Positions 1 through 64,000 of a stretch of DNA of 64,000 nt are shown piece by piece. The stretch covers positions 105,810-169,809 of the forward strand of contig JAPLXP010000003.1 in NCBI GenBank assembly GCA_026396015.1, read 5' to 3'. How positions within the stretch are numbered: the first letter of the stretch is position 1; every line of letters begins with the position of its first letter. The notes under the pieces were generated by a model. The model did not search any database and was not told the origin of the DNA. It was given only the letters and a program-made list of their open reading frames with translations. This DNA is from Candidatus Nomurabacteria bacterium (GTDB lineage Bacteria > Patescibacteriota > Minisyncoccia > Phycocordibacterales > UBA9973). Position numbers and translations under genes: made by a program.

Positions 1-679
1 ACTGGTCCATATTGTAGGGTGGTTGTGATGACTCTCGGGGAGGAGGTCAGATGCACCGATGTAGATAAAGAATCCTGTAAATACTGCGAGGATGATTCCG
101 AGTATTGATTCAGGAAGTGAGAAGAATAGGGTAGAAGTGATTCCGAGTACTGGGGCGATAGCATCCACTAGGAGCCAATTAAATGCTTCTTTTTTTGTAC
201 CTCCGTTCTTCATTATCATGCTGACAGTGTTTATACCATCAGAAAAGTCGTGCACTAGTACCGCCACTGCAACTATTGCTCCGACGGCAGCGGAGATCTG
301 AAAGGCCAATCCGATGGCTGCACCATCTAGAAAGCTATGTATGGATAGACTACCTGCACCTAGTATTCCACGCTTGTTTTCTGTGTGGGTATGCTCGTGC
401 TCATCTTCGTGATTATGGCTGTGCATTATTACAAATCTGTCGAGTATCATAAATAGTATAAAACCAAATGCTACGATAGAGGTCGTAATAGATATTGCAT
501 AGGTATTCTTTGTCAGTTCTAGAGCTTCTGGTAGTAGATCAAAAAAGGCGACTCCTATAACAGCACCCGCAGAGAAGCCCATGATCATATGGAGTTTGTC
601 TTTGAATCTAATAGCAAAAAGTCCACCCAAAAATGTGGCGATAAATACAGCAAAACTTAATATAAGTAATATATTCATA
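1..679 (-). CDS. ZIP family divalent metal (zinc) transporter, 5'-complete but running off the window start (partial). Not in the ORF track because no stop lies inside the window
   Basis: Minus-strand translation from ATG at 679 reads MNILLILSFAVFIATFLGGLFAIRFKDKLHMIMGFSAGAVIGVAFFDLLPEALE...SHNHEDEHEHTHTENKRGIL. It shows multiple TM helices, a His-rich loop, ZupT-like motifs, and stays open to position 1. Confidence 0.7.
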
Positions 680-778
680 TATTTATACTATAGCATAGTC
701 GTCAAGTGTTTTACTTGTCTTTCGTGCATGTTATAATTTTAATATTAAAAGTAGTCTTACATAGTAAGAAATTAAATT

Positions 779-1423
779 ATGAAAAATAAATTATTTGTTT
801 TTGGTTTGGCTTTGGTCCTGAGTGTTTCATTTGTAAATATAGTTTTAGCTACTGATACAGCCGGTGCAGCAGTGGGGGGTTCTGTAGTCTCAGGTACTAC
901 CATGACTCCACCTACACCTCCAGTGATAGATACTACAAATTTTACTGACGCTCAAAAGACAGCACTAGCAAGTGTAAAGACTCTAATGGATCAATCAAAG
1001 GCATTAAGAGAACAAGCTGATAAAGTTTTAAAAGATGCAGGTATTACTCCAAAAATGATGGGTCAGGTAGAAATGAAAGATAAAATGAAGGGTGATAAGG
1101 GTACAGATCAAGAAGATAATCAGGGTGATCATCAGGATGGTGAAAAAGTTTTTGATATGAAAAAGGCTCCAAAACTAGATGGTCAAAAAATGGATGGTAA
1201 CAAAAATCCAGAGAATACAAAAAAGACAGGTGATATAAAAAAGCCTTCTAGTAAGAAAGCTCCAAAGAAAATGGGTGACAAAAAAGAAGGAGACAAGAAG
1301 GGTGGAGAAGGAAAGGGTCCATTCATGGGCGACCGTAAATCACAAGACGGAAAACTTCCTCCAGCAAATAATACACCTGCAGCTCCTGCACAAAATGCAG
1401 CAGCACCAGCAGTGAATCAATAA
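779..1423 (+). CDS. secreted low-complexity Lys/Gly/Asp-rich protein (hypothetical)
   Basis: N-terminal signal/TM (MKNKLFVFGLALVLSVSFVNIVLA). The C-terminal half is KK/GDK/DGQK low-complexity repeats. Confidence 0.5.
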   Translation: MKNKLFVFGLALVLSVSFVNIVLATDTAGAAVGGSVVSGTTMTPPTPPVIDTTNFTDAQKTALASVKTLMDQSKALREQADKVLKDAGITPKMMGQVEMKDKMKGDKGTDQEDNQGDHQDGEKVFDMKKAPKLDGQKMDGNKNPENTKKTGDIKKPSSKKAPKKMGDKKEGDKKGGEGKGPFMGDRKSQDGKLPPANNTPAAPAQNAAAPAVNQ

Positions 1424-1440
1424 TTTAATTTTGAATAAAA

Positions 1441-1470
1441 AAACTCCCATGAGGGAGTTTTTTTTATTCA
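1441..1470. terminator. bidirectional rho-independent terminator (hairpin ctccc-atga-gggag + T tract)
   Basis: aaaaactcccatgagggagtttttttt lies between the converging genes ending at 1423 (+) and 1464 (-). Confidence 0.6.
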
Positions 1471-3632
1471 AAATGCATTGTGATATTTTTTTGTTCGACA
1501 GTATTCAAGAGGATAGGGGATGATAGCAGTTTTGGGTCTTTTTCAATCAGTGCTATTGCCTCATTACGGGCAGCTTCTACCATTTTTATATTCTTGATAG
1601 CTTCCATTCCTAGGTCTGTGATGCCCCATTGTTTACCGCCGCCGAGTTCACCTGCACCACGTAGTGTCAGATCTAGTTCTGCGAGCTCGAAACCGCTCGC
1701 AGCTTTTGTTAGGGCTTTTAGACGGTCCATAGTCTTTTCTGTTTTTGCTTCTGCAAAAAGATAACAGTATGATTGATCGTTTGATCGGATTACTCGTCCA
1801 CGCAGCTGGTGCAGCTGTGCTAAGCCAAATCTTTCTGCTCCCTCGATGATTATCGATGTGGCATTCGGCACATTCACACCTACCTCTATCACTGATGTAG
1901 ATACTAGTATATCTATCTTGTGGTCTTTAAAGTCTTGCATGACTTCCTCCTTTTTTTGCTTTGTCATCTTGCTGTGCATGACTTCTATATTGTATTTTTG
2001 GAAGACTTCTTTTTTGAGGCGCTTTGCTTCTGTCGTCACATTCTTCATAGCTAATGCTTTTTCTTGATCTGGGTCTGGTTCATCAATACGTGGGCAGATG
2101 ACGTATGCTTGATGGCCTGCTTCAAGTTCTCTGTGAATTTTTGTATATGCTTCATCACGCTTACCTGGTGCGACTATTTCTGTGATTACTTTTTTTCTTC
2201 CAGCTGGCATCTCGTCTATGATAGATAGATCTAGGTCTCCGTATATAGTCAGTGCAAGTGTGCGGGGGATAGGAGTCGCCGTCATAGATAGATAATGTGG
2301 AGCATGACCTTCTTTCTTTGCGAGCTTCATTCTTTGATTAGTTCCAAAGCGATGCTGCTCATCGATGATGACCAATCCTAAATCCTCAAATTCTACTGAT
2401 TTGGATACGAGCGCATGAGTACCTACTAGTATTGGTATCTCGCCATTCTTTACCCATTTGAGGAGTTGGGATCGTGATATTGTAGTCCAGGGTTCAGAGG
2501 AACTTGCTACCTTGGTAGGGAACTTTCTACATCCAGATCCAGTAATAAGGCCAATTGATATTCCTGTATGTTTAAAATACTCAATAAAGCTTTCGAATAG
2601 CTGTGTAGCTAGCACTTCGGTCGGTGCCATATATGCCACTTGGATATTTCCAAAGTTTTGTCCGACTGGGCGATTCTTGATCACTGCATATGCTACTGTT
2701 GCAGCAACAAAAGTCTTACCAGACCCTACATCACCTTCGACGAGGCGCGACATTGCCTTGTCTTTTTGAAAGTCTTCAAGTATTGAATTGATTGCATTAC
2801 TCTGTGCATTCGTCGGCTTGAAAGGGAATCGACTGACAAAGTCTGCGATGTCTGCTTTTGGAATTTTCAATTTATATGAGAAAAGTTCTTCGTATTCCTT
2901 ACGCTCCTTTTGGCGTGCCAGCTGTATAAAGAATACTTCTTCAAAAGCGAATCGTTTGCGGGCTGCATCGGCGTCATTCTTTTTCTGAGGTGCGTGTATC
3001 CAGATGAGTGCAGTCTTTAGATTTGGTAGGCTGTATTTTTTAATTATTTCTTCCGGTATGTATTCTCTGATATTTTCCAATGCGCCACTTTTAATAATTT
3101 TCTGTATTGTATGATACATCCATTTTGAAGTGATACCTTTTGTCTCAGGATATATAGGGTAGCCAAAGCTCTGTGTATTTTCCCCACTTGCAAATAGTGA
3201 GTCATGCGTGTCGATAGGTAGGATGTCCTCCTTGGTAATCTCGGGGTTGGTCAGAGTCATACCATATGTCGGACTATTGGATACCTTTCCTGTCACACGC
3301 ACTACCGCTCCTTCGCGTAGCATTTTCGCAAGGTACGGCTGATGGAACCAGACAATCTTTATCTTACCAGTCAGATCTGAAAGTTCTGCGTGGCCCATAG
3401 GAATTTTACTCTTGAAACCTTTTTTAGTTTCGAGTTTGGAAATAGTTCCTAATAGTGTGACTTGCTCACCGTCAGAAATATTATTTATATGTTTTACTTC
3501 TGATATGTCTGTGTATCGTGTAGGGAAGTAGTATAGTAGATCATGAATAGTATTGATACCTAGTCGGACTAGGGCCCCTTTTTGATTGATGTCTATTCTG
3601 AAATTTTTCTCTATTTTGTCCGTCAGATTCAT
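1464..3632 (-). CDS. recG: ATP-dependent DNA helicase RecG
   Basis: 722 aa with Walker A GDVGSGKT and DEAH box DEQHRFG. Wedge/helicase architecture and length are typical of RecG. Confidence 0.85.
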   Translation of the reverse strand: MNLTDKIEKNFRIDINQKGALVRLGINTIHDLLYYFPTRYTDISEVKHINNISDGEQVTLLGTISKLETKKGFKSKIPMGHAELSDLTGKIKIVWFHQPYLAKMLREGAVVRVTGKVSNSPTYGMTLTNPEITKEDILPIDTHDSLFASGENTQSFGYPIYPETKGITSKWMYHTIQKIIKSGALENIREYIPEEIIKKYSLPNLKTALIWIHAPQKKNDADAARKRFAFEEVFFIQLARQKERKEYEELFSYKLKIPKADIADFVSRFPFKPTNAQSNAINSILEDFQKDKAMSRLVEGDVGSGKTFVAATVAYAVIKNRPVGQNFGNIQVAYMAPTEVLATQLFESFIEYFKHTGISIGLITGSGCRKFPTKVASSSEPWTTISRSQLLKWVKNGEIPILVGTHALVSKSVEFEDLGLVIIDEQHRFGTNQRMKLAKKEGHAPHYLSMTATPIPRTLALTIYGDLDLSIIDEMPAGRKKVITEIVAPGKRDEAYTKIHRELEAGHQAYVICPRIDEPDPDQEKALAMKNVTTEAKRLKKEVFQKYNIEVMHSKMTKQKKEEVMQDFKDHKIDILVSTSVIEVGVNVPNATSIIIEGAERFGLAQLHQLRGRVIRSNDQSYCYLFAEAKTEKTMDRLKALTKAASGFELAELDLTLRGAGELGGGKQWGITDLGMEAIKNIKMVEAARNEAIALIEKDPKLLSSPILLNTVEQKNITMHFE

Positions 3633-3649
3633 AAATGAATTGTATCATA

Positions 3650-3686
3650 AAAATAGCCCCGACCTTTGGTCGGGGCTATTTTTATT
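3650..3686. terminator. rho-independent terminator hairpin (agccccgacc tttg gtcggggct) + T tract
   Basis: Perfect GC-rich stem seen directly. It lies downstream of the minus-strand receiver/small-ORF pair. Confidence 0.55.
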
Positions 3687-3771
3687 TGTAGAGTATCAAT
3701 CCGCCTATTGCTATTAGTATCATCAGTAGAATTATAGCAATTTTCTCATTATTTACTCTTGGAATTTTCAT
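3682..3771 (-). CDS. 29-aa single-TM micro-protein, translationally coupled to the upstream response regulator (TAATG overlap)
   Basis: Minus strand encodes MKIPRVNNEKIAIILLMILIAIGGLILYK. Its start overlaps the regulator stop by 1 nt. Not in the ORF track (under 60 aa). Confidence 0.3.
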   Translation of the reverse strand: MKIPRVNNEKIAIILLMILIAIGGLILYK

Positions 3772-4136
3772 TATTTCAAAATAGCTTTTATCTCAGTCAC
3801 TAATTCTTCTAGCGTAAAGTTTGATTTAACCATGAATTTTGTAGCTCCTAATTGTTCTGCTTTTTGCATTGCAGATTCCTCTGATAGGTTTGAGAATACA
3901 ATTACAGGGATAGCCTTTGTTGTTTCTTGTTCTCGGACTTTTTTAAGAATATCAAATCCATCAAAATTGGGAAGCATCAAATCAAGAAGTATTAATGCTA
4001 CACCTTCCTCATTTATCTTTTTCATTCCATCGTCTCCTGTGCTTGCAGTAATAACTTCAAATTTTTCTTTTGTAAGTTTACTTGCCTCTAGGCTCTGTAG
4101 GAAACTATCATCTTCAATTACTAAAATCTTACTCAT
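3771..4136 (-). CDS. response regulator, receiver (CheY-like) domain only
   Basis: KILVIEDD...LILLDLMLP...DGF...K receiver motifs. 121 aa with no output domain. Confidence 0.75.
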   Translation of the reverse strand: MSKILVIEDDSFLQSLEASKLTKEKFEVITASTGDDGMKKINEEGVALILLDLMLPNFDGFDILKKVREQETTKAIPVIVFSNLSEESAMQKAEQLGATKFMVKSNFTLEELVTEIKAILK

Positions 4137-4156
4137 ATGAGATTATTGTATCATAG

Positions 4157-4897
4157 TTAATTATTAAGAGGCAATGTGATGAAAAAAGTAGTACCTTTTT
4201 CATCACTTTCAAACCATATCTTTCCTTTGTGATTCTCTACTATTTTTTTTGTTGTGTATAGCCCCAATCCTGAACCTATGGCATCTTTTTGTTTAGCGTT
4301 TTCTGTTCTGTAGAATTTCTCAAATATATGTTTTTGATCATCATTTGATATTGTGATACCTGTGTCTCTTACTGATAAATCTATTTCGTCTTCGTTTTGA
4401 CTTATGGATATGACTACTTTTCCATGTATATTACTGTATTTGATAGAATTCTCTACTAAATTTTGGAATACTACGCGTATCATTTCTTTGTCTACAGATA
4501 CTTTGTTCAGTATTGAGGATGGTTTTAAGAAAATCAATTCGATTTCTTTTTTATGAGATTCACCATAGAATTCAAAAATTGTCTGTTCTAATAATTCCAC
4601 AAGATCTACATCTTGAAAATTAAAAGATAGTATCTTGTCCTCTGTATGATTCAGTGTGATCATCTCATTTGTCAGCATGATCATTCTCTCTGTGCTCTCG
4701 TATGCTTTGTTTAGTAGATTTTCTTGTTCACTCGTGATATCTCCGAGGTCCTTATCTAGGAACATTTTGAGTATCCATTTTGATGCAGATAGTGATGTAC
4801 GGAGTTGGTGTGCAGAGATAGAAATAAGATCAGATCTGACTAGGTTAATATTCTTTAACTCCTCATTCTCAGCTTTTATTTTAAGTATGTCATCCAT
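4157..4897 (-). CDS. cytoplasmic sensor histidine kinase (HisKA + HATPase_c)
   Basis: H-box SISAHQLRTSLS and G-box GSGLGLYTTKKIVENHKGKIW. No TM segment. Confidence 0.75.
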   Translation of the reverse strand: MDDILKIKAENEELKNINLVRSDLISISAHQLRTSLSASKWILKMFLDKDLGDITSEQENLLNKAYESTERMIMLTNEMITLNHTEDKILSFNFQDVDLVELLEQTIFEFYGESHKKEIELIFLKPSSILNKVSVDKEMIRVVFQNLVENSIKYSNIHGKVVISISQNEDEIDLSVRDTGITISNDDQKHIFEKFYRTENAKQKDAIGSGLGLYTTKKIVENHKGKIWFESDEKGTTFFITLPLNN

Positions 4898-4900
4898 ATA

Positions 4901-5260
4901 TTATTTTTTTATAGAAGTCGCTGTTATTGCTGGTACTTTGATTTGAGCTTGGTCTACTTTCAGTAATTTTACCCCACCATATACGACAAGAGCTACAACG
5001 ATAAAATCTATACCATTGTTCAAGAATGCTCCGTAGTGCACAGATACTTTACCTATTTTAAATACTTCATTACCTAGATCATCCACACCACCGAGGAGTC
5101 CATTTATTATAGGATTGATTATGTCAGTGACTAATGATGTAACGAATTTAGATATTGCACCTCCAAGTATAAAACCTATCGCTAATCCCACTACACCCTG
5201 ACTTTTTATAAAATCAGTAAAACCTGTAAGCCCACGTATTTTTTTGAGGTGTTGTCTCAT
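4901..5260 (-). CDS. mscL: large-conductance mechanosensitive channel MscL
   Basis: 119 aa. GLAIGFILGGAISKFVTSLVTDIINPIING matches the MscL TM1 signature. Two TM helices. Confidence 0.8.
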   Translation of the reverse strand: MRQHLKKIRGLTGFTDFIKSQGVVGLAIGFILGGAISKFVTSLVTDIINPIINGLLGGVDDLGNEVFKIGKVSVHYGAFLNNGIDFIVVALVVYGGVKLLKVDQAQIKVPAITATSIKK

Positions 5261-5387
5261 AAATTTATTATAACATAGGTAGTGTCCATTTCCCTTGATT
5301 GACTTTATGTATTTTTGCTGGTATACTATTTAAAATTTATTTGGAGTAATCCATTTTTCTTTAACTATAAAAAATTTAAAAAAAGAA

Positions 5388-5795
5388 ATGAGTAATGTAC
5401 ACAAAGCGCTAGAGGCAGCTATTGATGAAGGAGTAGATGGTAAGGACATAATCTATTACACAAGAAGAAATGGTGTAAATAAGGATATATTGCCTGAATT
5501 TACAAAAGGAGAATGCCAAGAAAAGTATACCTATTATTTATCGTTTGATAAAAAGAAAGGCAACTCAAACAGGAGGATTAAAGCTGTTCTGGATTATTTA
5601 TTAAAAATTTATAATACACATTTTTTGGGAGGAGGAAGATATTACTTTTCAACACAAGAAAATGTAAATGAAAAAATTGTTGTTTATGTTTTTGGTAAGG
5701 ATAATGTAATTTTTCATTTTTTTGTTGCTCATTCCATTGACCCCTGTAATTATATTTTTTTGAATCACCAGAATATTAATTTTGAGAGAGTTTAA
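5388..5795 (+). CDS. hypothetical protein
   Basis: 135-aa ORF with clean ATG and followed by a terminator hairpin. No recognisable motif. Confidence 0.4.
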   Translation: MSNVHKALEAAIDEGVDGKDIIYYTRRNGVNKDILPEFTKGECQEKYTYYLSFDKKKGNSNRRIKAVLDYLLKIYNTHFLGGGRYYFSTQENVNEKIVVYVFGKDNVIFHFFVAHSIDPCNYIFLNHQNINFERV

Positions 5796-5796
5796 A

Positions 5797-5832
5797 TTTA
5801 AAATCCAGAACACATAGTTCTGGATTTTTATT
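5797..5832. terminator. terminator hairpin (atccagaac acat agttctggat) + T tract
   Basis: Perfect 9-bp stem directly after the 5388..5795 CDS. Confidence 0.6.
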
Positions 5833-5834
5833 TG

Positions 5835-5921
5835 CGGAGCCGGACGGATTCGAACCGTCGAGGGCTTTTACACCCTGCCTCTTTAGCAAAGAGGTACGTT
5901 AGACCACTCTGACACGGCTCC
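5835..5921 (-). tRNA. tRNA-Ser (anticodon GCU), type II with long variable arm
   Basis: Minus strand GGAGCCG...CCTCT-TTGCTAA-AGAGG...GACGG-TTCGAAT-CCGTC-CGGCTCC-G. It has a 7-bp acceptor stem, canonical T loop and discriminator G. Confidence 0.85.
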
Positions 5922-5957
5922 AATATCGTCAAATATATCACATTTTATAAATATAAA

Positions 5958-5995
5958 AAATCTCCCACAGGCTGGACCTAGGGGAGATTTTTATT
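5958..5995. terminator. terminator hairpin (tctccc...ggggaga) + T tract, downstream of minus-strand gene ending at 6002
   Basis: aaaaatctcccacaggctggacctaggggagatttttatttg. Confidence 0.5.
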
Positions 5996-6001
5996 TGTGT
6001 A

Positions 6002-6535
6002 CTAAGCTTGCTTTCTAAATCTGTCTAATCCGATCCATCCTGCGACCTTGCGTCCACAAAGGATGAATATTTGTAGGAGTAGAAGCCAAGGGTTTGTACT
6101 GACTGTACCTGCGAATAGATAATTGAAATTCATGAATGCTCCAAATGTCGCTGCAGCTCTCGTGAATAGTCCGAGTATCAATCCTAGTCCTACGAGTATT
6201 TCTCCGAAAGTCACAATGTTTGCAAATAGACATGCATTTGGTATTGCGACATGGTTGATGAACCATGCATACCACATAGATACATCATGGTGTTCTCCGG
6301 TGATATATGCTTTTGCCATTGCGCCCATCAAGAATCCTTTTATTGGACCTCCAGCGTCGATACCAGCCCATGCTGTATTCCAAATTAGTGTGTGTTTAAT
6401 AAAGAGCTTGTCCCATCCAGCGATTAGCCATTCATATCCGACGTATATACGTAATAGTAACCAGAGAATTGCAGAACGTTTATCTGTGGTAAAGAAATCA
6501 TAGATTTTTTTACAATAGATTTTTGTATTGTTCAT
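6002..6535 (-). CDS. DoxX/DoxD-like polytopic membrane protein
   Basis: 177 aa with 4-5 hydrophobic helices. LLRIYVGYEWLIAGWDKL resembles the DoxX N-terminal helix. Confidence 0.4.
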   Translation of the reverse strand: MNNTKIYCKKIYDFFTTDKRSAILWLLLRIYVGYEWLIAGWDKLFIKHTLIWNTAWAGIDAGGPIKGFLMGAMAKAYITGEHHDVSMWYAWFINHVAIPNACLFANIVTFGEILVGLGLILGLFTRAAATFGAFMNFNYLFAGTVSTNPWLLLLQIFILCGRKVAGWIGLDRFRKQA

Positions 6536-6634
6536 ATTTAAAAGTAAAATTTAATTTACTTGAATAATTATTAATGCTTATATTATAGACCTGTCTCTTT
6601 GTGCCGACAAGGGATAGGGTATATAATCAGTCTT

Positions 6635-7786
6635 ATGAATCACGATAATATATACAAAGAATCACTGGAATTACACGAGAAATATCATGGCAAACTAGAA
6701 ACTGTCAGTAAAGTCAGACTCGACAGTAAGGAAGTATTGTCACTGGCATATAGTCCCGGAGTAGCCGAGGTTTCTCGTGCTATATCTGCCGATCCTAGTA
6801 CTGCGCGCCTTTATACATTGAAGGGTAATACTGTCGCCATCGTAAGTGACGGTTCTGCTATCTTGGGATTGGGAAATCTGGGACCACTGGCAGCAATTCC
6901 TGTGATGGAGGGCAAGGCTTGCATACTAAAAGAATTCGCAGGTGTGGATGCATTCCCTATATGTCTGGATACTCAGGATACAGAGGAGATAATAAAAGCA
7001 GTAAAGCAAATTGCTCCAGTATTCGGTGCTATCAACCTCGAGGATATCGCAGCTCCGAGATGTTTTGAAATAGAAGAGAGGCTCCGTGCTGAACTAGATA
7101 TCCCAGTCATGCACGATGACCAATGGGGTGCAGCTACTGTGACACTGTCTGCGATAATAAATTCACTAAAATTAATCGGTAAGACAAAAGAGGAAATAAA
7201 AGTAGTTCTTTCTGGGGTGGGTGCAGCTGGTGTGGCTACTGCACGATTGCTATCTGTATACGGAATAAAAAATATTGTCTTCTGTGATAGTCACGGTATC
7301 ATCCATCACGATCGTACTGATCTGACAAAAGAGAAAAAGGAATTACTCACTGGTAGTACTGCTGTCGTATCTGAAGGGGACTTGGCTCTCGCAATAATCG
7401 ATGCCGATGTATTCATCGGACTTTCCAAGCCAGGAGTACTCTCTGCGGATATGGTGCGAACAATGGCTGCGAAGCCTGTGATATTTGCACTAGCCAACCC
7501 GACTCCAGAGATCATGCCGGATATTGCTCATGAAGCTGGTGCATATATAGTAGCTACAGGTCGTAGTGATTTTCCAAATCAGATAAACAACTCTCTAGTA
7601 TTTCCAGGTGCATTCAGGGGGATGCTCGATGCACAGATACCACAATTTAAAATAGAAATGTTTTCTGCTATCGCCCAGGCTATCGCAGATTCAGTCGTCG
7701 ACCTAACACCTGAGAAAATAATCCCGACAATGTGGGATGAGGGTGGCGTAGATCTGGTGGCGAATACTATTAAGAGATTTAAATAA
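6635..7786 (+). CDS. NAD(P)-dependent malic enzyme (short form; ORF-track start 6599 is GTG, likely true ATG at 6635)
   Basis: YTLKGNTVAIVSDGSAILGLGNLGPLAAIPVMEGKA plus the Rossmann GVGAAGVA motif. Length matches MaeB-type short malic enzymes. Confidence 0.8.
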   Translation: MNHDNIYKESLELHEKYHGKLETVSKVRLDSKEVLSLAYSPGVAEVSRAISADPSTARLYTLKGNTVAIVSDGSAILGLGNLGPLAAIPVMEGKACILKEFAGVDAFPICLDTQDTEEIIKAVKQIAPVFGAINLEDIAAPRCFEIEERLRAELDIPVMHDDQWGAATVTLSAIINSLKLIGKTKEEIKVVLSGVGAAGVATARLLSVYGIKNIVFCDSHGIIHHDRTDLTKEKKELLTGSTAVVSEGDLALAIIDADVFIGLSKPGVLSADMVRTMAAKPVIFALANPTPEIMPDIAHEAGAYIVATGRSDFPNQINNSLVFPGAFRGMLDAQIPQFKIEMFSAIAQAIADSVVDLTPEKIIPTMWDEGGVDLVANTIKRFK

Positions 7787-7846
7787 AAAGTTCACAAAAT
7801 ACCACCTTTCTGCTATACTCAGAAAATCATACATGGAGGCGTGGAT

Positions 7847-7970
7847 ATGAAATATGAACTGCTTCATATTTCATCCGTTCGGTCACAATAGACCGACGAG
7901 CGATTATACGAAGTATAAGCTCGAGGGTAGGGTCCGGGAGGACACGAAGACACAACGACGAGTATAACGA
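7847..7970 (+). other. about 125-nt structured intergenic element bounded by a 12-nt direct repeat of the downstream tRNA 5' end (GGAGGCGTGGAT at 7835 and 7971). It contains GC-rich boxes related to the ligA-insert repeat
   Basis: Perfect hairpins tgaaatatgaa-ctgc-ttcatatttca, cggtc-acaata-gaccg and gagcgattatac-gaa-gtataagctc. cggtc...ccgacgagcg and gtccgggaggac resemble the boxes at 29681 and 29704. Confidence 0.4.
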
Positions 7971-8055
7971 GGAGGCGTGGATGAGTGGTTTAAATCAACG
8001 GTTTACTAAACCGTCGTCTGTTACAGGACCGTGAGTTCGAATCTCACCGCCTCCG
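7971..8055 (+). tRNA. type II tRNA with Ser-type identity (long variable arm, discriminator G). The apparent anticodon ACU is unusual
   Basis: Acceptor GGAGGCG/CGCCTCC, T arm GTGAG-TTCGAAT-CTCAC, anticodon stem-loop ACGGT-TTACTAA-ACCGT giving positions 34-36 = ACT. Confidence 0.6.
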
Positions 8056-8094
8056 CAAAATTGTGATAGCACGATATTTGTCATAAATGAACAC

Positions 8095-8844
8095 ATGAAA
8101 ATACTCACTCTCAATACCCAAAAAGCATACCAACCGGATTTTAAAAATTTTATTGTGAATGTTCTAAATAGAGGAGAGTATGATTTCATTTTGCTTCAAG
8201 AGGTCACATCTTCTGTTTCAGACATGATAAAAACAGCTTCTTCGGAGTATCAAATGATCAATCCATTTGATCCTGAACTCGGAGAACATACGCATGGATG
8301 TGTACTTTATAAAAATTTGTTTACTTTGCAAAAAGAACTATTTGTATCTTTTGCCATTCTTGAACCTGGATTTCCTCGCCATGGCTGGGGATTTACGGGA
8401 GGAGTTTTTAATTACGGCGGTAAAAGAATATTTGTTGGCTCAGCACACTTGCATCCAGGATTAAGAAAGAAACGTCGAATGGAACAGCTTAAACTCGTAA
8501 AGGAAAAAGTTATGGCAGAATTTGGTGCGATAACTGTAGTATTTGGTGGTGATTTTAATTTCGGAATGCCGGGAGAAATTTCTTGTTCCGAAAAGATACT
8601 GTCTCCGGAATTTGTGCGAGTCACGAAAGGTCTTGGTCCAACGCTTGATAGTAGATATACCGAGAAAACATCGTGGGGCGTAGCTAGGATAGCGAACATA
8701 CTAGCGAAACTTGGTATTTCTATTAGGCTCAGAGCTGATCATGTATATATCGATAGCCTCACTGTAAAAAGCGCACCTGTGAGATGTCGGATAGTTCCTG
8801 ATCGGGTATCGGATCATTTGGCAGTCGAAGTCTCTATTGGATAA
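8095..8844 (+). CDS. endonuclease/exonuclease/phosphatase (EEP) family protein
   Basis: FILLQEV near the N-terminus, GGDFNF, and the C-terminal SDHLAV motif typical of ExoIII/EEP-fold enzymes. Confidence 0.7.
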   Translation: MKILTLNTQKAYQPDFKNFIVNVLNRGEYDFILLQEVTSSVSDMIKTASSEYQMINPFDPELGEHTHGCVLYKNLFTLQKELFVSFAILEPGFPRHGWGFTGGVFNYGGKRIFVGSAHLHPGLRKKRRMEQLKLVKEKVMAEFGAITVVFGGDFNFGMPGEISCSEKILSPEFVRVTKGLGPTLDSRYTEKTSWGVARIANILAKLGISIRLRADHVYIDSLTVKSAPVRCRIVPDRVSDHLAVEVSIG

Positions 8845-8920
8845 GGTGCTCGAGACGCGTCGATTTTGAATCTGAAAAAATGCTAAAATGACCTTACTGG
8901 TCTTGTCGGGTTTTAGTTCT

Positions 8921-9040
8921 AACACGACGTTCTCCGCAAAAAAGAAAACCCGAAAGGGTTTTTCTTTTTTTGCGGGCGAGAAAGTGATCTGCGTCACTTT
9001 TGTGTGAGATTCGAAGACCTTTTCGTTATGATTAAAGAAT
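8921..9040 (+). other. degenerate copy (C) of the tRNA-3'-end-associated element family (see 33442 and 40116). It includes a 42-nt palindromic terminator-like hairpin
   Basis: ccgcaaaaaagaaaacccgaaagggtttttctttttttgcgg (8934-8975) parallels the hairpin after tRNA-Asp. gaagaccttttcgttatga matches gaagaccttttccttatga at 40181 at 18/19 positions. It is preceded by the tRNA-3'-like remnant ttctccgca. Confidence 0.4.
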
Positions 9041-9121
9041 GCTATTCTTTAATACTCGTCTTGTTTTCAATTATGATTTTTGACTATAGCAGAAAATGGT
9101 CTTTTTTGCTACTATGTTTTT

Positions 9122-9943
9122 ATGGATAATAGTTTTTTAAAAAATATTAAAAACATTGAAATAGACTCAAAACACAGGGAACTTCAGGAAAATGTTGAAT
9201 CTTTTTTAACTCTACCAGATAGAATAGGGGCTACTAATGAAGACAAAAATCTCCCAAAAGATTTAGGTAAATTTCTCGTTGAGAGAGATTTTATAAAAGG
9301 GGTTGATGTGTGGCGCGGGAGTTGGGGTTTTAAGTATAATTCAGAAGATAAAAAAATATCTATTGCTGAAAATGAAATGTCTAAAGAAAATTATGATTAT
9401 TATATTTTTAGATTAGGTTTAGGGAATAACGGTGAATCATTGTTCCCAAAGTATGGAATAGAGACAGATCAATATAGATTCCTCCATGAGGCCGGTCACG
9501 CATATCAAAGTTACCTTGTAAAAAATGAATCATCAGTATTAAATATTGATCCAATGTCTTGGTACAATGAGTCTATAAAAGGAGAAGACAATTCAACATT
9601 TTCTATGCTATTTAATTTGTGCTACAAAATAAGATCAGTAAATGAGAATAGAGGTTTGTCTACATGGGGTAATGTCCCAGATTACAATGCAATAGATGGT
9701 AGTTCGAATAGAATAGCGATGAGAGCGCTAGAAGATGCAAATGAATTAGTGGTCATGAAATTGTGGCATCCTAAATACTTGGAAACTTTTCTTGATTATG
9801 TTTCTCTCAAAATTAATGGATGTAATGAGTCAAATTTAGAGAGTGATAGACTGGTTAAACTTGGAGAAAATACTAAAAGTAATATAAAAGAAATAATTGA
9901 TTTGTATATAGAAGAAATGAAGCATGAAATAAATAAAAAATAA
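9122..9943 (+). CDS. hypothetical protein with HExxH zinc-metallopeptidase-like motif (ORF-track TTG start at 9080; likely ATG at 9122)
   Basis: HEAGHAYQ motif. No other recognisable domain. Confidence 0.4.
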   Translation: MDNSFLKNIKNIEIDSKHRELQENVESFLTLPDRIGATNEDKNLPKDLGKFLVERDFIKGVDVWRGSWGFKYNSEDKKISIAENEMSKENYDYYIFRLGLGNNGESLFPKYGIETDQYRFLHEAGHAYQSYLVKNESSVLNIDPMSWYNESIKGEDNSTFSMLFNLCYKIRSVNENRGLSTWGNVPDYNAIDGSSNRIAMRALEDANELVVMKLWHPKYLETFLDYVSLKINGCNESNLESDRLVKLGENTKSNIKEIIDLYIEEMKHEINKK

Positions 9944-9944
9944 T

Positions 9945-10820
9945 ATGAACAACAATCCTAATAATGTACGTATAGCGACCGTGCAATGGAAGATGCAATT
10001 GTTTGCTTCTGTAGGTGCGATGCTCGCACATATAGATAATCTGATATTGGAAGCAACTGAAAAGGGTGCAGATTTTATTTTATTCCCAGAACTTTTTACT
10101 ACTCCATTGATTCATCTGATTCCACATACTACAGGCCCCGAGGCTATTATGAAGCTCTCAGAATATACAGACCAATTCGTAAAACATTTTAATGAGCAGG
10201 CTCTCCAAAATAAAATAAATATAATAACCGGTAGTATGCCTATATATGAAGAGGGTATTGTAAAGAATGTAGGATATGTATGTCACCGTGATGGACGAAT
10301 AGAAAAATACGAGAAGCTGCACATCACTCCTGCCGAGGAATCTCTCTGGGGTGTAAAGGGCGGAAATAGTTTGAAAACTTTTGATACTGATATGGGTAAG
10401 ATCGGAGTACTCATCTGCTACGACGTAGAATTCCCCGAGCTAGGTAGATTACTCGCAGAGGGAGGTATGCAGGTATTGTTCGTACCCTTTAATACATACA
10501 ATGTGCATGCATATATGCGAGTACGAATCTGTGCTGCCGCACGTGCAGTAGAGGACGAGTGCTATGTAGTCATTTCTGGTAGTACAGGGGAGATGCGCGA
10601 GGTTGCGAATATGGAGACGAATTATTCTCAGGTTGCTATATTTACTCCGAGTGACAATAATTTCCCGGCAAATGCTATAGCTGTTGAATCAGGATTAAAT
10701 ACAGAGGAATTAATATTCGGTGATGTGGATCTGGCAAAACTCGAACATCTACACAATAGTGGCAGTGTAAAGAATCTAAAAGAACGACGTACTGATTTTT
10801 ATTCACTTAAAAAACTCTAA
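9945..10820 (+). CDS. carbon-nitrogen hydrolase (nitrilase superfamily) protein
   Basis: E-K-C catalytic triad context: FPELF, KLH, ICYDVEFPE. Confidence 0.75.
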   Translation: MNNNPNNVRIATVQWKMQLFASVGAMLAHIDNLILEATEKGADFILFPELFTTPLIHLIPHTTGPEAIMKLSEYTDQFVKHFNEQALQNKINIITGSMPIYEEGIVKNVGYVCHRDGRIEKYEKLHITPAEESLWGVKGGNSLKTFDTDMGKIGVLICYDVEFPELGRLLAEGGMQVLFVPFNTYNVHAYMRVRICAAARAVEDECYVVISGSTGEMREVANMETNYSQVAIFTPSDNNFPANAIAVESGLNTEELIFGDVDLAKLEHLHNSGSVKNLKERRTDFYSLKKL

Positions 10821-10842
10821 AATTATTTTAGAGTTTTTTATT
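10812..10842. terminator. terminator hairpin (ctctaaaat-ta-ttttagag) + T tract
   Basis: Directly after the stop at 10820. Confidence 0.5.
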
Positions 10843-10870
10843 TTTAAAGTAAGTGTGCGATAATATATTC

Positions 10871-11920
10871 ATGTCTCTTTCACCCTACAAAAAACAAATT
10901 AAAATTCTGGGTATTTTTTCACTAGTTATTATCGTTGTACTCGGTGCGTGGGGGAGTATGTATTCTGGTAAACAAATTCGCGACAAGGATTTGAATAGTC
11001 TATTATTGCGTGTTAAAAATATCGCTTTATTTGTGGATACATCCAAGATCAAGGCTCTGGATGGATCAGATTCAGATTTAGATAAGTCAGAGTACCAGAA
11101 CTTAAAAATAAAGCTTGTTCAGGTTAGGGGTGTAAATGATGATATCAGATTCGTATATCTCATGGGCTTAAAAAATAATCAGCAATTTTTCTATTTAGAT
11201 TCTGAAGATCCTAGTTCTAAAGATTATTCACCTCCAGGACAGGTTTATTCTGAGGCTACAGATACAGATATATATAATCATAAGAATGGGATTGCGTATA
11301 TCAATGGTCCCTATAATGATGAATGGGGGAATTGGATTTCAGCATATGCCCCTGTCATCGACCCAGATACCAATACTACTATTGCTATGGTTGGTATGGA
11401 TGTAAATGCTTCTGAATTCAATTCTCATATTATTTTTACTGAGACTGCAGTTGTCTTAGTATTTCTCTTGATATTTGTTTGTGTATTATTATTTGTTGTC
11501 TTGAATAATAAGATTGATAAATATGTATCAGAGTTGGAAAAAACAAATCAAGATTTACAGATAAATAAAGAATATCTAACAGAGGCAGAACAGATGGCCA
11601 GATTAGGTCAGCTGACCTGGAATGCATCTACTAATGACATATCTATAAATAAAATAATTATGGAGATACTTGGTACTTCTTCAAATAAAATATCCTTGGA
11701 TAAATTTATAAGTTATGTGGATGCTGCTGACTTGGAACGTATTAAAGGTAATTTCTTGAAGATTGACCCTATCACTACGTATATGAATTTTAAATATAAA
11801 ATAAATGGACAAGAAGATAAAAAACATTACATGGTCTCTCTATGTAAAATAAAACGTGATTCAAAAGAAAACATTTCTCATGTTGTGTGTACAGCTCAAG
11901 ATGTCACTGATACTTTTTAA
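10871..11920 (+). CDS. membrane-anchored sensor-domain protein (TM - extracytoplasmic domain - TM - coiled coil - PAS-like) with no output domain
   Basis: Two hydrophobic segments (IFSLVIIVVLGAW; AVVLVFLLIFVCVLLFVVL). PAS-like C-terminal region (LGQLTWNAST...). Confidence 0.4.
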   Translation: MSLSPYKKQIKILGIFSLVIIVVLGAWGSMYSGKQIRDKDLNSLLLRVKNIALFVDTSKIKALDGSDSDLDKSEYQNLKIKLVQVRGVNDDIRFVYLMGLKNNQQFFYLDSEDPSSKDYSPPGQVYSEATDTDIYNHKNGIAYINGPYNDEWGNWISAYAPVIDPDTNTTIAMVGMDVNASEFNSHIIFTETAVVLVFLLIFVCVLLFVVLNNKIDKYVSELEKTNQDLQINKEYLTEAEQMARLGQLTWNASTNDISINKIIMEILGTSSNKISLDKFISYVDAADLERIKGNFLKIDPITTYMNFKYKINGQEDKKHYMVSLCKIKRDSKENISHVVCTAQDVTDTF

Positions 11921-12589
11921 CTAGTGGGCAACAGCTATTCCATACACCTCTTTTGCTCCAGCTTTTTTGAGGATTTTTATAATCTCAAATAAGGTGGCAC
12001 CTGTTGTCGTGACATCATCTACTACAAATATAATTCTGTTTTTTACATAAATATTTAAATCTATATTTTTGTTTAGACTAAATGCACCGATCATATTTTT
12101 GAGGCGGATTTTTTTATTGTGAATACGAGCTTGGTGGCCAGTGTCTTTATTTTTGATGACTATATCTGTATGTAATTCAAAAATATTTACACTGAAGCTC
12201 TCTGTAAAGGCACGAGATATATATTCGGCTTGATTGTATCCACGCTCACGGCGACGCTCTTTTGTGAGGGGGACTGGTATTATGATAAATTTCTGACCAT
12301 TGTGTATTTGCCTTAATTCAGATATTTCTTCTTGCATATACCCACCCAACTGTTTTCCTAACATGAACCCCGCAAGCTTTTTATTGTAATATTTAAGATC
12401 CCAAATAGCTTTTTTGATTAATGGATGCTGATAATCAAAACATGCCACAATGTTGTCCAATTTTTCATGATTAGGTTCTGGTATTTTATCAATGCATTCC
12501 TCACAAAGATAGAAGTTTTTTCTTTTGCATCCAATACACTCGAGAGGGAATAAAATATCAACAATAAAGTTGTATATATTTACTAACAT
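11921..12589 (-). CDS. comFC: ComF family protein (ComFC-like phosphoribosyltransferase, competence)
   Basis: N-terminal CxxC...CxxC zinc ribbon (CIGCKRKNFYLCEEC) and PRTase motif IIFVVDDVTTTGATL. Confidence 0.7.
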   Translation of the reverse strand: MLVNIYNFIVDILFPLECIGCKRKNFYLCEECIDKIPEPNHEKLDNIVACFDYQHPLIKKAIWDLKYYNKKLAGFMLGKQLGGYMQEEISELRQIHNGQKFIIIPVPLTKERRRERGYNQAEYISRAFTESFSVNIFELHTDIVIKNKDTGHQARIHNKKIRLKNMIGAFSLNKNIDLNIYVKNRIIFVVDDVTTTGATLFEIIKILKKAGAKEVYGIAVAH

Positions 12590-12633
12590 ATTCCTTTATT
12601 TTACATTATTTATGATATAATAGTACTCATAAT

Positions 12634-13758
12634 ATGAATATTCCTTTTGGAGATATAATCAAAGACGGCCTAACTTCATTCTTCAAGAAAGAAAGCAATG
12701 AGAGTGTTCTTGGTATAGATATTGGATCATCTTCTATAAAAGTTGTTCAGATCAAGAAAAAAGGAGGCAAGGCAGTCCTTGAGACTTACGGTGCACTATC
12801 ACTAGGTCCATACATGCAGTCTGATATCGGTCAGGTTGTGAATGCTCCGGTGGATGTGATAGCTTCAGCACTTGTTGATGTCATCAAAGAAGCAAATGTT
12901 ACTACAAATTATAGTGCGGCGGCTATACCATCATTGTCTAGTTTTATGTCTGTAATTACCTTGCCGTCTGGGGTATCAAAAGAAAATTTTGCAGAGATCA
13001 TACCAAATGAAGCTCGTAAATATATTCCAATACCTATGTCTGAGGTTTCTTTGGATTGGTGGCCAATACCTAGGCAAGTAGAGTCCTATGAAGAGAGCGA
13101 GGTGGGTGTAGTCCAACCAGAAGTTAAGACTGAAGTTTTATTGGTAGCCATACACAATGATACTCTTTCTAAATATCAAGATATCTTGAATAAAGTTGGA
13201 TTAAATACTAATTTTTTTGAGCTTGAAATATTTAGTTCTATTCGTTCTACTTTTTCTCACGATCTGGCCCCAGTCTTGTTTATCGACTTTGGTGCATCTA
13301 AGACAAAGCTTTCTATCGTTGAATACGGTATTATCCGGGTATTTCATATTGTGAATCGTGGAGGTGCAGATATTTCTAAGAATATTTCACAAGCGATGTC
13401 TATTTCATTTAAAGATGCTGAAAAATTAAAGAGGGAGATAGGTCTAGATAAATCAGCAAATGTTGATGCTGCAGAGATAGTTTCATTGTCTATAGAGTAT
13501 ATGCTTTCTGATGCAAATAATGTTGTACTTGCTTATGAAAAGAAGTATAATAAAAATATCAGTAAGGTTATTCTATCAGGTGGCGGAGCACTTACAAAAG
13601 GATTGTTTAATCGCGCAAAAGAAAATTTTCGTGCCGAGGTTATTTATGGAGATCCTTTTTCAAAAACAGAAGCACCAGCATTTTTAACTCCAGTATTAGA
13701 AGTAAGTGGTCCAGAATTTGCAGCAGCAGTGGGTATTGCCTTAAGGCAACTTTCATAA
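12634..13758 (+). CDS. pilM: type IV pilus assembly ATPase-fold protein PilM
   Basis: Actin-like fold start LGIDIGSSSIKVVQIKKKG. Size and position ahead of pilN/O-like genes. Confidence 0.8.
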   Translation: MNIPFGDIIKDGLTSFFKKESNESVLGIDIGSSSIKVVQIKKKGGKAVLETYGALSLGPYMQSDIGQVVNAPVDVIASALVDVIKEANVTTNYSAAAIPSLSSFMSVITLPSGVSKENFAEIIPNEARKYIPIPMSEVSLDWWPIPRQVESYEESEVGVVQPEVKTEVLLVAIHNDTLSKYQDILNKVGLNTNFFELEIFSSIRSTFSHDLAPVLFIDFGASKTKLSIVEYGIIRVFHIVNRGGADISKNISQAMSISFKDAEKLKREIGLDKSANVDAAEIVSLSIEYMLSDANNVVLAYEKKYNKNISKVILSGGGALTKGLFNRAKENFRAEVIYGDPFSKTEAPAFLTPVLEVSGPEFAAAVGIALRQLS

Positions 13759-13761
13759 CAT

Positions 13762-14520
13762 ATGGACAAATCTTTTCAAACATCATTTATTCCCAAGAAA
13801 CCATTACTACAAGAAAGCTATGTAAAATCAGAGCCGATGAGTTTTTTTTCATTTATTGCAGGTGTTTTGTTTGTAGGATCACTTCTTTGTTTTGGGGGAC
13901 TTTATCTGTATAAGAGTTTTTTATTGAATCAAAAAAGTGTTTTAGAAAAATCTTTACTGTCATCACGTGATAGCTTTGAACCAGAAACAATAAAAGTTTT
14001 AGAACTTTTTGATTTAAAAACAAATATATCTAAACAGTTATTATCCAGTCATACTGTAATTTCTCCTTTCTTTAATACCTTATCATCTTTAACTATTCCT
14101 TCTGTTCAATACACAAAGTTTGGCATAGACGTTTCAGAAAAGGGAGCATCTGTTACTATGACTGGTGTTGCTTTGGATTATCAATATATTGCTCTTCAAG
14201 CTCAGACATTTAATAATGCAAAAGGATCCTATTTTAAGAATGTTATTTTTTCTGATCTAGTTTTAAAAGATAAAAAGAGCGGAAATGTTTCTTTTAAAAT
14301 ATCTTTTGATGTCGATCCTGCATTGTTATCCTACGAAAGATCTGTCTCTAGTCCAGAAAGTGCTCAGCCTGCAGTAAATAATGTCATTCCAGCAAAAGAT
14401 GTACCCAGCACTGATGTTGTCGCTCCTGTGTCACAGGATATAAAGATAGACAATTCTCAGCCAAAAACTGTACCACCGAGTGTACAAGGACAATCATTAA
14501 TTATTCCTAAAAAACCATAA
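13762..14520 (+). CDS. PilN-like pilus assembly protein (bitopic)
   Basis: Single N-proximal TM (FFSFIAGVLFVGSLLCFGGLYLY). Gene-order context between pilM and pilO-like. Confidence 0.5.
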   Translation: MDKSFQTSFIPKKPLLQESYVKSEPMSFFSFIAGVLFVGSLLCFGGLYLYKSFLLNQKSVLEKSLLSSRDSFEPETIKVLELFDLKTNISKQLLSSHTVISPFFNTLSSLTIPSVQYTKFGIDVSEKGASVTMTGVALDYQYIALQAQTFNNAKGSYFKNVIFSDLVLKDKKSGNVSFKISFDVDPALLSYERSVSSPESAQPAVNNVIPAKDVPSTDVVAPVSQDIKIDNSQPKTVPPSVQGQSLIIPKKP

Positions 14521-14521
14521 T

Positions 14522-15145
14522 ATGAGAAATATAACATCGATTATTTTTATAGTTATATCATTAGGTGTATTTATTGTTCTTGTTAGTCCTCTGTATTCTA
14601 ATGTTAAAAAGATTAAATCTGATATTGTTGTTTACAATACTGCTCTTTCTAATGCAACAAATCTACAGAAAACTAGAGATTCTCTTTTGAATAACTACAA
14701 AAGTATAAGTCAGTCTGATGCCGAGCGTTTGAATCACTTTATTCCTAATACGGTTGATAATATACAGCTAATTCTCCAGATTCAAAAAATTGCTAAAAAA
14801 TATTCATTAGTTTTGAAAAACATTAAATTTGATTCACCTTCATTGGATAAAAATAATCAAAACCAGCAACAGAAGACTGTCGCTATATCTGGGTCAAAAG
14901 ATGGACTACCCTATGGTATTTTTAATTTAGAATTTTCAGTAGATGCACGCTATGGTGATTTTAACTCTTTCCTTAAAGATCTTGAATACAATATACGCCT
15001 GTTGAATATTAAAAATATTTCATTTACTGTACCAAATCAGTCAGACAAGAGCGTAAAGCCCTATGATCCAAATTCACCCTTTGAGTCAAATGATCCTAGT
15101 ATATATACTTATTCATTAAAAATTGAGACATATTGGCTTAAATAA
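14522..15145 (+). CDS. PilO-like pilus assembly protein (bitopic)
   Basis: N-terminal TM ITSIIFIVISLGVFIVLVSPLY. Context. Confidence 0.5.
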   Translation: MRNITSIIFIVISLGVFIVLVSPLYSNVKKIKSDIVVYNTALSNATNLQKTRDSLLNNYKSISQSDAERLNHFIPNTVDNIQLILQIQKIAKKYSLVLKNIKFDSPSLDKNNQNQQQKTVAISGSKDGLPYGIFNLEFSVDARYGDFNSFLKDLEYNIRLLNIKNISFTVPNQSDKSVKPYDPNSPFESNDPSIYTYSLKIETYWLK

Positions 15146-15150
15146 ATATT

Positions 15151-15531
15151 ATGAGTAAAATTATTAAAATTATATTGATTGTAGCAGTGATAGCTCTTTT
15201 GGGTTTTGTATCTTTTTATTTTATCAACCAAAAGTCAGATACTTCTTCTGGTGATACTCCTAGTGTAGAAACCGCATCTTCTACTTCATTTATTTCAACT
15301 CTATTATCATTGAATAAAATTAAAATAGATCCAACTCTTTTTAAAAATCCTTTTTTCTTAAAATTGCAGGATAATACTGTTTCTGTAAAGAATGAGAGTG
15401 GGGTAGTGGGTCGAACCAATCCTTTTGCTCAAATCGAGGTTCAGTCTACTTCTAGTTCAGAGATATTGTTACCTCAAATAAATACAAATTTAAATGTTGA
15501 GTCAAAAAATATTAACCCAGCAGTTAATTAA
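15151..15531 (+). CDS. small membrane-anchored pilus-locus protein (PilP-like?)
   Basis: N-terminal TM IIKIILIVAVIALLGFVSFYFI. Context only. Confidence 0.3.
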   Translation: MSKIIKIILIVAVIALLGFVSFYFINQKSDTSSGDTPSVETASSTSFISTLLSLNKIKIDPTLFKNPFFLKLQDNTVSVKNESGVVGRTNPFAQIEVQSTSSSEILLPQINTNLNVESKNINPAVN

Positions 15532-15534
15532 TCT

Positions 15535-17271
15535 ATGTTGTTTTTAAATGAATTATTGAAGAGGGGTTTATTGACGGAAAATCAAATTTCTGAAGTTCTT
15601 TCTGTCGCCAATGATAAATATGGAGGAGTTATTGATTTAGCTCTTTTGGATTTTAAAATAAGTGAAGATGTGATTCTTGACATAAAGGGCTCTTTTTACA
15701 ATATTCCTATAAAGAAAATTGATCCAAAATCTGTAAAACCATCCACTTTAAAATACATTCAAATAGAAACTGTTAAAAATTATGGTTTTGTACCTATTGG
15801 TCTTTCTGATGATGTTTTAGAGGTTGGGCTCGTTGATCCTGAAAATATCCATGCCATGGATGCATTGCAATTCATATCTACGCAAATAAATAAACCATAT
15901 AAAATTTTTCTTATTGGTTATTCTGTTTTTAATCAATTGATTGATATGTACCAAAACCTCGGCAATGAGGTTGACCAGGCACTTTCTGAATTAGATTCTG
16001 AAATATCAAATGTGACAGGGGATGGTGGTGTATCTATTGAGAATATAAAAAAACAAGACGATCTAAAACCCGGAGAAGAAGAAAAAATAGTTGAGGATGC
16101 TCCTATTATAAAAATTGTAGCTGTTATTCTTCGTCATGCGACAGAGGGTAATGCTTCAGATATACATATTGAAAATAGTGGAGATAAAGTAAAAGTAAGA
16201 TTCCGTGTTGATGGTGTGCTCCACACTTCACTCATATTGCCATTAAATGTATATAGTGGGGTTGTTGCTCGCATAAAAATTTTATCTAAATTAAGACTTG
16301 ATGAAAAGAGAAAGCCTCAAGATGGTGGATTTTCTGCTAAAATTGAGGGTAGAAAGATTGATTTTCGTGTATCTACAATGCCGTCCTACTATGGAGAAAA
16401 AGTTGTTATGCGTATCCTTGATCCTGAAAAGAGTGTCCACAAATTGGACAATATTGGTCTTACTGAAGAAAATCTAAAACTGGTGCGTGATGCACTCAGC
16501 AAGCCTTATGGCTTAATTCTCATTACTGGTCCTACTGGTTCAGGTAAGAGTACTACTCTGTATTCAATGCTCACAGAACTTGATTCAGAGGAAGACAATA
16601 TTGTATCACTCGAAGACCCTGTAGAATATCATATTCCTGGAGTAAACCAATCTCAGGTTATGCCAGAGATAGGGTATACATTTGCTTCGGGCTTGCGTTC
16701 TATTCTTCGTCAGGACCCAGATATCATAATGGTGGGAGAGATTCGTGACAAAGAGACTGCCCAGCTAGCCATCCAGGCAGCATTGACTGGTCACCTTGTG
16801 TTTTCTACTTTGCACACCAATAATTCAGTTGGGGCTATCCCTCGTCTTATAGATATGGGGGTTGATCCTTATCTTATCGCCCCCACTCTAATATTGACTA
16901 TTGCTCAGCGTCTAGCACGCAGAATTCACCCTTCATCACGTCACAAAATACAGATGGATGAATCTACGAAAGAAATGATAAACAAACAATTTGCAGATTT
17001 ACCAGAAGAACAGAGATCAAAATTGCCAATTGGGGATACTATTTACGAGAGTGTATCTTCTTCGGAATGTGCATCTGGCCTACAGGGCCGTGTGCCAGTA
17101 TTTGAGATGTATGCCGTGGATAAAGAAATGCAAAGAGTTATTCTAAAAAACCCTACAGAAGATGATATATATAAATTGGCTCGCTCAAAAGGAATGCTTA
17201 CAATGAAAGAGGACGCAATATTAAAGAATTTGAAGGGAGAATTGCCATTTCAGGAGGTTTACAATCTGTAA
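15535..17271 (+). CDS. pilB: type IV pilus assembly ATPase PilB (GspE family)
   Basis: N-terminal GspE_N domain, Walker A GPTGSGKST, Asp box, His box, CxxC...CxxC tetracysteine region. Confidence 0.85.
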   Translation: MLFLNELLKRGLLTENQISEVLSVANDKYGGVIDLALLDFKISEDVILDIKGSFYNIPIKKIDPKSVKPSTLKYIQIETVKNYGFVPIGLSDDVLEVGLVDPENIHAMDALQFISTQINKPYKIFLIGYSVFNQLIDMYQNLGNEVDQALSELDSEISNVTGDGGVSIENIKKQDDLKPGEEEKIVEDAPIIKIVAVILRHATEGNASDIHIENSGDKVKVRFRVDGVLHTSLILPLNVYSGVVARIKILSKLRLDEKRKPQDGGFSAKIEGRKIDFRVSTMPSYYGEKVVMRILDPEKSVHKLDNIGLTEENLKLVRDALSKPYGLILITGPTGSGKSTTLYSMLTELDSEEDNIVSLEDPVEYHIPGVNQSQVMPEIGYTFASGLRSILRQDPDIIMVGEIRDKETAQLAIQAALTGHLVFSTLHTNNSVGAIPRLIDMGVDPYLIAPTLILTIAQRLARRIHPSSRHKIQMDESTKEMINKQFADLPEEQRSKLPIGDTIYESVSSSECASGLQGRVPVFEMYAVDKEMQRVILKNPTEDDIYKLARSKGMLTMKEDAILKNLKGELPFQEVYNL

Positions 17272-17350
17272 TTCTAAGATTCATTTCACATCCTTGTTTA
17301 GTAGTGCAGGCCTAGGCAAAAAATTAGTAGTGTAATATAATTAATATATT

Positions 17351-17734
17351 ATGGAAACAAAGAAAAAAATTTTAATTGTTGACGACGACGTTTTTCTTTT
17401 AGATATGTATGCTTTAAAATTTAGTCAATCAAATTTTGACGTTATTACTGCTCTTGGACCAGAGGTTGCTTTAGAAAAAGTAAAAGACGGACTTAATCCT
17501 GATGTTATGATTTTGGATATCATAATGCCAGTCATGGATGGATTTGAATTTTTGGAAAAGATTAATGAAGAGCAGTTGATGAAAGATACAATAAAAATAT
17601 TATTATCTAATCGTGGTCAACAGTCAGATATTGCCAGAGGGGAAGCGTTGGGTGCATCTGGATATATAGTCAAAGCCTCAAATACTCCATCTGAAGTTGT
17701 TCAAAAAGTTGTAGATATTATTAATAAAAAATAA
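17351..17734 (+). CDS. receiver-only response regulator (PilH/PilG-like) inside the pilus ATPase operon
   Basis: KILIVDDD...MILDIIMPVMDGFEF...K. 127 aa. Confidence 0.7.
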   Translation: METKKKILIVDDDVFLLDMYALKFSQSNFDVITALGPEVALEKVKDGLNPDVMILDIIMPVMDGFEFLEKINEEQLMKDTIKILLSNRGQQSDIARGEALGASGYIVKASNTPSEVVQKVVDIINKK

Positions 17735-17738
17735 AAAA

Positions 17739-18794
17739 ATGGAAAAAAAGGCTGGAATTGAGGATTTTATCACAACATTGATTCGCGAGGGGGGGTCAGA
17801 TCTTCACCTTGCAGCAGGGAGAAAGCCCGCTATTCGTGTTAGTGGTGATTTGTTGTTTTTGGTGAATCAAGATGAAATATCTTCCGACCAAATGGTTGAT
17901 TTTTTGAATACTTTACTCGGTAATGATCGATATGAATCTTTTTTGAAGAAAAAAGAATTTGATTTTTCTTATAGTTTCAATGGTTCACGTCTCCGCGGGA
18001 ATGCTTTTTTTCAGAGAGGTCTAGCTTGTCTGTCCTTGCGTCTTATTCCAAAATCAAAACCAATATCTGAATTGCACCTCCCTACAATACTAGAGAATTT
18101 TTCCCGTAGAAAGCAGGGGTTCTTTCTCGTAGTGGGACCTGTAGGTCAAGGAAAATCTACAACCCTTTCTTCTATGGTTGATTTGATTAATCAGGAGCGA
18201 ACTGCACATATTGTGACAATCGAAGATCCAATAGAATTTATATATGAACCAAATAAATCAATCATTGATCAGCGTGAAGTAGGAATAGACACAGATGATT
18301 TTCCTGTAGCACTCAAGGCTGCACTCCGCGAAGATGTGAATGTGCTATTGATAGGGGAGATGCGTGACCCAGAGACTATATCTGCCGCTGTGACTGCTGC
18401 TGAGACTGGGCACCTTGTATTCTCTACACTACATACAAACAATGCTTCACAGACTATCGACCGTATTATCGACTCATTTCCACAAGGACAACAAGATCAG
18501 ATTCGCATACAATTGGCAGCTAGTTTGATCGGAATTTTTTCTCAGAGATTGATCCCTCGTATTGCAGGTGGCAGAGTACCAGCATATGAACTATTGATAA
18601 ATAATAATGCAGTTTCTAATTTGATCCGTGAAAGGAGAACCCACGAGATAGATATAGTCATAGAGACCAGTTTTGAGCAGGGGATGATAGATATGAATCG
18701 TTCACTCATCGAGCTAGTCCAGCAGGGCGAGATTTCTATGGACACAGCTTATCAGTATTCTTTTAATCCAAAAGCTCTAGAACAGCTCATGTAA
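17739..18794 (+). CDS. pilT: twitching-motility / pilus retraction ATPase PilT
   Basis: Walker A GPVGQGKST plus AALREDVNVLLIGEMRD and GHLVFSTLHTNNA motifs. Confidence 0.85.
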   Translation: MEKKAGIEDFITTLIREGGSDLHLAAGRKPAIRVSGDLLFLVNQDEISSDQMVDFLNTLLGNDRYESFLKKKEFDFSYSFNGSRLRGNAFFQRGLACLSLRLIPKSKPISELHLPTILENFSRRKQGFFLVVGPVGQGKSTTLSSMVDLINQERTAHIVTIEDPIEFIYEPNKSIIDQREVGIDTDDFPVALKAALREDVNVLLIGEMRDPETISAAVTAAETGHLVFSTLHTNNASQTIDRIIDSFPQGQQDQIRIQLAASLIGIFSQRLIPRIAGGRVPAYELLINNNAVSNLIRERRTHEIDIVIETSFEQGMIDMNRSLIELVQQGEISMDTAYQYSFNPKALEQLM

Positions 18795-18795
18795 T

Positions 18796-19998
18796 ATGTT
18801 ATTTACCTACAAAGCTATAACCAATACAAATGAAAAAAAAGAAGGCTCTGTGGAGGCTCTTTCTCGAGATACTGCTATCACTGCATTGCAGCGACGTGGA
18901 CTCATTGTCATATCTATCGAGGAATCAGGCAAGCCTAAAAATTTTCTAGAGATTAGGTTGTTTGATAATGTGCCCATGAAAGATATCGTGATAATGTCAC
19001 GTCAGATTTCAACATTGTTCGAGGCGAGTGTATCAGCATTAAAGGCCTTCAGTCTTCTCGCTGGAAATACTCAAAATCACAAATTGTCTGGTATTTTAAA
19101 TAATATCTGTGAAGATATTCAGGCGGGTACATCTATCAATGCTGCTATGGCAAAGCACCCCGATGTATTTTCTGAATTCTATACAAACATGGTCAAGGCC
19201 GGAGAGGAATCAGGTAAGATGACACAGACATTCACATACCTGGCTGACTATTTAGAACGTCAGTATCAGCTCACATCCAAGACAAAGAATGCATTGATAT
19301 ACCCAGCATTCGTCATCGGTGTATTCTTTTTAGTTATGATCTTGATGTTTACATTTATCGTCCCAAAGCTGACAGCTATGATCAAGGATTCAGGGCAGGC
19401 GATACCACCATTCACAAAAGTCATCATGGGGATCAGTGATTTGTTCGTAAGCTATGGAATCTTCATGTTGATATTTTTTGCTATAGGTGTATTTTTGCTT
19501 TATCGTTTTATGACGACAGAAAAAGGTAAATACTATATGGATAATCTGAAGATTTCTGTGCCTGTAGTAAAGAATATTTACCAAAAATTGTACCTATCTC
19601 GTATGGCAGACAATATGGATACGATGCTATCCTCTGGTATCCCTATTGTGCGGTCTATCGAGTTGACTGCTGCTGTGGTGGGGAATCGTGTGTATGCAGA
19701 AATTCTAAAAAATACTACTGAGATGGTAAAGTCTGGTAGCTCGCTATCCGAAGCTTTTGCAAAGCATGAGGAGATACCAGCAATCATGACTCAGATGATA
19801 CGTGTGGGGGAGGAGACTGGATCCCTGGGTAATATTCTCAAAACCCTAGGTCACTTTTACAATCGTGAGGTGCAGGACGCCGTAGATACTATGGTGGGAT
19901 TGATCGAGCCTATCATGATTGTGGGTCTAGGTTTAGGTGTGGGGATCCTTCTATCTGCTATTTTGATGCCTATATACAACATTGCAGGGGGTATGTAA
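18796..19998 (+). CDS. pilC: type IV pilus inner-membrane platform protein PilC (GspF family)
   Basis: 400 aa, two GspF repeats, three TM segments. Confidence 0.8.
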   Translation: MLFTYKAITNTNEKKEGSVEALSRDTAITALQRRGLIVISIEESGKPKNFLEIRLFDNVPMKDIVIMSRQISTLFEASVSALKAFSLLAGNTQNHKLSGILNNICEDIQAGTSINAAMAKHPDVFSEFYTNMVKAGEESGKMTQTFTYLADYLERQYQLTSKTKNALIYPAFVIGVFFLVMILMFTFIVPKLTAMIKDSGQAIPPFTKVIMGISDLFVSYGIFMLIFFAIGVFLLYRFMTTEKGKYYMDNLKISVPVVKNIYQKLYLSRMADNMDTMLSSGIPIVRSIELTAAVVGNRVYAEILKNTTEMVKSGSSLSEAFAKHEEIPAIMTQMIRVGEETGSLGNILKTLGHFYNREVQDAVDTMVGLIEPIMIVGLGLGVGILLSAILMPIYNIAGGM

Positions 19999-20092
19999 TA
20001 CAAAATAGGTGGATATGGTTGTCCACAGTTTGGTTTAGTTGTGTTTTTTATATCTACATATGATATAATACACGTATTACAAATTAGGTCGC

Positions 20093-20109
20093 GTCTTTTC
20101 GAAAAAGAC
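20093..20109. promoter_or_regulatory. perfect palindrome GTCTTTTCGAAAAAGAC in the pilin leader/promoter region
   Basis: 7-bp arms + 3-nt centre, 25 nt upstream of the pilin ATG. It could be an operator or a 5'-UTR stem. Confidence 0.3.
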
Positions 20110-20133
20110 ACAATTATTAGTATTTTTAAAAAT

Positions 20134-20535
20134 ATGAAATTAAATTATAAAAAAGGTTTTACATTGATCGAATTGTTGGTTGTTATCGCAATCATTGGTA
20201 TTCTTGCTTCTGTTGTTATGACATCATTGTCATCTGCAAAGACAAAGGCAAATAGAGCATCAGCTCTATCAAGTGCTGCTGGGGTAATGCCAGCAATCGT
20301 TTCATGTGCAGATAATTCAACAGCTACTGTTAATGCACCAACAAATACTTCAATTGGTGGTGGAAGTATTTGTAGTGATTCTTCTAATGTTAATTCAACA
20401 TGGCCAAGTTTAGGTTCAACAGGATATACATATTCTGTTACAAACTTCACTGCTACAACTGGTTCAACATTTAGTGTTAACTCAGCTACTGGTGCAAATA
20501 TAACTTGTAATTCTATAACTGGCTCTTGTCTATAG
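20134..20535 (+). CDS. type IV pilin, candidate major pilin (prepilin leader MKLNYKKG|FTLIELLVV); ORF-track start 20041 is an upstream in-frame extension
   Basis: Class III signal peptide with G at -1 and E at +5, hydrophobic alpha1, Ser/Thr-rich C-terminal domain. Confidence 0.8.
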   Translation: MKLNYKKGFTLIELLVVIAIIGILASVVMTSLSSAKTKANRASALSSAAGVMPAIVSCADNSTATVNAPTNTSIGGGSICSDSSNVNSTWPSLGSTGYTYSVTNFTATTGSTFSVNSATGANITCNSITGSCL

Positions 20536-20545
20536 TATGTTTTTT

Positions 20546-20578
20546 AAAAAACCACCCATTGGGTGGTTTTTTTGTTTT
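20546..20578. terminator. terminator hairpin ccaccc-att-gggtgg + T tract
   Basis: The same core ccacccaWtgggtgg recurs at 48712. Confidence 0.65.
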
Positions 20579-20605
20579 AAATTAGTATTATGTTAAAATC
20601 ATTTA

Positions 20606-21313
20606 ATGGATAAAAAGATACTTTCAGTTGTAATTCCAGCATATAATGAGTCATATACTATAGGTTTAGTTATTGAAAAAGTATTAAATTTAAAATTTAT
20701 CAATCATTGGACAATTGAGCTTATTGTTGTGAATGATGGTTCTACTGATAATACTCTTGAAGTTTTAAGAAAATATCAAGATAAAATTATTTTAATAGAC
20801 AAAAATATAAATGAGGGCAAGGGTTCTGCCGTAAAATATGGACTTAGGGTTGCGAAAGGGGATTACGTTATTATTCAGGATGCAGATTTAGAATATGATC
20901 CAGTGGATTATATGATTTTTTTGCATATGATTGATTCTGGTTATGATGTTGTTTTTGGGTCTAGGGTTTTAAATAAAAATAATATACCTTATAGTAGAGT
21001 ATATTATTATGGTGGGTTGTTATTAACGAAATTATTTAACTTTCTTTTTAAGACAAATTTTACAGATTTAGCTTCCTGTTATAAAATTTTTCCTCGAAAA
21101 TATATAAAGCAAATTATTAAAATTAAAGACAATGATTTTTCTTTTGATTTTTTGGGTATTTCTCATGTTTTGATTTTGAATGAAAAAAATATAATTGAGG
21201 TACCCATTAGATACACCCCTAGATCGTCAAAAGAAGGAAAGAAGTTAAATTTTTTTCACGGTCTAAAAATATTTTTAAGCATTATAAAGTTATATATTAA
21301 TAAATATGAATAA
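20606..21313 (+). CDS. family 2 glycosyltransferase (GtrB / DPM1-like polyprenyl-phosphate sugar synthase)
   Basis: VVIPAYNE, DGSTD and DAD(LEYD) motifs of GT-A fold GT2. Confidence 0.75.
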   Translation: MDKKILSVVIPAYNESYTIGLVIEKVLNLKFINHWTIELIVVNDGSTDNTLEVLRKYQDKIILIDKNINEGKGSAVKYGLRVAKGDYVIIQDADLEYDPVDYMIFLHMIDSGYDVVFGSRVLNKNNIPYSRVYYYGGLLLTKLFNFLFKTNFTDLASCYKIFPRKYIKQIIKIKDNDFSFDFLGISHVLILNEKNIIEVPIRYTPRSSKEGKKLNFFHGLKIFLSIIKLYINKYE

Positions 21314-22997
21314 TTTTTTACGTATTCTAAAAAATAAATTAGGCTTTTATTTAAATATTTTAAATACGAATAAATTAATATCTTATTTGTGTGTATTTTC
21401 TATATTTTTTGTCATTTTTGCTTTTACTTATATGACTACGAATAATTTATCGTCTAGCGACGATCATTATTTTCATATAAGGTTTGCAGAACAAATGCGG
21501 CAGGTAGGTTTTCTGGATTCTTTTAATAATTTTAAAGCTGTATATTTTAGTAAGAGTGCCCATGGTATATCTTATATGTATTATAATTTTTTGTTTTATT
21601 TATTGTTAATACCATTTACTTTTATTGTTCCACTATATTTAGGTATAAAGTTGTATGCTGTTTTTATTCTAGCTGTTATATCTGTTTCAATGTATTTTGT
21701 TTTCAGGTCATTAAAAATAACAAATGCCTTTCTTTGGACAGCTGGATTCTTTGCTGTTGTTGGTTTGAGTCCATTATTTAGACTTTTTTTATCACGTCCA
21801 TATGTATTAGCGCCTACTATTTTATTGTTTGTATTACTATTTTTACATAAAAAAAAATATGTTCTAGTTTTAATATCGTCTTGTTTGTATGTAATTTGGC
21901 ACGGTGCCACTTTCTTTCTACCTTTTTTTATTGGTTGTAGCTATTTTATCTCAAATATTTTATACACTCGTAAATATAATTGGAAAATTTTAATTTATAC
22001 CTTTAGTGGGGTACTAGGGGGGGTTGCTATTACTTATCTTTTTGGTCATGGATTTTTTACCTATATAAATGATGATCTAATTAGCGTACTGAAAGATTTT
22101 TTAAGTAATAAAAAGATCAATATACCAGAAGGTAATGAATTATACCCTAAGAACTTTTTTGATTTCATAAATCAAAATGTATTATTTTTCTTTTTATTTA
22201 TGGTGTCTATAGTATCTGGTTGTGTAATTTACTTTAAAAAATATACAGATAATAAAAAAGAAAACTTTAGAATTCTTGACGATTCAGATACGCTGGTGCT
22301 GTCCTTATTTTTGATTTCAACTGTTTTTTTTGTTGCAATATCTAGTTTTAGTAATCGTTTTAGTGACTTCTTTATATTTTTCGGGTGGATTTTTATTGTA
22401 TTAATTTTAAATTTAATAATTAAAAACATTAGTTTTAATACTGTAGTGGTTAAAAATGGATTTTTTTCTGGAATATTAATTGCAATGCTTTATTTGTTTG
22501 GGAATAATCTTTTGCAAATCAGGGATTTTTTTGGAAGTAACCCAAATACGTTTGTGAATATTGGTAATTATATTGATAGAAATGTCCCAAAAGGAGATAT
22601 TGTATTTGATACAAATTGGTCATGGTTTCCACAGTTGTATTACTATGCGCCAAATGTTAATTATGTAGTTGGTCTTGAGCCCAAGTTAACATATCAGTAT
22701 AATCAGGAAATTTATTGGTTGTGGTCTCATATTGGTGATGGTTATGTCTGTAATGTTGAATCATGCCAAGATAAGATGGATTCTATTAAAAAATTATCTG
22801 ATGAAAAATTTGCTAAAAAATGGAAAAAAGAGGAGGGGGATGCTATGGCTGAGATATTAATTAATAAATTTAGTAGTCATACAGTAGTAACTTCCAAGGA
22901 CTATAGAGCTTTGAATTTTGTATTACAAAATAATGATAGATTTAAGCTAGAATTAAAAGATAATAATTTATATGTGTATACTGTTTTAAACAAATAA
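21306..22997 (+). CDS. large polytopic membrane protein, candidate GT-C-fold glycosyltransferase (ArnT/PMT/YfhO-like)
   Basis: 563 aa with more than 10 TM helices, acidic DD in the first extracytoplasmic loop (SSSDDHYFHIRFAE), large C-terminal soluble domain. Overlaps the GT2 gene. Confidence 0.4.
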   Translation: MNNFLRILKNKLGFYLNILNTNKLISYLCVFSIFFVIFAFTYMTTNNLSSSDDHYFHIRFAEQMRQVGFLDSFNNFKAVYFSKSAHGISYMYYNFLFYLLLIPFTFIVPLYLGIKLYAVFILAVISVSMYFVFRSLKITNAFLWTAGFFAVVGLSPLFRLFLSRPYVLAPTILLFVLLFLHKKKYVLVLISSCLYVIWHGATFFLPFFIGCSYFISNILYTRKYNWKILIYTFSGVLGGVAITYLFGHGFFTYINDDLISVLKDFLSNKKINIPEGNELYPKNFFDFINQNVLFFFLFMVSIVSGCVIYFKKYTDNKKENFRILDDSDTLVLSLFLISTVFFVAISSFSNRFSDFFIFFGWIFIVLILNLIIKNISFNTVVVKNGFFSGILIAMLYLFGNNLLQIRDFFGSNPNTFVNIGNYIDRNVPKGDIVFDTNWSWFPQLYYYAPNVNYVVGLEPKLTYQYNQEIYWLWSHIGDGYVCNVESCQDKMDSIKKLSDEKFAKKWKKEEGDAMAEILINKFSSHTVVTSKDYRALNFVLQNNDRFKLELKDNNLYVYTVLNK

Positions 22998-22998
22998 T

Positions 22999-23580
22999 AT
23001 GAAAACAAAAAATTTTAATGCGATAGATAAGACTATAGCAAAAATGAGATTAAGAAAGGTTTCTCAGTTTGTAAATAAAGATGATGTTGTTTTAGATTTT
23101 GGTTGTGGGTATCAAGCTTTTTTCTTAAAAAGTATTAGTGATAAAATTTCTAAAGGGTGGGGTATTGATTATGAGGTAGAAAATGATGTTAGCTTTAAAA
23201 ATCTAACATTAATGAACCTTAATTACCAGGGAAATTTACCTTTTGAAGATAAAAAATTTGATAAGATTTTTCTATTGGCAGTTTACGAGCATATCCCACT
23301 TGAGAGCACTGTGTCACTTTTGATTGAACTAAAGAGGGTATTGAAAGACAATGGAAAAATAGTGTTAACTATACCAACGCCAAAAGGTAAGTCAGTAATG
23401 GAATTTTTGGCATTTAAATTAGGGGTAATTTCAAGGGCTGAAATTGCTGATCATAAAAAGTATTATTCAAAGGAGGACATTCATGGTGATGCTACTAAAG
23501 CAGGATTATGTTTGAGTTATCATCGTTATTTTCAATTTGGGTGGAACAGTCTACAGGTCTTAGAAAAGAATAATGATTAA
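22999..23580 (+). CDS. class I SAM-dependent methyltransferase
   Basis: Motif I VLDFGCGYQAFF and motif post-I/II spacing. 193 aa. Confidence 0.55.
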   Translation: MKTKNFNAIDKTIAKMRLRKVSQFVNKDDVVLDFGCGYQAFFLKSISDKISKGWGIDYEVENDVSFKNLTLMNLNYQGNLPFEDKKFDKIFLLAVYEHIPLESTVSLLIELKRVLKDNGKIVLTIPTPKGKSVMEFLAFKLGVISRAEIADHKKYYSKEDIHGDATKAGLCLSYHRYFQFGWNSLQVLEKNND

Positions 23581-23974
23581 TTTTTTCCAAAAAATAAGCA
23601 ATGTTAAATTTGTAAGGTATGTATTTTTTGGCGCAGTCGTTGCATTTTCTGTGTTTTTACTCTTATATTTACTTGTTAACATATTTAACCTATGGTATTT
23701 ACCTGCCTCGGTTATTACATTCTGTTTTGGCGTAATATTAAGTTTTTTATTACATAAATATTTTACATTTAAAGACCATGTAAATAGTAAAAGTAAGCAA
23801 TTTTATATTTTTTTTGTTTATAATATAGGAATTCTTGTTTTGAATACGCTGCTAATGTATATATTTGTTGATGTTTTTGGGTTTTGGTATATGTACTCCC
23901 AAATATCAATAACTATAATCACTGCATTTGTAAATTATCTAATTTTTAATAGGTTTATATTTAGATTTAATTAA
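23573..23974 (+). CDS. GtrA-family small membrane protein (polyprenyl-P-sugar flippase component)
   Basis: 133 aa with 4 TM. The VRYVFFGAVVAFSVFLLLYLL...KYFTFKD pattern is typical of GtrA. Confidence 0.6.
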   Translation: MINFFQKISNVKFVRYVFFGAVVAFSVFLLLYLLVNIFNLWYLPASVITFCFGVILSFLLHKYFTFKDHVNSKSKQFYIFFVYNIGILVLNTLLMYIFVDVFGFWYMYSQISITIITAFVNYLIFNRFIFRFN

Positions 23975-23998
23975 CAAAAACTACCTCTTGGGTGGTTT

Positions 23999-24511
23999 TT
24001 GTTTTTGTATTATAATAAAAAAGGTTTTACATTACTAGAGTTGCTTGTTGTCATTGCGGTTATTGGTATTTTGGCTGCTGTAATAATGGTAAGCGTTTCT
24101 AGTTCTAAAACTAAAGCACAAGTGGCAAATATAAAACAGCAATTTGATAGTATGCGATCACAATCAGATGTATATTATGCAAATAATAATGATTACGGAA
24201 CAGGGTATGCTTATTCTTCTCGTGGGGATAAGTCTGGTACTGGATCTGAAATTTGGGTAAATGATAATTGTGTTACAGATAGTGGTACTGGTATTTTTAG
24301 GCGCTCAACAACTGGTCTTGGTAATCTCATAAACGGTATTTGTAAATCTGGTGCGTCTAGTATTATCGTTGCTGTTGATACTGACCCTGCCACAAAGTGG
24401 GCTATTAAAGTAACTGGTCCGGGTTCAAATTATTTTTGTGAAGATAGCTCTGGTGTTTTGTATTTTCGTACAACTTCTGCTTATAATGTTCTTAATGGCG
24501 TTTGCTCGTAA
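23999..24511 (+). CDS. type IV pilin 2 (prepilin leader ...NKKG|FTLLELLVV); apparent TTG start
   Basis: Class III signal peptide and hydrophobic alpha1, about 150-aa globular domain. Confidence 0.7.
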   Translation: MFLYYNKKGFTLLELLVVIAVIGILAAVIMVSVSSSKTKAQVANIKQQFDSMRSQSDVYYANNNDYGTGYAYSSRGDKSGTGSEIWVNDNCVTDSGTGIFRRSTTGLGNLINGICKSGASSIIVAVDTDPATKWAIKVTGPGSNYFCEDSSGVLYFRTTSAYNVLNGVCS

Positions 24512-24553
24512 TATTTTTATACCTTTTTAAAATTAAAATGCTATAATAAATTT

Positions 24554-25363
24554 ATGTCTACACTCGCATATTTTTTTATTTTTTGTTTTGGTACCATTAT
24601 CGGAAGTTTTCTCAATGTAGTTATCTATCGTTTTAATAGTGGCAAGACTCTAGGGGGTAGGTCCATGTGTATGACATGTAGCAAGACACTGGCATGGTAT
24701 GAGTTAATACCAGTATTTTCTTATTTGTTCCAAGTTGGTAAATGTCGTTCTTGTTCTACTCGCATATCACACCAGTATCCACTGGTTGAATTATTCACAG
24801 GTGTAGTATTTACAATGATTGCGTATCATTTTTATGACATTGTCTTTGTCTCATTCAATCAGTATATATTGCTCGTATCAGTATACATGATGATATTTTC
24901 TCTACTATTGGTCATCTCTGTGTACGATATGCGTCACAAGGTGATTCCAGATCCGCTCGTTTTTGCTTTTATCGTATTTAGTTTTTTTACAATGTTCATC
25001 AGTAGTGTTCCTTTTGGCAATTTATTCGTGCAGCCTAGCATGTCTGCATTTTTGGCTGGACCGCTATACGCTCTACCATTTGCATTGATATGGTTATTGT
25101 CTCGCGGAAGATTTATGGGGCTAGGAGATGCAAAATTAATTCTTGGTATTGGTTGGATGTTCGGTATAGTCCAGGGTGGGGCAGCATTGATGTTGTCTTT
25201 TTGGATTGGTACTATTGTCAGTCTGCTGATTATATTTTTTAGTAAAATGAAATTCTCTATGAATACAGAGATTCCTTTTGGTCCGTTTTTGGCAATCAGC
25301 ACACTCATAGTATTTTTCTTTTCTTTAAATGTATTTGATTTAGCTTCTATCTTTAGTTTTTAA
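24554..25363 (+). CDS. pilD: prepilin peptidase PilD (A24 family)
   Basis: N-terminal tetracysteine CMTC...CRSC, 7-8 TM, catalytic Asp context. Confidence 0.8.
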   Translation: MSTLAYFFIFCFGTIIGSFLNVVIYRFNSGKTLGGRSMCMTCSKTLAWYELIPVFSYLFQVGKCRSCSTRISHQYPLVELFTGVVFTMIAYHFYDIVFVSFNQYILLVSVYMMIFSLLLVISVYDMRHKVIPDPLVFAFIVFSFFTMFISSVPFGNLFVQPSMSAFLAGPLYALPFALIWLLSRGRFMGLGDAKLILGIGWMFGIVQGGAALMLSFWIGTIVSLLIIFFSKMKFSMNTEIPFGPFLAISTLIVFFFSLNVFDLASIFSF

Positions 25364-25366
25364 AAA

Positions 25367-26704
25367 ATGATGAATCTTAATAATAAACAAAAGAATAGGG
25401 GAATGACTCTCGTTGAATTGATGGTCGTTCTTGCTATCATGTCTATTATTTCTGCTATTGTTGTTACTAATTATTCAGGATATAAATCTAGTAATTCCAT
25501 CAAGATAACTGCAGACGACATAGCTCTCTCTGTTCGACAAGCTCAGGCTTTTGCTATTGGTGTCAGGTCTACCTCTTCTGATGTCTTTCCTGGGTATGGT
25601 ATTCATTTTGATACGTTTGATAGTGGTTCTGTCGTGAATGTTGAAGTTTTACCAGAATGCTCTGATCACAAGGACAATGATGCAGATATGTATTTTGATA
25701 TAGGTGATCCTTCTTGTCATTCAGATTTTGATACATCAAATGCGTCCAGTTATAATCCAGATTTTAATGATGAGTCTCGTAAATCTCAATGTTCTGATGG
25801 ACTTGATAATGATGGAGATGGGTCTGTGGATATTGACGATCCGCAGTGTCATACAGACAGTGACTCTTCTAATTTTGGCTCTTATAATCCATTGTGGGAC
25901 AACGAATCTTCTCGATCTACACTGGGTACTTTTTTGTGCTCAAATGGTATAGACGATGATTCAGATGGACAGATTGATTACAATGATCCTGATTGTCATA
26001 TTGATAAAAATAATCAAAATATAAATAGTTACAACAAGACTATAAATAGTGAAGGTAATTCTACTCTGAATACTGGCTCTGGTGATGCTGGTGGAGGTGG
26101 TGTTGTTGATCCAAATATTGGTCCAGCTGCTTTTTTATTTAATAACTTGAGTAAAAAAATTGCTCAAAATATTTCTAGTGAATTAAATAATTTTTTAAAG
26201 AATACGACTCCTAGTGTTTTTGCTGATGGTGTTCTCGGTAGTATCTCGGGGAATAGTAATTCCTTTATTTTGTTTGCAGATATTCCTTGTGGTATTGGAG
26301 ATCAAAAAGGTAATAATCAGTATGATTATCCAAATACAAGTTCACCCACACCTTGTGGTGGATCTAGTGCCAGTACAGGTTATGTTTGTGATAGTTCATC
26401 TCTTGTCTCAGGGTATGAGTGTCTGAATATTTTCAATACACCTGGTACAGACAAGATCGTCGGCCTCTGTGTAAATGATGAATGCGAGAATTCCATGTTG
26501 GGTAGCAAGGGTACATTGGATATTGTATTCAACAGACCCAATCCAGATGCTAATTTTTGTTTCAGAATTTTAGGGTCTCTTTCTAGTGGTTGCAGTAATA
26601 ATTCTGCCGAGATATCCCATGCTGGTATTATTGTTCAATCAAGTATAGATGAGAGGACAAAAAAGGTGATCATTTATAGCACAGGTCAGATCAGTGTAGA
26701 ATAA
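25367..26704 (+). CDS. large pilin-like protein (prepilin leader NRG|MTLVELMVV) with three tandem Cys-bounded Asp-rich metal-binding repeats; candidate tip/minor pilin adhesin
   Basis: Class III signal. Repeats C.D..DND.DG..D..DP.CH.D.D.SN..SYNP x3 (aa 98-224). Confidence 0.65.
   Translation: MMNLNNKQKNRGMTLVELMVVLAIMSIISAIVVTNYSGYKSSNSIKITADDIALSVRQAQAFAIGVRSTSSDVFPGYGIHFDTFDSGSVVNVEVLPECSDHKDNDADMYFDIGDPSCHSDFDTSNASSYNPDFNDESRKSQCSDGLDNDGDGSVDIDDPQCHTDSDSSNFGSYNPLWDNESSRSTLGTFLCSNGIDDDSDGQIDYNDPDCHIDKNNQNINSYNKTINSEGNSTLNTGSGDAGGGGVVDPNIGPAAFLFNNLSKKIAQNISSELNNFLKNTTPSVFADGVLGSISGNSNSFILFADIPCGIGDQKGNNQYDYPNTSSPTPCGGSSASTGYVCDSSSLVSGYECLNIFNTPGTDKIVGLCVNDECENSMLGSKGTLDIVFNRPNPDANFCFRILGSLSSGCSNNSAEISHAGIIVQSSIDERTKKVIIYSTGQISVE
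25658..26040 (+). repeat. three tandem coding repeats (about 40 codons each) encoding DxDNDxDGxxDxxDPxCH motifs (MopE/thrombospondin-type-3-like Ca/metal-binding)
   Basis: ECSDHKDNDADMYFDIGDPSCHSD / QCSDGLDNDGDGSVDIDDPQCHTD / LCSNGIDDDSDGQIDYNDPDCHID read directly from the translation. Confidence 0.6.
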
Positions 26705-26707
26705 TTT

Positions 26708-27283
26708 ATGTCAGAAAAATATTTTAAAAAAAATAATGGTTTTACCTTGATTGAAATAATGGTTTCAATGTCTATTTTTATGATAGTTGTGTTGATGGCA
26801 TTGGGGGCATTGCTTGTGGTGAGTGGTACTGCAAAAAAGTCACGAGCACTACATCAAACTATGGACAATATAAATTTTGCTATGGAGAGTATGACAAGAT
26901 CATTACGAACAGGTACAGATTATAGTTGTATTGATTCTGGAGACTATGTCATATTGCCTCTATCTTATACAGCAGATTGTTCTTTTGGTGGTGATGCTAT
27001 TGCCTTTAGACCTCAAAATAGTAGCTCATCAGATACGATGTATTTGTTTGATCACGATAAATCTGTTTTGAAAAAGTGTACTATTTCTGGGTGTGTAAAT
27101 ATGACATCACCAAATGTGGTAGTAGATGATTTGAAATTCTTTGTAAAAGGAACTGGTTCATCTTTTTTGGGTGATTATACTCAGCCAAGTGTTTTTATCC
27201 GGATGAGTGGGTATGTCATGAATGGTGAAAATAAAGAGCAATTTTATTTACAGACTATGGCTTCACAGCGTAGTGCAGAATAA
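26708..27283 (+). CDS. minor pilin / pseudopilin (leader KKNNG|FTLIEIMV)
   Basis: Class III signal peptide motif. Confidence 0.6.
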   Translation: MSEKYFKKNNGFTLIEIMVSMSIFMIVVLMALGALLVVSGTAKKSRALHQTMDNINFAMESMTRSLRTGTDYSCIDSGDYVILPLSYTADCSFGGDAIAFRPQNSSSSDTMYLFDHDKSVLKKCTISGCVNMTSPNVVVDDLKFFVKGTGSSFLGDYTQPSVFIRMSGYVMNGENKEQFYLQTMASQRSAE

Positions 27284-27286
27284 TAT

Positions 27287-27910
27287 ATGTTAAATATTAA
27301 TTATAAAATTTTAAAAAATAACAAAAAAAATCCTCAAATTTTAAGGCAAGGAGGATTTACTCTACTGGAGACATTGATTGCTCTGTTGCTATTGGTTATG
27401 GTTTTGAATCCAGCTTTTACTCTGTTGTCAAATAGTCTTCTTGGTTCAAAATATGCCAAGAATCAGATGACTGCGGATTATTTACTTCAGGAAGTTGTTG
27501 ATTTTATTCGTAATGATAGAGATAGTTTTACTCAGAATAACAAGGATTGGGATGGTTTTGTTAAAAAATATGGATTGGTAGACGGGGGTATGGGTAAAAC
27601 AATCAAATCAGCTTGTGTTATAGAGACATCACCATTGAATAATGTGGTGGATTGTCAGACTATCCCAGATAACTCTGAAAGTTCCGTTCCTCCGGCCACC
27701 CTTTATTACGACAAGAGTAGTGTTTATGGTGGGTACTATACAACAAAATCAAATATTGCAAATGCAACACCTACCATCTTTAAGAGAGAAGTCCTCATGA
27801 CTCTACTCGAGGGGGATGAAGTGGATATATCAGTGACAGTGACATGGAGTGATGGTTTTTCTGAAAAAAAACGTACACTATATAGTAGCTTACTTAATTG
27901 GCAGCAATAA
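27287..27910 (+). CDS. minor pilin (PilV-like), long leader then G|FTLLETLIALLLL
   Basis: QGGFTLLETLIA prepilin cleavage/methylation motif. Confidence 0.5.
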   Translation: MLNINYKILKNNKKNPQILRQGGFTLLETLIALLLLVMVLNPAFTLLSNSLLGSKYAKNQMTADYLLQEVVDFIRNDRDSFTQNNKDWDGFVKKYGLVDGGMGKTIKSACVIETSPLNNVVDCQTIPDNSESSVPPATLYYDKSSVYGGYYTTKSNIANATPTIFKREVLMTLLEGDEVDISVTVTWSDGFSEKKRTLYSSLLNWQQ

Positions 27911-27912
27911 TA

Positions 27913-35869: not shown

Positions 35870-36556
35870 ATGATTTATTTTGATAATGTAACAAAACAAT
35901 ATACAGACACAGATACAGAACCGTCACTAGAAGGGGTGACGTTTTCTATTGCCCCTGGTGAATTCGTGACTATTGTAGGTCACTCTGGTGCAGGCAAGAC
36001 TACCTTGGCAAAATTGATCATAGCAGAGGAGAAGCCGACTGTTGGTAAAGTGTCTTTTCAGTCTGTTGATATTCATAAATTATCTAATTCAGGCCTGACT
36101 GAACTTCGACGCAAGATTGGAGTAGTTTTCCAAGATTTTAGATTGATTGCAAACAAGACTTCTTTTGAGAATATCGCTTTTGCTATGGAGGCACTAGGCA
36201 AGGATGATGACGAGATAGCATCAGATGTGATGCATGTATTGTCATTGGTCAACTTAGACAACAGATCTTTGCATTTTCCGCATCAACTGTCAGGTGGAGA
36301 AAAGCAGCGTCTAGCTATCGCTCGTGCCATCATCAATCAGCCAGAAATTATCATCGCAGATGAGCCGACTGGCAATCTTGATCCTATAAGTGCAGGGGAG
36401 ATAGTAAATATCTTGAAGAGAATCAATAGCTTGGGTACCACTATCATTTTAACTACTCACAATAAAACCGTCGTGGACTCTCTAGGGAAGCGTGTAATTA
36501 CTCTAGAAAAAGGCCGAATCATCCGAGATGATAAGGAGGGTAAGTATGTGATATAA
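35870..36556 (+). CDS. ftsE: cell division ABC ATPase FtsE
   Basis: Walker A GHSGAGKTT, signature LSGGEKQR, followed by ftsX. Confidence 0.8.
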   Translation: MIYFDNVTKQYTDTDTEPSLEGVTFSIAPGEFVTIVGHSGAGKTTLAKLIIAEEKPTVGKVSFQSVDIHKLSNSGLTELRRKIGVVFQDFRLIANKTSFENIAFAMEALGKDDDEIASDVMHVLSLVNLDNRSLHFPHQLSGGEKQRLAIARAIINQPEIIIADEPTGNLDPISAGEIVNILKRINSLGTTIILTTHNKTVVDSLGKRVITLEKGRIIRDDKEGKYVI

Positions 36557-36563
36557 TATTTTT

Positions 36564-37487
36564 ATGTTTTTAAAAAAGCTCAAAAGAACAATTCGTTCAG
36601 GTACTCACAACTTTGTAAGAAGTGGCTTCACTTCTGTTTCTTCTGTTCTCGTTATGGTGGTCACACTATTTGTCATCACTAGTTTGATCTTTGTTCAAGC
36701 TGCATTGACATCAGCACTCGCTGATATGAAGGACAAGGTTGATGTGACTGTATATTTCACTCCACACGCCGACACAAATATTATTCATTCTGTGGAGAGT
36801 ATTGTAAAAAAGGCACCCGAGGTAAAAAGCGTTACATATACTTCATCTGAAGACGCACTCGATGCGTACAAACAAAAACATATAAATGACAATATGATTC
36901 TTCAAGTCTTTGATATTCTAGATGAGAATCCTCTTGGAGCATCACTCAATATTAAGGCAAAAGACCCATCACAATACGAGAGTATTTTGAATTATCTAAA
37001 GAGTGACTCAGTACTATCTTCTGGTATGTTGTCTGTGATTGACTCTGTAGACTATAATCGCAACAAGCTAGTTATTGACCGCCTTACTAATATCATAGAT
37101 GGTGCTCAGAGATTGGGATTTGTATTAGCTGTTATTCTTATATTCATTTCTATTATCATTACTTTCAATACTATCCGTCTTATCATCTATATGTCTCGTG
37201 AAGAGATAGGTGTGATGAAGCTAGTAGGTGCAGGTAATAAATTTATCCGTGGTCCGTTTATGGTTTCTGGTATTCTGGTTGGATTGTTTGCTTCGATTGT
37301 CACTATTATAATATTCTGGCCTGTATCATACTGGCTCGGTCATAATATGACGGATTTCCTTGGTGTAGATTTGTACGCATATTATAAGTCAGAATTTTTG
37401 CAATTGTTCTTTATTCAGATTGTTGCAGGTGTGTCTATCGGGGCGATATCGAGCGCTCTTGCAGTTCACAAATATTTAAATAAATAA
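36564..37487 (+). CDS. ftsX: cell division permease FtsX
   Basis: TM1 - large extracytoplasmic loop - 3 TM topology, adjacent to ftsE. Confidence 0.7.
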   Translation: MFLKKLKRTIRSGTHNFVRSGFTSVSSVLVMVVTLFVITSLIFVQAALTSALADMKDKVDVTVYFTPHADTNIIHSVESIVKKAPEVKSVTYTSSEDALDAYKQKHINDNMILQVFDILDENPLGASLNIKAKDPSQYESILNYLKSDSVLSSGMLSVIDSVDYNRNKLVIDRLTNIIDGAQRLGFVLAVILIFISIIITFNTIRLIIYMSREEIGVMKLVGAGNKFIRGPFMVSGILVGLFASIVTIIIFWPVSYWLGHNMTDFLGVDLYAYYKSEFLQLFFIQIVAGVSIGAISSALAVHKYLNK

Positions 37488-37490
37488 ATT

Positions 37491-39179
37491 ATGAAAAAGT
37501 CTCAAAATAAACCTTCCCAAAAAGAAAAGGAGTTGTCTTCATGTAAGTATATTTTCGTAGTCGGTGGTGTGATCTCTGGTGTAGGAAAGGGTATAGCAGC
37601 ATCATCTATCGCACGTATACTGCAAGATCGTGGCCAGATTGTCACAGCTATAAAAATAGACCCATATATAAATATTGATGCGGGTACGATGAATCCTACT
37701 GAGCATGGGGAGGTGTTTGTGACAAATAGTGGTGATGAATGTGATCAGGATATGGGTAATTATGAGAGATTTTTAAATATAAATTTAGAACATATAAATT
37801 ACATGACTACTGGTCGTGTGTATCAGAGTGTGATTAATCGTGAGAGAAACCTAGGGTATGGTGGTGCTTGTGTTCAAGTGGTACCGCACATTCCTCTAGA
37901 AGTAATCAGTCGCATAGAAGCTGCTCGCGACAATGTAGGTGCAAATGTGGTAGTCGTTGAGATTGGTGGAACTGTCGGTGAATATGAAAATATATTATTC
38001 CTTGAAGCCGCAAGAATGCTTAAGATAAAGCACCCAAGAGATGTATTCTTTGTGATGGTATCGTATCTACCTATACCTTCAAAGGTGGGCGAGATGAAGA
38101 CAAAGCCTACTCAGCATGCTGTGCGTACACTCAATGCTTCAGGTATTCAGCCAGATATTATTATTGCTCGCAGTAATCAACCTTTAGATGAAAAACGTAA
38201 AGAGAAATTATCTATGTTTTGTAATATTTCTCCTGAGCGTGTAATCTCTGCTCCGGATGTCGATAGTGTATATGATATACCTATAAATTTTGAAAAGGAG
38301 GGTCTTGGCGACATGATCTGTGATGTAGTAGCTATGAAATGTGATCCATCTGATAACCCAGGATCTCGTGCATGGAAGAAATTTGTAAAATCTACACACA
38401 ATACAAAAGGTGAGGTTCGTATAGCTGTAATTGGTAAATATTTTGATACAGGAGATTTTACTTTTTCAGATTCCTATTTATCTGTTATTGAAGCTTTAAA
38501 ATATTCTGCATATGCTGTGGGTCGCAAGCCAGTATTGACTTGGCTTTCATCTACTACTTTTGAGAAAGATCCGAATAAATTAAAAGAACTTTCTCAGTAT
38601 GATGGGATCATTGTACCAGGTGGATTCGGTACTCGTGGAGTAGAGGGTATTCTAAAAGTTATAGAATACGCTCGAAATAAAAAGATTCCATACTTTGGGT
38701 TGTGTTATGGTATGCAACTACTCGTGATTGAGTATGCTCGAAATGTACTTGGATTTAAAGATGCTCACACACGTGAAGTAAATCCAAAATCTACTAACAT
38801 AATAATTGATATTATGGAGAGTCAAAAAGAAAACGTTGCAATGAAGAGAATGGGAGGTAGTATGAGATTGGGTGCCTACACAGCAATTTTGAAAAAAGGG
38901 ACAGTAGCAGAAAAGGCATACAAGAAGCCACAGGTAGAAGAGCGTCATCGTCATCGCTACGAGGTGAACAATGCCTATGTAGAGCAATTAGAAAAAGCTG
39001 GATTGGTATTCTCTGGAAAATCTCCAGATGGACATCTCTGTGAAATCGCAGAATTGCCTGGTAAGGATCATCCATTCTTCCTGGGTACTCAATTCCACCC
39101 AGAATTCCTAGCAAGACCACTTTCTCCTCATCCATTATTCACTGCATTCCTCAAAGCTTGTATCAAGAAAGATAAATAA
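37491..39179 (+). CDS. pyrG: CTP synthase
   Basis: N-terminal synthetase domain KYIFVVGGVISGVGKGIAASS, C-terminal GATase with GLCYGMQL and His/Glu. Confidence 0.9.
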   Translation: MKKSQNKPSQKEKELSSCKYIFVVGGVISGVGKGIAASSIARILQDRGQIVTAIKIDPYINIDAGTMNPTEHGEVFVTNSGDECDQDMGNYERFLNINLEHINYMTTGRVYQSVINRERNLGYGGACVQVVPHIPLEVISRIEAARDNVGANVVVVEIGGTVGEYENILFLEAARMLKIKHPRDVFFVMVSYLPIPSKVGEMKTKPTQHAVRTLNASGIQPDIIIARSNQPLDEKRKEKLSMFCNISPERVISAPDVDSVYDIPINFEKEGLGDMICDVVAMKCDPSDNPGSRAWKKFVKSTHNTKGEVRIAVIGKYFDTGDFTFSDSYLSVIEALKYSAYAVGRKPVLTWLSSTTFEKDPNKLKELSQYDGIIVPGGFGTRGVEGILKVIEYARNKKIPYFGLCYGMQLLVIEYARNVLGFKDAHTREVNPKSTNIIIDIMESQKENVAMKRMGGSMRLGAYTAILKKGTVAEKAYKKPQVEERHRHRYEVNNAYVEQLEKAGLVFSGKSPDGHLCEIAELPGKDHPFFLGTQFHPEFLARPLSPHPLFTAFLKACIKKDK

Positions 39180-39185
39180 ATAAAA

Positions 39186-39220
39186 TAAAAACCATCACGA
39201 ATGTGATGGTTTTTATTTTG
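39186..39220. terminator. bidirectional terminator ccatcac-gaa-tgtgatgg + T tracts
   Basis: Between pyrG (+) and the LOG-family gene (-). Confidence 0.6.
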
Positions 39221-39222
39221 TG

Positions 39223-39948
39223 TTATTTCAATTCTCCTAGACCAGGCTTACTTTGTTTGATTATATTTACTATCTCATTTACATCGTCTGTAATAGTGTA
39301 CAGGCTCAATTCTTGAGTGGTAATAGTATTATATTTTTCTAGCATTGTCTGCTGTATTGCAAGTTGGAATGGTGCCCAGAATTCTTTTCCTACTAGTATG
39401 ATCGGTACATCAGATATCTTCTTTGTCTGCTTTAGTGTGAGGACTTCGAATAATTCATCAAATGTTCCAAATCCACCAGGGAAGAATAAGCAGGCTTCTG
39501 TTGTGTATGACATTGATACTTTTCTTGTAAAGAAAAAATAAAATGGAATAGAATCAGTCACATATTTGTTTGTCTTTTGATCGTGGGGGAGTTTGATTGT
39601 TAGACCCACTGATCTTCCTCCTGCTTCGTATGCACCACGATTGGCTGCCTCCATTATGCCACCACCACCACCTGAAAGAATTGATACACCCGTCTCCTCA
39701 ACTATACGCTTGGCAATCATTTGTGCTTGTTTATAACTAGGATCATCCTCGGGTAGTCTTGCTGATCCATAAAATGTGACTGACGGACTAAAAGATTGAA
39801 TCATTTCTATTCCTTGTCTGAACTCCTCTTGAACCATACAGAGCTTTGTCTCCTCGTTATCTTCTCCGTATAGGGTCATACAACCGTCACGGATATCTTC
39901 AACTGTTAAATGTTTTGGCCTAAAGGCTTGTTTTTTTTCTTCACTCAT
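39223..39948 (-). CDS. LOG family protein (TIGR00730; cytokinin riboside 5'-monophosphate phosphoribohydrolase-like)
   Basis: GGGGGIMEAANRGA and PGGFGTFDELFE motifs. Confidence 0.8.
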   Translation of the reverse strand: MSEEKKQAFRPKHLTVEDIRDGCMTLYGEDNEETKLCMVQEEFRQGIEMIQSFSPSVTFYGSARLPEDDPSYKQAQMIAKRIVEETGVSILSGGGGGIMEAANRGAYEAGGRSVGLTIKLPHDQKTNKYVTDSIPFYFFFTRKVSMSYTTEACLFFPGGFGTFDELFEVLTLKQTKKISDVPIILVGKEFWAPFQLAIQQTMLEKYNTITTQELSLYTITDDVNEIVNIIKQSKPGLGELK

Positions 39949-40044
39949 TCCTATATGATACTCTGCTGTACCATATTTTTCAATTGTTTTTTATCTATTT
40001 TGTGGTAATATATGCCTATTACCATTTTGTAAATTGGTAAATAT

Positions 40045-40115
40045 TGCTAGATCGTCTAATGGTAGGACAACGGTTTCTGGTACCGTTTATCTAGGTTCGA
40101 GTCCTAGTCTAGCAA
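40045..40115 (+). tRNA. tRNA-Gln (CUG)
   Basis: U1-A72 acceptor TGCTAGA/TCTAGCA as in bacterial tRNA-Gln, anticodon stem-loop ACGGT-TTCTGGT-ACCGT, T arm CTAGG-TTCGAGT-CCTAG. Confidence 0.7.
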
Positions 40116-40276
40116 CAAAAAATAGCGCAGCGGTTTTTGCTGCTAGAAACAAGACAACTGCTTGTCTTGTGGCTAGGACAAGAAGACCTTTTCCTTATGA
40201 GTGTAATCACGAATGGAAAAGTGTGTACTGAATCTGTAAGGTTTGAGAGGTGTAATCACGGTCCTAGTCTAGCAGC
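40116..40276 (+). other. tRNA-Gln-associated structured element (B). Hairpin, tRNA-5'-like TGCTAGA, a 9-bp hairpin, GGCTAGGACAAG, the conserved GAAGACCTTTTCCTTA...GGAAAAGT, then a 14-nt direct repeat of the tRNA-Gln 3' end followed by GCCA
   Basis: gtcctagtctagca at 40261 repeats 40102-40115. The gtgtaatcacg direct repeat appears twice. Motifs are shared with element A. Confidence 0.5.
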
Positions 40277-40601
40277 CAACTCGTGTTAGCTCAAAGATAG
40301 AGCTAATTAGGAAAATTTATACTTAAACTGCATACCTGCTGATATCTTACTTTGGAAATATAATTGGTGAATATGCAGTATTCTTAATCCCAATCTCTTT
40401 GGAACGTGGTATAACTAGTACTCAACCAATATTCACGCTTTTGTTTGCTATTATTTTTTTAAAAAAAGCACCAGGTTCATTTAAAGAATCTATTGATTTT
40501 TATTCGTTATGTAAAAAGATAACAATCTTTATTTTTGTAATTGTTGGAATAATATTGATTACTTGGTAGGATTATTTATTATTGTATTTTATAATGATTA
40601 T

Positions 40602-41069
40602 ATGGTGGATATTATAATTCGCAAATTAAAAAATACTGATATTGATATAATTTCTTTTTTGGTTAATAAATTTAGCCATGAATGGATAATTCCAGAAAAA
40701 GAAATTAAAGAAGAATTTGTCGATGCTTCTTTTTTGGGAAGTTTTCCTTATATTTTTATTGCTGTAGCTGAAAATGGTGAATTTGTGGGTGATATTATTT
40801 TGTCTATAGAGAAGGACTGGTTTTTAGGTATTGATAATGAGGTTTGGATTAGTGGGGTTTTTGTTGTGGAAAAGTATCGTAACCAGGGTATAGCAAGAAA
40901 GCTCATTTCTCAGGCTGAATCTGTAGTGCTTGAATGTGGATATAAAAATTTATATTTAGATACGATACATGCATCTGGGTATTATCAAAAAATCGGTGGA
41001 TGGGTGGAAATAGGAAAAGATACATGGAAAGATGAAGAAGTTATTATAATGAAAAAAGAGCTTTTATAA
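40602..41069 (+). CDS. GNAT family N-acetyltransferase (ORF-track TTG start 40563; likely ATG 40602)
   Basis: Motif A VVEKYRNQGIARKLI. Confidence 0.65.
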   Translation: MVDIIIRKLKNTDIDIISFLVNKFSHEWIIPEKEIKEEFVDASFLGSFPYIFIAVAENGEFVGDIILSIEKDWFLGIDNEVWISGVFVVEKYRNQGIARKLISQAESVVLECGYKNLYLDTIHASGYYQKIGGWVEIGKDTWKDEEVIIMKKELL

Positions 41070-41074
41070 AATAT

Positions 41075-41245
41075 ATGGATTCAAAAAAGATAATTTTAAT
41101 ATGTACGATGGTTGGTTCATTCTTGGGTAGTATTATTCCCGAGCTATGGGGTGACAGTATGATGTCTATGACATCTATATTACTCACGGCTGTCGGTGGG
41201 GCGCTGGGTATCTATATAGGATACAAAATAAGTCAAAATTACTAA
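41075..41245 (+). CDS. 56-aa two-TM micro-protein (not in ORF track)
   Basis: MDSKKIILICTMVGSFLGSIIPELWGDSMMSMTSILLTAVGGALGIYIGYKISQNY, followed by hairpin agcttgca...tgcaagct + T tract. Confidence 0.3.
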   Translation: MDSKKIILICTMVGSFLGSIIPELWGDSMMSMTSILLTAVGGALGIYIGYKISQNY

Positions 41246-41249
41246 TAAA

Positions 41250-41282
41250 AAAGCTTGCAACAATAATGCTGCAAGCTATTTT
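41250..41282. terminator. bidirectional terminator agcttgca-acaataatgc-tgcaagct
   Basis: 8-bp stem between converging genes. Confidence 0.5.
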
Positions 41283-41669
41283 TTAATTTATGACAGTCGC
41301 TGTAGCAAAGCTACTTTCTGTCTCATGTAATTTTATTTCTGTGACTCTACCGTCACCAAATTTTTCTGATTCTAGCATAACAAGTATTTGTAGCGCTAAG
41401 TTTTCAGCAGTTGTCGGTAAATCACCAAATATATTATTTAAATTTTTGTGATCAAATTTGTCAACCACTAATTCTTTCACAATTTTTTTAATGTCACCAT
41501 AATCCACAATCATTCCTTTTTTAGGACCTGATTTTTGTGTTTCTCCTGTTATCGTTACATATAGTATGTAATTATGACCGTGATTTTCTTTACACTTACC
41601 GTCATGATTAGGTAGTGAGTGTGATGCCGAAAAGGTAAACCTTTTGGTGATTGATAGTTGTATACCCAT
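41283..41669 (-). CDS. queD: 6-carboxy-5,6,7,8-tetrahydropterin synthase QueD (PTPS family)
   Basis: 128 aa, SASHSLPNHDGKCKENHGHNY (Cys-x5-HGH zinc site). Confidence 0.8.
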   Translation of the reverse strand: MGIQLSITKRFTFSASHSLPNHDGKCKENHGHNYILYVTITGETQKSGPKKGMIVDYGDIKKIVKELVVDKFDHKNLNNIFGDLPTTAENLALQILVMLESEKFGDGRVTEIKLHETESSFATATVIN

Positions 41670-41679
41670 AATATTAAAG

Positions 41680-41730
41680 ATTAGTTTTTTGTTTATCTTA
41701 CAATCTACACAATATTTGTCAATTATATGC
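41680..41730 (-). promoter_or_regulatory. candidate preQ1-I-like riboswitch tail in the queD leader (low confidence)
   Basis: Minus-strand leader ...ttgtgtagattgtaagataaacAAAAAACTAAtctttaatatt-ATG contains the preQ1-I A-rich tail AAAAAACUAA and an upstream loop with UAG. The P1 stem is weak. Confidence 0.2.
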
Positions 41731-41786
41731 TTTTTGTGTTTATGCTATAATTTGTCTACAAAATTATTATTAATAAATTTATTTAA

Positions 41787-42200
41787 ATGAAAAAAATTCA
41801 TGAATTGGTTCATAAATTCAATAATCCAAATCTTGGAATATTGTTTATCCGTATCGCTTTAGGAGTAGTATTTATCAGTGAAGGTTGGACAAAGATAAGT
41901 CATATCGAATATGTAGCAGGATTTTTTGGTGTAATCGGTATTCCTGTATTCTTGGCATATTTTGTTTCATATTTTGAATTTGTAGCTGGTATATTATTGA
42001 TTTGTGGAGTATTTGTCAGATACGTAGGAATAATACTATCAGCTATAATGTTAGTTGCTATTGCAAAGGTTCATTTTGTTCATGGTTTTAATGTACAGAA
42101 TGGTGGATACGAATACGTCTATGTATTGTTGCTATCAGCAATGTCTCTCGTTACTTTTGGTTCTGGGCCTTACTCTGTAAAAAAGTTTTTGAATAAATAA
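41787..42200 (+). CDS. DoxX family membrane protein
   Basis: LGILFIRIALGVVFISEGWTKI DoxX signature, 4 TM, 137 aa. Confidence 0.7.
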   Translation: MKKIHELVHKFNNPNLGILFIRIALGVVFISEGWTKISHIEYVAGFFGVIGIPVFLAYFVSYFEFVAGILLICGVFVRYVGIILSAIMLVAIAKVHFVHGFNVQNGGYEYVYVLLLSAMSLVTFGSGPYSVKKFLNK

Positions 42201-42210
42201 TTTTACTAAT

Positions 42211-42242
42211 AAAAAAAACGATGCATATGCATCGTTTTTTTA
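42211..42242. terminator. bidirectional terminator acgatgca-ta-tgcatcgt flanked by A/T tracts
   Basis: Between DoxX (+) and the CDF gene (-). Confidence 0.6.
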
Positions 42243-43247
42243 TTAGTTTATCTCTATGTCTACGTATAAGATTTCTGGAAATTTTTCACGCATTCTTTTT
42301 TCTATTTCATCAATATGATTACCTACTAGGCGGGGGATACGGTCTGTTGTCTTGAACATGAGTTTTGTGAATTCTTTAAAGCTGTCTTTTATCTTGTTGA
42401 ATTCTTCTTTTAAATCTCCTGCACCGTATATCTCTTCATATAGTGGTGAACCATTCCACTCCACTGTCGCATATATTCTGTATTTATTTATATCTACTGC
42501 TACTGATTTAAAATCAAGTACTGTTTCAACGCATGGATCTTCCTGTAGAAATTCTAGAATTTCTTCTTTGAGTTCTTCGCTTATTGATTTGCCTATGATG
42601 TATTGATAATTTTTTCTTATCAATATTATTGCCAAGAATCCCAATATTAGACCAACAATAATACCTCCTATGCCATCATATATACTATTGCCTGTCAGAT
42701 AGAGTAAGGATTGTGAGACAAGAGCTATGAGTACTCCGAGTACTGCTGCTCCGTCTTCGTATACTACAGCTAGTGTTACAGGGTCGGCATCTTCAAATAT
42801 TTCTTTTGACAATTCTCGTTCACCACGTAGTTCTTTGAGTGCTACAAGTAATGTGAATCCTTCAATAAAAAAGGCAATAACTAGAACCACAACACTGAGA
42901 TAATTAAAGGAATGTATCATCTCATCATGGCTAAGTAGTGAGTCGATTGAATGGTATACAGTGACCCCAGCACCAATGAATAAAATTCCGCAAGCTGATA
43001 TTAGAGACCAGAAAAATCTTTCAATGCCATATCCATATCCCCGAATGTGATCTGCTGGTTTCTGTGATCTTTTTAGTCCTATATATAATAGTGCTTGGTT
43101 AAGTGTGTCAGCTATACTATGTACACTCTCTGCGAACATACTCGCAGATCCTGAGACTACTGCTATTATTGTTTTAATTATAGATACTATTATATTCCCG
43201 GACAATGCTGTTAATACTGATTTACTGCCTTGCGCTTTGTGTGTCAT
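42243..43247 (-). CDS. cation diffusion facilitator (CDF) family metal efflux transporter
   Basis: 6 TM + cytoplasmic C-terminal domain. HSIADTLNQ and DHIRGYGYGIERF motifs. Confidence 0.75.
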   Translation of the reverse strand: MTHKAQGSKSVLTALSGNIIVSIIKTIIAVVSGSASMFAESVHSIADTLNQALLYIGLKRSQKPADHIRGYGYGIERFFWSLISACGILFIGAGVTVYHSIDSLLSHDEMIHSFNYLSVVVLVIAFFIEGFTLLVALKELRGERELSKEIFEDADPVTLAVVYEDGAAVLGVLIALVSQSLLYLTGNSIYDGIGGIIVGLILGFLAIILIRKNYQYIIGKSISEELKEEILEFLQEDPCVETVLDFKSVAVDINKYRIYATVEWNGSPLYEEIYGAGDLKEEFNKIKDSFKEFTKLMFKTTDRIPRLVGNHIDEIEKRMREKFPEILYVDIEIN

Positions 43248-43302
43248 TTTTTGATTATAACATACAAAATGACCCCTTATTAGGGGTCATTTAATTCAAA
43301 TG

Positions 43303-43662
43303 CTATATTCCAAAATCAGAAGTTATGCTGTTATTTATTGATTTAACTGCAGCATTATACTGAATATATCCTACATAACACAATATTACAAAAGATATTC
43401 CCATTAATGCACAAGCGATGAATCCTATTTGTTTAGTTTTTTCATCTTTTGATTTTAAATACTTGATGCCATCCCATTTCCCAATCGTAAAAAATCCTAT
43501 CCATGGCAAAACGATACTATAAATATAAAGTTTTGTTTGTTCCGCAGGATTTGTTGATAGGGGAGAATCTTGAACTTTTGTTCCACAATTTGGGCAAAAG
43601 TAATATTCTGGTTTTAGTATCTGATGGCACATCGCACACAATTTAGTTTCAGTATTTTCCAT
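43303..43662 (-). CDS. zinc-ribbon membrane protein (CxxC...CxxC then 2 TM); likely ATG at 43662
   Basis: CAMCHQILKPEYYFCPNCGTKV. Confidence 0.5.
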   Translation of the reverse strand: MENTETKLCAMCHQILKPEYYFCPNCGTKVQDSPLSTNPAEQTKLYIYSIVLPWIGFFTIGKWDGIKYLKSKDEKTKQIGFIACALMGISFVILCYVGYIQYNAAVKSINNSITSDFGI

Positions 43663-43663
43663 A

Positions 43664-45595
43664 TTATTTTTCAATTCCGCGAATGAGTACTTTTAATAAT
43701 GATTCCAATCCCATAGTGGCCACTCCTGTGACTTTATCACCTCCTCCATAATACAAGTAGAGTATTCCTTTATCTTCCACTACACCACAAGGGAATACTA
43801 CATTGTTAACGATACCATTTTTTTCATAATCCATTTCTGGTTCGAATATTGGGTCAGTGGTACGAGCTAAAACTAGAGCTGGATCTTTTTTATCAAGGAG
43901 TACTGCTCCTACTCTGTATGTACTGTGACTCTTGGATACTCCGTGGTATATTAGCAGCCATCCGTATTTTGTGTTGATTGGAGGTGATGCTATCCCTACT
44001 TTTAATCCATCCCATTTATTTTGTCTTGGGCCAAATATTTGAATACACTTGTTAACTTTTTCTTTTTCAAAATTCAGACTGTGTAGATAGTCCCCGCAAA
44101 CTTGATTACCCACACGATGAATGACTAGATATCCGTCCTTGAATTTTTCAGGGAATATACATGCATCCTTGTCATCAAATCCACTAGGTGTAATCAGTGA
44201 TGGTTTGTCCCATTTCCAATTGTGCGCAAGAAAATTTTTTTCAGTAATTGATGTTATTGCTACACGAGGTACATTGATACTGTCATATGCTGTATAGCAC
44301 ATGTAAATATTTTTACCGATTTGTGTCACTCTTGGATCTTCACAACCAGAATTTCCATTTGTTATTTTTTTGCTCTCAAAATCCTCACGTGGAAGATATA
44401 TTGGCTCAGGTGACCTGTAATCAATTTTTACTCCATTTTTTGTACTTGCATATCCTATATATGATGTATTGTCATTTGAAAATGATCTGTACATTATGTG
44501 TGTAGTTCCGCCTATTCTAATAGCAGCAGGATTGAATGTCGCCTTGGATTCCCATAGATGATCCTCGATGGGGGAGATTATTGGATTTTCCTTCCATCTT
44601 TTAAATGTATATACTCCTGCAGTTTCAGGTCTGATTGTGTTGATCAAATCTGTAATATTTACTTTTGCCTTACACACAGTAGTATCTGCTGCGCCGTAGT
44701 AAATACTTAGGACATCACCCTCGAGTAGTGCACCACTAGGGAATACTATATTACCAATATGACCGGTGAGTTCATAGACTTCACTCGGTACTAGTATAGG
44801 ACCTTTTGTCCTTCCGATTATTTTTCTTGGATCTTTTAGATCGAGTAGTAATACTTCGACTCCGAAAATACGATCTAAGTGTTCATTGCTCTCAAAATAA
44901 TTTTGAATATGAGAATAAATTAAAAGCCATCCGTACTTTGTTTTTATTGGAGTAGCACCTATCTCTACGTGGTCACTCTTTGTCCTACGTGGGTCTATTG
45001 TGTGTTCGTCTATTTCTGCATACCACTTTTCCCAAAATTCAGGATTCCAAAAATCTTCAACATTTTTGGATTGTGCGATGGCTATCTGTGAAGGTGGTAG
45101 GTCTGTGTGTACTGTCAGTATCAGTGTTGCTTTTCCATTTATGCGCTCCGGAAAAAGAGTAGCTGCTTTAGCGTTAAAAGGTGTCACTAGATGGCGCTCA
45201 GTTACATTTTTTAAATCCTTAGATATTCCTACTGCTACTTTAATATTCTCGTGTGAAAAAGGGAAGCCGCCCAATGCAGTATAAAAAGTATAATATTTAC
45301 CTTCAAATTTTGTCACGCGTGGATCTTCACACCCGTATTTTTCCCAATCCTCTACAGGAACGATGAATTGCTCATGCTCCTCAAAGTGAGTACCATCCTT
45401 GCCGCGCCCGATACCTACCACAGAAGTTTGTTCTGGGTTACGCATTTTGTCTACCGCAGAAATCGCTCGATATATACCATAATAATTTTTACCTTCTTTG
45501 ATAGGAGATAAATTAAATACAGCACCAGCTTCCCAGTAGTGATCTTTGTTTGGGACAAGTATTGGATTATGTGAAGATCTTTTTACGACGTACAT
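43664..45595 (-). CDS. tandem two-domain GH130/DUF377-like glycoside phosphorylase (beta-mannoside phosphorylase family)
   Basis: Two repeats of the NPIL...W(E)..(A)(T)FNP(A/S)... 5-bladed propeller pattern. 643 aa. Confidence 0.55.
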   Translation of the reverse strand: MYVVKRSSHNPILVPNKDHYWEAGAVFNLSPIKEGKNYYGIYRAISAVDKMRNPEQTSVVGIGRGKDGTHFEEHEQFIVPVEDWEKYGCEDPRVTKFEGKYYTFYTALGGFPFSHENIKVAVGISKDLKNVTERHLVTPFNAKAATLFPERINGKATLILTVHTDLPPSQIAIAQSKNVEDFWNPEFWEKWYAEIDEHTIDPRRTKSDHVEIGATPIKTKYGWLLIYSHIQNYFESNEHLDRIFGVEVLLLDLKDPRKIIGRTKGPILVPSEVYELTGHIGNIVFPSGALLEGDVLSIYYGAADTTVCKAKVNITDLINTIRPETAGVYTFKRWKENPIISPIEDHLWESKATFNPAAIRIGGTTHIMYRSFSNDNTSYIGYASTKNGVKIDYRSPEPIYLPREDFESKKITNGNSGCEDPRVTQIGKNIYMCYTAYDSINVPRVAITSITEKNFLAHNWKWDKPSLITPSGFDDKDACIFPEKFKDGYLVIHRVGNQVCGDYLHSLNFEKEKVNKCIQIFGPRQNKWDGLKVGIASPPINTKYGWLLIYHGVSKSHSTYRVGAVLLDKKDPALVLARTTDPIFEPEMDYEKNGIVNNVVFPCGVVEDKGILYLYYGGGDKVTGVATMGLESLLKVLIRGIEK

Positions 45596-45598
45596 ATA

Positions 45599-46759
45599 TT
45601 ATTTTTTTGTTTTAATTTTAGTTGTTAATTTTAATGCTTTATCGTGCATTAATTCCTCTAGGAATAAATCAAGATTTGCTTTTGCTACACATGTGACCAT
45701 ATCTCCGCCGCCATAATATATGAATAATTCTTTATCTTTCACCACTGCACCACATGAGTATACTATTCCTGGCTTACCTTCATTCTCGTAATGTTCTTCT
45801 GGTTCTAGTATTGGATCTTTGGATTTGTGGAGTATCAAAGTGGGATCTTTTTTGTCGAGCAGCATGGCATGGAGATTGTATTTAGATGAATCCTTTTGAT
45901 TGTTCGTATGATAGATCACTAGCCATCCGTACTTTGTCTTGATAGGGGCGGGGCCTATGCCTCGCATATTTCTATCTCGCATTTTCCATAGTGGGTGATC
46001 CTGGTGAATGCTATGGATAAAAGTCTTACCATTGAATTCATTCAAATTGTCACTATAGTAGATCATAATCTCTGGAGATATTGCATGGATAATTGCATAC
46101 TTACCATTTATTTTCTCTGGGAAAAGAACCCAATTTTTCTGTACTTCACCTGGCATAGATATCAATACAGGCTCTTTCCAATTAAAATTTTTATTCACAA
46201 AATCTTTAACTTTTATATGCGTCATTCCAATACGAACAGAACCCCATCCATCAAATGCTGTATACATCATATAGATGTTGTCTTCTATGAGGGTCATTCT
46301 TGGGTCCTCGCATCCACCATCTCCACCACCACCAGAAATATAGTCTAATTTTTTTAGACTTTTATTCTTGTTTGTGGAGTGTTTGTATATGGGCATCGAT
46401 AATCGCTCAGTGATATGCAATCCATCTTTTGTTTTTGCATAACCCAATACTGAAGTATCACCGATTCCTATCGCACGATATACTATATGTATATGTCCAT
46501 CATGGTAAATTGCACTTGGATTGAATGTGGCTCCAGATTCCCAATTGGGATAATGACTAGGTTTTAATATTGGATTATTATAGGATCTTTTTAACGTAAT
46601 TTTTTTTGCTATCTGTATTTTATCATTTTTGGTTGCGGATGACTTTTTAATCACTTTTAATTTGCCCACAGTTTTTTTCTTTGGTGTTTTTTTAATCTTT
46701 GATATGGTCTTCAATTTTTTGATGATTGGAGCTTTTGTTTTTTTAATTTTCTCTACCAT
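45599..46759 (-). CDS. GH130/DUF377-like glycoside phosphorylase with Lys-rich N-terminal tail
   Basis: RSYNNPILKPSHYPNWESGATFNPSAIYHDGHIHIVYRAIG. N-terminal about 55 aa KKTK...KKK low complexity. Confidence 0.55.
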   Translation of the reverse strand: MVEKIKKTKAPIIKKLKTISKIKKTPKKKTVGKLKVIKKSSATKNDKIQIAKKITLKRSYNNPILKPSHYPNWESGATFNPSAIYHDGHIHIVYRAIGIGDTSVLGYAKTKDGLHITERLSMPIYKHSTNKNKSLKKLDYISGGGGDGGCEDPRMTLIEDNIYMMYTAFDGWGSVRIGMTHIKVKDFVNKNFNWKEPVLISMPGEVQKNWVLFPEKINGKYAIIHAISPEIMIYYSDNLNEFNGKTFIHSIHQDHPLWKMRDRNMRGIGPAPIKTKYGWLVIYHTNNQKDSSKYNLHAMLLDKKDPTLILHKSKDPILEPEEHYENEGKPGIVYSCGAVVKDKELFIYYGGGDMVTCVAKANLDLFLEELMHDKALKLTTKIKTKK

Positions 46760-47087
46760 ATTTATCCTCTAATCTAACTATATCTGACTCATCAAAATTA
46801 CCATGAGCAATCTCAAGGAATTTTACATCTTCATTCGTAGCTTCTATTCTGTGGGGGACTGTATTATCTATTGTGAATTCATCATTCTGCTGGGCTTGAA
46901 TCTTTTCAGTGCCAATAGTTACTATAGGATTGCCTTCTATAATTTTCCAGAATTCTGATCTATTTTTATGGTATTGGAGACTTAATGATTCTCCTTTGTT
47001 TATGTAAATTATCTTTACTGTAGTAGGTTCGTTTAGTGTGTATTGTTCAAATTTTCCCCAAGGTTTTTGTGTTGTTGTGGTTTTCAT
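46743..47087 (-). CDS. type II phosphomannose isomerase cupin-domain protein
   Basis: WGKFEQYT...SLQYHKNRSEFWKIIEG...VPHRIEA...DIVRLEDKYGR matches the PMI type-II C-terminal cupin pattern. Confidence 0.6.
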   Translation of the reverse strand: MKTTTTQKPWGKFEQYTLNEPTTVKIIYINKGESLSLQYHKNRSEFWKIIEGNPIVTIGTEKIQAQQNDEFTIDNTVPHRIEATNEDVKFLEIAHGNFDESDIVRLEDKYGREN

Positions 47088-47088
47088 T

Positions 47089-47853
47089 TTAGATTAGTTT
47101 TATTAATACATTAATTGTATCATTTGGGTTAGATACTGAAATACAATCTACTCCAGAATTTACAGCTGGATGATCATTACCTCCAATTTGTAATTTGTCT
47201 CCCATAAATATTATATCAGATTTATTTATGTCCAGATAACTTATTAATTTATTTATTGCATATTCTTTGTCTACTCCTGATCTAGTCACATCTATTGTAT
47301 TTGTTCCTCCAAAATTTATAGAGAATTCAGGTATAAGAGGGAGCATGACATCTCTAACTTTTTTTCTTTTTTCTTGATCGGGGTCCCATGTGGACTTCAC
47401 AGAAAATGGTGCATCTTGTCCACAAGCTGAAAATGACATCTGAGTTCCACGGTCCTCAATGACTTGTCCATATGAAGGTGTCGGTAATATTGTATTTGTT
47501 TCTTTTATTGATTTCTCCCAGGCTGCGACAATCTTATCTTTATCTTCTTGGTTTAAGAGTTCTTCGTATTCACATATCCATTGATTGTCTTTGTATACAT
47601 AAAGGGAGCTGCCTGTAGTAGGGAATAATATTAGATTACTAAAAAAATCAGATTCATCATTTGTGAATGTATCTATAACTTGTTTTTTGAATTGAGTGTA
47701 GGAACCCCCAGATATTATTGCTATTTTGTATTTTTTAAGTAGTTTAGATAATACTTCAGACATCTTTGGGTTAATAGGTGATTTACTCTCGGCTAGTGTT
47801 CCATCTAGGTCAAAAGCTATAACTTTTTTATTGTTAAAAATATTATTATTCAT
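47089..47853 (-). CDS. HAD-superfamily phosphomannomutase (eukaryotic-type PMM, PF03332-like)
   Basis: IAFDLDGTLAE DxDGT motif. FGGTNTIDVTRSGVDKEYAI...FMGDKLQIGGNDHPA...VSNPNDT parallels the PMM GDK..GGND and P.DT motifs. Confidence 0.6.
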   Translation of the reverse strand: MNNNIFNNKKVIAFDLDGTLAESKSPINPKMSEVLSKLLKKYKIAIISGGSYTQFKKQVIDTFTNDESDFFSNLILFPTTGSSLYVYKDNQWICEYEELLNQEDKDKIVAAWEKSIKETNTILPTPSYGQVIEDRGTQMSFSACGQDAPFSVKSTWDPDQEKRKKVRDVMLPLIPEFSINFGGTNTIDVTRSGVDKEYAINKLISYLDINKSDIIFMGDKLQIGGNDHPAVNSGVDCISVSNPNDTINVLIKLI

Positions 47854-47937
47854 ATATAGATTATATAATAATAAGATTCTCTACACTATAGGCATAATAG
47901 TTAGACTTCTTTTGGGTTCTGTATTATAGTGTCATAT

Positions 47938-48693
47938 ATGGCAAAACAAGAAAAAATCTATATATATGGCAAGCACGCACTTGTCGAGGCTCTTACTAAT
48001 TCACCAACAGCTGTAAAGAAAGTATTCTTGGCTCGTGAAGACGATAAAGAGTTGGTTCATCTGATCAAAAAAGCAGGTATTACAATATCTCAGCTAGGTA
48101 AGGGTGAGGGGGTAGGTGATGTGTCTAATGATAGCAAGCACCAGGGAGTTATCGGTCTGTTGTCTCTAGATAAAATAATCCAACCATATGAAAGATTTAT
48201 GAATAGTCTAGTTGTGAATCCAAATACTTGCATCATCATTCTTGGAGAATTGGAGGACCCTCAAAATGTTGGATCTATTATTCGTACTGCTGCAGCTATG
48301 GGTATAGCTGGTGTATTGATACCAGAACACAACCAGGCTCCTATCACAGGCTCAGTCGTAAAAGTTTCTGCTGGTATGGTGTTCCGCGTACCTGTAGTCC
48401 AAATCGGTAATATCAACAATGTCATTCGTGATCTAAAAGAAAAAGGATTTTGGATTTACGGATTAGATGGTGAATCAAAGCAATCATTAAATGATGAATC
48501 TTTTGATACTCCGACAGCATTTATCATAGGTAACGAGGCTCGTGGTATAAGAGAGAAGACTCGTGAACTCTGCGATATCATGCTCCGCATTCCAATGCAT
48601 CCACAATGTGAATCTATGAATGCTGCTGTATCTACGGCCATCGCCATGTACTCATGGAGTGCAAAGCATCCTGATTCTGTAAAAGGTAAATAA
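47938..48693 (+). CDS. TrmH/SpoU-family RNA 2'-O-methyltransferase (RlmB-like); ORF-track GTG start 47929
   Basis: N-terminal substrate-binding domain + SpoU methylase motifs (GLDGESKQ, IIGNEARGI, IPMHPQCESMNAAVSTAIAMY). Confidence 0.75.
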   Translation: MAKQEKIYIYGKHALVEALTNSPTAVKKVFLAREDDKELVHLIKKAGITISQLGKGEGVGDVSNDSKHQGVIGLLSLDKIIQPYERFMNSLVVNPNTCIIILGELEDPQNVGSIIRTAAAMGIAGVLIPEHNQAPITGSVVKVSAGMVFRVPVVQIGNINNVIRDLKEKGFWIYGLDGESKQSLNDESFDTPTAFIIGNEARGIREKTRELCDIMLRIPMHPQCESMNAAVSTAIAMYSWSAKHPDSVKGK

Positions 48694-48705
48694 TCAATGA
48701 ACACT

Positions 48706-48733
48706 AAAAAACCACCCAATGGGTGGTTTTTAG
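48706..48733. terminator. bidirectional terminator ccaccc-aat-gggtgg
   Basis: Same hairpin core as at 20552. Confidence 0.65.
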
Positions 48734-48737
48734 ATTA

Positions 48738-49223
48738 TTAGTTAGTTTTTAGGTCGTGCCCAAATTTATTTTTAACATGCTGTCCTATTGCCATAGGTTT
48801 TCTATTGGCATTGGTCCAGGTGTCGACATTCGTAGCGATGGCTGTATGGTTCACTTGGTCTATCGTACCTGTGATCATCACACCCTGTCCGACTACAAGA
48901 TTGGTGATAGATCCAACCACGTTGTCCTTTTTAAAGATTGTCGTACTTGTTGTGTTAATAATAAATTGTGGTTTTGTTGTATTGGATTTTTTGTCGAAGC
49001 TTTTTGTTTCAATTGTAAAACTATTTCCATTTATTGCAGTAATTGTACCTGCAACATGATTTGATATTTTATTTATTTTTGGAACTGAACTTTTATGCAT
49101 TTGCCTTGCGTCTTTGTTCGTATCTGTACGCATTGAAGCAAATGAAATATTTGCAGAAGTTATTGTTATAATTATGATGGCTGTTCCACCTATTTTAATC
49201 AATATATTTCTTTTTTTACTCAT
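48738..49223 (-). CDS. secreted/membrane-anchored hypothetical protein
   Basis: Signal/TM ILIKIGGTAIIIITITSANISFA, Thr/Asn-rich mature part. Confidence 0.45.
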   Translation of the reverse strand: MSKKRNILIKIGGTAIIIITITSANISFASMRTDTNKDARQMHKSSVPKINKISNHVAGTITAINGNSFTIETKSFDKKSNTTKPQFIINTTSTTIFKKDNVVGSITNLVVGQGVMITGTIDQVNHTAIATNVDTWTNANRKPMAIGQHVKNKFGHDLKTN

Positions 49224-49379
49224 ATTTTTGATTCTGCGGAATCACATCGTGTACGTCCTTTTGACGCGATGCTACTTTTTAATTACTTATAAAACCGACC
49301 TATTTATGTATACGCACATGTTTCAGAAATGGTGCACATGTACCATATTTTGAAAATGCGCGTATAATGCATCTATAAT

Positions 49380-49946
49380 ATGGAGTATTCTGATCATGAT
49401 TTAATAGTCTCATATCTAGCAGGGGATGAAGAATCTCTGAAGGTTTTGTTTGGTAGATATACTAATGACATATATAACTATGCCAGACGCATGGGTGGAT
49501 TAGACGATGCATCAGATATTACTTCAGAGGTTTTTATAAAAGTTTGGAAAAATCTAAAGAATTTTAATGTTAAAAAAGCTGGATTTAAAACTTGGATTTT
49601 TATGATAGCGAGACGGACTATTATTGATTATTTGAGAAAAAGAAAAAATGTCCCATTATCGTATCTAGATAATGAAGAAAGCGGTACATCATATGCAGAT
49701 TCTATACCAGATGACCGAACGCTTCCTGATATTACTTTTGATAAAGAAATAGATATAAAAACTCTAAACAAAATTCTCGAATCAATCTCGCCGCCGCACC
49801 GTGAAGTATTAACCTTGTACTACCAAGAGGATATGACTTTTGATGAAATAGGAAAAGTTCTCGATAAATCTATAAACACAGTAAAGAGTCAGCATCGAAG
49901 AGCCTTGATCTCGCTCCGGGAGAAGTATCAAGATTTGAGTAAGTAA
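49380..49946 (+). CDS. RNA polymerase sigma-70 factor, ECF subfamily
   Basis: Region 2 (DDASDITSEVFIKVWKNL...TWIFMIARRTIIDYLRK) and region 4 HTH (LTLYYQEDMTFDEIGKVLDKSINTVKSQHRRAL). Confidence 0.75.
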   Translation: MEYSDHDLIVSYLAGDEESLKVLFGRYTNDIYNYARRMGGLDDASDITSEVFIKVWKNLKNFNVKKAGFKTWIFMIARRTIIDYLRKRKNVPLSYLDNEESGTSYADSIPDDRTLPDITFDKEIDIKTLNKILESISPPHREVLTLYYQEDMTFDEIGKVLDKSINTVKSQHRRALISLREKYQDLSK

Positions 49947-49988
49947 TGCACCAAAGGGCTTTATAAAACGTATATATACATGTAATTT

Positions 49989-50390
49989 ATGAAAATAGAT
50001 ATAGAAAAACAAATTAAGGACGCCAAGTATAATGCAACAGATGAATTATCTGCTTGTATTTTTTTGGCTATTAGAGCAGAACAAAACAAAGAATATAGAC
50101 TCAGGATGTATATGCACGGAGTACTTAGTTTCTCTTTTTTGATTGTGATGGTACCAGTGATTCAGTCTTTGGTTGCTGACTTGTCTAGCTCAGGAATCTT
50201 TCAGTATGCATCATTGATTTTTTCTGATAGCTCGTCTTTGTCTGTCGCATGGCAAGAATTATCTATGTCCATTGTGGATGTATTGCCTGGTATGAGTATC
50301 GCATTGTTCGCAGTTGTGTTGTTTGCACTATCTATTTCAATTCGTAATTTTGCTTTAAATTTTTCAAGTCGAGTGTCGGTTGTTAGTTAA
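49989..50390 (+). CDS. putative anti-sigma factor (membrane protein downstream of ECF sigma)
   Basis: Position and single/double TM. No motif. Confidence 0.35.
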   Translation: MKIDIEKQIKDAKYNATDELSACIFLAIRAEQNKEYRLRMYMHGVLSFSFLIVMVPVIQSLVADLSSSGIFQYASLIFSDSSSLSVAWQELSMSIVDVLPGMSIALFAVVLFALSISIRNFALNFSSRVSVVS

Positions 50391-50455
50391 TATTAAATAA
50401 TAATAAAAACAGAACAGATATTTAATAAAATAATTTGTCTTGTAACTATAAATAT

Positions 50456-50953
50456 ATGAAAGAAGAAATAAAAACAATTGTAAAGAGTGTGTCTGATTCA
50501 AAAAAAGTAAAGAGAATGATAGTGATCATTGCGTGCTTTGCTGTACTGTCTATAGTTTTTCAAGCTGGTGTCGTAGTTGGTTTTAAAAAGGCTTCATTTG
50601 GAAAACATTGGGGTGAAAATTATGAGAGAAATTTTGGCATGGTAAAGCACAATAGAATGATGGGTGATACACCAGACAGACTACCAAATGCTCACGGTGC
50701 GATAGGTAAGATAGCCAAGATCGAATTACCTAATATCATTGTCACTGACAATGATGGAATTGAAAAGATTGTTGTATTAAATGTTGAAACTCTTATCAAA
50801 AAAGGCCCTGAAAATATTTTAGAAAAAGATTTGTTAATCAATGATTTTATTGTAGTAGTGGGTACTCCGAACGATAAAGGTCAAATAGTTGCAAAGCTAA
50901 TACGTGTAATACCTAGCCCAATGATGGGTGCCAAGGCAGAAGTAATTAAATAA
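50456..50953 (+). CDS. membrane-anchored hypothetical protein (likely ATG 50456; ORF-track TTG 50435)
   Basis: N-terminal TM MIVIIACFAVLSIVF. Confidence 0.4.
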   Translation: MKEEIKTIVKSVSDSKKVKRMIVIIACFAVLSIVFQAGVVVGFKKASFGKHWGENYERNFGMVKHNRMMGDTPDRLPNAHGAIGKIAKIELPNIIVTDNDGIEKIVVLNVETLIKKGPENILEKDLLINDFIVVVGTPNDKGQIVAKLIRVIPSPMMGAKAEVIK

Positions 50954-50962
50954 TAAACATTT

Positions 50963-52678
50963 ATGCAATCATTCTTTAGCTATATAAAAGAAAATAAAAT
51001 TAAGTCAGCTATCGTGATTATAATTGTGCTGGCAGTAGGTTATTATCTGTATAAATTATTATTTCCAACACCAATAATTACTCGATATGTATTAGGAAAT
51101 GTTCAAAAATCAACCGTTATATCTACAGTATCTGGCACAGGTCAGATCTCCTCTGGTGCCTCAATAGATGTGAAGCCAAAAGTATCAGGAGATATTTTGT
51201 CTGTGAACGTTAAAAATGGTCAGTATGTTTCTGCGGGCCAATCTATCGTAGTACTTGATAATACAAGTGCACTTAAAAATGTGAGAGATGCGCAGATCCG
51301 TCTGGATCAAGCAAAATTGGCATTGCAGAGAATGAAGGGTGGTGCTGTTGATACTGGTGAAGTGCGCAGCACAACGCAAAAAGCAAGTGATGCATTATTG
51401 AAATCTTATGATGATGGATTCAATACTGTAGCTAGTACATTTATAGATTTACCTGCAGCTATGACAGGATTGCATGATGTTCTTCTTAATTCTGACTTTG
51501 GTATGGGTCAGCAGCCTAATATAGCTTTTTATTTTGATCAATTAAAAGTTTCAAATTCAGAAAATGCTGATAAGGCAAAACTTTTTAGTGATGATGCAAA
51601 TAAAAAATACACTGAAGCACGTGCAATGTACGACCGAGTATTTTTAGAATATAAAAATACAAATAGAAATTCTTCAAATTCAGACGTAGAAAGATTGATT
51701 AATGATACTTATGATACAGACAAAGCAATAGCTGAAGCAATTAAAAGTTCTCAGAATTTAATACGTTTGTATCAAGATACTTTTACTTTGGCAAATATGA
51801 AAATTGAATCAAAGTCTAATACTCATCTGACAAGCTTAAATACATATACTGGTATGACCAATGGTCATCTAGTAGATCTACTTGCTGCTAAAGATAATAT
51901 TTTATCCAACAAAGAATCTATAGTTACTTCTTCTTTTGATCTTACTGATCAAGAGATATCAATCAAACAAGCAGAAAATGCATTACAGGACGCTAGAGAT
52001 ACTCTTGCGAACTATGTAATTCGTGCCCCTATCGATGGTATCGTTGGGAAGCTTTCAGCCGTTCGTGGTGATACAGCTAGTAGTACATCTCTCGCAACTA
52101 TTATCACAACAAAGAAAATCGCGCAGATATCTTTAAATGAAGTTGATGTGGCAAAAATTAAAGTTGGTGACAAGGTCACTCTTACTTTTGATGCGATACC
52201 AGATTTGACTGTAGTAGGATTGATATCTGATATTGATAGTATTGGTACTGTGTCTTCGGGTGTTGTAAATTATAATATAAAAATTAGTTTTGATTCATCA
52301 AACGATAGTATCAAGGAGGGGATGAGTGTTTCTGCTGCGATTATTACAAAAATTGCTGCTGACGTAGTTGTAGTTCCTAACAGTGCATTGAAAACAAAAA
52401 ATGGTAATTCTTTTGTTGAGGTATTTGATGTAGCTCCAGCTGCTACTACAGATGGATTGCAAGGTGCACCCTCTGCTATCGCACCAAAGCAAGTAGGTGT
52501 GGAAATTGGAATTTCTGATGATACAAATACTGAGGTAATTTCAGGATTAAAAGTTGGGGATAACATTGTCACAAAGACAATCACCACAACAACTGTATCT
52601 ACGGCAAATACGGCACCAAGTCTTTTGGGTGCTGTCGGTGGAAATAAATCAGGTGCTCGAGCAATGACAGGTAGATAA
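50963..52678 (+). CDS. efflux periplasmic adaptor (HlyD/MacA-type membrane fusion protein)
   Basis: N-terminal TM, long coiled-coil region, lipoyl/beta-barrel-like segments (VKPKVSGDILSVNVKNGQYVSAGQSIVVLD...IRAPIDGIVGKL). Confidence 0.65.
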   Translation: MQSFFSYIKENKIKSAIVIIIVLAVGYYLYKLLFPTPIITRYVLGNVQKSTVISTVSGTGQISSGASIDVKPKVSGDILSVNVKNGQYVSAGQSIVVLDNTSALKNVRDAQIRLDQAKLALQRMKGGAVDTGEVRSTTQKASDALLKSYDDGFNTVASTFIDLPAAMTGLHDVLLNSDFGMGQQPNIAFYFDQLKVSNSENADKAKLFSDDANKKYTEARAMYDRVFLEYKNTNRNSSNSDVERLINDTYDTDKAIAEAIKSSQNLIRLYQDTFTLANMKIESKSNTHLTSLNTYTGMTNGHLVDLLAAKDNILSNKESIVTSSFDLTDQEISIKQAENALQDARDTLANYVIRAPIDGIVGKLSAVRGDTASSTSLATIITTKKIAQISLNEVDVAKIKVGDKVTLTFDAIPDLTVVGLISDIDSIGTVSSGVVNYNIKISFDSSNDSIKEGMSVSAAIITKIAADVVVVPNSALKTKNGNSFVEVFDVAPAATTDGLQGAPSAIAPKQVGVEIGISDDTNTEVISGLKVGDNIVTKTITTTTVSTANTAPSLLGAVGGNKSGARAMTGR

Positions 52679-52682
52679 AATT

Positions 52683-53363
52683 ATGATTGAAATTAAAAAT
52701 ATTACAAAAAAATATCAAAGTGGTAAGGAGCCATTCCTGGCTTTAAAAGGTGTCAGTTTTATTATTGAGGATGGGGAGTTTGTCGCTATAACTGGTCCAT
52801 CTGGGTCTGGTAAGTCCACTTTGATGCATATTCTCGGTGCACTCGATAATCCTACTTCCGGTACATATTTTTTGGATGGAAAGGATGTGTCTACTCTGTC
52901 TGATGACGAATTGGCAAATATAAGAAAAAATAAAATTGGTTTTGTCTTTCAATCTTTCAATCTACTTCCTCGTACTACAGTAATAAGAAATGTATCGTTG
53001 CCTCTTGTGTACGCTGGTGTAGAAGAAAAAGAAAGAATTCGAAGAGCTGAAGAAGCTTTAATCTCTGCTGGTCTTGATCGCGAGCACTTCACTCATTTAT
53101 CAAATGAATTATCTGGTGGGCAAATACAACGCGTAGCTATCGCTCGTGCACTCGTGAACAATCCTACATTGATACTAGCTGATGAGCCTACCGGTAATCT
53201 TGATTCAAAAACGGGGGATATAGTATTGGGAACTTTTCAAAGATTGAATCGTGAACATGGTCGTACTATTATACTCATCACACACGAGCCAGATGTAGCA
53301 GCACATGCTGACCGCATTATTCACATAAAAGACGGATTGGTTCTAAGTGATAAGAAAAAATAA
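52683..53363 (+). CDS. ABC transporter ATP-binding protein (MacB/LolD type)
   Basis: Walker [11 protein letters not shown]-loop, signature LSGGQIQR, Walker [13 protein letters not shown]-loop. Confidence 0.85.
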
Positions 53364-53382
53364 TGTGCTTCATAAATTATAT

Positions 53383-53451
53383 TCTTTTCTCAGGTCCTCG
53401 GATCTCCTCGCAAATGCAAAATTCGCTCGGCCAGACCGTTCGAAAAGAAAA
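53383..53451 (-). repeat. second copy (inverted) of the GC-rich palindromic element found inside ligA. It sits in the spacer between the ABC ATPase and permease genes
   Basis: aggtcctcggatctcc (53392-53407) and cgctcggccagaccgt (53424-53439) are exact reverse complements of 29704-29718 and 29681-29696. Flanking inverted repeat ttcttttc...gaaaagaa. Confidence 0.6.
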
Positions 53452-53475
53452 TAATTTATTACGCAAAGAGTAATT

Positions 53476-54699
53476 ATGAAAACAAAAGATATTTTAGAAG
53501 AGACATGGATAGCATTATCGAGCAACAAAGTTCGATCTGGTTTGACTATGCTCGGTATAGTGATCGGTATTGCATCAGTGATCGCAATGACTGCTATTGG
53601 TCAAGGTGCTCAGTCATCAATACAGTCATCTATTCAATCTATAGGATCAAATCTAGTTCTAGTTACTCCTGGAGCTCAGAGGGGTCCCGGTATGCAAATT
53701 TCTGGGGGGCGTGGTTCTGCTAAAAGTCTGACAATTGAAGATTCAGATGCTATTGTCTCTGGTGTGTCCGGAGTCAAATCTGTAGCACCAGAGGTATCTA
53801 GTAGATATCAGGTTACAGCACGAGGCACAAATACCAATACGACTGTATCAGGGGTGAATTCAAGTTATTCTGATGTCCGAAATGTCACCGTTGATAATGG
53901 TAATTTTATTACCGATCAAAATGTAGACAGTGGTGCAAAAGTTGCTGTACTCGGGCCGTCTGCCCGTGACGATCTATTTGGTGTAGATGGTGATGCGATA
54001 GGTCAGACTATAAAGATAAAACAAATTAATTTTAAAGTTGTAGGTATTACTCATAGTAAAGGTGGCTCAGGGTTCCAAAATCCAGATGATATGATTTTTA
54101 TTCCTATCACTACTGCCCAAAGATTTCTCTCTGGAGATCAATATGTGTCCACAATATCTGTCGGAGCACTAGATGCAAGTACCACCACCCAAGTCCAAGC
54201 TGATGTCACTGCATTATTACTTTCCCGCCATCACATATCAAACCCCGCATCAGCTGATTTTTCAACTTTGAATCAAGCAGATATTATCGCTACAGCCTCA
54301 TCTGTGACAGGTACATTTACAATATTGCTTGCAGCTGTCGCTGGTATATCATTGATTGTTGGTGGTATCGGTATTATGAATATGATGCTCACTACGGTCA
54401 CAGAACGCACTCGTGAGATTGGATTACGCAAAGCTATCGGTGCGCAACGTAAAGATATAAATCGTCAGTTTTTAATCGAAGCCATTATGCTCACATTTAT
54501 TGGAGGAGTTATAGGTGTGGCACTCGGGTGGGGTGTATCCTTGCTCGTGTCAAAATTAGGTATTCTTCAAACAAGTGTATCTATTTCTTCTGTTCTCCTT
54601 TCATTTGGAGTCTCTGCCGCTATTGGAATTATCTTTGGATATTACCCAGCAAAAAAAGCTGCCAAGTTAAATCCAATCGAAGCCTTGAGATATGAATAA
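53476..54699 (+). CDS. ABC transporter permease (MacB/FtsX-like, 4 TM with large extracytoplasmic domain)
   Basis: MacB_PCD-like periplasmic domain then FtsX-type TM bundle (LLAAVAGISLIVGGIGIMNMMLTTVTERTREIGLRKAIGA). Confidence 0.8.
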   Translation: MKTKDILEETWIALSSNKVRSGLTMLGIVIGIASVIAMTAIGQGAQSSIQSSIQSIGSNLVLVTPGAQRGPGMQISGGRGSAKSLTIEDSDAIVSGVSGVKSVAPEVSSRYQVTARGTNTNTTVSGVNSSYSDVRNVTVDNGNFITDQNVDSGAKVAVLGPSARDDLFGVDGDAIGQTIKIKQINFKVVGITHSKGGSGFQNPDDMIFIPITTAQRFLSGDQYVSTISVGALDASTTTQVQADVTALLLSRHHISNPASADFSTLNQADIIATASSVTGTFTILLAAVAGISLIVGGIGIMNMMLTTVTERTREIGLRKAIGAQRKDINRQFLIEAIMLTFIGGVIGVALGWGVSLLVSKLGILQTSVSISSVLLSFGVSAAIGIIFGYYPAKKAAKLNPIEALRYE

Positions 54700-54736
54700 T
54701 GCACCAAAATAATTTATAAGACGTATAATATAATAT

Positions 54737-55195
54737 ATGAAAAACATAAAACACGAACATTTTTTAATAATTTTAATTGCAGTATTTTTGATCGGCGGCG
54801 GTATTGGATTTTTTGCAGGAAAGGGAATCACAAATAAAAATTTACAAAATCCTCAATCTGGATTTGCAAATCGTGGGGGTCAGGGCGGAATGATGGGTGG
54901 GGGTAATCGTGGAGGTCAAGGTAGTGGTATGATGCGCGGTAGTGGATTCGCAAGTGGCGAAGTCTCATCTGTCGATACAAATAGTATCGTAGTTCGGATG
55001 CGTGATGGATCTTCAAAAATTGTGCTGTACGCACCATCTACAGAAATCGGTAAATTCACTACTGGAGTATTGTCTGATGTTGTAGTAGGTAAACAGATAA
55101 TGGTAAATGGCACAGCAAACAGTGATGGATCTGTGACTGCTACAAATATCCAAATTCGCCCGAACATGCCAATTGGAAAACCCGCAAAACAATAA
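54737..55195 (+). CDS. membrane-anchored Gly/Met-rich protein (hypothetical)
   Basis: N-terminal TM. GGQGGMMGGGNRGGQGSGMMRG low-complexity stretch. Confidence 0.4.
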   Translation: MKNIKHEHFLIILIAVFLIGGGIGFFAGKGITNKNLQNPQSGFANRGGQGGMMGGGNRGGQGSGMMRGSGFASGEVSSVDTNSIVVRMRDGSSKIVLYAPSTEIGKFTTGVLSDVVVGKQIMVNGTANSDGSVTATNIQIRPNMPIGKPAKQ

Positions 55196-55274
55196 TTGTA
55201 TTATTAAAATACCTAGGAAATAATTTCCTAGGTATTTTTGTTATGTTTGTTAAATCTAGTATACTAATACCTAC

Positions 55275-56204
55275 ATGCTCAAAAATAATAATAAAAACTG
55301 GGGTCCATATTTGATAGTAGTCGCAGCTTTCCTTTGGGGGATAGACGGTATTTTGAGACGTATGTTCGCTGGTATTCCACCTATTACAATAATTTTTTTC
55401 GAGCACACAATTGGAGCGATCATACTTTTGCCATTTGCTTGGAGCGTGGCGAGTAAAGAAAAAGTTAGTAATAAAGATTTTGGATATTTAATATTGGTAT
55501 CATTGCTGTCTGGATTGTTGGGTACACTGTGGTTCACTACAGCACTTCTTCAGACTTCGTTCATATCATTTTCTGTTGTTTTTCTTTTGCAAAAATTGCA
55601 ACCAATATTTGCAATCACAACATCGTCTTTAATTTTGAAAGAAAAATTTGAAAAGTCGTATGTGAAATGGGCAGTGCTGGCAGTCGTATCTGCTTATTTT
55701 GTAACATTTAAAAATGGGTATATAAATTGGCACACAGGACAAGATACAATGATAGCTGCGTTATATGCATTGGGTGCTGCATTTGCTTGGGGTACATCTA
55801 CTACATTTTCAAAAATAATTTTAAAAAATATTAGTGCCAAGACTAGTACTATATATAGATTTTTGTTTACTGCACTATTTTCATTTATTGTTATGTTTTT
55901 TGTGGGAAATTGTCCTAGTTTGACTGTTGTCACTCCACTGCAATACGGTACATTTGTTCTGATTGCTCTTTCTTCTGGTATGGTGGGATTGCTAATATAT
56001 TATTATGGACTTAAGAATACTTCTGTTCATGCATCAACAATCTTGGAATTATTCTATCCACTTGTAGCCGTATTGATTGGAATATTTATATATCATGATG
56101 TATTATCTCTATCACAATATGTTGCCGGAATAGTTTTGTGTTTTGCTATTTATAAAATCGCCACGATAAACAAAAAGATTCAAGTTACAAAAGAAATTAA
56201 ATAG
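55275..56204 (+). CDS. DMT superfamily (EamA-like) transporter
   Basis: 10 TM, two EamA-type halves. Confidence 0.7.
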   Translation: MLKNNNKNWGPYLIVVAAFLWGIDGILRRMFAGIPPITIIFFEHTIGAIILLPFAWSVASKEKVSNKDFGYLILVSLLSGLLGTLWFTTALLQTSFISFSVVFLLQKLQPIFAITTSSLILKEKFEKSYVKWAVLAVVSAYFVTFKNGYINWHTGQDTMIAALYALGAAFAWGTSTTFSKIILKNISAKTSTIYRFLFTALFSFIVMFFVGNCPSLTVVTPLQYGTFVLIALSSGMVGLLIYYYGLKNTSVHASTILELFYPLVAVLIGIFIYHDVLSLSQYVAGIVLCFAIYKIATINKKIQVTKEIK

Positions 56205-56218
56205 TGTAAAATAGTACA

Positions 56219-56590
56219 ATGGTATTTCAATCAAAACACATAAAAGGTATTGGTCGCGGAAAGAATTTAGGATTTCCTACAATCAATTTAACAATCCCAG
56301 AAGAACTACTTCTTGATGATGGCATCTATGCTGCATGGATAGACATCGGAGGTAGGACATATAAAGGTGCACTTCATTTTGGTCCAGTGCCGACATTCAA
56401 TGAGCGTGAATCACAGCTCGAAGTACATCTGATAGATGTTACAGATGATAATTTTCCAAATACGGTGGACGTAGACATAGAAGTGGATGTAGTAGAAAAA
56501 ATTCGCGAGGTGCAGAGATTTGACGAGACAGTAGACCTGATCGAACAAATCGCTCGTGATGTAGAAAAAGTACAAAAGATTTTAAAATAA
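56219..56590 (+). CDS. monofunctional riboflavin kinase
   Basis: GIGRGKNLGFPTINL matches the riboflavin-kinase G.GRG..LGFPTAN motif. 123 aa. Confidence 0.65.
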   Translation: MVFQSKHIKGIGRGKNLGFPTINLTIPEELLLDDGIYAAWIDIGGRTYKGALHFGPVPTFNERESQLEVHLIDVTDDNFPNTVDVDIEVDVVEKIREVQRFDETVDLIEQIARDVEKVQKILK

Positions 56591-56591
56591 A

Positions 56592-56632
56592 AAATACCCC
56601 GCGCCTGTGGCGCGGGGTATTTTTTATTCTGT
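56592..56632. terminator. bidirectional terminator ccccgcgcc-tgt-ggcgcgggg + T tract
   Basis: 9-bp GC stem read directly. Confidence 0.7.
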
Positions 56633-58267
56633 ACATGCACCGTTTGAGTTTACATTTACAAGATTGAACATTTGGATACACAAGTCATCGATATTCTTTT
56701 TATATTTGAATACATGATCTTCACCTGCGTAGGGGATGAAAGTAACATTCTTGCCTGCATCTTTTAATTTTCCATATAGTAGATCAGCTTGCCATGGTGG
56801 TATAGTGCGATCACTCTGTCCTTGAACTAGAAATATTTTTTGATTACCAATATTTCGAATTTTATTTATGATTGAGGCTTGATCGTATTGAGATCTATTG
56901 TTTGTATCTGGTAATCCCCCGAACTGCACATTGAATATAGAAGTCTTCATTTTGATTAGCAAACTTTCCCAATCTGTCACGCCATTGATAGACATGATAC
57001 TACGGAATTTTTCTGGATGCTCAGCTAGAGTTTTTAGTGATAGGTATCCACCATAGCTATTTCCAGCCATATACACATCATTCACATTGTATCTAGATTT
57101 GATATTGTCTATTGAATTTATTACATCATTCACATCACCACGTCCGACCTCACCTTTTAATCTCTCTGAATATTCTGTGCCGAATCCTAGACTACCTCTA
57201 TAATCTAGCTTTAAAACTATCACACCACTCCCCGATAGCTTTTGTAAAATCTCATCGTATATACCATAGCTGTGGAATGAGTGGTATCCGAGCCCAGCTT
57301 GCCTGTATGGGCCTCCGTGGAGCCATACGAGCAGAGGGTGGGGCACAGACATGTCCGATGGAGTCATAATTATTCCGTTTAAATCTCCAATTTTTATTTC
57401 ATGCTCATTATCTAGATTTGCTGTTTTTTGTATTCCTGGAATATTGAATTTTTTTACTATGCCACTCTTTGTGTCATACATAGCTGGGCCATAACCTTTT
57501 TGTTCTAGGTTGTAGAATGCTATGTATTTACCAATTTTATATAGTGGTCCAGTATGTGCTGCTATACCACTATCTATTTTTATCTCTGCCTGTTTTGATA
57601 TGTTGTATTTATATAATGACCATTTGTATGGATCTGCTTTTGTATTTGCTATGTAATAGATTGTATTTGAATCTGTAACAATAAAATTATTTATATTGAG
57701 TGTGTTACTCTTCAATTCTTTGATTCTTGGATTGTTTGTTTGATTACCAGATGCTTCTACTATATATAGCTGCATGGATCCAGATTTATCATCTACATAT
57801 ACGACTTGATTTGAATTTGGAATAAAATCAAATAATTTTCTCGCATCAGTGATACTGTCCCAGTACGATAATTGCTTGCTGATTGTGTATGTTTTTTTAT
57901 TTTTGATATTTTCAAATACAAAAGTCCTAGTCCCATTTGTTTTATTAAGAGTACCAAGGTAATAGGCAAGGATATTTTTTGAAGGGGATAGTGTTATATA
58001 ATCTGCTTTAATCTTTGATAGTATTTTTGTTGTCTTGCTTGGTATAGCTATACTCCCTGGTTTTCCTAGGGAGATATTATTTTTTTGGTCACATGAAAAG
58101 TCTGCGAGTGAACATAGATAATTTGTCTTTGTATTTACTCCATAATATTGAATAAAAATATCTTTAGAATTCCATCCATTTATATTCCCATAATTGATTG
58201 ATATCGCATATGTAGTATGTGTTGAAAATAATATTAATATTATTATTAAATATTTGAAGTATCTCAT
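56624..58267 (-). CDS. S9 family serine peptidase (prolyl oligopeptidase/DPP-like) with N-terminal signal peptide and beta-propeller
   Basis: Nucleophile elbow GNSYGGY, C-terminal alpha/beta-hydrolase domain with D and H. Confidence 0.75.
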   Translation of the reverse strand: MRYFKYLIIILILFSTHTTYAISINYGNINGWNSKDIFIQYYGVNTKTNYLCSLADFSCDQKNNISLGKPGSIAIPSKTTKILSKIKADYITLSPSKNILAYYLGTLNKTNGTRTFVFENIKNKKTYTISKQLSYWDSITDARKLFDFIPNSNQVVYVDDKSGSMQLYIVEASGNQTNNPRIKELKSNTLNINNFIVTDSNTIYYIANTKADPYKWSLYKYNISKQAEIKIDSGIAAHTGPLYKIGKYIAFYNLEQKGYGPAMYDTKSGIVKKFNIPGIQKTANLDNEHEIKIGDLNGIIMTPSDMSVPHPLLVWLHGGPYRQAGLGYHSFHSYGIYDEILQKLSGSGVIVLKLDYRGSLGFGTEYSERLKGEVGRGDVNDVINSIDNIKSRYNVNDVYMAGNSYGGYLSLKTLAEHPEKFRSIMSINGVTDWESLLIKMKTSIFNVQFGGLPDTNNRSQYDQASIINKIRNIGNQKIFLVQGQSDRTIPPWQADLLYGKLKDAGKNVTFIPYAGEDHVFKYKKNIDDLCIQMFNLVNVNSNGACTE

Positions 58268-58283
58268 ACATATATAGTATAGT

Positions 58284-58901
58284 ATGTGTATGGATACGAC
58301 AAGAGAAAAGGAAATAGTACTCGTTCAAATATTTTATTTGTTTCTTTTACCTATATTTTTATTATATTTTCATATAATACCTGGATCTTATAGGTTTATA
58401 ATATTGGCATCTGTGGCCCTCATGTTGATGGGAATTATTCACAAATCACAGTGGACACTATCTGATATTGGTTTCAAGAAAGATTGGAAATCTGATTTGA
58501 AGGTTTACTTTCTTTTTACCGTCGGAGGTTTGTTTTTCTTGTATTGGCTAGCTAGTATTGTTCCACATAGCCCATTTCTCGATTGGGATGATAATAAAAA
58601 ATTCCTAATACTATTTGCTCCTATCAGTATTCTTCAAGAAGTTATTTTTCGAGGAATACTGATTAAGATGCTCTTGAAAGCTTTCAATCGAATTGAGATC
58701 GTTATTCTAATCAATGCTGTAGTGTTTACTCTGATGCATGTCATTTATCTTAATGCCATCTTTGTCCTGCCACTTACATTTATCGCAGGCGTGGCGTTTG
58801 CTTGGATGTATATTTATAAGCCCAATATTGTTCTGATTTCTATTAGTCATACTATCTTGAATTTTGTAGCTATGATATTGGGATTTTTTATTATTAGGTA
58901 G
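58284..58901 (+). CDS. CPBP family intramembrane metalloprotease (CAAX protease-like)
   Basis: ILQEVIFRGIL (EExxxR) and FTLMHV (FxxxH) motifs in TM helices. Confidence 0.7.
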   Translation: MCMDTTREKEIVLVQIFYLFLLPIFLLYFHIIPGSYRFIILASVALMLMGIIHKSQWTLSDIGFKKDWKSDLKVYFLFTVGGLFFLYWLASIVPHSPFLDWDDNKKFLILFAPISILQEVIFRGILIKMLLKAFNRIEIVILINAVVFTLMHVIYLNAIFVLPLTFIAGVAFAWMYIYKPNIVLISISHTILNFVAMILGFFIIR

Positions 58902-58933
58902 CTTTTTAGAATAAAAGGGCATATACTAATTTT

Positions 58934-59434
58934 ATGAATGCAGATGAACATCGGTCAGAAAATACTAGACCTTCCTGGGATGAATATTTTATAAAACTTA
59001 CCGAGATTGTGGGTACTCGTGGTACTTGTGATCGTGGGTATGCTGGATGCGTCATCGTAAAAGACAAGAGAATATTGTCTACTGGATATGTAGGCGCACC
59101 TATGGGTCTACCGCATTGTAATGAAGTAGGACACGAGATGCATACAGTCAGACAGGAAGATGGCACTGAATCTCGTCATTGTATACGTACTGCACATGCC
59201 GAGCAGAATGCTATAAATAATGCTGCACGAGTAGGGGTAGCTATCGATGGTGCGACTGTATACTGCAAGATGATACCATGCTACAAATGTGCACAGAGTA
59301 TTATCAACTCTGGTATCGTGCGAGTCGTAGCTATGAAGGATTACCACGGTGCGACTAGGACAAAAGAAATATTTGCCCAATGTGGAATGCAATACGAAAT
59401 CCTAGGGGAAATGGAGGTTTATAAAGATATGTAA
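58934..59434 (+). CDS. dCMP deaminase (cytidine/deoxycytidylate deaminase family)
   Basis: HAEQNAI and PCYKCAQSI zinc-binding motifs. Confidence 0.8.
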   Translation: MNADEHRSENTRPSWDEYFIKLTEIVGTRGTCDRGYAGCVIVKDKRILSTGYVGAPMGLPHCNEVGHEMHTVRQEDGTESRHCIRTAHAEQNAINNAARVGVAIDGATVYCKMIPCYKCAQSIINSGIVRVVAMKDYHGATRTKEIFAQCGMQYEILGEMEVYKDM

Positions 59435-59446
59435 TATAATCACTAT

Positions 59447-59776
59447 ATGGTAGAACTCAAAGATTTACAAAAGGAGGTAATGCGAAATAAGGTAGAAAAA
59501 GGTTTTAATACCACAGATATGGCTCTGGACTTTTGTCGAGCGCACGAGGAACTTTCAGAGGCATTTTCTAAATTTAATAAAAATCAAGAAGGTGTCGCCG
59601 AAGAACTAGCAGACGTAATGATTTTTATTCTGGGTATGTGCGAAAATCTTGGATATGACCTAGAGGCAGAACTAGTGAGAAAAATTGAAATAAACAAAAA
59701 TAGAAAATACATAAAAACTAAATCACCAGACGGTAAGGATATATTTATCAGAGAAAAGACAGATATCGATCCATAA
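59447..59776 (+). CDS. MazG-like nucleoside triphosphate pyrophosphohydrolase (all-alpha NTP-PPase)
   Basis: EELSEAFS...ELADVMIFIL motif pair. 109 aa. Confidence 0.55.
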   Translation: MVELKDLQKEVMRNKVEKGFNTTDMALDFCRAHEELSEAFSKFNKNQEGVAEELADVMIFILGMCENLGYDLEAELVRKIEINKNRKYIKTKSPDGKDIFIREKTDIDP

Positions 59777-59782
59777 GAAATA

Positions 59783-59816
59783 AAAACACCCCGACAATTG
59801 TCGGGGTGTTTTTATT
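59783..59816. terminator. bidirectional terminator caccccgaca-att-gtcggggtg + T tract
   Basis: Read directly. Confidence 0.7.
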
Positions 59817-60288
59817 TCTTTTTGTAAACGGAAAATCTGTATGGTGGGTCATTTTCAAAATGTTCTTCACTTGATATCCCCCCCCATTCAGTACTCTTTA
59901 TTTCAGGAAAAAAAGTATCAGCATCAAATTCTTTTTCAACATGAGTCACATACAATTTATCTGCAAAGGGTAGAGTTTGTTTGTATACCTCACCTCCACC
60001 GATTATGAATACTTCATCTTCATACTTACATGCATCCAATGCTTTGATTAATGAATTCACGACTTCAGTACCTTCGTGTGTATATGATGCATCACGAGTG
60101 ATTATTATGTTGCGGCGATTAGGAAGTGGACGACCTATCGATTCAAAAGTCTTGCGACCCATGATTATAGTATGACCAGAAGTTATTTCTTTAAAATGCT
60201 TAAGGTCATCTGGTATATTCCATAGTAAGGTATTGTCTTTTCCTATAGCATTATTTTTTGATATGGCTACGATTATTGATGTGATCAT
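59812..60288 (-). CDS. folA: dihydrofolate reductase
   Basis: IVAISKNNAIGKDNTLLWNIPDDLKHF, GRKTFESIG, 158 aa. Confidence 0.8.
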   Translation of the reverse strand: MITSIIVAISKNNAIGKDNTLLWNIPDDLKHFKEITSGHTIIMGRKTFESIGRPLPNRRNIIITRDASYTHEGTEVVNSLIKALDACKYEDEVFIIGGGEVYKQTLPFADKLYVTHVEKEFDADTFFPEIKSTEWGGISSEEHFENDPPYRFSVYKKK

Positions 60289-60290
60289 AA

Positions 60291-61232
60291 TTATACTGCG
60301 ATTGGTGCACGTATCGCTTCATGTGGATTGTATTCGACCAATTCAAAATCATTAATAGTAAAATCTTCAATATTTTTAATCTCTTTATTCAGGATCATTT
60401 TTGGCATTGGACGTAGGTCATTTTTTCTAGATAATTGTATGTCTACTTGATCCATGTGATTGTTGTATAGATGTACATCTCCTCCAGTCCATACGAATTC
60501 TCCAGGTTCTAGTCCTGTGACTTGAGCTATCATCATGATCAATATTGAATAAGATGCGATATTGAATGGCACACCTAGGAATGTATCACAACTTCTCTGG
60601 TACAGCTGGCAAGAAAGTTTTCCGTTGGATACATAGAATTGAAATAGACAGTGGCAAGGTGGGAGCCCGGCTTTTGCCATCTCGTCGATATCAGCTACAT
60701 TCCATGCAGATACTATCATTCTCCTGTCGTTTGGATTTTTCTTTAGCTGCTCGATTACGTTTTTTAATTGATCTATATGTCCACCACCAGGTGTGGGCCA
60801 GTTGCGCCATTGATATCCATATATCGGTCCGAGGTTTCCGTAATCTTTTGCAAAATTTTCATCATTTTTTATTTTTTCAATGAATTCTTTTATTCCGGTA
60901 TTCCACTCATCACTACATGTAGGGGGGACTTGGATATTGTTTCGGATTAAGTATGCCTTGTATGGCCACTCATCCCAAATGTGAACATTGTTTTCTGCGA
61001 GGTATTTTAGATTGCTATCTCCTCGTACAAACCATATCAATTCGTGGATTATTGCTTTGATAGGAACTTTTTTTGTTGTGAGTAATGGGAATCCTTTTGA
61101 TAAATCAAAGCGCATTTGATGACCAAAGATAGATAGTGTACCAGTACCTGTACGGTCACCCTTTTGGGATCCCTCATTTTTAATTCTTTCTATTAGATCT
61201 AGATATATATTATCTACATGATATTTGTCCAT
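60291..61232 (-). CDS. thyA: thymidylate synthase (ThyA)
   Basis: Catalytic Cys context [21 protein letters not shown], 313 aa. Confidence 0.9.
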
Positions 61233-61319
61233 GGATATATTGTACGTTTTTTATGTATGTAGCACCACTCTTGACGATTTCTTATTTTAGGCGTACATTC
61301 AATGTAAATAATACCTACT

Positions 61320-61775
61320 ATGAAAAATAAAATAATTTTTGCCAGTAACTTTTTGATGCAAATATGCTGGATGATACCACTATTCATAGTGCTATCATAT
61401 ACAAAGAATCAGAATACTTTGCACTCTAAATCAAATGGAGAGTACCGTACCGATAGTCTGTATGTGCCACCTTGCGAGCATCCTGCCTATATGGGTGGAT
61501 GCGAAAATGACACACTACATATTGTATTTTTTAAATCAATGGGTAGAAAAATTTGCATATCTGTTTTTATTAAAAATGTACAGACAAATTTTCAGCGATT
61601 TGTTAAAGATACTTGTTGCCGAGATTCTTTGTTTTATACATTTTTAAATAAAGGAATAACAAAATACGAATGTGTAAGGCTAGTTCATTCTTTGTATGAT
61701 TGTAAAGATAGCTTGCTGTCTAAAAAGGTTGTTATCTTTTACAATAAAGATTTTGTGCAATCGAACTTTTATTAA
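61320..61775 (+). CDS. Cys-rich secreted/membrane-anchored hypothetical protein
   Basis: N-terminal hydrophobic segment, 9 Cys in 151 aa. Confidence 0.4.
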   Translation: MKNKIIFASNFLMQICWMIPLFIVLSYTKNQNTLHSKSNGEYRTDSLYVPPCEHPAYMGGCENDTLHIVFFKSMGRKICISVFIKNVQTNFQRFVKDTCCRDSLFYTFLNKGITKYECVRLVHSLYDCKDSLLSKKVVIFYNKDFVQSNFY

Positions 61776-61864
61776 AGCCAATATTTATATTATAAGTATT
61801 GGCTTTTGCTTGACCTAATTAAATTTAAGTGGTAGATTAAAAGAAAAATTTAATAAATATACAA

Positions 61865-62641
61865 ATGAAGATAGATGAAAAATGCGCACAAACGCTTGTT
61901 GATAATTTTTTTAAGTCTTATTTAAATAGATTAAAAGAAGAAGGATTAATCAATAGATTTGAAATTATTGTTGTAGGTGATACACCAATCATAATAGTGA
62001 CCTGTTATTTTGATTACAAAGAAGATCCTTTTAAAAAAAGAACTCCGCGTAATATCCGAAAAGAGCTTTATGCCAAGGTGATTCTTTCAACACAGAAAAA
62101 TTTTGATTTTGATACTAAATATTCTTTTGTGGAGGATGATCCAGGATTTGACTGGTTTAGATTAAAGGTCATAAAAAAAATTAAGGAAAGGAGCTGCGGA
62201 GAATCTGCAGAAAATAGAGCAATATCTTTGATGCAAGAATTAAAATCTGAGGGTCGCTGTGGAATTGTTCACGTATATAAAAGCGGGGAGTATTCAGATA
62301 ATAATTTAAAATTGGATGTAATTCTTGTAATTGAAAAGAAAATGCCAAAAGTTTTTTTTGATGAGAGAAATGAAAGATTTACAATTGGATTTAATGTCAA
62401 ATCTTCTATAGAAGGCCAGAAAAATCATATTGAAAAAAATAAACATATTCCATCTCTGTGTTTGGATAAAAATCTAAGCGATGAGGAAATTAAAAAAAAT
62501 GCAAAAGAGCTTATTATCCATTCTTTGATTTATCTTCATACTAAATTCACTGGATCTTTATTGGATAAAATGCCTGAGTATAATTTTTCAGATTCATTGA
62601 AATTTATTCTGACAAAGTCCAAACAGAAAATTCATAAATAA
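61865..62641 (+). CDS. hypothetical protein
   Basis: 258-aa ORF followed by a strong terminator. No recognisable motif. Confidence 0.4.
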   Translation: MKIDEKCAQTLVDNFFKSYLNRLKEEGLINRFEIIVVGDTPIIIVTCYFDYKEDPFKKRTPRNIRKELYAKVILSTQKNFDFDTKYSFVEDDPGFDWFRLKVIKKIKERSCGESAENRAISLMQELKSEGRCGIVHVYKSGEYSDNNLKLDVILVIEKKMPKVFFDERNERFTIGFNVKSSIEGQKNHIEKNKHIPSLCLDKNLSDEEIKKNAKELIIHSLIYLHTKFTGSLLDKMPEYNFSDSLKFILTKSKQKIHK

Positions 62642-62643
62642 AT

Positions 62644-62682
62644 AAAAAGCCTATATTACACCAAGTAATATAGGCTTTTTTC
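62644..62682. terminator. terminator agcctatattac-acca-agtaatataggct + T tract
   Basis: 12-bp stem read directly. Confidence 0.7.
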
Positions 62683-62738
62683 TTTATCTGGATGCTGTGA
62701 TAGAATACCTATATTAATCTCTAATTTTTTTAATCTAT

Positions 62739-63920
62739 ATGGCAATGAAAGACAAACAGGTAGAAAAACTTATTAAGGCAGAGGACAAGCGTCAGAAGAG
62801 TGTTGTTAATTTGATCGCTTCAGAGAACTATGTATCTCGGGATGTCCTCGCAGCATTGGGCTCAACTTTGACTAATAAATACGCCGAGGGGTATCCAGGA
62901 CGCCGATACTATGGTGGTAATGAGATCATAGATAAGGTAGAGCAACTATGTATAGATCGAGCACTCAAACTTTTTAAATTAAAAAATACAGACTGGCATG
63001 TGAATGCACAGCTACTATCTGGATCTCCTGCAAACTTTGCACTTTACTCTGCACTCGTACCACTAGGAGAGAAAATCATGGGTATGAAGCTGACATCTGG
63101 TGGGCACCTCACACATGGGCACCCACTATCTATGACCGGCAAGCTTTGGAAGCCTGTGCAATTCGAACTCGGTGGAGAAAGTGAAGTGATAGATTATGAT
63201 GCATTGATGGAGATAGCAAAGAAAGAAAAGCCGGCGATAATAGTCGCAGGATTCACTGCATACCCACGTACTGTGGACTTCAAAAAATTCCGAGAAATCG
63301 CAGATGCATGCGGAGCGATACTGCACGTAGACATGTCACATTTTGCGGGGCTCGTAGCTGGTGGGGCATACCCATCACCATTCCCACACGCTGACTCTGT
63401 GATGACTACTACTCATAAATCTCTCCGTGGCCCAAGACAAGCACTCCTCTTTGTGAAAAAAGATGAAAGAGGTTTTGACAAGAAACTCGACAAGATGGTC
63501 ATCCCTGGACTCTTTGGTGGTCCGCACGAGAACAATATTGCTGCCGTTGCGATAGCGTTGAACGAGGCCTCAAAACCAGAATTCAAAAAATATGCAAAGC
63601 AAGTAGTAAAGAATGCGCAGACTCTTGCAAAAGAACTCAAAAAACTCGGCTGGCATATCATCTCTGGGGGCACAGATTCACATTTGATATTGATGGATAC
63701 ATGGATGGATGGTGCTGGAGTATCCGGTAGTGATGCGAGCAAGAAACTCGAAAAAGCAGGTATCATCGTGAATATGAATACTATCCCTGGCGACAAGCGC
63801 TCTGTCATGGATCCATCTGGTATCCGCCTCGGTACTTGTGCAGAGACTACTCGTGGAAGAAAGGAGAAGGATATGATCAAGATTGCCCAAAAGATGGATA
63901 AGATTTTAAGAGGAAAATAA
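62739..63920 (+). CDS. glyA: serine hydroxymethyltransferase
   Basis: PLP-lysine region TTTHKSLRGPR, HLTHGH, GYPGRRYYGG. Confidence 0.9.
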   Translation: MAMKDKQVEKLIKAEDKRQKSVVNLIASENYVSRDVLAALGSTLTNKYAEGYPGRRYYGGNEIIDKVEQLCIDRALKLFKLKNTDWHVNAQLLSGSPANFALYSALVPLGEKIMGMKLTSGGHLTHGHPLSMTGKLWKPVQFELGGESEVIDYDALMEIAKKEKPAIIVAGFTAYPRTVDFKKFREIADACGAILHVDMSHFAGLVAGGAYPSPFPHADSVMTTTHKSLRGPRQALLFVKKDERGFDKKLDKMVIPGLFGGPHENNIAAVAIALNEASKPEFKKYAKQVVKNAQTLAKELKKLGWHIISGGTDSHLILMDTWMDGAGVSGSDASKKLEKAGIIVNMNTIPGDKRSVMDPSGIRLGTCAETTRGRKEKDMIKIAQKMDKILRGK

Positions 63921-63923
63921 TTT

Positions 63924-64000
63924 ATGAAAATATATTTCTCAGGGTCAATACGTGGAGGGAGGGGGCATCAAGCTTGGTATGATTATATTGTAAAACAGAT
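63924..64000 (+). CDS. 2'-deoxynucleoside 5'-phosphate N-hydrolase (DNPH1/Rcl-like), 5' partial
   Basis: MKIYFSGSIRGGRGHQAWY matches the DNPH1 N-terminal M.IYF.GSIRGGR motif. Runs off the window end. Confidence 0.4.
   Translation, partial: MKIYFSGSIRGGRGHQAWYDYIVKQ

Follow-up and report, generated by a model that had tools for sequence, protein, structure and literature searches.

Structured elements with arms antisense to the 3' ends of neighbouring tRNA genes in Patescibacteria

The trailer of a tRNA-Gln gene from Candidatus Nomurabacteria carries, like that of a tRNA-Asp gene, a gene-less, structured element of about 125-140 nt which belongs to a large and apparently undescribed family with copies of about 105-145 nt. 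Two arms of the element, split by a hairpin (P2), are jointly antisense to the neighbouring tRNA gene, running from the T loop through the discriminator and into the trailer. The DNA analysed was one stretch of 64,000 nucleotides, referred to here as the window, and it contains three copies of the family, of Gln, Asp and degenerate Ser type (Table 1). An initial annotation of the window had proposed that the Asp and Gln trailers belong to one genuine family and are not two accidents. That proposal is strongly supported and proved to be an understatement; a covariance model (R1) built on the architecture common to the two trailers finds 67 copies with heavy covariation, behind tRNAs for at least 17 amino-acid types. 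The reading we favour, with a little less than even confidence, is that the Gln trailer is a copy of a non-autonomous insertion-element family of the Patescibacteria, which recognises tRNA-gene 3' ends through base pairing and makes second copies of them.

Table 1. Coordinates of the three copies of the element in the window and of their parts
Feature	Position	Strand	Basis or description
tRNA-Gln(CTG)	40045-40115 (ARAGORN/Rfam end 40115/6)	+	ARAGORN; Rfam RF00005, 61.2 bits
Proximal 14-nt direct repeat GTCCTAGTCTAGCA	40101-40114	+	T-stem 3' strand and acceptor 3' strand of tRNA-Gln
Linker	40117-40143	+	A-run and hairpin gcagc-ggttttt-gctgc (40127-40143); sequence, terminator scan
Arm 1 (P1 5' strand) GCTGCTAGA	40139-40147	+	Complement of tRNA acceptor 3' strand and G73-C74
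P2 hairpin, 9 bp, acaagacaa-CTGC-ttgtcttgt	40149-40170	+	Loop AACUGCUU invariant in family; all 9 pairs covary
Arm 2 (P3 5' strand), CTAGGAC (40173-40179) and AAGAA	40173-40187	+	Sequence, alignments
P4 stem CUUUUCC...GGAAAAG	40188-40221 (strands 40188-40194/40215-40221)	+	Apical gtgtaatcac hairpin
Type-B junction GUGUACU and P5 hairpin gaatct-GUA-aggttt (GUA triloop)	40222-40244	+	
P6 small hairpin gtg-taat-cac	40250-40259	+	Optional module, just before distal tRNA copy in many members
Distal copy of tRNA 3' end	GTCCTAGTCTAGCA 40261-40274; G-CCA 40275-40278	+	Able to pair with arms 1 and 2
Type-A element behind tRNA-Asp (33368-33441)	33469-33590	+	Covariance model, 109 bits
Asp terminator hairpin	33448-33469		
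Asp arm GCGGTCG	33472-33478		
Asp P2	33481-33502		
Asp arm CCGGATCTT	33505-33513		
Asp P4	33520-33550		
Asp P5	33557-33569		
Distal tRNA-Asp 3' copy	33576-33589		
Third copy, degenerate, Ser-type	8968-9070	+	Covariance model, 31.5 bits, E 1e-6

All the sequence features listed for the Gln locus by the initial annotation were found, within 1-2 nt of where it had placed them. They include the 9-bp P2 hairpin, the CTTTTCC/GGAAAAG stem shared with the Asp element, two copies of GTGTAATCACG (40201-40211 and 40250-40260), and the 14-nt repeat of the tRNA 3' end, continued as GCCA. The window has just two occurrences of the stem with its flanks, one at each of the Asp and Gln loci, compared to an expectation of zero from 100 shuffles. 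The 65-aa open reading frame at 40034-40231 had been dismissed as RNA read as protein; it overlaps both the tRNA and the element behind it, and there is no support for its being a gene. The tRNA ends with A73 (40115) and the trailer then reads CAAAAAA; the proximal copy of the repeat is followed by ACAA, whereas the distal copy is followed by GCCA. The linker, the tRNA 3' end and the first arm form a palindrome. On the minus strand the linker hairpin scored as terminator-like, but on the plus strand it did not score as an intrinsic terminator, unlike the linker of most members of the family, which is a canonical bidirectional terminator-like hairpin. The arms are complementary to the last 20 or so nucleotides of tRNA-Gln, from the T loop to the discriminator. 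Arm 1 contains TGCTAGA (40141-40147), and with the TT upstream of it yields TTGC, the complement of a GCAA trailer. Arm 2 complements the 3' strand of the T stem and, imperfectly, the T loop, and is followed by the conserved GAC of the GAAGAC junction. The sequence of the P4 stem is nearly invariant throughout the family.

Folding of 40136-40279 as a single RNA, a check that had been proposed for this locus, gave a predicted free energy of -52.4 kcal/mol (z -4.6), more stable than all of 200 shuffles. The predicted fold of the Asp element also beats its shuffles (z -6.4). The segment has no T loop and no anticodon arm, and as canonical tRNA both ARAGORN and Rfam RF00005 report 40045-40115 only. 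The initial annotation had drawn attention to a discriminator and encoded CCA at the end of the distal copy. These are present here, but they are not general, as the distal G-CCA-A is found at three tRNA-Gln loci only (the window, L181 and L101). Conceivably, the distal G73-CCA is the true 3' end of tRNA-Gln, with an insertion of about 160 nt between the T arm and the acceptor 3' strand, or the two ends are used as alternatives. The minimum-energy fold predicted for 40045-40279 pairs the 5' acceptor strand of the tRNA with the distal copy, and it is the distal copy that has, besides CCA, the G73 that tRNA-Gln genes have on the related contigs examined (L003, L098, L148, L181 and L219), whereas the proximal end at this locus has A73; the recurrence of G-CCA-A at the other two loci points the same way. 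We nevertheless consider this very improbable. The proximal gene is a complete, high-scoring tRNA, and the same A73 tRNA-Gln is retained in L214, which has no element, and in L002, where the element is truncated. In most of the family the distal copy is not followed by CCA, and in many members it is missing altogether. To our knowledge, there is no splicing system for such an insertion. In the predicted fold the pairing of arm 1 with the distal copy continues through G73 and C74 (GCUGCUAGA/UCUAGCAGC), so the GCCA need not be a functional CCA end.

Outside the window, homologous copies were found by the covariance model on metagenome contigs, which hold all but three of the 67. About 55 copies came from a scan of the metagenome contigs; their P2 hairpins are perfect yet differ widely in sequence. 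Fifty-six of the 67 copies lie less than 400 nt downstream of a tRNA on the same strand, and these tRNAs have 24 different anticodons. Within P2, P4 and P5, 97.5% of the pair cells are paired, compared to 74.9% in shuffles, and changes on both sides are seen in 19 of the 21 pairs (P2, 9/9; P5, 5/5; P4, 5/7). None of 500 shuffles reached these values, and slid controls were 34-51% paired. The compensatory covariation shows that this is a conserved structured element, of RNA or of single-stranded DNA. Its conserved core consists of P4, P5 and sometimes P6, joined by the invariant single-stranded motifs GAAAGAC and GUACC and the GUA triloop.

Such conservation would also fit a structured non-coding RNA that is useful to the host and is made by read-through from the tRNA promoter, its core binding a protein or another RNA. 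Arms 1 and 2 and the distal copy would then form an acceptor/T-stem-like coaxial helix, the 'top half' of a tRNA, in which P2 replaces the D and anticodon arms and the P4/P5 domain replaces the T loop, and RNase P, RNase Z and the CCA-adding enzyme would release a discrete RNA of about 125-140 nt. A tRNA minihelix has exactly this topology of a 5' strand, a side arm, a second 5' strand and a contiguous 3' strand. Without exception the element lies on the strand of the tRNA and directly downstream of it, the linker at the Gln locus has no plus-strand terminator, and the folds are far more stable than shuffles. P2 and P5 covary strongly, the junction motifs are invariant over many contigs, and orthologous copies are kept in streamlined genomes, with hairpin tips that vary. 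We still consider a host RNA, the main rival to an insertion element, rather unlikely. The hairpin with a GC stem and T-run which separates the tRNA from most copies should halt transcription, a distal copy is lacking in 17 of the 56 copies and arm 1 in several, and the tandem, truncated and type-swapped copies described below fit turnover better.

MAFFT failed to register the tRNA-specific arms, and they were therefore analysed by anchored scripts and not through the covariance model. The longest stretches common to the arms and the reverse complement of their own tRNA were 7.9 and 9.8 nt, compared to 4.2 and 5.4 nt with other tRNAs. The arm on the T side is perfect (9/9) in 24 of the 56 copies and matches at 8/9 or better in 40. 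The complementarity reaches tRNA positions 73-76 and crosses the linker, in unbroken stretches of up to 25 base pairs. At G.U positions of the tRNA the arm complements the 3' strand in 27 instances and copies the 5' strand in about one, which rules out an origin of the arms as copies of tRNA 5' strands by tRNA duplication. Where CCA is encoded in the gene the arm has TGG (2/2); elsewhere it never does (0/27), and the arms complement the genomic NCAA trailer instead. Templating of the arms on mature tRNA, in the manner of a primer-binding site, is ruled out by this result. The arms are thus the Watson-Crick complement of the genomic 3' strand of the tRNA, including its trailer. In the element behind tRNA-Ala the arm changes G3.U70 to A-U, making an aminoacylation mimic unlikely. 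The counts of wobble pairs gave a weak signal as to strand (G.U 18, A.C 9).

Two earlier interpretations at the Gln locus are altered by these results. TGCTAGA had been taken for a copy of the 5' acceptor strand. It is identical to that strand here because the acceptor stem of tRNA-Gln is fully Watson-Crick, but family-wide the arm is the complement of the 3' strand. Similarly, GGCTAGGACAAG, which had been likened to the D loop and anticodon stem, actually corresponds, as reverse complement, to the 3' strand of the T stem together with part of the T loop. The likeness to the D loop is a coincidence; in related Gln elements the sequence varies with the T arm of the same locus, not with its D region.

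RNA function alone does not readily account for the match of the arms to the neighbouring tRNA; a processing signal or a stable stem does not need the exact sequence of its neighbour. The same applies to a processing helix in the proposed host RNA, and identity elements such as G3.U70 are erased. Moreover, where the distal copy is mutated the arms match the tRNA in 26 cases and the distal copy in 4, so that the helix between arms and distal copy is not maintained by compensation.

A distal copy of the tRNA end is found in 39 of the 56 tRNA-adjoining copies, and in 25 of those 39 it is perfect. It spans nucleotides 56-74 of the tRNA, approximately; the duplication is about 17-19 nt of tRNA. Integration at the T-loop sublocation classically leaves direct repeats that run from the T loop to the 3' end of the tRNA. 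The element might be a scar of ordinary integrase-mediated phage or island integration, with the copies of the tRNA end as attL and attR and an internal deletion leaving about 120 nt between them. Direct repeats of the 3' part of the tRNA do flank the element, and larger cassettes share them. However, remnants of random deletion at 24 different tRNAs would not agree in length class and architecture or have covarying hairpins in common, nor would they bear arms antisense to the tRNA of each locus. Near the 22 loci inspected by eye, neither an integrase gene nor a remnant of one was recognised, and no matching attP was found in viral and plasmid collections. On this evidence, we judge such a scar to be improbable.

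The distribution of the elements among related contigs is patchy. Neither tRNA-Gln nor tRNA-Asp has an element in L004, while L219 has a type-A element at tRNA-Gln and none at tRNA-Asp; the element at tRNA-Gln is of type B in the window, L003 and L215. In L002 the element is truncated inside the P2 loop, and in L214 the tRNA is inverted and there is no element. Tandem units occur in L130 and L131, and partial second units in L003, L215, L162, L163 and L207. Gene cassettes have the same repeat geometry as the elements. One is a 225-aa open reading frame between two copies of the tRNA-Gln end (L181), and another, in the window, is a gene of the EEP family between the end of tRNA-Ser and a decayed copy of that end (8915-8941). 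This decayed copy lies, with a terminator, upstream of the Ser-type element, which has a P1 arm, a P2-like hairpin and a decayed P4, and whose 12-nt arm GTGAGATTCGAA perfectly matches the T arm of tRNA-Ser. Orthologous Gln and Asp elements persist across genomes in which the neighbouring LOG proteins are 76-84% identical, with the junction motifs kept and the hairpin tips varying.

To account for these features as an insertion element, we infer mobility, a guiding role of the arms, a single-stranded intermediate and an enzyme. The arms would recognise the 3' end of a tRNA gene by base pairing, the element being in a single-stranded DNA or RNA form. In the folded form, the arms and the tRNA segment would pair into a duplex that mirrors the target, P2 branching off its side, and an enzyme encoded elsewhere could act in trans by gripping the conserved core. 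A direct repeat of the segment would be left behind when the element inserts or recombines at the tRNA end, and this repeat would permit tandem accretion, unequal crossing-over and the capture of gene cassettes. Following a jump or a mutation, the arms may be matched again to the tRNA beside them by template switching within the strand, across the palindrome that arms and tRNA form. Correction of quasipalindromes, in which template switching perfects imperfect palindromes, is a known mutational route.

Several observations sit uneasily with an insertion element. No gene of recombinase type was recognised beside the copies, and no free, viral or plasmid form was found. No pair of empty and filled sites came from near-identical strains, and the boundaries and the original repeat are ambiguous. 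Orthologous elements that persist across such genomes with conserved junctions also fit a selected host RNA. Some copies have decayed arms and a near-consensus core (in L144, arms 6/12 and 123.9 bits), which is surprising for a dead mobile copy unless its core is homogenised by gene conversion. Arm matching to 24 different tRNAs is not explained by any demonstrated process.

The searches behind these statements were as follows. At permissive E-values (cmscan, E<=10), Rfam 15 gave no family at its gathering score, the best matches (E about 0.05) being to unrelated miRNA and sRNA models. There was no Rfam match to tmRNA or to known tRNA-like families (Y RNA-like, mascRNA, TLS), no tmRNA by ARAGORN, and no cmscan match at E<=10 to ribozymes or to group I or II introns. 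The group I introns known from Patescibacteria tRNAs are anticodon-loop introns and are unrelated to the element (PMC13011429). A hammerhead, or a k-turn, at the P3/P4/P5 junction and the P4 tip was rejected by eye against the consensus; in the alignments, read by eye, the junction sequences GAAAGAC/UACC/GA do not fit a hammerhead core. Two stricter patterns for the core motif had no match in IMG/VR viral contigs, and a looser pattern matched one phage open reading frame by chance. The element had no BLAST match in INPHARED phages or PLSDB plasmids. No free attP form was found in IMG/VR, INPHARED or PLSDB, collections in which such searches would not detect circles. Near 22 loci, no recombinase, transposase, reverse transcriptase or open reading frame of IS110, TnpB or IscB type was recognised from N-terminal sequences by eye, and Pfam scans of 10 open reading frames in the window gave EEP, GNAT and housekeeping domains only, with no recombinase. 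A full-text literature search found no description of such a family.

Among known systems, the elements resemble the integrative elements of tRNA genes and their integrase-less derivatives, including cis-mobilisable elements (CIMEs) and tycheposon-like arrays. These share the site at the tRNA 3' end and the direct repeats that reach from the T loop to that end; the repeat also bounds tandem arrays and cargo cassettes, and the small copies have no recombinase. They differ in that the present element is only about 105-145 nt long, has covarying hairpins and antisense arms, serves at least 24 tRNAs with one family, and has neither an integrase nearby nor an attP-bearing replicon among the sequences searched. 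Target duplications also arise at CRISPR repeats and with casposons, which insert at tRNA 3' ends and give long duplications (14-15 bp), but here no Cas1-type gene was recognised and no terminal inverted repeats are conserved between copies. Like MITEs and REP/BIME repeats, the elements are small, non-coding, multi-copy and rich in hairpins, and lie near terminators. Their 'terminal repeats', however, differ from copy to copy and equal the local tRNA, which does not fit a MITE, and they are confined to tRNA 3' flanks in one orientation.

IS110 bridge RNAs, the EBS/IBS pairings of group II introns and the omega RNAs of TnpB and IscB likewise have a structured non-coding part that is complementary to the target, and specificity could change in the same way, by altering the complementary segments. 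Here, in contrast, no adjacent recombinase, reverse transcriptase or nuclease was recognised and Rfam gave no match to known families. Also, the element has one continuous antisense of about 17-20 nt that is interrupted by a hairpin, not two guides borne on loops, and the target is duplicated at the far end. Retroviral and LTR primer-binding sites are antisense to the 3'-terminal 18 or so nucleotides of a tRNA, whereas the arms complement the genomic trailer and not a CCA-tailed mature tRNA, and no reverse transcriptase was found. The tRNA-like domain of tmRNA, YrlA/Y RNA, mascRNA and viral TLS resemble the element in the possible acceptor/T-stem-like coaxial helix with a side arm, and one copy here ends in GCCA. 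Unlike them, the element has no T loop, its identity pairs are erased, its helix is uncompensated and it goes undetected by ARAGORN and Rfam; nor does any of these mimics require the sequence of a neighbouring tRNA, which the element reproduces.

It is possible, if on balance doubtful, that the family represents a new class of element programmed by base pairing on tRNA genes, with a split antisense guide to the last 20 or so nucleotides, moved or copied among all the tRNA isotypes of the Patescibacteria by a putative enzyme and with its guide re-templated from the target; or else, and equally new, an RNA that clamps tRNA ends and acts on the 3' half of the cognate tRNA, in repair, quality control or as a decoy. 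If the arms guide insertion, they would constitute a compact and naturally reprogrammable system which addresses a site of 17-20 nt by base pairing, along with a putative new enzyme. Should the product be a host RNA, a major uncultured lineage would have a widespread new RNA class linked to tRNA biology. The genomes of Patescibacteria are tiny and densely packed with genes, and few mobile elements have been recognised in them. A sizeable share of the tRNA genes on the contigs examined have this module of about 120 nt, which is absent from the libraries and literature searched. For annotation, it accounts for recurrent 'partial tRNA' repeats and spurious open reading frames downstream of tRNAs. 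The tRNA 3' flanks are also sites of cassette gain in these genomes, as with the gene of the EEP nuclease family. Finally, the elements preserve fossil states of tRNA ends. At the Gln locus of the window G73 is recorded by both the arm and the distal copy, and the present tRNA-Gln has A73.

The features of the tRNA-Gln locus are collected in the table; on re-reading 40045-40280, the sequence statements of the initial annotation all hold. The proximal end, ie that of the tRNA gene itself, runs on as ACAA, whereas the distal copy of that end is followed by GCCA. Folded as one RNA, as had been proposed, the trailer is far more stable than its shuffles (z -4.6), and the fold of the Asp element at 33469-33590 is also far beyond shuffles (z -6.4). 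In the window the signature CTTTTCCTTA...GGAAAAGT occurs at the Gln and Asp loci only, with a chance expectation of 0. That the two trailers belong to one family is borne out by R1, a covariance model built on the shared architecture, which gives 109 bits to the Asp element, 48.6 bits to the Gln element and 31.5 bits to a decayed Ser-type copy (8968-9070). It found 67 copies in the window and on metagenome contigs among the matches listed, a number in which copies with decayed cores are under-represented because sampling went through the core motifs.

Features of the tRNA-Gln locus (window positions)
Feature	Position	Remark
tRNA-Gln(CTG)	40045-40115	Normal tRNA; ARAGORN and Rfam agree
Linker: A-run and hairpin gcagc-ggttttt-gctgc	40127-43	Directly 3' of tRNA-Gln
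Arm 1: GCTGCTAGA	40139-47	Followed by a single A
P2: perfect 9-bp hairpin, loop CTGC	40149-70	Followed by GG
Arm 2 and junction: CTAGGAC then AAGAAGAC	40173-87	
P4: CTTTTCC...GGAAAAG hairpin, gtgtaatcac tip	40188-221	
GTGTACT, then P5 hairpin with GUA triloop	P5 at 40230-44	
P6: second gtg-taat-cac hairpin	40250-59	
Distal copy: GTCCTAGTCTAGCA	40261-74	Last 14 nt of tRNA-Gln before the discriminator; followed by GCCA

A metagenome scan with a pattern of the P2 loop and P4 stem gave at least approximately 55 matches with a perfect 9-bp P2 of widely varied sequence; the other matches listed have stems of 5 bp or less and are chance matches. The window comes from a Patescibacteria chromosome, the copies were sampled on Parcubacteria-like contigs, and the TIGR00730/LOG neighbour of tRNA-Gln has its best named relatives in Parcubacteria/Nomurabacteria MAGs. 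In the model-fitted alignment, standard pairs fill 97.5% of pair cells, compared to 74.9% after shuffling and 34-51% with slid partners, and both sides have changed at 9/9 P2 pairs and 5/5 P5 pairs. The sequence of P4 is mostly invariant across the family. Several contigs carry more than one copy, eg L131, in which tRNA-Pro is followed by a single copy and tRNA-Gly by a tandem pair. No Rfam 15 family matched the element in searches up to E<=10, and full-text literature searches found no description of it.

Fifty-six of the 67 copies lie less than 400 nt downstream of a same-strand tRNA gene, and most of the remaining 11 sit at contig ends. The tRNAs concerned cover 24 anticodons and 17 amino acids, and the two arms, which flank P2, are specific for the adjacent tRNA. 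The last 26 nt of the tRNA, reverse-complemented, share a longest identical stretch of 7.9 nt with arm 1 and 9.8 nt with arm 2, compared to 4.2 and 5.4 nt, respectively, for other tRNAs. Over 9 nt (positions 57-65) arm 2 is perfect in 24/56 copies and matches at 8/9 or better in 40; for arm 1, 24/56 copies match without error over 7 nt. The complement of the whole T loop usually continues arm 2, so that in the conserved GAAAGAC the 'GAA' is just the complement of T54-T55-C56. At G.U pairs of the acceptor and T stems, the base in the arm is the Watson-Crick complement of the tRNA 3' strand in 27 cases and matches the 5' strand in five, four of these within two mis-parsed tRNAs. The arms are therefore antisense copies of the tRNA 3' strand; duplication of the tRNA 5' half is ruled out, and with it the initial view of arm 1 as a copy of the 5' acceptor strand. 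The tRNA-Ala element has A opposite U70 in place of the G3.U70 identity pair which, together with the antisense arms, makes an aminoacylation mimic unlikely.

Beyond the acceptor, positions 73-76 are complemented too, and often all of the linker, so that as many as 25 pairs follow without a break. Immediately 5' of arm 1, the tetranucleotide is TTGT, TTGC or TTGG where the trailer is ACAA, GCAA or CCAA, respectively; it is TGGT only in the two arm-bearing cases with a gene-encoded CCA. The template was therefore genomic DNA or the primary transcript, and the mature tRNA is ruled out. The main alternative to a mobile element, a structured RNA made by read-through, processed by tRNA enzymes and serving the host, is somewhat unlikely. 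It would account for the strict co-orientation of element and tRNA, the non-terminating linker at the Gln locus and the invariant junction motifs, but there is no reason why an RNA in need of only a stable or tRNA-like helix should be identical to the neighbouring tRNA, lose wobble pairs (in every case on the 5' side) or complement the trailer.

The distal copy, counted at up to three mismatches in 12, is present in 39/56 elements and perfect in 25 of them. Among the positions at which it departs from the tRNA, the arms side 26 times with the tRNA and four times with the copy, so a helix of arms and distal copy lacks compensatory upkeep. In silico, pairing of the arms over the linker with the proximal end of the tRNA is just as stable (z -5.0 for Gln, -8.2 for Asp). 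Completion of the tRNA by the distal CCA end, suggested solely by the predicted fold, is very improbable. In the window, G73 of tRNA-Gln is recorded both by the distal copy (40275) and by the arm extension TTGC (40137-40140), which complements GCAA, and the related contigs examined have G73 in tRNA-Gln as well. The proximal tRNA now has A73 (40115), in common with L002, L214 and L218; the element thus keeps an older G73 state of the tRNA-Gln end. A loop motif, (A/G)ACGCAGTGA or AGCGCAGCGG, is common to the non-terminator linkers (eg window 40124-40133; contigs L096, L154, L175, L176 and L193); its GCAG complements the invariant P2 loop CUGC, so that a loop-loop contact between linker and P2 is possible.

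As the family reading of the initial annotation implied, homologous elements are present behind the same tRNAs in syntenic contigs. L003 has both the Gln and Asp elements, L215/L216 the Gln element, and L002 the Asp element and a Gln element truncated inside the P2 loop. L219 has a type-A Gln element, of the other core type from that of the window, and an empty Asp site; both sites are empty in L004, and in L214 tRNA-Gln is inverted and without element. Orthologous tRNAs in related genomes are empty or carry type A (…GAAAAG-UACC-P5) or type B (…GGAAAAG-GUGUACU-P5); no strain-level empty/filled pair was found among the relatives compared. Elements kept at orthologous sites across 76-84% protein identity, and copies such as L144 with decayed arms yet an intact core, also favour an RNA with a host function. 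P5 variants and hairpin tips are reshuffled from copy to copy, a further sign of turnover. Exact tandem units occur in L130 and L131, and partial second units starting at P2 or GAAGAC in L003, L215, L131, L162, L163 and L207; copies in L102 and L203 are joined straight to the tRNA-CCA end without arm 1. A third core type, type C (L096, 305-420, minus strand), has the T-arm antisense arm 2 and GAAAGAC, without arm 1 or P2. The core that follows is unlike the others (GGAGGCTGGCGAGCCGAGTCGGGGTCGCGAGATTTTTCAGTAGAAAAATAC...) and is succeeded by a catg-taat-catg hairpin and a tRNA-end copy; similar pieces are found in L176, L186 and L162. Beside the LOG gene, tRNA-Gln is inverted relative to the window in L214 (1290-1370), L004 (9694-9765) and L219 (9717-9788).

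An EEP-family gene (endonuclease/exonuclease/phosphatase, PF03372; 8095-8844) lies between two tRNA-Ser(ACT)-end copies, namely the tRNA 3' end at 8034-60 and, at 8915-41, a decayed repeat of these 27 nt with 70% identity, after which comes the decayed Ser-type element. The stretch 8061-8941 is a cargo cassette with the repeat geometry of the small elements. L181 offers a similar case, with a 225-aa ORF bracketed by two tRNA-Gln-end copies and a type-B right-hand module before the second of them. The surroundings of the copies yielded no recognisable recombinase, transposase or reverse transcriptase, the ORFs of metagenome loci being read by eye. The element has no match in phage, plasmid or viral-contig collections, and a classic prophage scar is improbable.

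The exact match of arms and repeat to the neighbouring gene, coupled with a distribution that is patchy and includes tandem, truncated and cassette-linked copies, makes a non-autonomous element targeting tRNA-gene 3' ends the most likely reading, if a tentative one. The key fact is that arms and distal repeat match the neighbour isotype by isotype; these matches look like footprints of how the element arrives or is maintained. The arms, in single-stranded form, would recognise the tRNA-end site by base pairing, and a direct repeat of the tRNA segment would stay behind. A trans-acting enzyme may use the conserved P2/P4/P5 core as its handle, and template switching could keep the arm/tRNA palindrome perfect. 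The mobile and RNA readings are compatible, since a selfish element may act via its transcript. Repeats and arrays are shared with integrase-less cis-mobilisable elements and tandem accretion at tRNA genes, but their decisive feature, a recombinase or free attP, was not found in the loci and collections searched. Internal complementarity to the target recalls IS110 bridge RNAs and group II introns, but the adjacent effector gene decisive for guide-bearing mobile elements was not recognised in the loci read; the helix topology is that of tRNA-like RNAs, but without their decisive T loop or model match. We therefore file the element as a variant among small tRNA-targeting insertion elements. That it is categorically new, as a guide-programmed element or a class of RNA, has a lesser but still substantial probability.

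The tRNA-Ser(ACT) at 7971-8056 has A34 (loop ttACTaa) and a divergent tRNA-Ser(GCT) neighbour at 5834-5921; since the pair recurs on two unrelated metagenome contigs, L154 and L191, this unusual serine tRNA is conserved in the lineage. Directly upstream of it are a 12-nt copy of its 5' end (7835-46), a P2-like hairpin, aaatatgaa-CTGC-ttcatattt (7850-71), and approximately 95 nt of small hairpins including ACGAGTATAACGAGG, a variant of the family P4 tip; 7835-7970 looks like a rearranged element fragment 5' of a tRNA. In the spacer of the Met-Met-Asp-Thr-Thr cluster, 33186-33215 partially duplicates the 5' part of the following tRNA-Met (atgtcgatgtagctgttttagttag compared to gtcgatatagctcaggtagttag). 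Downstream of the Gln element, 40290-40560 has no ORF and resembles what is left of the C-terminal part of a membrane (EamA-like) gene, suggestive of a zone of rearrangement or decay.

Follow-up and report, generated by a model that had tools for sequence, protein, structure and literature searches.

A putative beta-1,2-mannoside operon with three GH130 domains, a phosphohexomutase and a stand-alone phosphomannose isomerase cupin in Candidatus Nomurabacteria

The best solved relatives of the enzymes described here are Teth514_1788/1789 of Thermoanaerobacter sp. X-514 (GH130_6; PDB 9FJ8, 7FIP), which are 1,2-beta-oligomannan and beta-1,2-mannobiose phosphorylases, both with a full phosphate site, encoded by two adjacent genes in a cluster that also contains a mannose-1-phosphate guanylyltransferase, an ABC importer, a GH5 and a GT4. 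In Leishmania, beta-1,2-mannan is handled in the cytosol by the mannogen cycle, in which several paralogous five-bladed propeller enzymes (GT108, MTP1-7), some of them strict mannosyltransferases and others bifunctional transferase/phosphorylases, are coupled to mannose-1-phosphate (Man-1-P), GDP-Man and the hexose-phosphate pool. Some of these have the full phosphate pocket and some are altered at the exact Arg "switch" position. The GH130_3 beta-1,2-mannosidases (BT3780, BACOVA_03624) have lost the basic phosphate-binding residues and carry a conserved pocket carboxylate (Glu227/Glu268). A looser parallel is the cyclic beta-1,2-glucan system, in which a Cgs synthase with a GH94 phosphorylase domain makes a homopolymer at the inner membrane face and an ABC transporter of the MsbA/ChvA type (ChvA/NdvA) exports it.

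The locus considered here belongs to Candidatus Nomurabacteria (CPR) and lies in a 64,000-nucleotide stretch of contig JAPLXP010000003.1, hereafter the window. Five abutting or overlapping genes run along the minus strand from 47853 to 43303. A HAD-IIB phosphohexomutase of the eukaryotic-PMM/Lactococcus alpha-PGM type (47089..47853, 254 aa) is followed after a 1-nt gap by a stand-alone type II PMI cupin (46743..47087, 114 aa), whose gene overlaps by 17 nt that of a single-domain (S-type) GH130 protein with a Lys-rich tail (45599-46759, 386 aa). A tandem GH130 gene (43664-45595, 643 aa) begins 3 nt further on, and its end is overlapped by 11 nt by the gene for a small Zn-ribbon and transmembrane (TM) protein (43303..43674, 123 aa). 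The first four ORFs, reported in a first-pass annotation of this DNA, were all found again at the same coordinates; the co-oriented fifth gene was absent from that annotation. The set still carries hypothetical annotation despite its conservation across this group of tiny bacteria.

All three GH130 domains are members of PF04041 (1.8e-39 for the single-domain protein; 1.4e-98, in two stretches, for the tandem protein) with an intact catalytic Asp, and not of GH43 or GH32. Against the Teth514_1788/1789 structures they give E values of 1e-41 to 6e-52: the S-type catalytic domain (45599..46591) matches 9fj8 (Teth514_1788) at 4.9e-50, the tandem N-terminal domain (N-type; 44621..45595) matches 7fip at 1.3e-43, and the tandem C-terminal domain (43664..44620) matches 7fip at 6.5e-52 and 9fj8 at 1.3e-49. 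The NCBIfam equivalog cut-off of 450 bits is not reached by the single-domain protein (217.5) or by the two tandem domains summed (416.4). A Glu beside the catalytic Asp and a Lys, the pair that determines beta-1,2 specificity (PMC7660257, PMC4599007), are invariant in all three domain families; the pair is shared with Teth514_1788/1789, as is a short loop after the Arg position, and with the GH130_3 mannosidases. Mannan or N-glycan fragments had initially been suggested as substrates. Judged by these residues, the signature is a beta-1,2 one in all three domains, not that of beta-1,4-mannan or Man-beta-1,4-GlcNAc/N-glycan, and for this reason a beta-1,4-mannobiose assay on these enzymes would probably be negative.

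The phosphate site was assessed by the criteria of PMC7660257 (Table 2), with residues mapped by hhalign and conservation counted over 119 homologues for the tandem domains and 120 homologue clusters for the S-type. Of the three, only the tandem C-domain retains the Arg and His that bind phosphate, the defining pair of GH130 phosphorylases; D420, E419/K476, H493-R494, K532 and Y550-H551 are invariant in its 119 homologues, and it looks like a canonical beta-1,2-mannoside phosphorylase site. The S-type domain keeps the catalytic Asp152 and beta-1,2-type subsites (N, R, E, D, K, R266, H284 and D353 are invariant columns), with Ala226 in place of the phosphate-binding Arg (UhgbMP R168/Uhgb_MS R202), a position at which Arg occurs in 0/120 clusters. 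The tandem N-domain, also found among homologues as stand-alone N-type proteins, keeps the catalytic ED and the beta-1,2 Lys; Thr161, Ser228 and His209 stand at the R168, H231 and R242 equivalents, and an invariant Glu211 stands where there was a conserved Gly. The original assignment of three GH130 phosphorylases is borne out at the level of family, but a canonical phosphorylase site is present in only one of them. The R202A mutation of Uhgb_MS decreases phosphorylase activity 16-fold, in keeping with the importance of this Arg for the phosphate site. Since it also abolishes transferase activity altogether, an Arg-less site is no evidence for a glycosyltransferase.

The locus resembles Teth514_1788/1789 in its two adjacent GH130 genes, and some CPR relatives share a mannose-1-P guanylyltransferase with that cluster. 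It differs in having a full phosphate site in only one of three domains, in the fusion of two domains into a tandem protein and in the polybasic tail of one protein. Like Leishmania, it combines paralogous propellers with full and altered pockets, the alteration falling at the same switch position, and they would likewise act in the cytosol and be coupled to Man-1-P, GDP-Man and the hexose-phosphate pool. The residue at the switch is, however, Ser/Ala/Thr rather than His, the CPR polymer is putative, and GT108 structures gave no match to the CPR domains, which are GH130, at E <= 1e-3. The loss of basic phosphate-binding residues is shared with GH130_3, and Glu211 of the tandem N-domain is a candidate equivalent of Glu227/Glu268. 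The N-domain nevertheless has no signal peptide and matches GH130_3 hydrolases weakly (1e-10 to 1e-17), less well than phosphorylases, while the S-type enzyme, unlike GH130_3, has no conserved carboxylate at all.

In place of the ABC importer, GH5 and GT4 of the Thermoanaerobacter cluster, the CPR cluster has a PMI and a HAD-type PMM. The identification of the cupin (C-terminal end ...DIVRLEDKYGREN) as a stand-alone type II PMI domain agrees with its match to PF01050 (5.3e-17, 62.5 bits; cut-off 23.6). It aligns to positions 359-467 of the 467 of TIGR01479 (GMP_PMI) and shares the motifs PWG, SLSLQxHxxRxExW, PHR and DIVRxxDxYGR with the C-terminal PMI domain of AlgA/ManC/XanB; in CPR relatives the guanylyltransferase half, a ManC-like gene aligning to positions 4-348, is found a few genes from the cupin gene. 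By alignment, the cupin corresponds to the C-terminal half of a GMP/PMI (ManC/AlgA-type) enzyme that has been split: AlgA/ManC/XanB are bifunctional, whereas the CPR enzyme is divided into separate genes, and the window has only the 114-aa cupin half, by itself a putative PMI.

The HAD protein (motifs FDLDGTL and GDKLQIGGNDHP) matches both PF03332 (PMM; 2.7e-11, 44.1 bits, cut-off 22.4) and Hydrolase_3 PF08282 (1.8e-14, 54.5 bits). Its Cof subfamily score of 55.8 bits is far under the cut-off of 137, and its top PDB match is 4BND, an alpha-phosphoglucomutase (E 1.5e-44, residues 9-250), followed by PMM1, PMM2 and Leishmania PMM (1e-13 to 1e-9). With Lactococcus lactis PgmH (4BND) and PMM1/PMM2 it shares the HAD-IIB mutase architecture over its full length and the DxDGT and GDxxxxGGND motifs. 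On these matches it belongs with the PMM/alpha-PGM mutase clade, as first annotated, and not with Cof phosphatases. A preference for mannose over glucose is putative and is suggested by gene context and by a PMM-GH130 fusion in one relative (L026); HAD-type PMMs are often bifunctional. The nearest characterised relative is a phosphoglucomutase, which counts against the endogenous-mannoside reading set out below, as does the presence of a PMM-type HAD in only 12/30 related loci.

These loci are the 30 non-redundant ones with enough upstream sequence. The S-type and tandem GH130 genes are syntenic in all 30 and the cupin adjoins them in 26. Fusions (PMM–GH130 in L026, and S, N and C domains in one 971-aa protein, P0241) tie the parts of the cluster together. 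The tandem protein is the most conserved, with a median identity to the window of 65% against 40-46% for its operon partners, and across Paceibacteria of many habitats the cluster genes occur almost universally and with high conservation. In relatives, the same slot may hold a mannose-1-P nucleotidyltransferase, either the ManC half or an RfaE-II-like enzyme (15/30 loci), and the extended cluster includes a DUF1361 membrane protein and an MsbA/ChvA-like ABC exporter, which matches a glucan ABC transporter model at 2.9e-102 and scores slightly better as MsbA; none of the three is in this window. Such an exporter is common to the cyclic beta-1,2-glucan system and the CPR relatives, and both systems would make a beta-1,2-linked homopolymer at the inner membrane face with the help of a glycoside-phosphorylase domain, but the likeness is one of analogy only, as sugar, enzyme families and architecture all differ. 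The exporter and DUF1361 could owe their linkage to synteny inherited within a single sublineage, a point against the endogenous-mannoside reading below.

We propose, giving it about an even chance, that the operon serves to make and remobilise an endogenous beta-1,2-mannoside, which would be a reserve similar to mannogen or else a mannan associated with the envelope. The isomerase and mutase would connect fructose-6-phosphate to the Man-1-P side of the operon, where a three-domain GH130 machine would interconvert Man-1-P and beta-1,2-linked mannosides. Its C-domain, as the sole canonical inverting phosphorylase, would catalyse (Man-beta-1,2)n + Pi <-> (Man)n-1 + alpha-Man-1-P. The S-type and N-domains, which keep mannose-binding and acid-catalyst residues with remodelled phosphate pockets, would probably not phosphorolyse efficiently and may instead act in priming, transfer, trimming or hydrolysis. 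All steps would be reversible and ATP-free, with the net direction set by the Pi/hexose-phosphate ratio. We favour this role because such steps come without an attached uptake system and because relatives carry, in addition, enzymes that form NDP-mannose, an exporter and a membrane protein. No report of beta-1,2-mannan from CPR bacteria was found in the literature searched.

A possible, though less probable, role is the one first annotated, catabolic salvage, with the specificity corrected to beta-1,2. Mannooligosaccharides of this linkage, obtained from the environment or from a host or partner cell, would undergo cytoplasmic phosphorolysis to Man-1-P, which would be converted to fructose-6-phosphate free of ATP cost, the non-canonical domains handling odd linkages or the last disaccharide. 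The chain from beta-mannoside through Man-1-P and Man-6-P to Fru-6-P is chemically coherent, and the canonical C-domain with PMM and PMI makes a complete route. The Thermoanaerobacter beta-1,2 GH130 pair has been read as salvage in the literature, where CPR bacteria are also thought to ferment sugars freed by glycoside hydrolases; moreover, the PMI of L027 has a PFK gene as its neighbour, and in L003 the tandem gene is followed by one for iPGM. As the window has no NDP-mannose enzyme, only the Man-1-P route is visible in this genome, and catabolism fits it equally well. However, no transporter for import, no signal peptide, no solute-binding protein and no glycosidase for secretion were found in the window or in 41 related loci, which argues against the uptake of external glycans, and it is the Thermoanaerobacter cluster that has an ABC importer and GH5. 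Beta-1,2-mannans are environmentally rare, yet the genes are near-universal in Paceibacteria; furthermore, the ManC type to which the PMI belongs is biosynthetic, and it is nucleotidyltransferases and an exporter-type ABC protein that relatives add.

It is unlikely that the main output is Man-1-P or NDP-mannose for lipid or surface-protein glycosylation, with the GH130s as a buffer or recycling shunt. Such a supply has been proposed in the literature for Teth514_1785-1796 and would suit the half of the loci with a nucleotidyltransferase, and the window does contain a GT2, a GtrA and a large unassigned membrane protein. The enzyme is nevertheless missing from the other half and from the window, the GT2-GtrA system (20.6-24 kb) is only putatively a user of mannose, and every locus has all three GH130 domains, which form the most conserved part. 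Least probable of all, and quite improbable, is that both Arg-less domains are non-catalytic binding, scaffold or regulatory pseudo-enzymes presenting beta-1,2-mannan to the active domain: residues needed for phosphate binding are lost, and in some lineages the S-type enzyme is fused to an additional GH130-like domain that is clearly degenerate, but the invariance of the catalytic Asp, adjacent Glu, -1 subsite Asn/Asp and +1 Arg/Lys (119 and 120 homologues), and of the replacement residues Glu211, His209 and Thr164-Asp165 themselves, indicates an active site that has changed rather than decayed.

Under the endogenous-mannoside reading, the polybasic tail (46592..46759) would hold one GH130 against the cytoplasmic side of the membrane. 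Its 56 aa include 21 K/R and 2 D/E, and the ATG is preceded by a GAGGA Shine-Dalgarno sequence 5 nt upstream. An N-terminal tail of 30-111 aa, with a median K+R fraction of 0.42, is present in 120/120 S-type homologue clusters. Segments of this type occur in only 2/72 window ORFs. The four window enzymes have no TM or signal segment. Tethering to nucleic acid or to the cell surface had been suggested; since three orthologues (L032, L034, L036) have an N-terminal TM helix instead of the tail, attachment to anionic lipids of the cytoplasmic membrane face is more likely.

The PMM gene and rlmB are divergent, and the 75 nt that separate them (47854..47928) contain a perfect TATAAT, read from the sequence at 47865-47860 on the minus strand. 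With 6 nt between this site and the ATG of the PMM gene, transcription could yield a leaderless or short-leadered mRNA, a reading we infer from position, given that a consensus promoter scan did not report this TATAAT and found promoter-like sites there at or below the shuffled expectation. At the other end, the 123-aa protein has weak Zn-ribbon Pfam matches (8.4e-5), a C-terminal TM-like segment (residues 80-106) and no homologue in the related loci. Its gene is co-transcribed as the last of the operon, and any connection with the pathway is putative. A terminator-like hairpin (43267..43292, minus strand), with an 11-bp stem and then a T-rich tail, closes the operon.

In the window, which derives from a Candidatus Nomurabacteria (CPR/Patescibacteria) genome, five co-oriented open reading frames with near-zero spacing occupy the minus strand from 47853 to 43303. 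The first encodes a HAD protein of 254 aa (47089-47853) and is followed, after a 1-nt gap, by the gene for a 114-aa cupin (46743-47087), which overlaps by 17 nt the gene for a single-domain GH130 protein of 386 aa (the S-type; 45599-46759). A 3-nt gap precedes the gene for a 643-aa tandem GH130 protein (43664-45595), whose halves we call the N-domain, or N-type, and the C-domain. An 11-nt overlap then leads into a gene for a 123-aa Zn-ribbon/transmembrane (TM) protein (43303-43674), an operon member that the first-pass annotation did not describe, and downstream of this lies a terminator-like hairpin with an 11-bp stem (43292-43267, minus strand). In the related loci no homologue of the Zn-ribbon gene was detected, and for this reason the gene was left outside the pathway. 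The spacer to the divergent rlmB is 75 nt, with a putative TATAAT 6 nt 5' of the first ATG as read from the sequence; a promoter scan of the region returned 29 promoter-like sites versus 27.6 in shuffles, no excess, and we do not propose a promoter on that basis. The tandem and single-domain GH130 proteins are 100% identical to NTX85_01410 and NTX85_01415 at NCBI, both entered as 'hypothetical protein', and the public-record names for these proteins are 'hypothetical' or 'glycosidase-related'. Housekeeping genes form the flanks: a CDF transporter, DoxX, a QueD-like protein, GNAT, LOG, CTP synthase, FtsEX and RF2 on one side, and RlmB, an ECF sigma factor and a MacAB-like pump on the other, with NAD-dependent DNA ligase farther off.

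From the enzymes predicted for it, the operon is established to encode a reversible, ATP-free chain (Fru-6-P <-> Man-6-P <-> alpha-Man-1-P <-> beta-1,2-mannoside) in which one GH130 domain is a canonical phosphorylase and two further domains have altered chemistry. We hold this enzyme-level picture to be very probably right; taken together with synthesis and remobilisation of the mannoside by the cell itself, the full statement stands at an even chance. The HAD protein carries the DxDGT nucleophile and GDxxxxGGND motifs and matches the Pfam family of eukaryotic PMM (PF03332, 44.1 bits versus a cut-off of 22.4) as well as PF08282. Its closest solved structure, over the full length, is 4BND, the HAD-type alpha-phosphoglucomutase of Lactococcus lactis (1.5e-44), followed by PMM1, PMM2 and parasite PMMs, the top matches all being mutases. 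No significant match to a Cof-type phosphatase was found in the PDB, and the score of 55.8 bits with TIGR00099 Cof lies under the cut-off of 137. On these comparisons the protein is predicted to be a PMM/alpha-PGM-type mutase, nearer the mutases than the Cof phosphatases. The link to mannose comes from context, namely adjacency to GH130 and PMI genes and a PMM-GH130 fusion in a related locus, L026; PMM/PGM bifunctionality is common among HAD-type mutases.

The cupin had been read as a type II PMI, and that reading holds: it matches PF01050, the C-terminal PMI domain of type II PMI-GMP, with 62.5 bits (cut-off 23.6; 5.3e-17) over profile positions 11-116 of 116, and PMI motifs are legible in its translation. 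With TIGR01479 GMP_PMI it aligns at positions 359-467 of 467 only (65.9 bits versus a cut-off of 373), and neither a ManC nor an NTase homologue that would complete the bifunctional PMI-GMP architecture was found in the window. The ManC-like protein of relatives covers positions 4-348 of the same model, so that it and the cupin make up a split ManC/AlgA-type enzyme.

The predicted GH130 fold of the operon domains is secure (E ~1e-50 to solved GH130s). PF04041 matches the single-domain protein with 136 bits (1.8e-39) and the tandem protein, in two stretches, with 330 bits (1.4e-98; cut-off 26), and GH130 structures in the PDB match the domains at E 1e-41 to 6e-52. All 18 PDB matches at E <= 1e-3 are GH130 or GH130-like proteins, and for no domain do they include an entry for an MTP, as the Leishmania GT108 enzymes are called, or for a mannosyltransferase-phosphorylase. 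The CEDPR, FN and GG(A/G)D motifs, which hold the catalytic Asp (referred to the proton donor UhgbMP D104 / Teth514_1788 D92) and the Asn and Asp of the -1 subsite, occur in all three domains and are invariant or have one exception across 119 tandem and 120 single-domain homologues. Possible membership of GH43/GH32, a missing catalytic Asp and a Cof-type HAD protein were thus all checked, and the outcome favours the first-pass annotation.

Its choice of substrate, mannan or N-glycan fragments, is not supported. For all three domains the best solved relatives are the beta-1,2 enzymes Teth514_1788 (9FJ8) and Teth514_1789 (7FIP), with Lin0857 and Uhgb_MS ranking next and the beta-1,4 enzymes far weaker matches in the PDB. 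In the beta-1,2 signature a Glu replaces the Tyr beside the catalytic Asp and a Lys replaces the Arg at the +1 subsite (PMC4599007, PMC7660257). This pair, scored as Glu in place of Tyr103 and Lys in place of Arg150, shows no exception in any of the three domain families (119 tandem and 120 single-domain homologue clusters), which points to a beta-1,2-mannoside, not beta-1,4-mannan or the N-glycan core, as the expected substrate. Were the operon a salvage route only, this correction from beta-1,4 to beta-1,2 would still apply. The 450-bit equivalog cut-off of NF052550, beta-1,2-mannobiose phosphorylase, is reached neither by the single-domain protein (217.5) nor by the tandem protein (416.4, two domains summed), and the domains are best described as predicted GH130 members with beta-1,2 signatures, resembling GH130_6 and not GT108.

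We tentatively propose, at slightly less than an even chance, that the operon builds and remobilises a beta-1,2-mannoside of the cell's own. We infer this because no apparatus for uptake accompanies it, its PMI belongs to the biosynthetic type, enzymes of NDP-mannose formation occur in relatives together with a membrane protein and an exporter, one enzyme appears to be placed at the membrane, and the genes are conserved in a core-like manner across habitats without a known supply of beta-1,2-mannan. The main rival is the scavenging of external beta-1,2-mannosides, which we judge unlikely. It fits this window well, because the NTase, DUF1361 and exporter of relatives are absent here: tblastn with their NTase, ManC, DUF1361, epimerase, ABC exporter and Cys-rich protein returned from the window nothing but generic ABC ATPase similarity, in the ABC_tran ORFs at 35870-36556 (beside an FtsX-type permease) and 52683-53363 (beside a MacB-type permease). 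However, scavenging would be expected to leave an importer, a solute-binding protein or a secreted glycosidase, and none was found within ~10 kb either side of the operon in the window or among the gene families that recur in the neighbourhood across 41 loci. The signal-peptide check on the four operon enzymes also found none, nor any TM segment.

In Nomurabacteria and Paceibacteria, full-length homologues of the tandem protein form more than 100 clusters, at 65-74% identity, and a locus scan with one genome per species gave 39 loci, almost all from Patescibacteria. Of the non-redundant loci, 30 extend 3.5 kb or more beyond the tandem gene on its upstream side; in these, an S-type GH130 lies upstream in 30/30, nearly always directly adjacent, and a PMI cupin is nearby in 26/30. 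Any HAD-IIB protein is found near the tandem gene in 15/30 (12 PMM-type, 3 Cof-like), a nucleotidyltransferase likewise in 15/30 (12 RfaE-II-like, 3 ManC-like), a DUF1361 membrane protein in 8/30, an MsbA/ChvA-type ABC exporter directly 3' in 8/30 and an aldose-1-epimerase-like gene in 5/30. Median identity to the window is 65% for the tandem protein, 46% for PMI, 42% for the S-type and 40% for PMM. Gene order in the cluster varies among genomes, which argues that the core linkage is functional and not merely inherited; the association with the exporter and DUF1361 could be due to common descent within a single sublineage. In one sublineage the slot directly before DUF1361 holds either a ManC-like or a small RfaE-II-like gene. 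In otherwise syntenic clusters (L005, L007, L010 and L022 compared with L009, L011, L018, L021 and L039) the ManC-like guanylyltransferase (~369 aa) and the RfaE-domain-II-like NTase (~155 aa) share this position, an apparent non-orthologous displacement which suggests that the small enzyme, too, activates mannose-1-phosphate. A role of the operon in the supply of activated mannose is what the loci bearing a nucleotidyltransferase would bring to mind; with no such gene in the window, we consider it improbable.

Domain fusions also occur among the relatives, S, N and C being joined in one 971-aa protein (P0241) and S and C in another (P0296), and stand-alone N-type proteins of ~320-340 aa exist. 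Directly 3' of the tandem GH130 in two loci (L034 8926-11460, L035 2637-5273), fusion proteins of 844 and 878 aa join a PMM-type HAD to a FAD-linked oxidase (FAD_binding_4 + FAD-oxidase_C, D-lactate-dehydrogenase-like). In L001, L006 and L023 (e.g. L001 4721-5476) the HAD gene between the NTase and PMI is Cof-like, not PMM-like, and has no similarity to the window's mutase; the HAD slot is therefore filled by different subfamilies across genomes. Cys-rich proteins of ~570-600 aa, often in several copies per locus and with no Pfam or NCBIfam match, lie near the cluster in L008, L009, L010, L011, L013, L015, L039 and L042 (e.g. L009 273-2081). The cluster lies between CTP synthase and RlmB in the window (37491-48693) and likewise in a 488-kb contig with a 73%-identical tandem homologue (P0004). 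The order there is PMI-NTase-PMM-GH130-tandem, versus PMM-PMI-GH130-tandem without the NTase in the window, which points to a rearrangement at the locus in which the NTase was lost or moved elsewhere. CPR-type tandem GH130 contigs are also recorded as Woesearchaeota, Rickettsiales, Rhabdochlamydiaceae and Myxococcota (L025, L033, L041 and L043); these four are short MAG contigs (3-13 kb), making mis-binning likelier than real transfer, and contigs with non-CPR labels were not counted as evidence for a wider distribution.

The hallmark of a GH130 phosphorylase is an Arg/His phosphate-binding pair, UhgbMP R168/H231, of which R168 equals Uhgb_MS R202 and the 'switch' residue of the Leishmania GT108 enzymes. 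We mapped the pocket positions by HMMER alignment to structures, MAFFT and profile-profile alignment. The C-domain has the canonical site, with H493-R494 at the R168 position, an invariant Y550-H551 at that of H231 and K532 at that of R242; R494 and H551 are each found in 119/119 homologues and H493 in 118/119. The S-type has lost the Arg, replaced by Ala226 in the window and by S (78), A (26), G (9), N (6) or C (1) across 120 homologue clusters, with Arg in 0; it keeps the His of H231 and the Arg of R242 and has no conserved carboxylate. Both members of the pair are lost from the N-domain, in which Thr161 (S/T/A in the family) stands for R168, Ser228 (117/119) for H231 and His209 (118/119) for R242. 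Two residues past His209 an invariant Glu211 takes the place of a conserved Gly, and V-H-T-D at 162-165 is inserted and conserved. The first-pass annotation had named three GH130 phosphorylases; for the C-domain this stands, whereas the pockets of the S-type and N-domain are altered. The catalytic Asp and all mannose-binding residues are invariant in both types, which argues that these predicted sites are altered rather than decayed and makes it very improbable that the two domains are non-catalytic, as the missing phosphate binders might otherwise imply.

What the altered pockets do may be approached through characterised enzymes. The R202A variant of Uhgb_MS has 16-fold lower phosphorylase activity and no transferase activity, and R202H retains phosphorylase activity; at the GT108 switch position, a His variant goes with strict transferases. 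The rule that an Arg-less site means a transferase, by analogy with Leishmania MTP1/2, was dropped on the strength of these Uhgb_MS variants. In GH130 hydrolases, carboxylates replace the basic phosphate binders, and for a GH130_3 beta-1,2-mannosidase we looked for a carboxylate catalytic base (BT3780 E227/E268); by analogy, the N-type with its new Glu211 looks most like the hydrolase case, and Glu211 may stand for that base, although the hydrolases rank below the five best PDB matches. Thr164-Asp165 of the N-domain was also considered as an Arg replacement plus new carboxylate and was ruled out by profile-profile alignment, in which VHTD is an insertion and the Arg equivalent is residue 161; Glu211 is the only new carboxylate that we would propose for this domain. 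These natural GH130 sites, which lack the phosphate-binding Arg in two different ways and are still under strong selection, bear on the debate over phosphorylase, transferase and hydrolase activity in GH130/GT108.

The S-type start codon is preceded by a GAGGA Shine-Dalgarno 5 nt upstream, within the 3' end of the PMI gene, and opens a tail of 56 aa with 21 Lys/Arg and 2 acidic residues. A comparably basic stretch occurs in one other ORF among 72 in the window. A tail of this kind is found in all 120 S-type homologue clusters, with a length of 30-111 aa, a median K+R fraction of 0.42 and an acidic fraction of 0.02; it is conserved in composition only and not in sequence. In the more distant orthologues of L032, L034 and L036 it is replaced by an N-terminal hydrophobic helix and basic residues, which predicts a membrane-anchored, cytoplasmic catalytic domain; in other lineages its position is occupied by a degenerate GH130-like domain or by PMM. 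The simplest common denominator would be placement at the inner face of the membrane, the polybasic segment binding anionic lipids, although the tail may bind nucleic acid or polyphosphate instead. A polybasic tail interchangeable with a transmembrane helix would be a way to place a soluble CAZyme at the membrane. In L019, L024, L029, L030, L031 and L038 (e.g. L029 1021-2844) the protein at the S position is a GH130 of 607-663 aa and has an extra, strongly degenerate N-terminal GH130-like domain in place of the polybasic tail (PF04041 1.2e-8 in L029, and 1.9e-4, under the gathering score, in L019); the canonical His-Arg motif is kept in L019, L029, L030 and L031, not in L024 or L038.

If the mannoside is endogenous, one can imagine how the parts would work together. 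The Arg-less, membrane-tethered S-type would prime or transfer mannose, possibly from the NDP-mannose of the relatives' RfaE-II-like enzyme, the canonical C-domain would elongate or phosphorolyse the chain according to the Pi/hexose-phosphate balance, and the remodelled N-domain would trim it. These steps belong to a wider and somewhat doubtful idea, that Paceibacteria/Nomurabacteria make and recycle their own beta-1,2-mannan through GH130, which would be a bacterial parallel to the mannogen cycle of Leishmania or the mannan equivalent of the system for cyclic beta-1,2-glucan; if true, these minimal cells would gain a buffer of carbohydrate and phosphate that costs no ATP, or a polymer for their envelope. 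The Thermoanaerobacter pair (Teth514) is alike in chemistry, but its beta-1,2 cluster has an ABC importer and a GH5, and no sugar importer or secreted glycosidase was found around the operon. The Leishmania mannogen cycle is alike in logic, being cytosolic, with full and altered phosphate-pocket paralogues and Man-1-P + GDP-Man coupling, but the Leishmania MTPs are GT108 and the CPR domains GH130. The CPR arrangement belongs to neither of the two. Its novel features are the tandem and triple GH130 architectures, two types of Arg-less site that recur, the polybasic/TM tether and, in CPR genomes, a PMI/PMM/split-ManC context. A literature search that covered CPR GH130 enzymes, reserves of the mannogen kind in bacteria and Paceibacteria in culture gave nothing on the cluster; the sole mention of GH130 in CPR that we found is the passing listing, in one Microgenomates genome paper, of 'two GH130 enzymes' without signal peptides. 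Since CPR genomes are tiny, the unit is retained in the loci sampled and the tandem protein is ~65% identical across genera, the operon is probably central to CPR carbon handling, and it may point to an endogenous beta-1,2-mannoside in bacteria.

Several other features of the window deserve mention. Two DUF5666-like small proteins (48738-49223, minus strand; 54737-55195, plus strand) bracket a block with the ECF sigma factor, two small unassigned proteins and the MacAB-like pump (HlyD-type, ABC ATPase and MacB/FtsX permease). At 20606-23974 on the plus strand, within a stretch of 27% GC (20-24 kb), lie genes for a 235-aa GT2 glycosyltransferase, a protein of 563 aa that matches no Pfam family, a methyltransferase and a GtrA-like protein. 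The set looks like a polyprenyl-phosphate-sugar glycosylation cassette, which would need a nucleotide sugar; three pilin-like genes and one for a prepilin peptidase come next (23999-27283). A in position 34 of a tRNA is unusual for bacteria; ARAGORN places a tRNA-Ser with anticodon ACT, and hence A34, at 7971-8056 on the plus strand (Rfam tRNA score 57.4 bits), near a normal tRNA-Ser(GCT) at 5834-5921 on the minus strand.

What the first reader, a model, noticed from the sequence alone, without database searches (positions are those of the whole stretch)
53380..53455. Second copy of the GC-rich repeat, inverted, in the macB-like ATPase/permease spacer
The 112-bp spacer between the ABC ATPase (52683..53363) and its permease (53476..54699) contains aggtcctcggatctcc and cgctcggccagaccgt. 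These are exact reverse complements of the 15-mer and 16-mer in the ligA insert, in the same relative order, and they are flanked by their own A/T-rich inverted repeat (ttcttttc ... gaaaagaa). Two exact matches longer than 15 nt with conserved arrangement cannot be chance in 64 kb. This defines a small dispersed repeat family, MITE/REP-like, that stands out as GC islands in an AT-rich genome. In an operon spacer it could act as an mRNA hairpin that stabilises the message or sets differential expression.
Basis: seen in the sequence. Interest (0 to 1): 0.6.

Follow-up and report, generated by a model that had tools for sequence, protein, structure and literature searches.

The report
Hairpin insertion element of ultrasmall bacteria
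The GC-rich block between the two transporter genes is one copy of a roughly 100-base hairpin-forming DNA insertion found in many Paceibacteria (candidate phyla radiation) genomes, usually sitting in frame inside DNA-repair and tRNA-enzyme genes, much as the palindromic elements of Rickettsia do.

Summary
Both 16-mers occur exactly twice in the window, once in each orientation, and none is expected by chance.

The block at 53367-53464 is a ~98-nt insertion into an ATPase-permease junction that is only -4 to 35 nt long in most homologous MacB-type operons. It belongs to a family with 62 more exact-core copies in 44 Patescibacteria (mostly Paceibacteria) assemblies. I found no match in Rfam or in viral contigs, and no paper in the searched library describing it.

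From base to tip the element has:
- a basal motif, cTTC / T(T/A)Cg;
- an AT-rich stem of about 20 bp, different in every copy but strictly Watson-Crick complementary;
- an invariant asymmetric core, A-GGTCCTCGGATCTCC...CTCGGCCAGACC-RT;
- a variable apical hairpin.

About 80% of copies lie inside ORFs. They occur in both orientations and all frames, and the host frame is always open. Seventeen of 20 host genes encode nucleic-acid enzymes such as LigA, PolA, UvrA/C/D, RecG/J, PheT, TruB, Tgt and MnmA.

Pairing shows no wobble excess, so it is maintained at the DNA level. Elements flip in place between related species, and occupied and empty sites alternate among close relatives.

My best reading is a non-autonomous, RPE/MITE-like selfish hairpin element. 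Its mobilising enzyme is unidentified. A regulatory role in the mRNA is not supported.

The parts
53367..53464 (+). Copy B, the whole hairpin element inserted in the ATPase-permease spacer (the finding)
   Evidence: Covariance-model hit at 53369-53461, 79 bits, E=7e-20. RNA and DNA folds give one long hairpin. Most homologous operons examined have spacers of -4 to 35 nt; one has 70 nt holding a different palindrome.
53367..53371 (+). Left basal motif gcTTC. The gc pairs with the gc at 53463-53464; TTC faces TAC in a 3x3 internal loop.
   Evidence: The motif recurs at the stem base of most copies. A permutation test shows it is not a target-site duplication.
53372..53392 (+). 5' arm of the outer stem (ATAAATTATATTCTTTTCTCA), ending in the invariant A
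   Evidence: Inverted repeat I3. Stem columns covary across 63 copies.
53393..53411 (+). Core box 1, GGTCCTCGGATCTCCTCGC
   Evidence: Exact match in both window copies. Columns are invariant or nearly so in alignment A2.
53412..53424 (+). Variable apical hairpin (AAATGCAAAATTC). The same apical variant occurs in a ligA copy (L062) and a pheT copy (L048).
53425..53437 (+). Core box 2, GCTCGGCCAGACC. It pairs with box 1 as GGTC:GACC, GG:CC, CC:GG and GC:GC.
   Evidence: The GGTC:GACC helix is compensated in diverged copies (GTTC:GAAC in L020, AGTC:GACT in L053).
53438..53459 (+). Bulged purine (G53438), then the 3' arm of the outer stem (TTCGAAAAGAAAATAATTTAT)
   Evidence: An R followed by an invariant T comes after GACC in all 63 copies.
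53460..53464 (+). Right basal motif TACgc
52683..53363 (+). ABC transporter ATPase upstream of copy B
   Evidence: PF00005, E=1e-33.
53476..54699 (+). MacB-type permease downstream of copy B. Its AAAGAG ribosome-binding site at 53466-53471 lies just outside the hairpin.
   Evidence: PF12704 MacB_PCD and PF02687 FtsX; sequence read.
29647..29745 (-). Copy A, the same element antisense to ligA. It is read through in frame in the Zn-finger loop as ...GLAERAREGDPRT...
   Evidence: Covariance-model hit at 29653-29740, 61 bits.. Close LigA homologues such as P0002 lack the insert.
28396..30564 (+). ligA, the host gene of copy A (722 aa, against 661-671 aa for homologues without an insert)
29754..29825 (+). 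A second, different hairpin element next to copy A in the same ligA loop. Its arms are GCAAAATAGTAAAAATTTTT / AAAAATTTTTACAATTCTGC and its 32-nt GC-rich centre is CCGCCTTACCTCTCTCGGGCTCCGACGCCGAT. Its left end (cTTCGCAAAA) resembles that of copy A.
   Evidence: Inverted repeat I8; DNA fold z=-3.6. The same unit is in L063. Its peptide (FS..L.GSDADKNF-like) recurs in LigA and UvrC homologues.

Best explanation
Copy B is one member of a family of non-autonomous, hairpin-forming DNA insertion elements, 80-105 bp long, found in Patescibacteria of the Paceibacteria/Nomurabacteria group. They behave like Rickettsia palindromic elements.

Shown:
- The element was inserted into a normally very short ATPase-permease junction.
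- Its sister copy sits in frame in the LigA zinc-finger loop.
- The family has an invariant asymmetric GC-rich core on top of an AT-rich stem of about 20 bp. The stem differs in every copy but stays Watson-Crick paired, and it ends in a basal cTTC/T(T/A)Cg motif.
- The core has no stop codon in any of the six frames.
- Copies inside genes are always open in the host frame, so they are evidently translated as extra loop residues.
- Elements are present, absent or inverted at the same site in closely related genomes.

Inferred:
- The stem is kept complementary at the DNA level, by palindrome-templated correction (arm-to-arm template switching or conversion) rather than by selection on an RNA.
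- The conserved core and basal motif, about two helical turns apart, are the recognition and cutting or nicking sites of an unidentified trans-acting enzyme that copies, moves or flips the element.
- In the macB-like operon the element has no designed function. At most it places a stable hairpin in the polycistronic mRNA.
For: Family and spread. 62 exact-core copies occur in 44 species-representative assemblies, all Patescibacteria except one probably mis-binned 3.4-kb contig.

Insertion. Most homologous operons examined have spacers of -4 to 35 nt. LigA homologues fall into two length classes, 661-671 aa and 690-739 aa, and all the extra residues lie in the Zn-finger loop.

Structure. 22 of the 23 variable outer-stem pairs show changes on both sides. 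80% of cells are paired, against 59% after shuffling and 32-48% when partners are slid.

DNA level rather than RNA:
- G:T mismatches are 10% of mismatches (12% expected) and A:C 22% (18% expected).
- Both orientations occur in genes and in spacers.

Translation. 50 of 50 genic copies are open in the host frame, while only 43-54% of the other frames are open. The core is stop-free in all six frames.

Mobility or turnover:
- The LigA tree is ((window, empty L061), (L062 sense, L063 antisense)).
- Whole elements are inverted at orthologous sites: mnmA in L044/L051, a spacer in L009/L043, and ligA.
- One genome holds two near-identical intergenic copies.
- In UvrC, the same variant sits at both hot spots within a genome but differs between genomes.
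- Apical variants are shared between copies whose arms are unrelated.
- The ligA insert is 88/94/88% identical at codon positions 1/2/3, against 87/93/62% for the gene as a whole.

Not a known RNA family and not a terminator.
Against: - No transposase or other mobilising gene was identified.
- There is no target-site duplication.
- The arms are not conserved between copies as the terminal inverted repeats of a MITE should be.
- Inner-arm similarity of the ligA copies tracks LigA divergence (r=0.72), and the core starts exactly 66 nt after the CPVC cysteine codon in every filled allele. This also fits one ancient insertion kept under strong nucleotide-level constraint, which a purely selfish element does not explain.
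- 17 of 20 host genes encode nucleic-acid enzymes. Random insertion does not predict this.
- The copies were found by requiring an exact 24-nt core, so the apparent invariance of the core is partly an ascertainment effect. LigA and UvrC peptides show many diverged cores.
Confidence: 0.6

Rival explanations
1. The element is a host-level DNA signal. The invariant core would be a binding site for a conserved protein, for example a DNA-uptake signal recognised by the competence pilus machinery, or the operator of a regulon of DNA-repair and tRNA genes. The insert alleles would then spread between related lineages by transformation and recombination.
For: - The core is identical across 44 species, while ligA four-fold sites are only about 50% identical between the relatives compared.
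- It occurs in either orientation.
- 17 of 20 host genes are genome-maintenance or tRNA enzymes. From memory, uptake sequences in Neisseria show a similar bias towards genome-maintenance genes.
- It occupies the same site in orthologues, and insert states are incongruent with the host-gene tree.
- A type IV pilus/competence gene cluster lies next to ligA.
Against: - Density is only 2 copies per 64 kb, far below the roughly one per kb of known uptake sequences.
- A signal of 35-60 nt with a 20-bp hairpin and a basal motif is much more elaborate than a 9-12-nt uptake sequence.
- Intergenic copies flank metabolic genes such as GAPDH, SOD, ATP synthase and aldehyde dehydrogenase, so no regulon is apparent.
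- A block of this size cannot arise by point mutation, so an insertion mechanism is still required.
Confidence: 0.12
2. The element is a cis-acting RNA hairpin in the mRNA. It would stabilise the message, act as an RNase III or RNase E processing site, or tune expression of the ATPase relative to the permease.
For: - Both strands fold into a long hairpin with z-scores of -3.4 to -4.3.
- The element sits in a transcribed operon spacer, as do five other intergenic copies.
- There is an orientation bias, 34 sense to 16 antisense (p=0.015).
- By analogy (from my own knowledge, not tested or cited here), ERIC and REP elements can affect mRNA decay.
Against: - One third of genic copies, and some spacer copies, are antisense to the transcript.
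- There is no excess of wobble pairs on either strand.
- No match to any Rfam family.
- No U-tract and no terminator-like site.
- The ribosome-binding site of the permease is not sequestered.
- Most copies lie inside coding sequence, where a 20-bp stem with a GC-rich core would hinder rather than help.
Confidence: 0.1
3. The whole element is not mobile. A few ancient palindromic insertions persist vertically. Only the core and apical module is exchanged between copies by ectopic gene conversion or template switching, and the stems grow and drift locally by quasipalindrome correction.
For: - The histories of the apical variant and the arms are decoupled.
- The position of the core in ligA is constant.
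- Inner-arm similarity correlates with host divergence.
- Remnants of arms without a core occur in UvrC, and a half element lies upstream of the ligA copy in L031/L058.
- In several loci the hairpin extends outward into locus-specific sequence.
Against: - It does not explain how about 27 different sites acquired a palindrome in the first place.
- It does not explain why several unrelated core families share the same hot spots and similar ends.
- It does not explain the empty alleles nested among filled ones.
- Concerted evolution within a genome cannot keep the core identical across 44 species.
Confidence: 0.15
4. The repeat is an assembly or chimeric-contig artefact, or an adapter-like contaminant.
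For: None found.
Against: - The core sits in 44 assemblies from unrelated projects, each copy with unique, locus-specific arms, in frame within intact conserved genes.
- Orthologous copies co-diverge with their hosts.
Confidence: 0.01

Closest known systems
Rickettsia palindromic elements (RPE; Ogata et al. 2000 and 2002, as summarised in PMC10969869)
   Same: Both are short palindromic repeats of about 100-150 bp with no coding capacity of their own. Both are inserted many times in frame into unrelated housekeeping genes of a reduced genome and are translated as extra surface loops. Both also occur in intergenic DNA, and for both the mobilising enzyme is unknown.
   Different: - The host phylum is different (Patescibacteria) and no sequence relationship to RPEs was seen.
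- Here the conserved part is an asymmetric GC-rich centre, and the arms differ in every copy while staying complementary.
- All six frames are used, rather than one conserved peptide.
- Elements are found flipped at orthologous sites.
- Host genes are strongly biased towards nucleic-acid enzymes.
MITEs (for example Correia, RUP and Nezha elements)
   Same: Small size, many copies, terminal inverted repeats within each copy, no ORF, and presence/absence polymorphism between relatives.
   Different: - No target-site duplication.
- The arms are not conserved between copies, apart from a weak end consensus (TTC-GCAGAAAA).
- No parent IS element is known.
- The core is conserved across many species.
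ERIC/IRU and REP/BIME elements of enterobacteria
   Same: Imperfect palindromes in transcribed operon spacers, in either orientation. ERIC elements also have a conserved central region and are conserved across species.
   Different: ERIC and REP elements are essentially extragenic. REP elements are 20-40 nt long, carry a GTAG motif and are associated with RAYT transposases. None of these features holds here.
Inteins and homing introns (an analogy of distribution only)
   Same: Sporadic occupancy of the same conserved sites in replication, repair and tRNA-related genes. The element is more conserved than the synonymous sites of its host. Insert states are incongruent with the host phylogeny.
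   Different: There is no protein-splicing or ribozyme capacity and no encoded endonuclease. Both orientations and all frames occur, and the element is read through rather than removed.
Hairpin origins and termini processed by HUH nickases (IS200/IS605 ends, and parvovirus ITRs with their flip/flop forms)
   Same: A hairpin with a conserved recognition block and a conserved motif about 20 bp away at the stem base. The asymmetric centre exists in two orientations relative to the flanks.
   Different: This is purely a structural resemblance. No HUH gene, nick site or single-stranded intermediate has been shown, and IS200/IS605 elements carry two different end hairpins.

Membership tests
MITE | Short, non-coding and multi-copy | tested here: met
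   80-105 bp, with no ORF of its own. 2 copies in the window and 62 more in 44 assemblies.
MITE | Terminal inverted repeats conserved between copies and shared with a parent IS | tested here: inconclusive
   Each copy has complementary arms, but the arm sequence differs between copies. Only a weak end consensus, TTC-GCAGAAAA, is visible. No parent IS was looked for.
MITE | Target-site duplication | tested here: not met
   Left and right flank motifs match within a copy no better than between copies (p=0.26 and 0.54).
Rickettsia palindromic elements | Palindromic repeat inserted in frame in ORFs and compatible with translation | tested here: met
   50 of 63 copies lie in ORFs of at least 180 aa, and all are open in the host frame. 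The core has no stop codon in any of six frames.
Rickettsia palindromic elements | Sequence membership in RPE-1 to RPE-10, and occurrence in Rickettsia | not tested
   No RPE sequences were available for comparison. The hosts are Patescibacteria. I therefore treat the element as working like an RPE, not as a member of that family.
REP/BIME | Extragenic location, a 20-40-nt palindrome with a 5' GTAG motif, and association with a RAYT gene | tested here: not met
   About 80% of copies are intragenic. The element is about 100 nt long, and alignment A2 shows no GTAG motif. RAYT genes were not searched for.
Intrinsic terminator | GC-rich hairpin followed by a T-run | tested here: not met
   No terminator-like site in 52600-53800 on either strand. 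The 3' arm is A-rich.
Any curated RNA family (Rfam 15) | Covariance-model score at or above the family's gathering threshold | tested here: not met
   Only tRNAs pass in the window. The best hits on either copy score no more than 17 bits, with E of 0.4 or higher.
Integron attC site | R''/R' boxes (RYYYAAC...GTTRRRY) at the hairpin base, and a cassette context | tested here: not met
   The basal motif is cTTC/T(T/A)Cg. Copies lie inside genes or in operon spacers, not at cassette ends.
DNA uptake sequence (DUS/USS type) | Very high genomic density (about one per kb) of a short 9-12-nt motif | tested here: not met
   2 copies in 64 kb. The conserved block is at least 35 nt long and carries a hairpin.
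IS200/IS605-derived palindrome-associated element | Two subterminal hairpins recognised by a Y1 HUH TnpA, with strand-specific insertion 3' of a tetra- or pentanucleotide | not testable with these tools
   Only a single hairpin is seen. No tnpA search across the host genomes was possible.

The most novel reading that the evidence does not exclude
The element is not simply junk. Its invariant core and its basal motif, two helical turns apart, would form the substrate of a conserved, still unknown Patescibacteria enzyme, either an HUH-type nickase or recombinase or a DNA-uptake receptor. That enzyme would flip, copy or preferentially transmit the hairpin. The result would be a homing-like drive that places hairpins, together with a whole set of sister families sharing the same ends and hot spots, specifically in replication, repair and tRNA-enzyme genes across the Paceibacteria.
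Probability: 0.15. Interest if true: 0.85.

Novelty: new variant of a known kind. Interest (0 to 1): 0.62.

Why it matters
[quoted passage not shown] Here the same phenomenon appears in a second, unrelated lineage with a reduced genome, and on a large scale.

- Many LigA and UvrC proteins of the Paceibacteria carry one or more hairpin-derived loops. These come from several element families and sit at fixed hot spots.
- This affects gene calling, domain annotation and phylogenetic markers for candidate phyla radiation genomes. For example, the LigA zinc-finger Pfam hit (PF03119) is absent from most filled alleles.
- It gives a tractable case of palindrome evolution by DNA-templated correction.
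- It poses two concrete puzzles. What keeps a 35-nt core identical across dozens of species? Why are the hosts almost exclusively nucleic-acid enzymes?

Tried and rejected
- Rfam search at gathering thresholds over the whole window, and permissive searches on both copies, found nothing beyond tRNAs.
- The viral-contig scan for the core gave 0 hits.
- An exact look-up of the window's ATPase in public assemblies found it not on record.
- No locus from the genome scan held an orthologous MacB operon, so I spent the single metagenome scan on the ATPase instead. The closest relatives are only 71-72% identical, too distant to define the insertion boundaries nucleotide by nucleotide.
- Splicing or translational bypass. 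I considered this because GC-rich inserts in AT-rich genes recall the mitochondrial "byp" elements. I rejected it because all 50 genic copies keep the host frame open, while only about half of the other frames are open.
- Target-site duplication of TTC or CTTCG: rejected by permutation.
- The idea that the core inserts into pre-existing palindromes, with one arm derived from the target. Insert length against empty loops in LigA and UvrC was suggestive but too imprecise to decide.
- Genes next to intergenic copies were scanned for transposases or nucleases. Only ordinary housekeeping genes turned up.
- Six literature searches. The five that combined a candidate-phyla-radiation term (Patescibacteria, Parcubacteria or similar) with a repeat-element term found no description of such elements. 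The sixth was an RPE search, which led to the review read.

Full report
**1. The observation**

AGGTCCTCGGATCTCC lies at 53392-53407 (+) and 29701-29716 (-). CGCTCGGCCAGACCGT lies at 53424-53439 (+) and 29675-29690 (-). No further match appears with up to 2 mismatches, and shuffles give essentially none.

The boxes lie in the 112-nt spacer between an ABC ATPase (PF00005) and a MacB_PCD/FtsX permease, downstream of a HlyD-type adaptor gene. The flanking A/T-rich inverted repeat is real and extends to 24 nt per arm at 88% complementarity. The ligA copy lies on the opposite strand. It has a shorter inter-box spacer (10 nt against 16 nt) and a completely different pair of complementary arms.

**2. 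A widespread family**

I scanned one genome per GTDB species with GGTCCTCGGATC-N(5-35)-CTCGGCCAGACC. This returned 60 loci holding 62 copies from 44 assemblies. The record titles name Paceibacterota, Nomurabacteria, Minisyncoccia, Parcubacteria, the "Patescibacteria group" and co-assembly MAGs labelled Saccharibacteria. The exception is one 3.4-kb "Bacteroidetes" contig that is nearly identical to a Patescibacteria locus and is probably mis-binned.

The window itself is from a Candidatus Nomurabacteria MAG: its LigA is 100% identical to a protein that the source names that way. Rfam holds nothing similar. The viral collection has no copy. Five literature searches combining candidate-phyla-radiation terms with repeat-element terms found no description.

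**3. Anatomy**

Aligning 63 copies (A2) and folding them gives one architecture. Reading the strand that starts GGTCC:
- a basal motif (g)cTTC;
- a 5' arm of about 19-21 nt, or 30-35 nt in one subfamily;
- an invariant A;
- GGTC CTC GG ATCT CC TC GC;
- a variable apical hairpin of 5-35 nt;
- GC TC GG CC A GACC;
- a bulged purine and an invariant T;
- the 3' arm;
- T(T/A)Cg(c).

The outer stem covaries strongly. 22 of its 23 variable pairs show changes on both sides. 80% of cells are paired, against 59% after shuffling and 32-48% when partners are slid by 1-3 columns. A covariance model built from this alignment (R1) finds only the two true copies in the window; its other hits are plain terminator-like hairpins. 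It also finds five more diverged copies in 483 kb of related loci. In two of these the GGTC:GACC helix is changed on both sides, to GTTC:GAAC and AGTC:GACT.

**4. Copy B is an insertion**

I examined twelve homologous ATPase-permease operons recovered from metagenomes. In nine a downstream permease ORF could be called. Eight of these have spacers of -4 to 35 nt, and one has a 70-nt spacer that holds a different palindrome. The ~98-nt element at 53367-53464 therefore accounts for nearly all of the 112-nt spacer.

Five other intergenic copies likewise fill short spacers between co-directional genes, in either orientation. Examples are rplJ-rplL and a TPP enzyme-aldehyde dehydrogenase pair. There is no terminator-like site, and the AAAGAG ribosome-binding site of the permease lies just outside the hairpin.

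**5. Most copies are inside genes and are read through**

- 50 of 63 distinct copies lie in ORFs of at least 180 aa: 34 in the sense orientation and 16 antisense (p=0.015). All three frames are used.
- The host frame is open through the element and 22 nt of each arm in 50 of 50 cases. Only 43% of the other same-strand frames and 54% of the opposite-strand frames are open.
- The two boxes have no stop codon in any of six frames.

This rules out removal by splicing or ribosomal bypass. It means the elements are translated as loop insertions, for example ...GPRISS...LGQT..., ...KVLGSP...ARPDH... or ...GLAE...GDPRT....

**6. Host genes**

Pfam annotation identifies the hosts as follows.
- DNA enzymes: LigA (8 loci), PolA (6), DnaE, UvrA, UvrC, UvrD/PcrA, RecG and RecJ.
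- tRNA and rRNA enzymes: PheT (6), IleS, ArgS, CCA-adding enzyme, TrmD, TruB (5), Tgt, MnmA and a SpoU methylase.
- Others: MurI, and two proteins with no Pfam hit.

That makes 17 of 20 host genes nucleic-acid enzymes. Such genes make up roughly 10-20% of coding length in neighbouring loci. The excess has p of about 8e-10 at a 20% expectation, and 3e-4 even at 45%. Intergenic copies show no such bias. I cannot explain this. Possible reasons are tolerance only in weakly expressed multidomain enzymes, a homing-like dependence on conserved flanks as seen for inteins, or some function.

**7. Hot spots and turnover**

*LigA.* Among 120 LigA homologues, lengths fall into two classes, 661-671 aa and 690-739 aa. 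All the extra residues lie between CPVC...VE.R and SVA(Y/F)YC. Loops carry this element in sense or antisense orientation, variants of it, or other hairpin families. The window's own ligA holds a second, different hairpin at 29754-29825.

In all filled alleles with DNA available, the core starts exactly 66 nt after the first Cys codon, whichever way the element points. The exception is L031/L058, where a half-element remnant adds 36 nt.

By protein identity, the LigA tree of four close relatives is ((window, L061), (L062, L063)). Their insert states are antisense plus second hairpin, empty, sense, and antisense plus second hairpin.

Between the window and L063 the 195-nt insert is 88/94/88% identical at codon positions 1/2/3. 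The gene as a whole is 87/93/62%, and four-fold sites are 55% identical. An A-T to G-C compensatory change is visible in the stem.

*Other sites.* Whole-element inversions at orthologous sites are also seen in mnmA (L044/L051) and in a spacer (L009/L043). UvrC homologues show two further hot spots with the same mixture of families. The same variant usually sits at both sites within one genome but differs between genomes. Arm-only remnants also occur.

**8. DNA or RNA**

Stem mismatches show no excess of G:T (10% against 12% expected) or of A:C (22% against 18% expected). Wobble pairing is therefore not tolerated preferentially on either strand. Together with the use of both orientations, this places the pairing constraint at the DNA level. 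From general knowledge, palindrome-templated correction (quasipalindrome template switching, or arm-to-arm conversion) produces exactly this pattern of double changes without G:T intermediates. It can also extend a palindrome outward, as seen in the long locus-specific stems.

**9. What moves**

The cTTC / T(T/A)Cg flanks are not a target-site duplication: permutation tests give p=0.26 and 0.54. They are part of the element. They form a 3x3 internal loop closed by 2-4 further base pairs. The second hairpin family in ligA has a similar left end.

Discrete apical variants are shared by copies in different genes and genomes whose arms are unrelated. One example is CCGAATTCTTTTGGAAG. Another is the AAATRCAAAATWCG variant of copy B, which is also found in a ligA copy and a pheT copy. 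Pairs with apical identity of at least 0.8 have a mean arm identity of 0.39, against a background of 0.34. The core-plus-apical module and the arms therefore have partly separate histories.

On the other hand, inner-arm similarity among the ligA copies tracks LigA divergence (r=0.72). Both vertical descent and replacement or conversion must be occurring. I could not identify a mobilising enzyme; the genes next to intergenic copies are ordinary housekeeping genes.

**10. Verdict**

The family is best described as an RPE-like, in-frame-tolerant hairpin insertion element of the Paceibacteria. It is not REP-like, and nothing supports a regulatory role in the macB-like operon.

It resembles RPEs and MITEs in behaviour (PMC10969869). 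It fails the MITE criteria of target-site duplication and conserved terminal repeats, and I have not shown it to be a sequence member of any described family.

Three features are unusual and unexplained: an invariant asymmetric core with a basal motif two helical turns away, flipping in place, and hosts that are almost exclusively nucleic-acid enzymes.

One caveat applies. The genome scan required an exact 24-nt core, so it overstates core invariance. The protein-level surveys show many diverged cores.

Noticed in passing
window 29754-29825: A second, unrelated hairpin element lies directly beside copy A in the ligA Zn-finger loop. It has AT-rich 20-nt arms and a 32-nt GC-rich centre, CCGCCTTACCTCTCTCGGGCTCCGACGCCGAT. 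The same unit is in L063. Its peptide signature (..FS..L.GSDADKNF..) recurs alone in other LigA proteins and at both UvrC hot spots, so it defines a sister family.
   Followed up: partly
LigA homologues P0001-P0120 and UvrC homologues P0121-P0240: The LigA loop and two UvrC linker sites hold at least 6-8 distinct families of insert peptides. Examples are GLAPLLPRPRTL, KVLGRGRTRGQT, STNISLLGNFSARPSRP, GKGLSSRSEAERGKSLR, NRLSLSARSSLRRAHTYDF and SRPPLIKGG. Several look like further hairpin families or variants of this core. PF03119 (the LigA zinc-finger domain) is absent from the precomputed domain lists of most filled alleles.
   Followed up: partly
L031:7158-7362 and L058 (ligA): A 36-nt remnant resembling the 5' arm of a sense-oriented copy (ccaaagctcctctcgtaa) lies just upstream of the complete antisense copy. 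This suggests repeated insertion or replacement at the same site.
   Followed up: no
L016:2250-2460 and L021:6090-6200 (same genome, JAUSIP01): Two intergenic copies share about 135 nt, including an extra outer inverted repeat (aaacgagcggtttgtg...). This is either a larger composite palindrome or a recent duplication within one genome.
   Followed up: partly
window 59775-59820: A perfect 23+23-nt palindrome with no loop at all (AAGAAATAAAAACACCCCGACAA/TTGTCGGGGTGTTTTTATTTCTT). Similar perfect AT-rich/GC-tipped hairpins lie at 56586-56628, 33594-33635, 3647-3685 and 39182-39219. They are probably bidirectional terminators, but they match the stem part of the element model.
   Followed up: no
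window 20144-20220, 24012-24088, 25389-25465: Three copies of a sequence that I read as a type IV pilin N-terminal segment (..KGFTLIELLVVIAIIGIL..). In the related loci L062 and L063, the cluster upstream of ligA holds pilins, prepilin peptidase, T2SSE and T2SSF. A pilus/competence gene cluster therefore sits next to ligA.
   Followed up: no
window 33066-33805: A cluster of five tRNA genes within 740 nt. Three further tRNAs lie at 5835-5921, 7971-8055 and 40045-40115.
   Followed up: no
L065:2212-2281: In the closest homologous MacB operon, the ATPase-permease spacer is 70 nt long and holds a different palindrome (catgtagca...tgctacatg). This junction may be a recurrent landing site for hairpin elements.
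   Followed up: no
window 40681-40749: An imperfect inverted repeat with 23-nt arms (74% complementary) and a 23-nt centre. This is the only other hairpin in the window with a large loop, and I did not examine it.
   Followed up: no
window 43947-45964: Three tandem paralogous segments about 1 kb apart share a 53-nt block at 70-77% identity. This is probably a small family of tandem genes.
   Followed up: no
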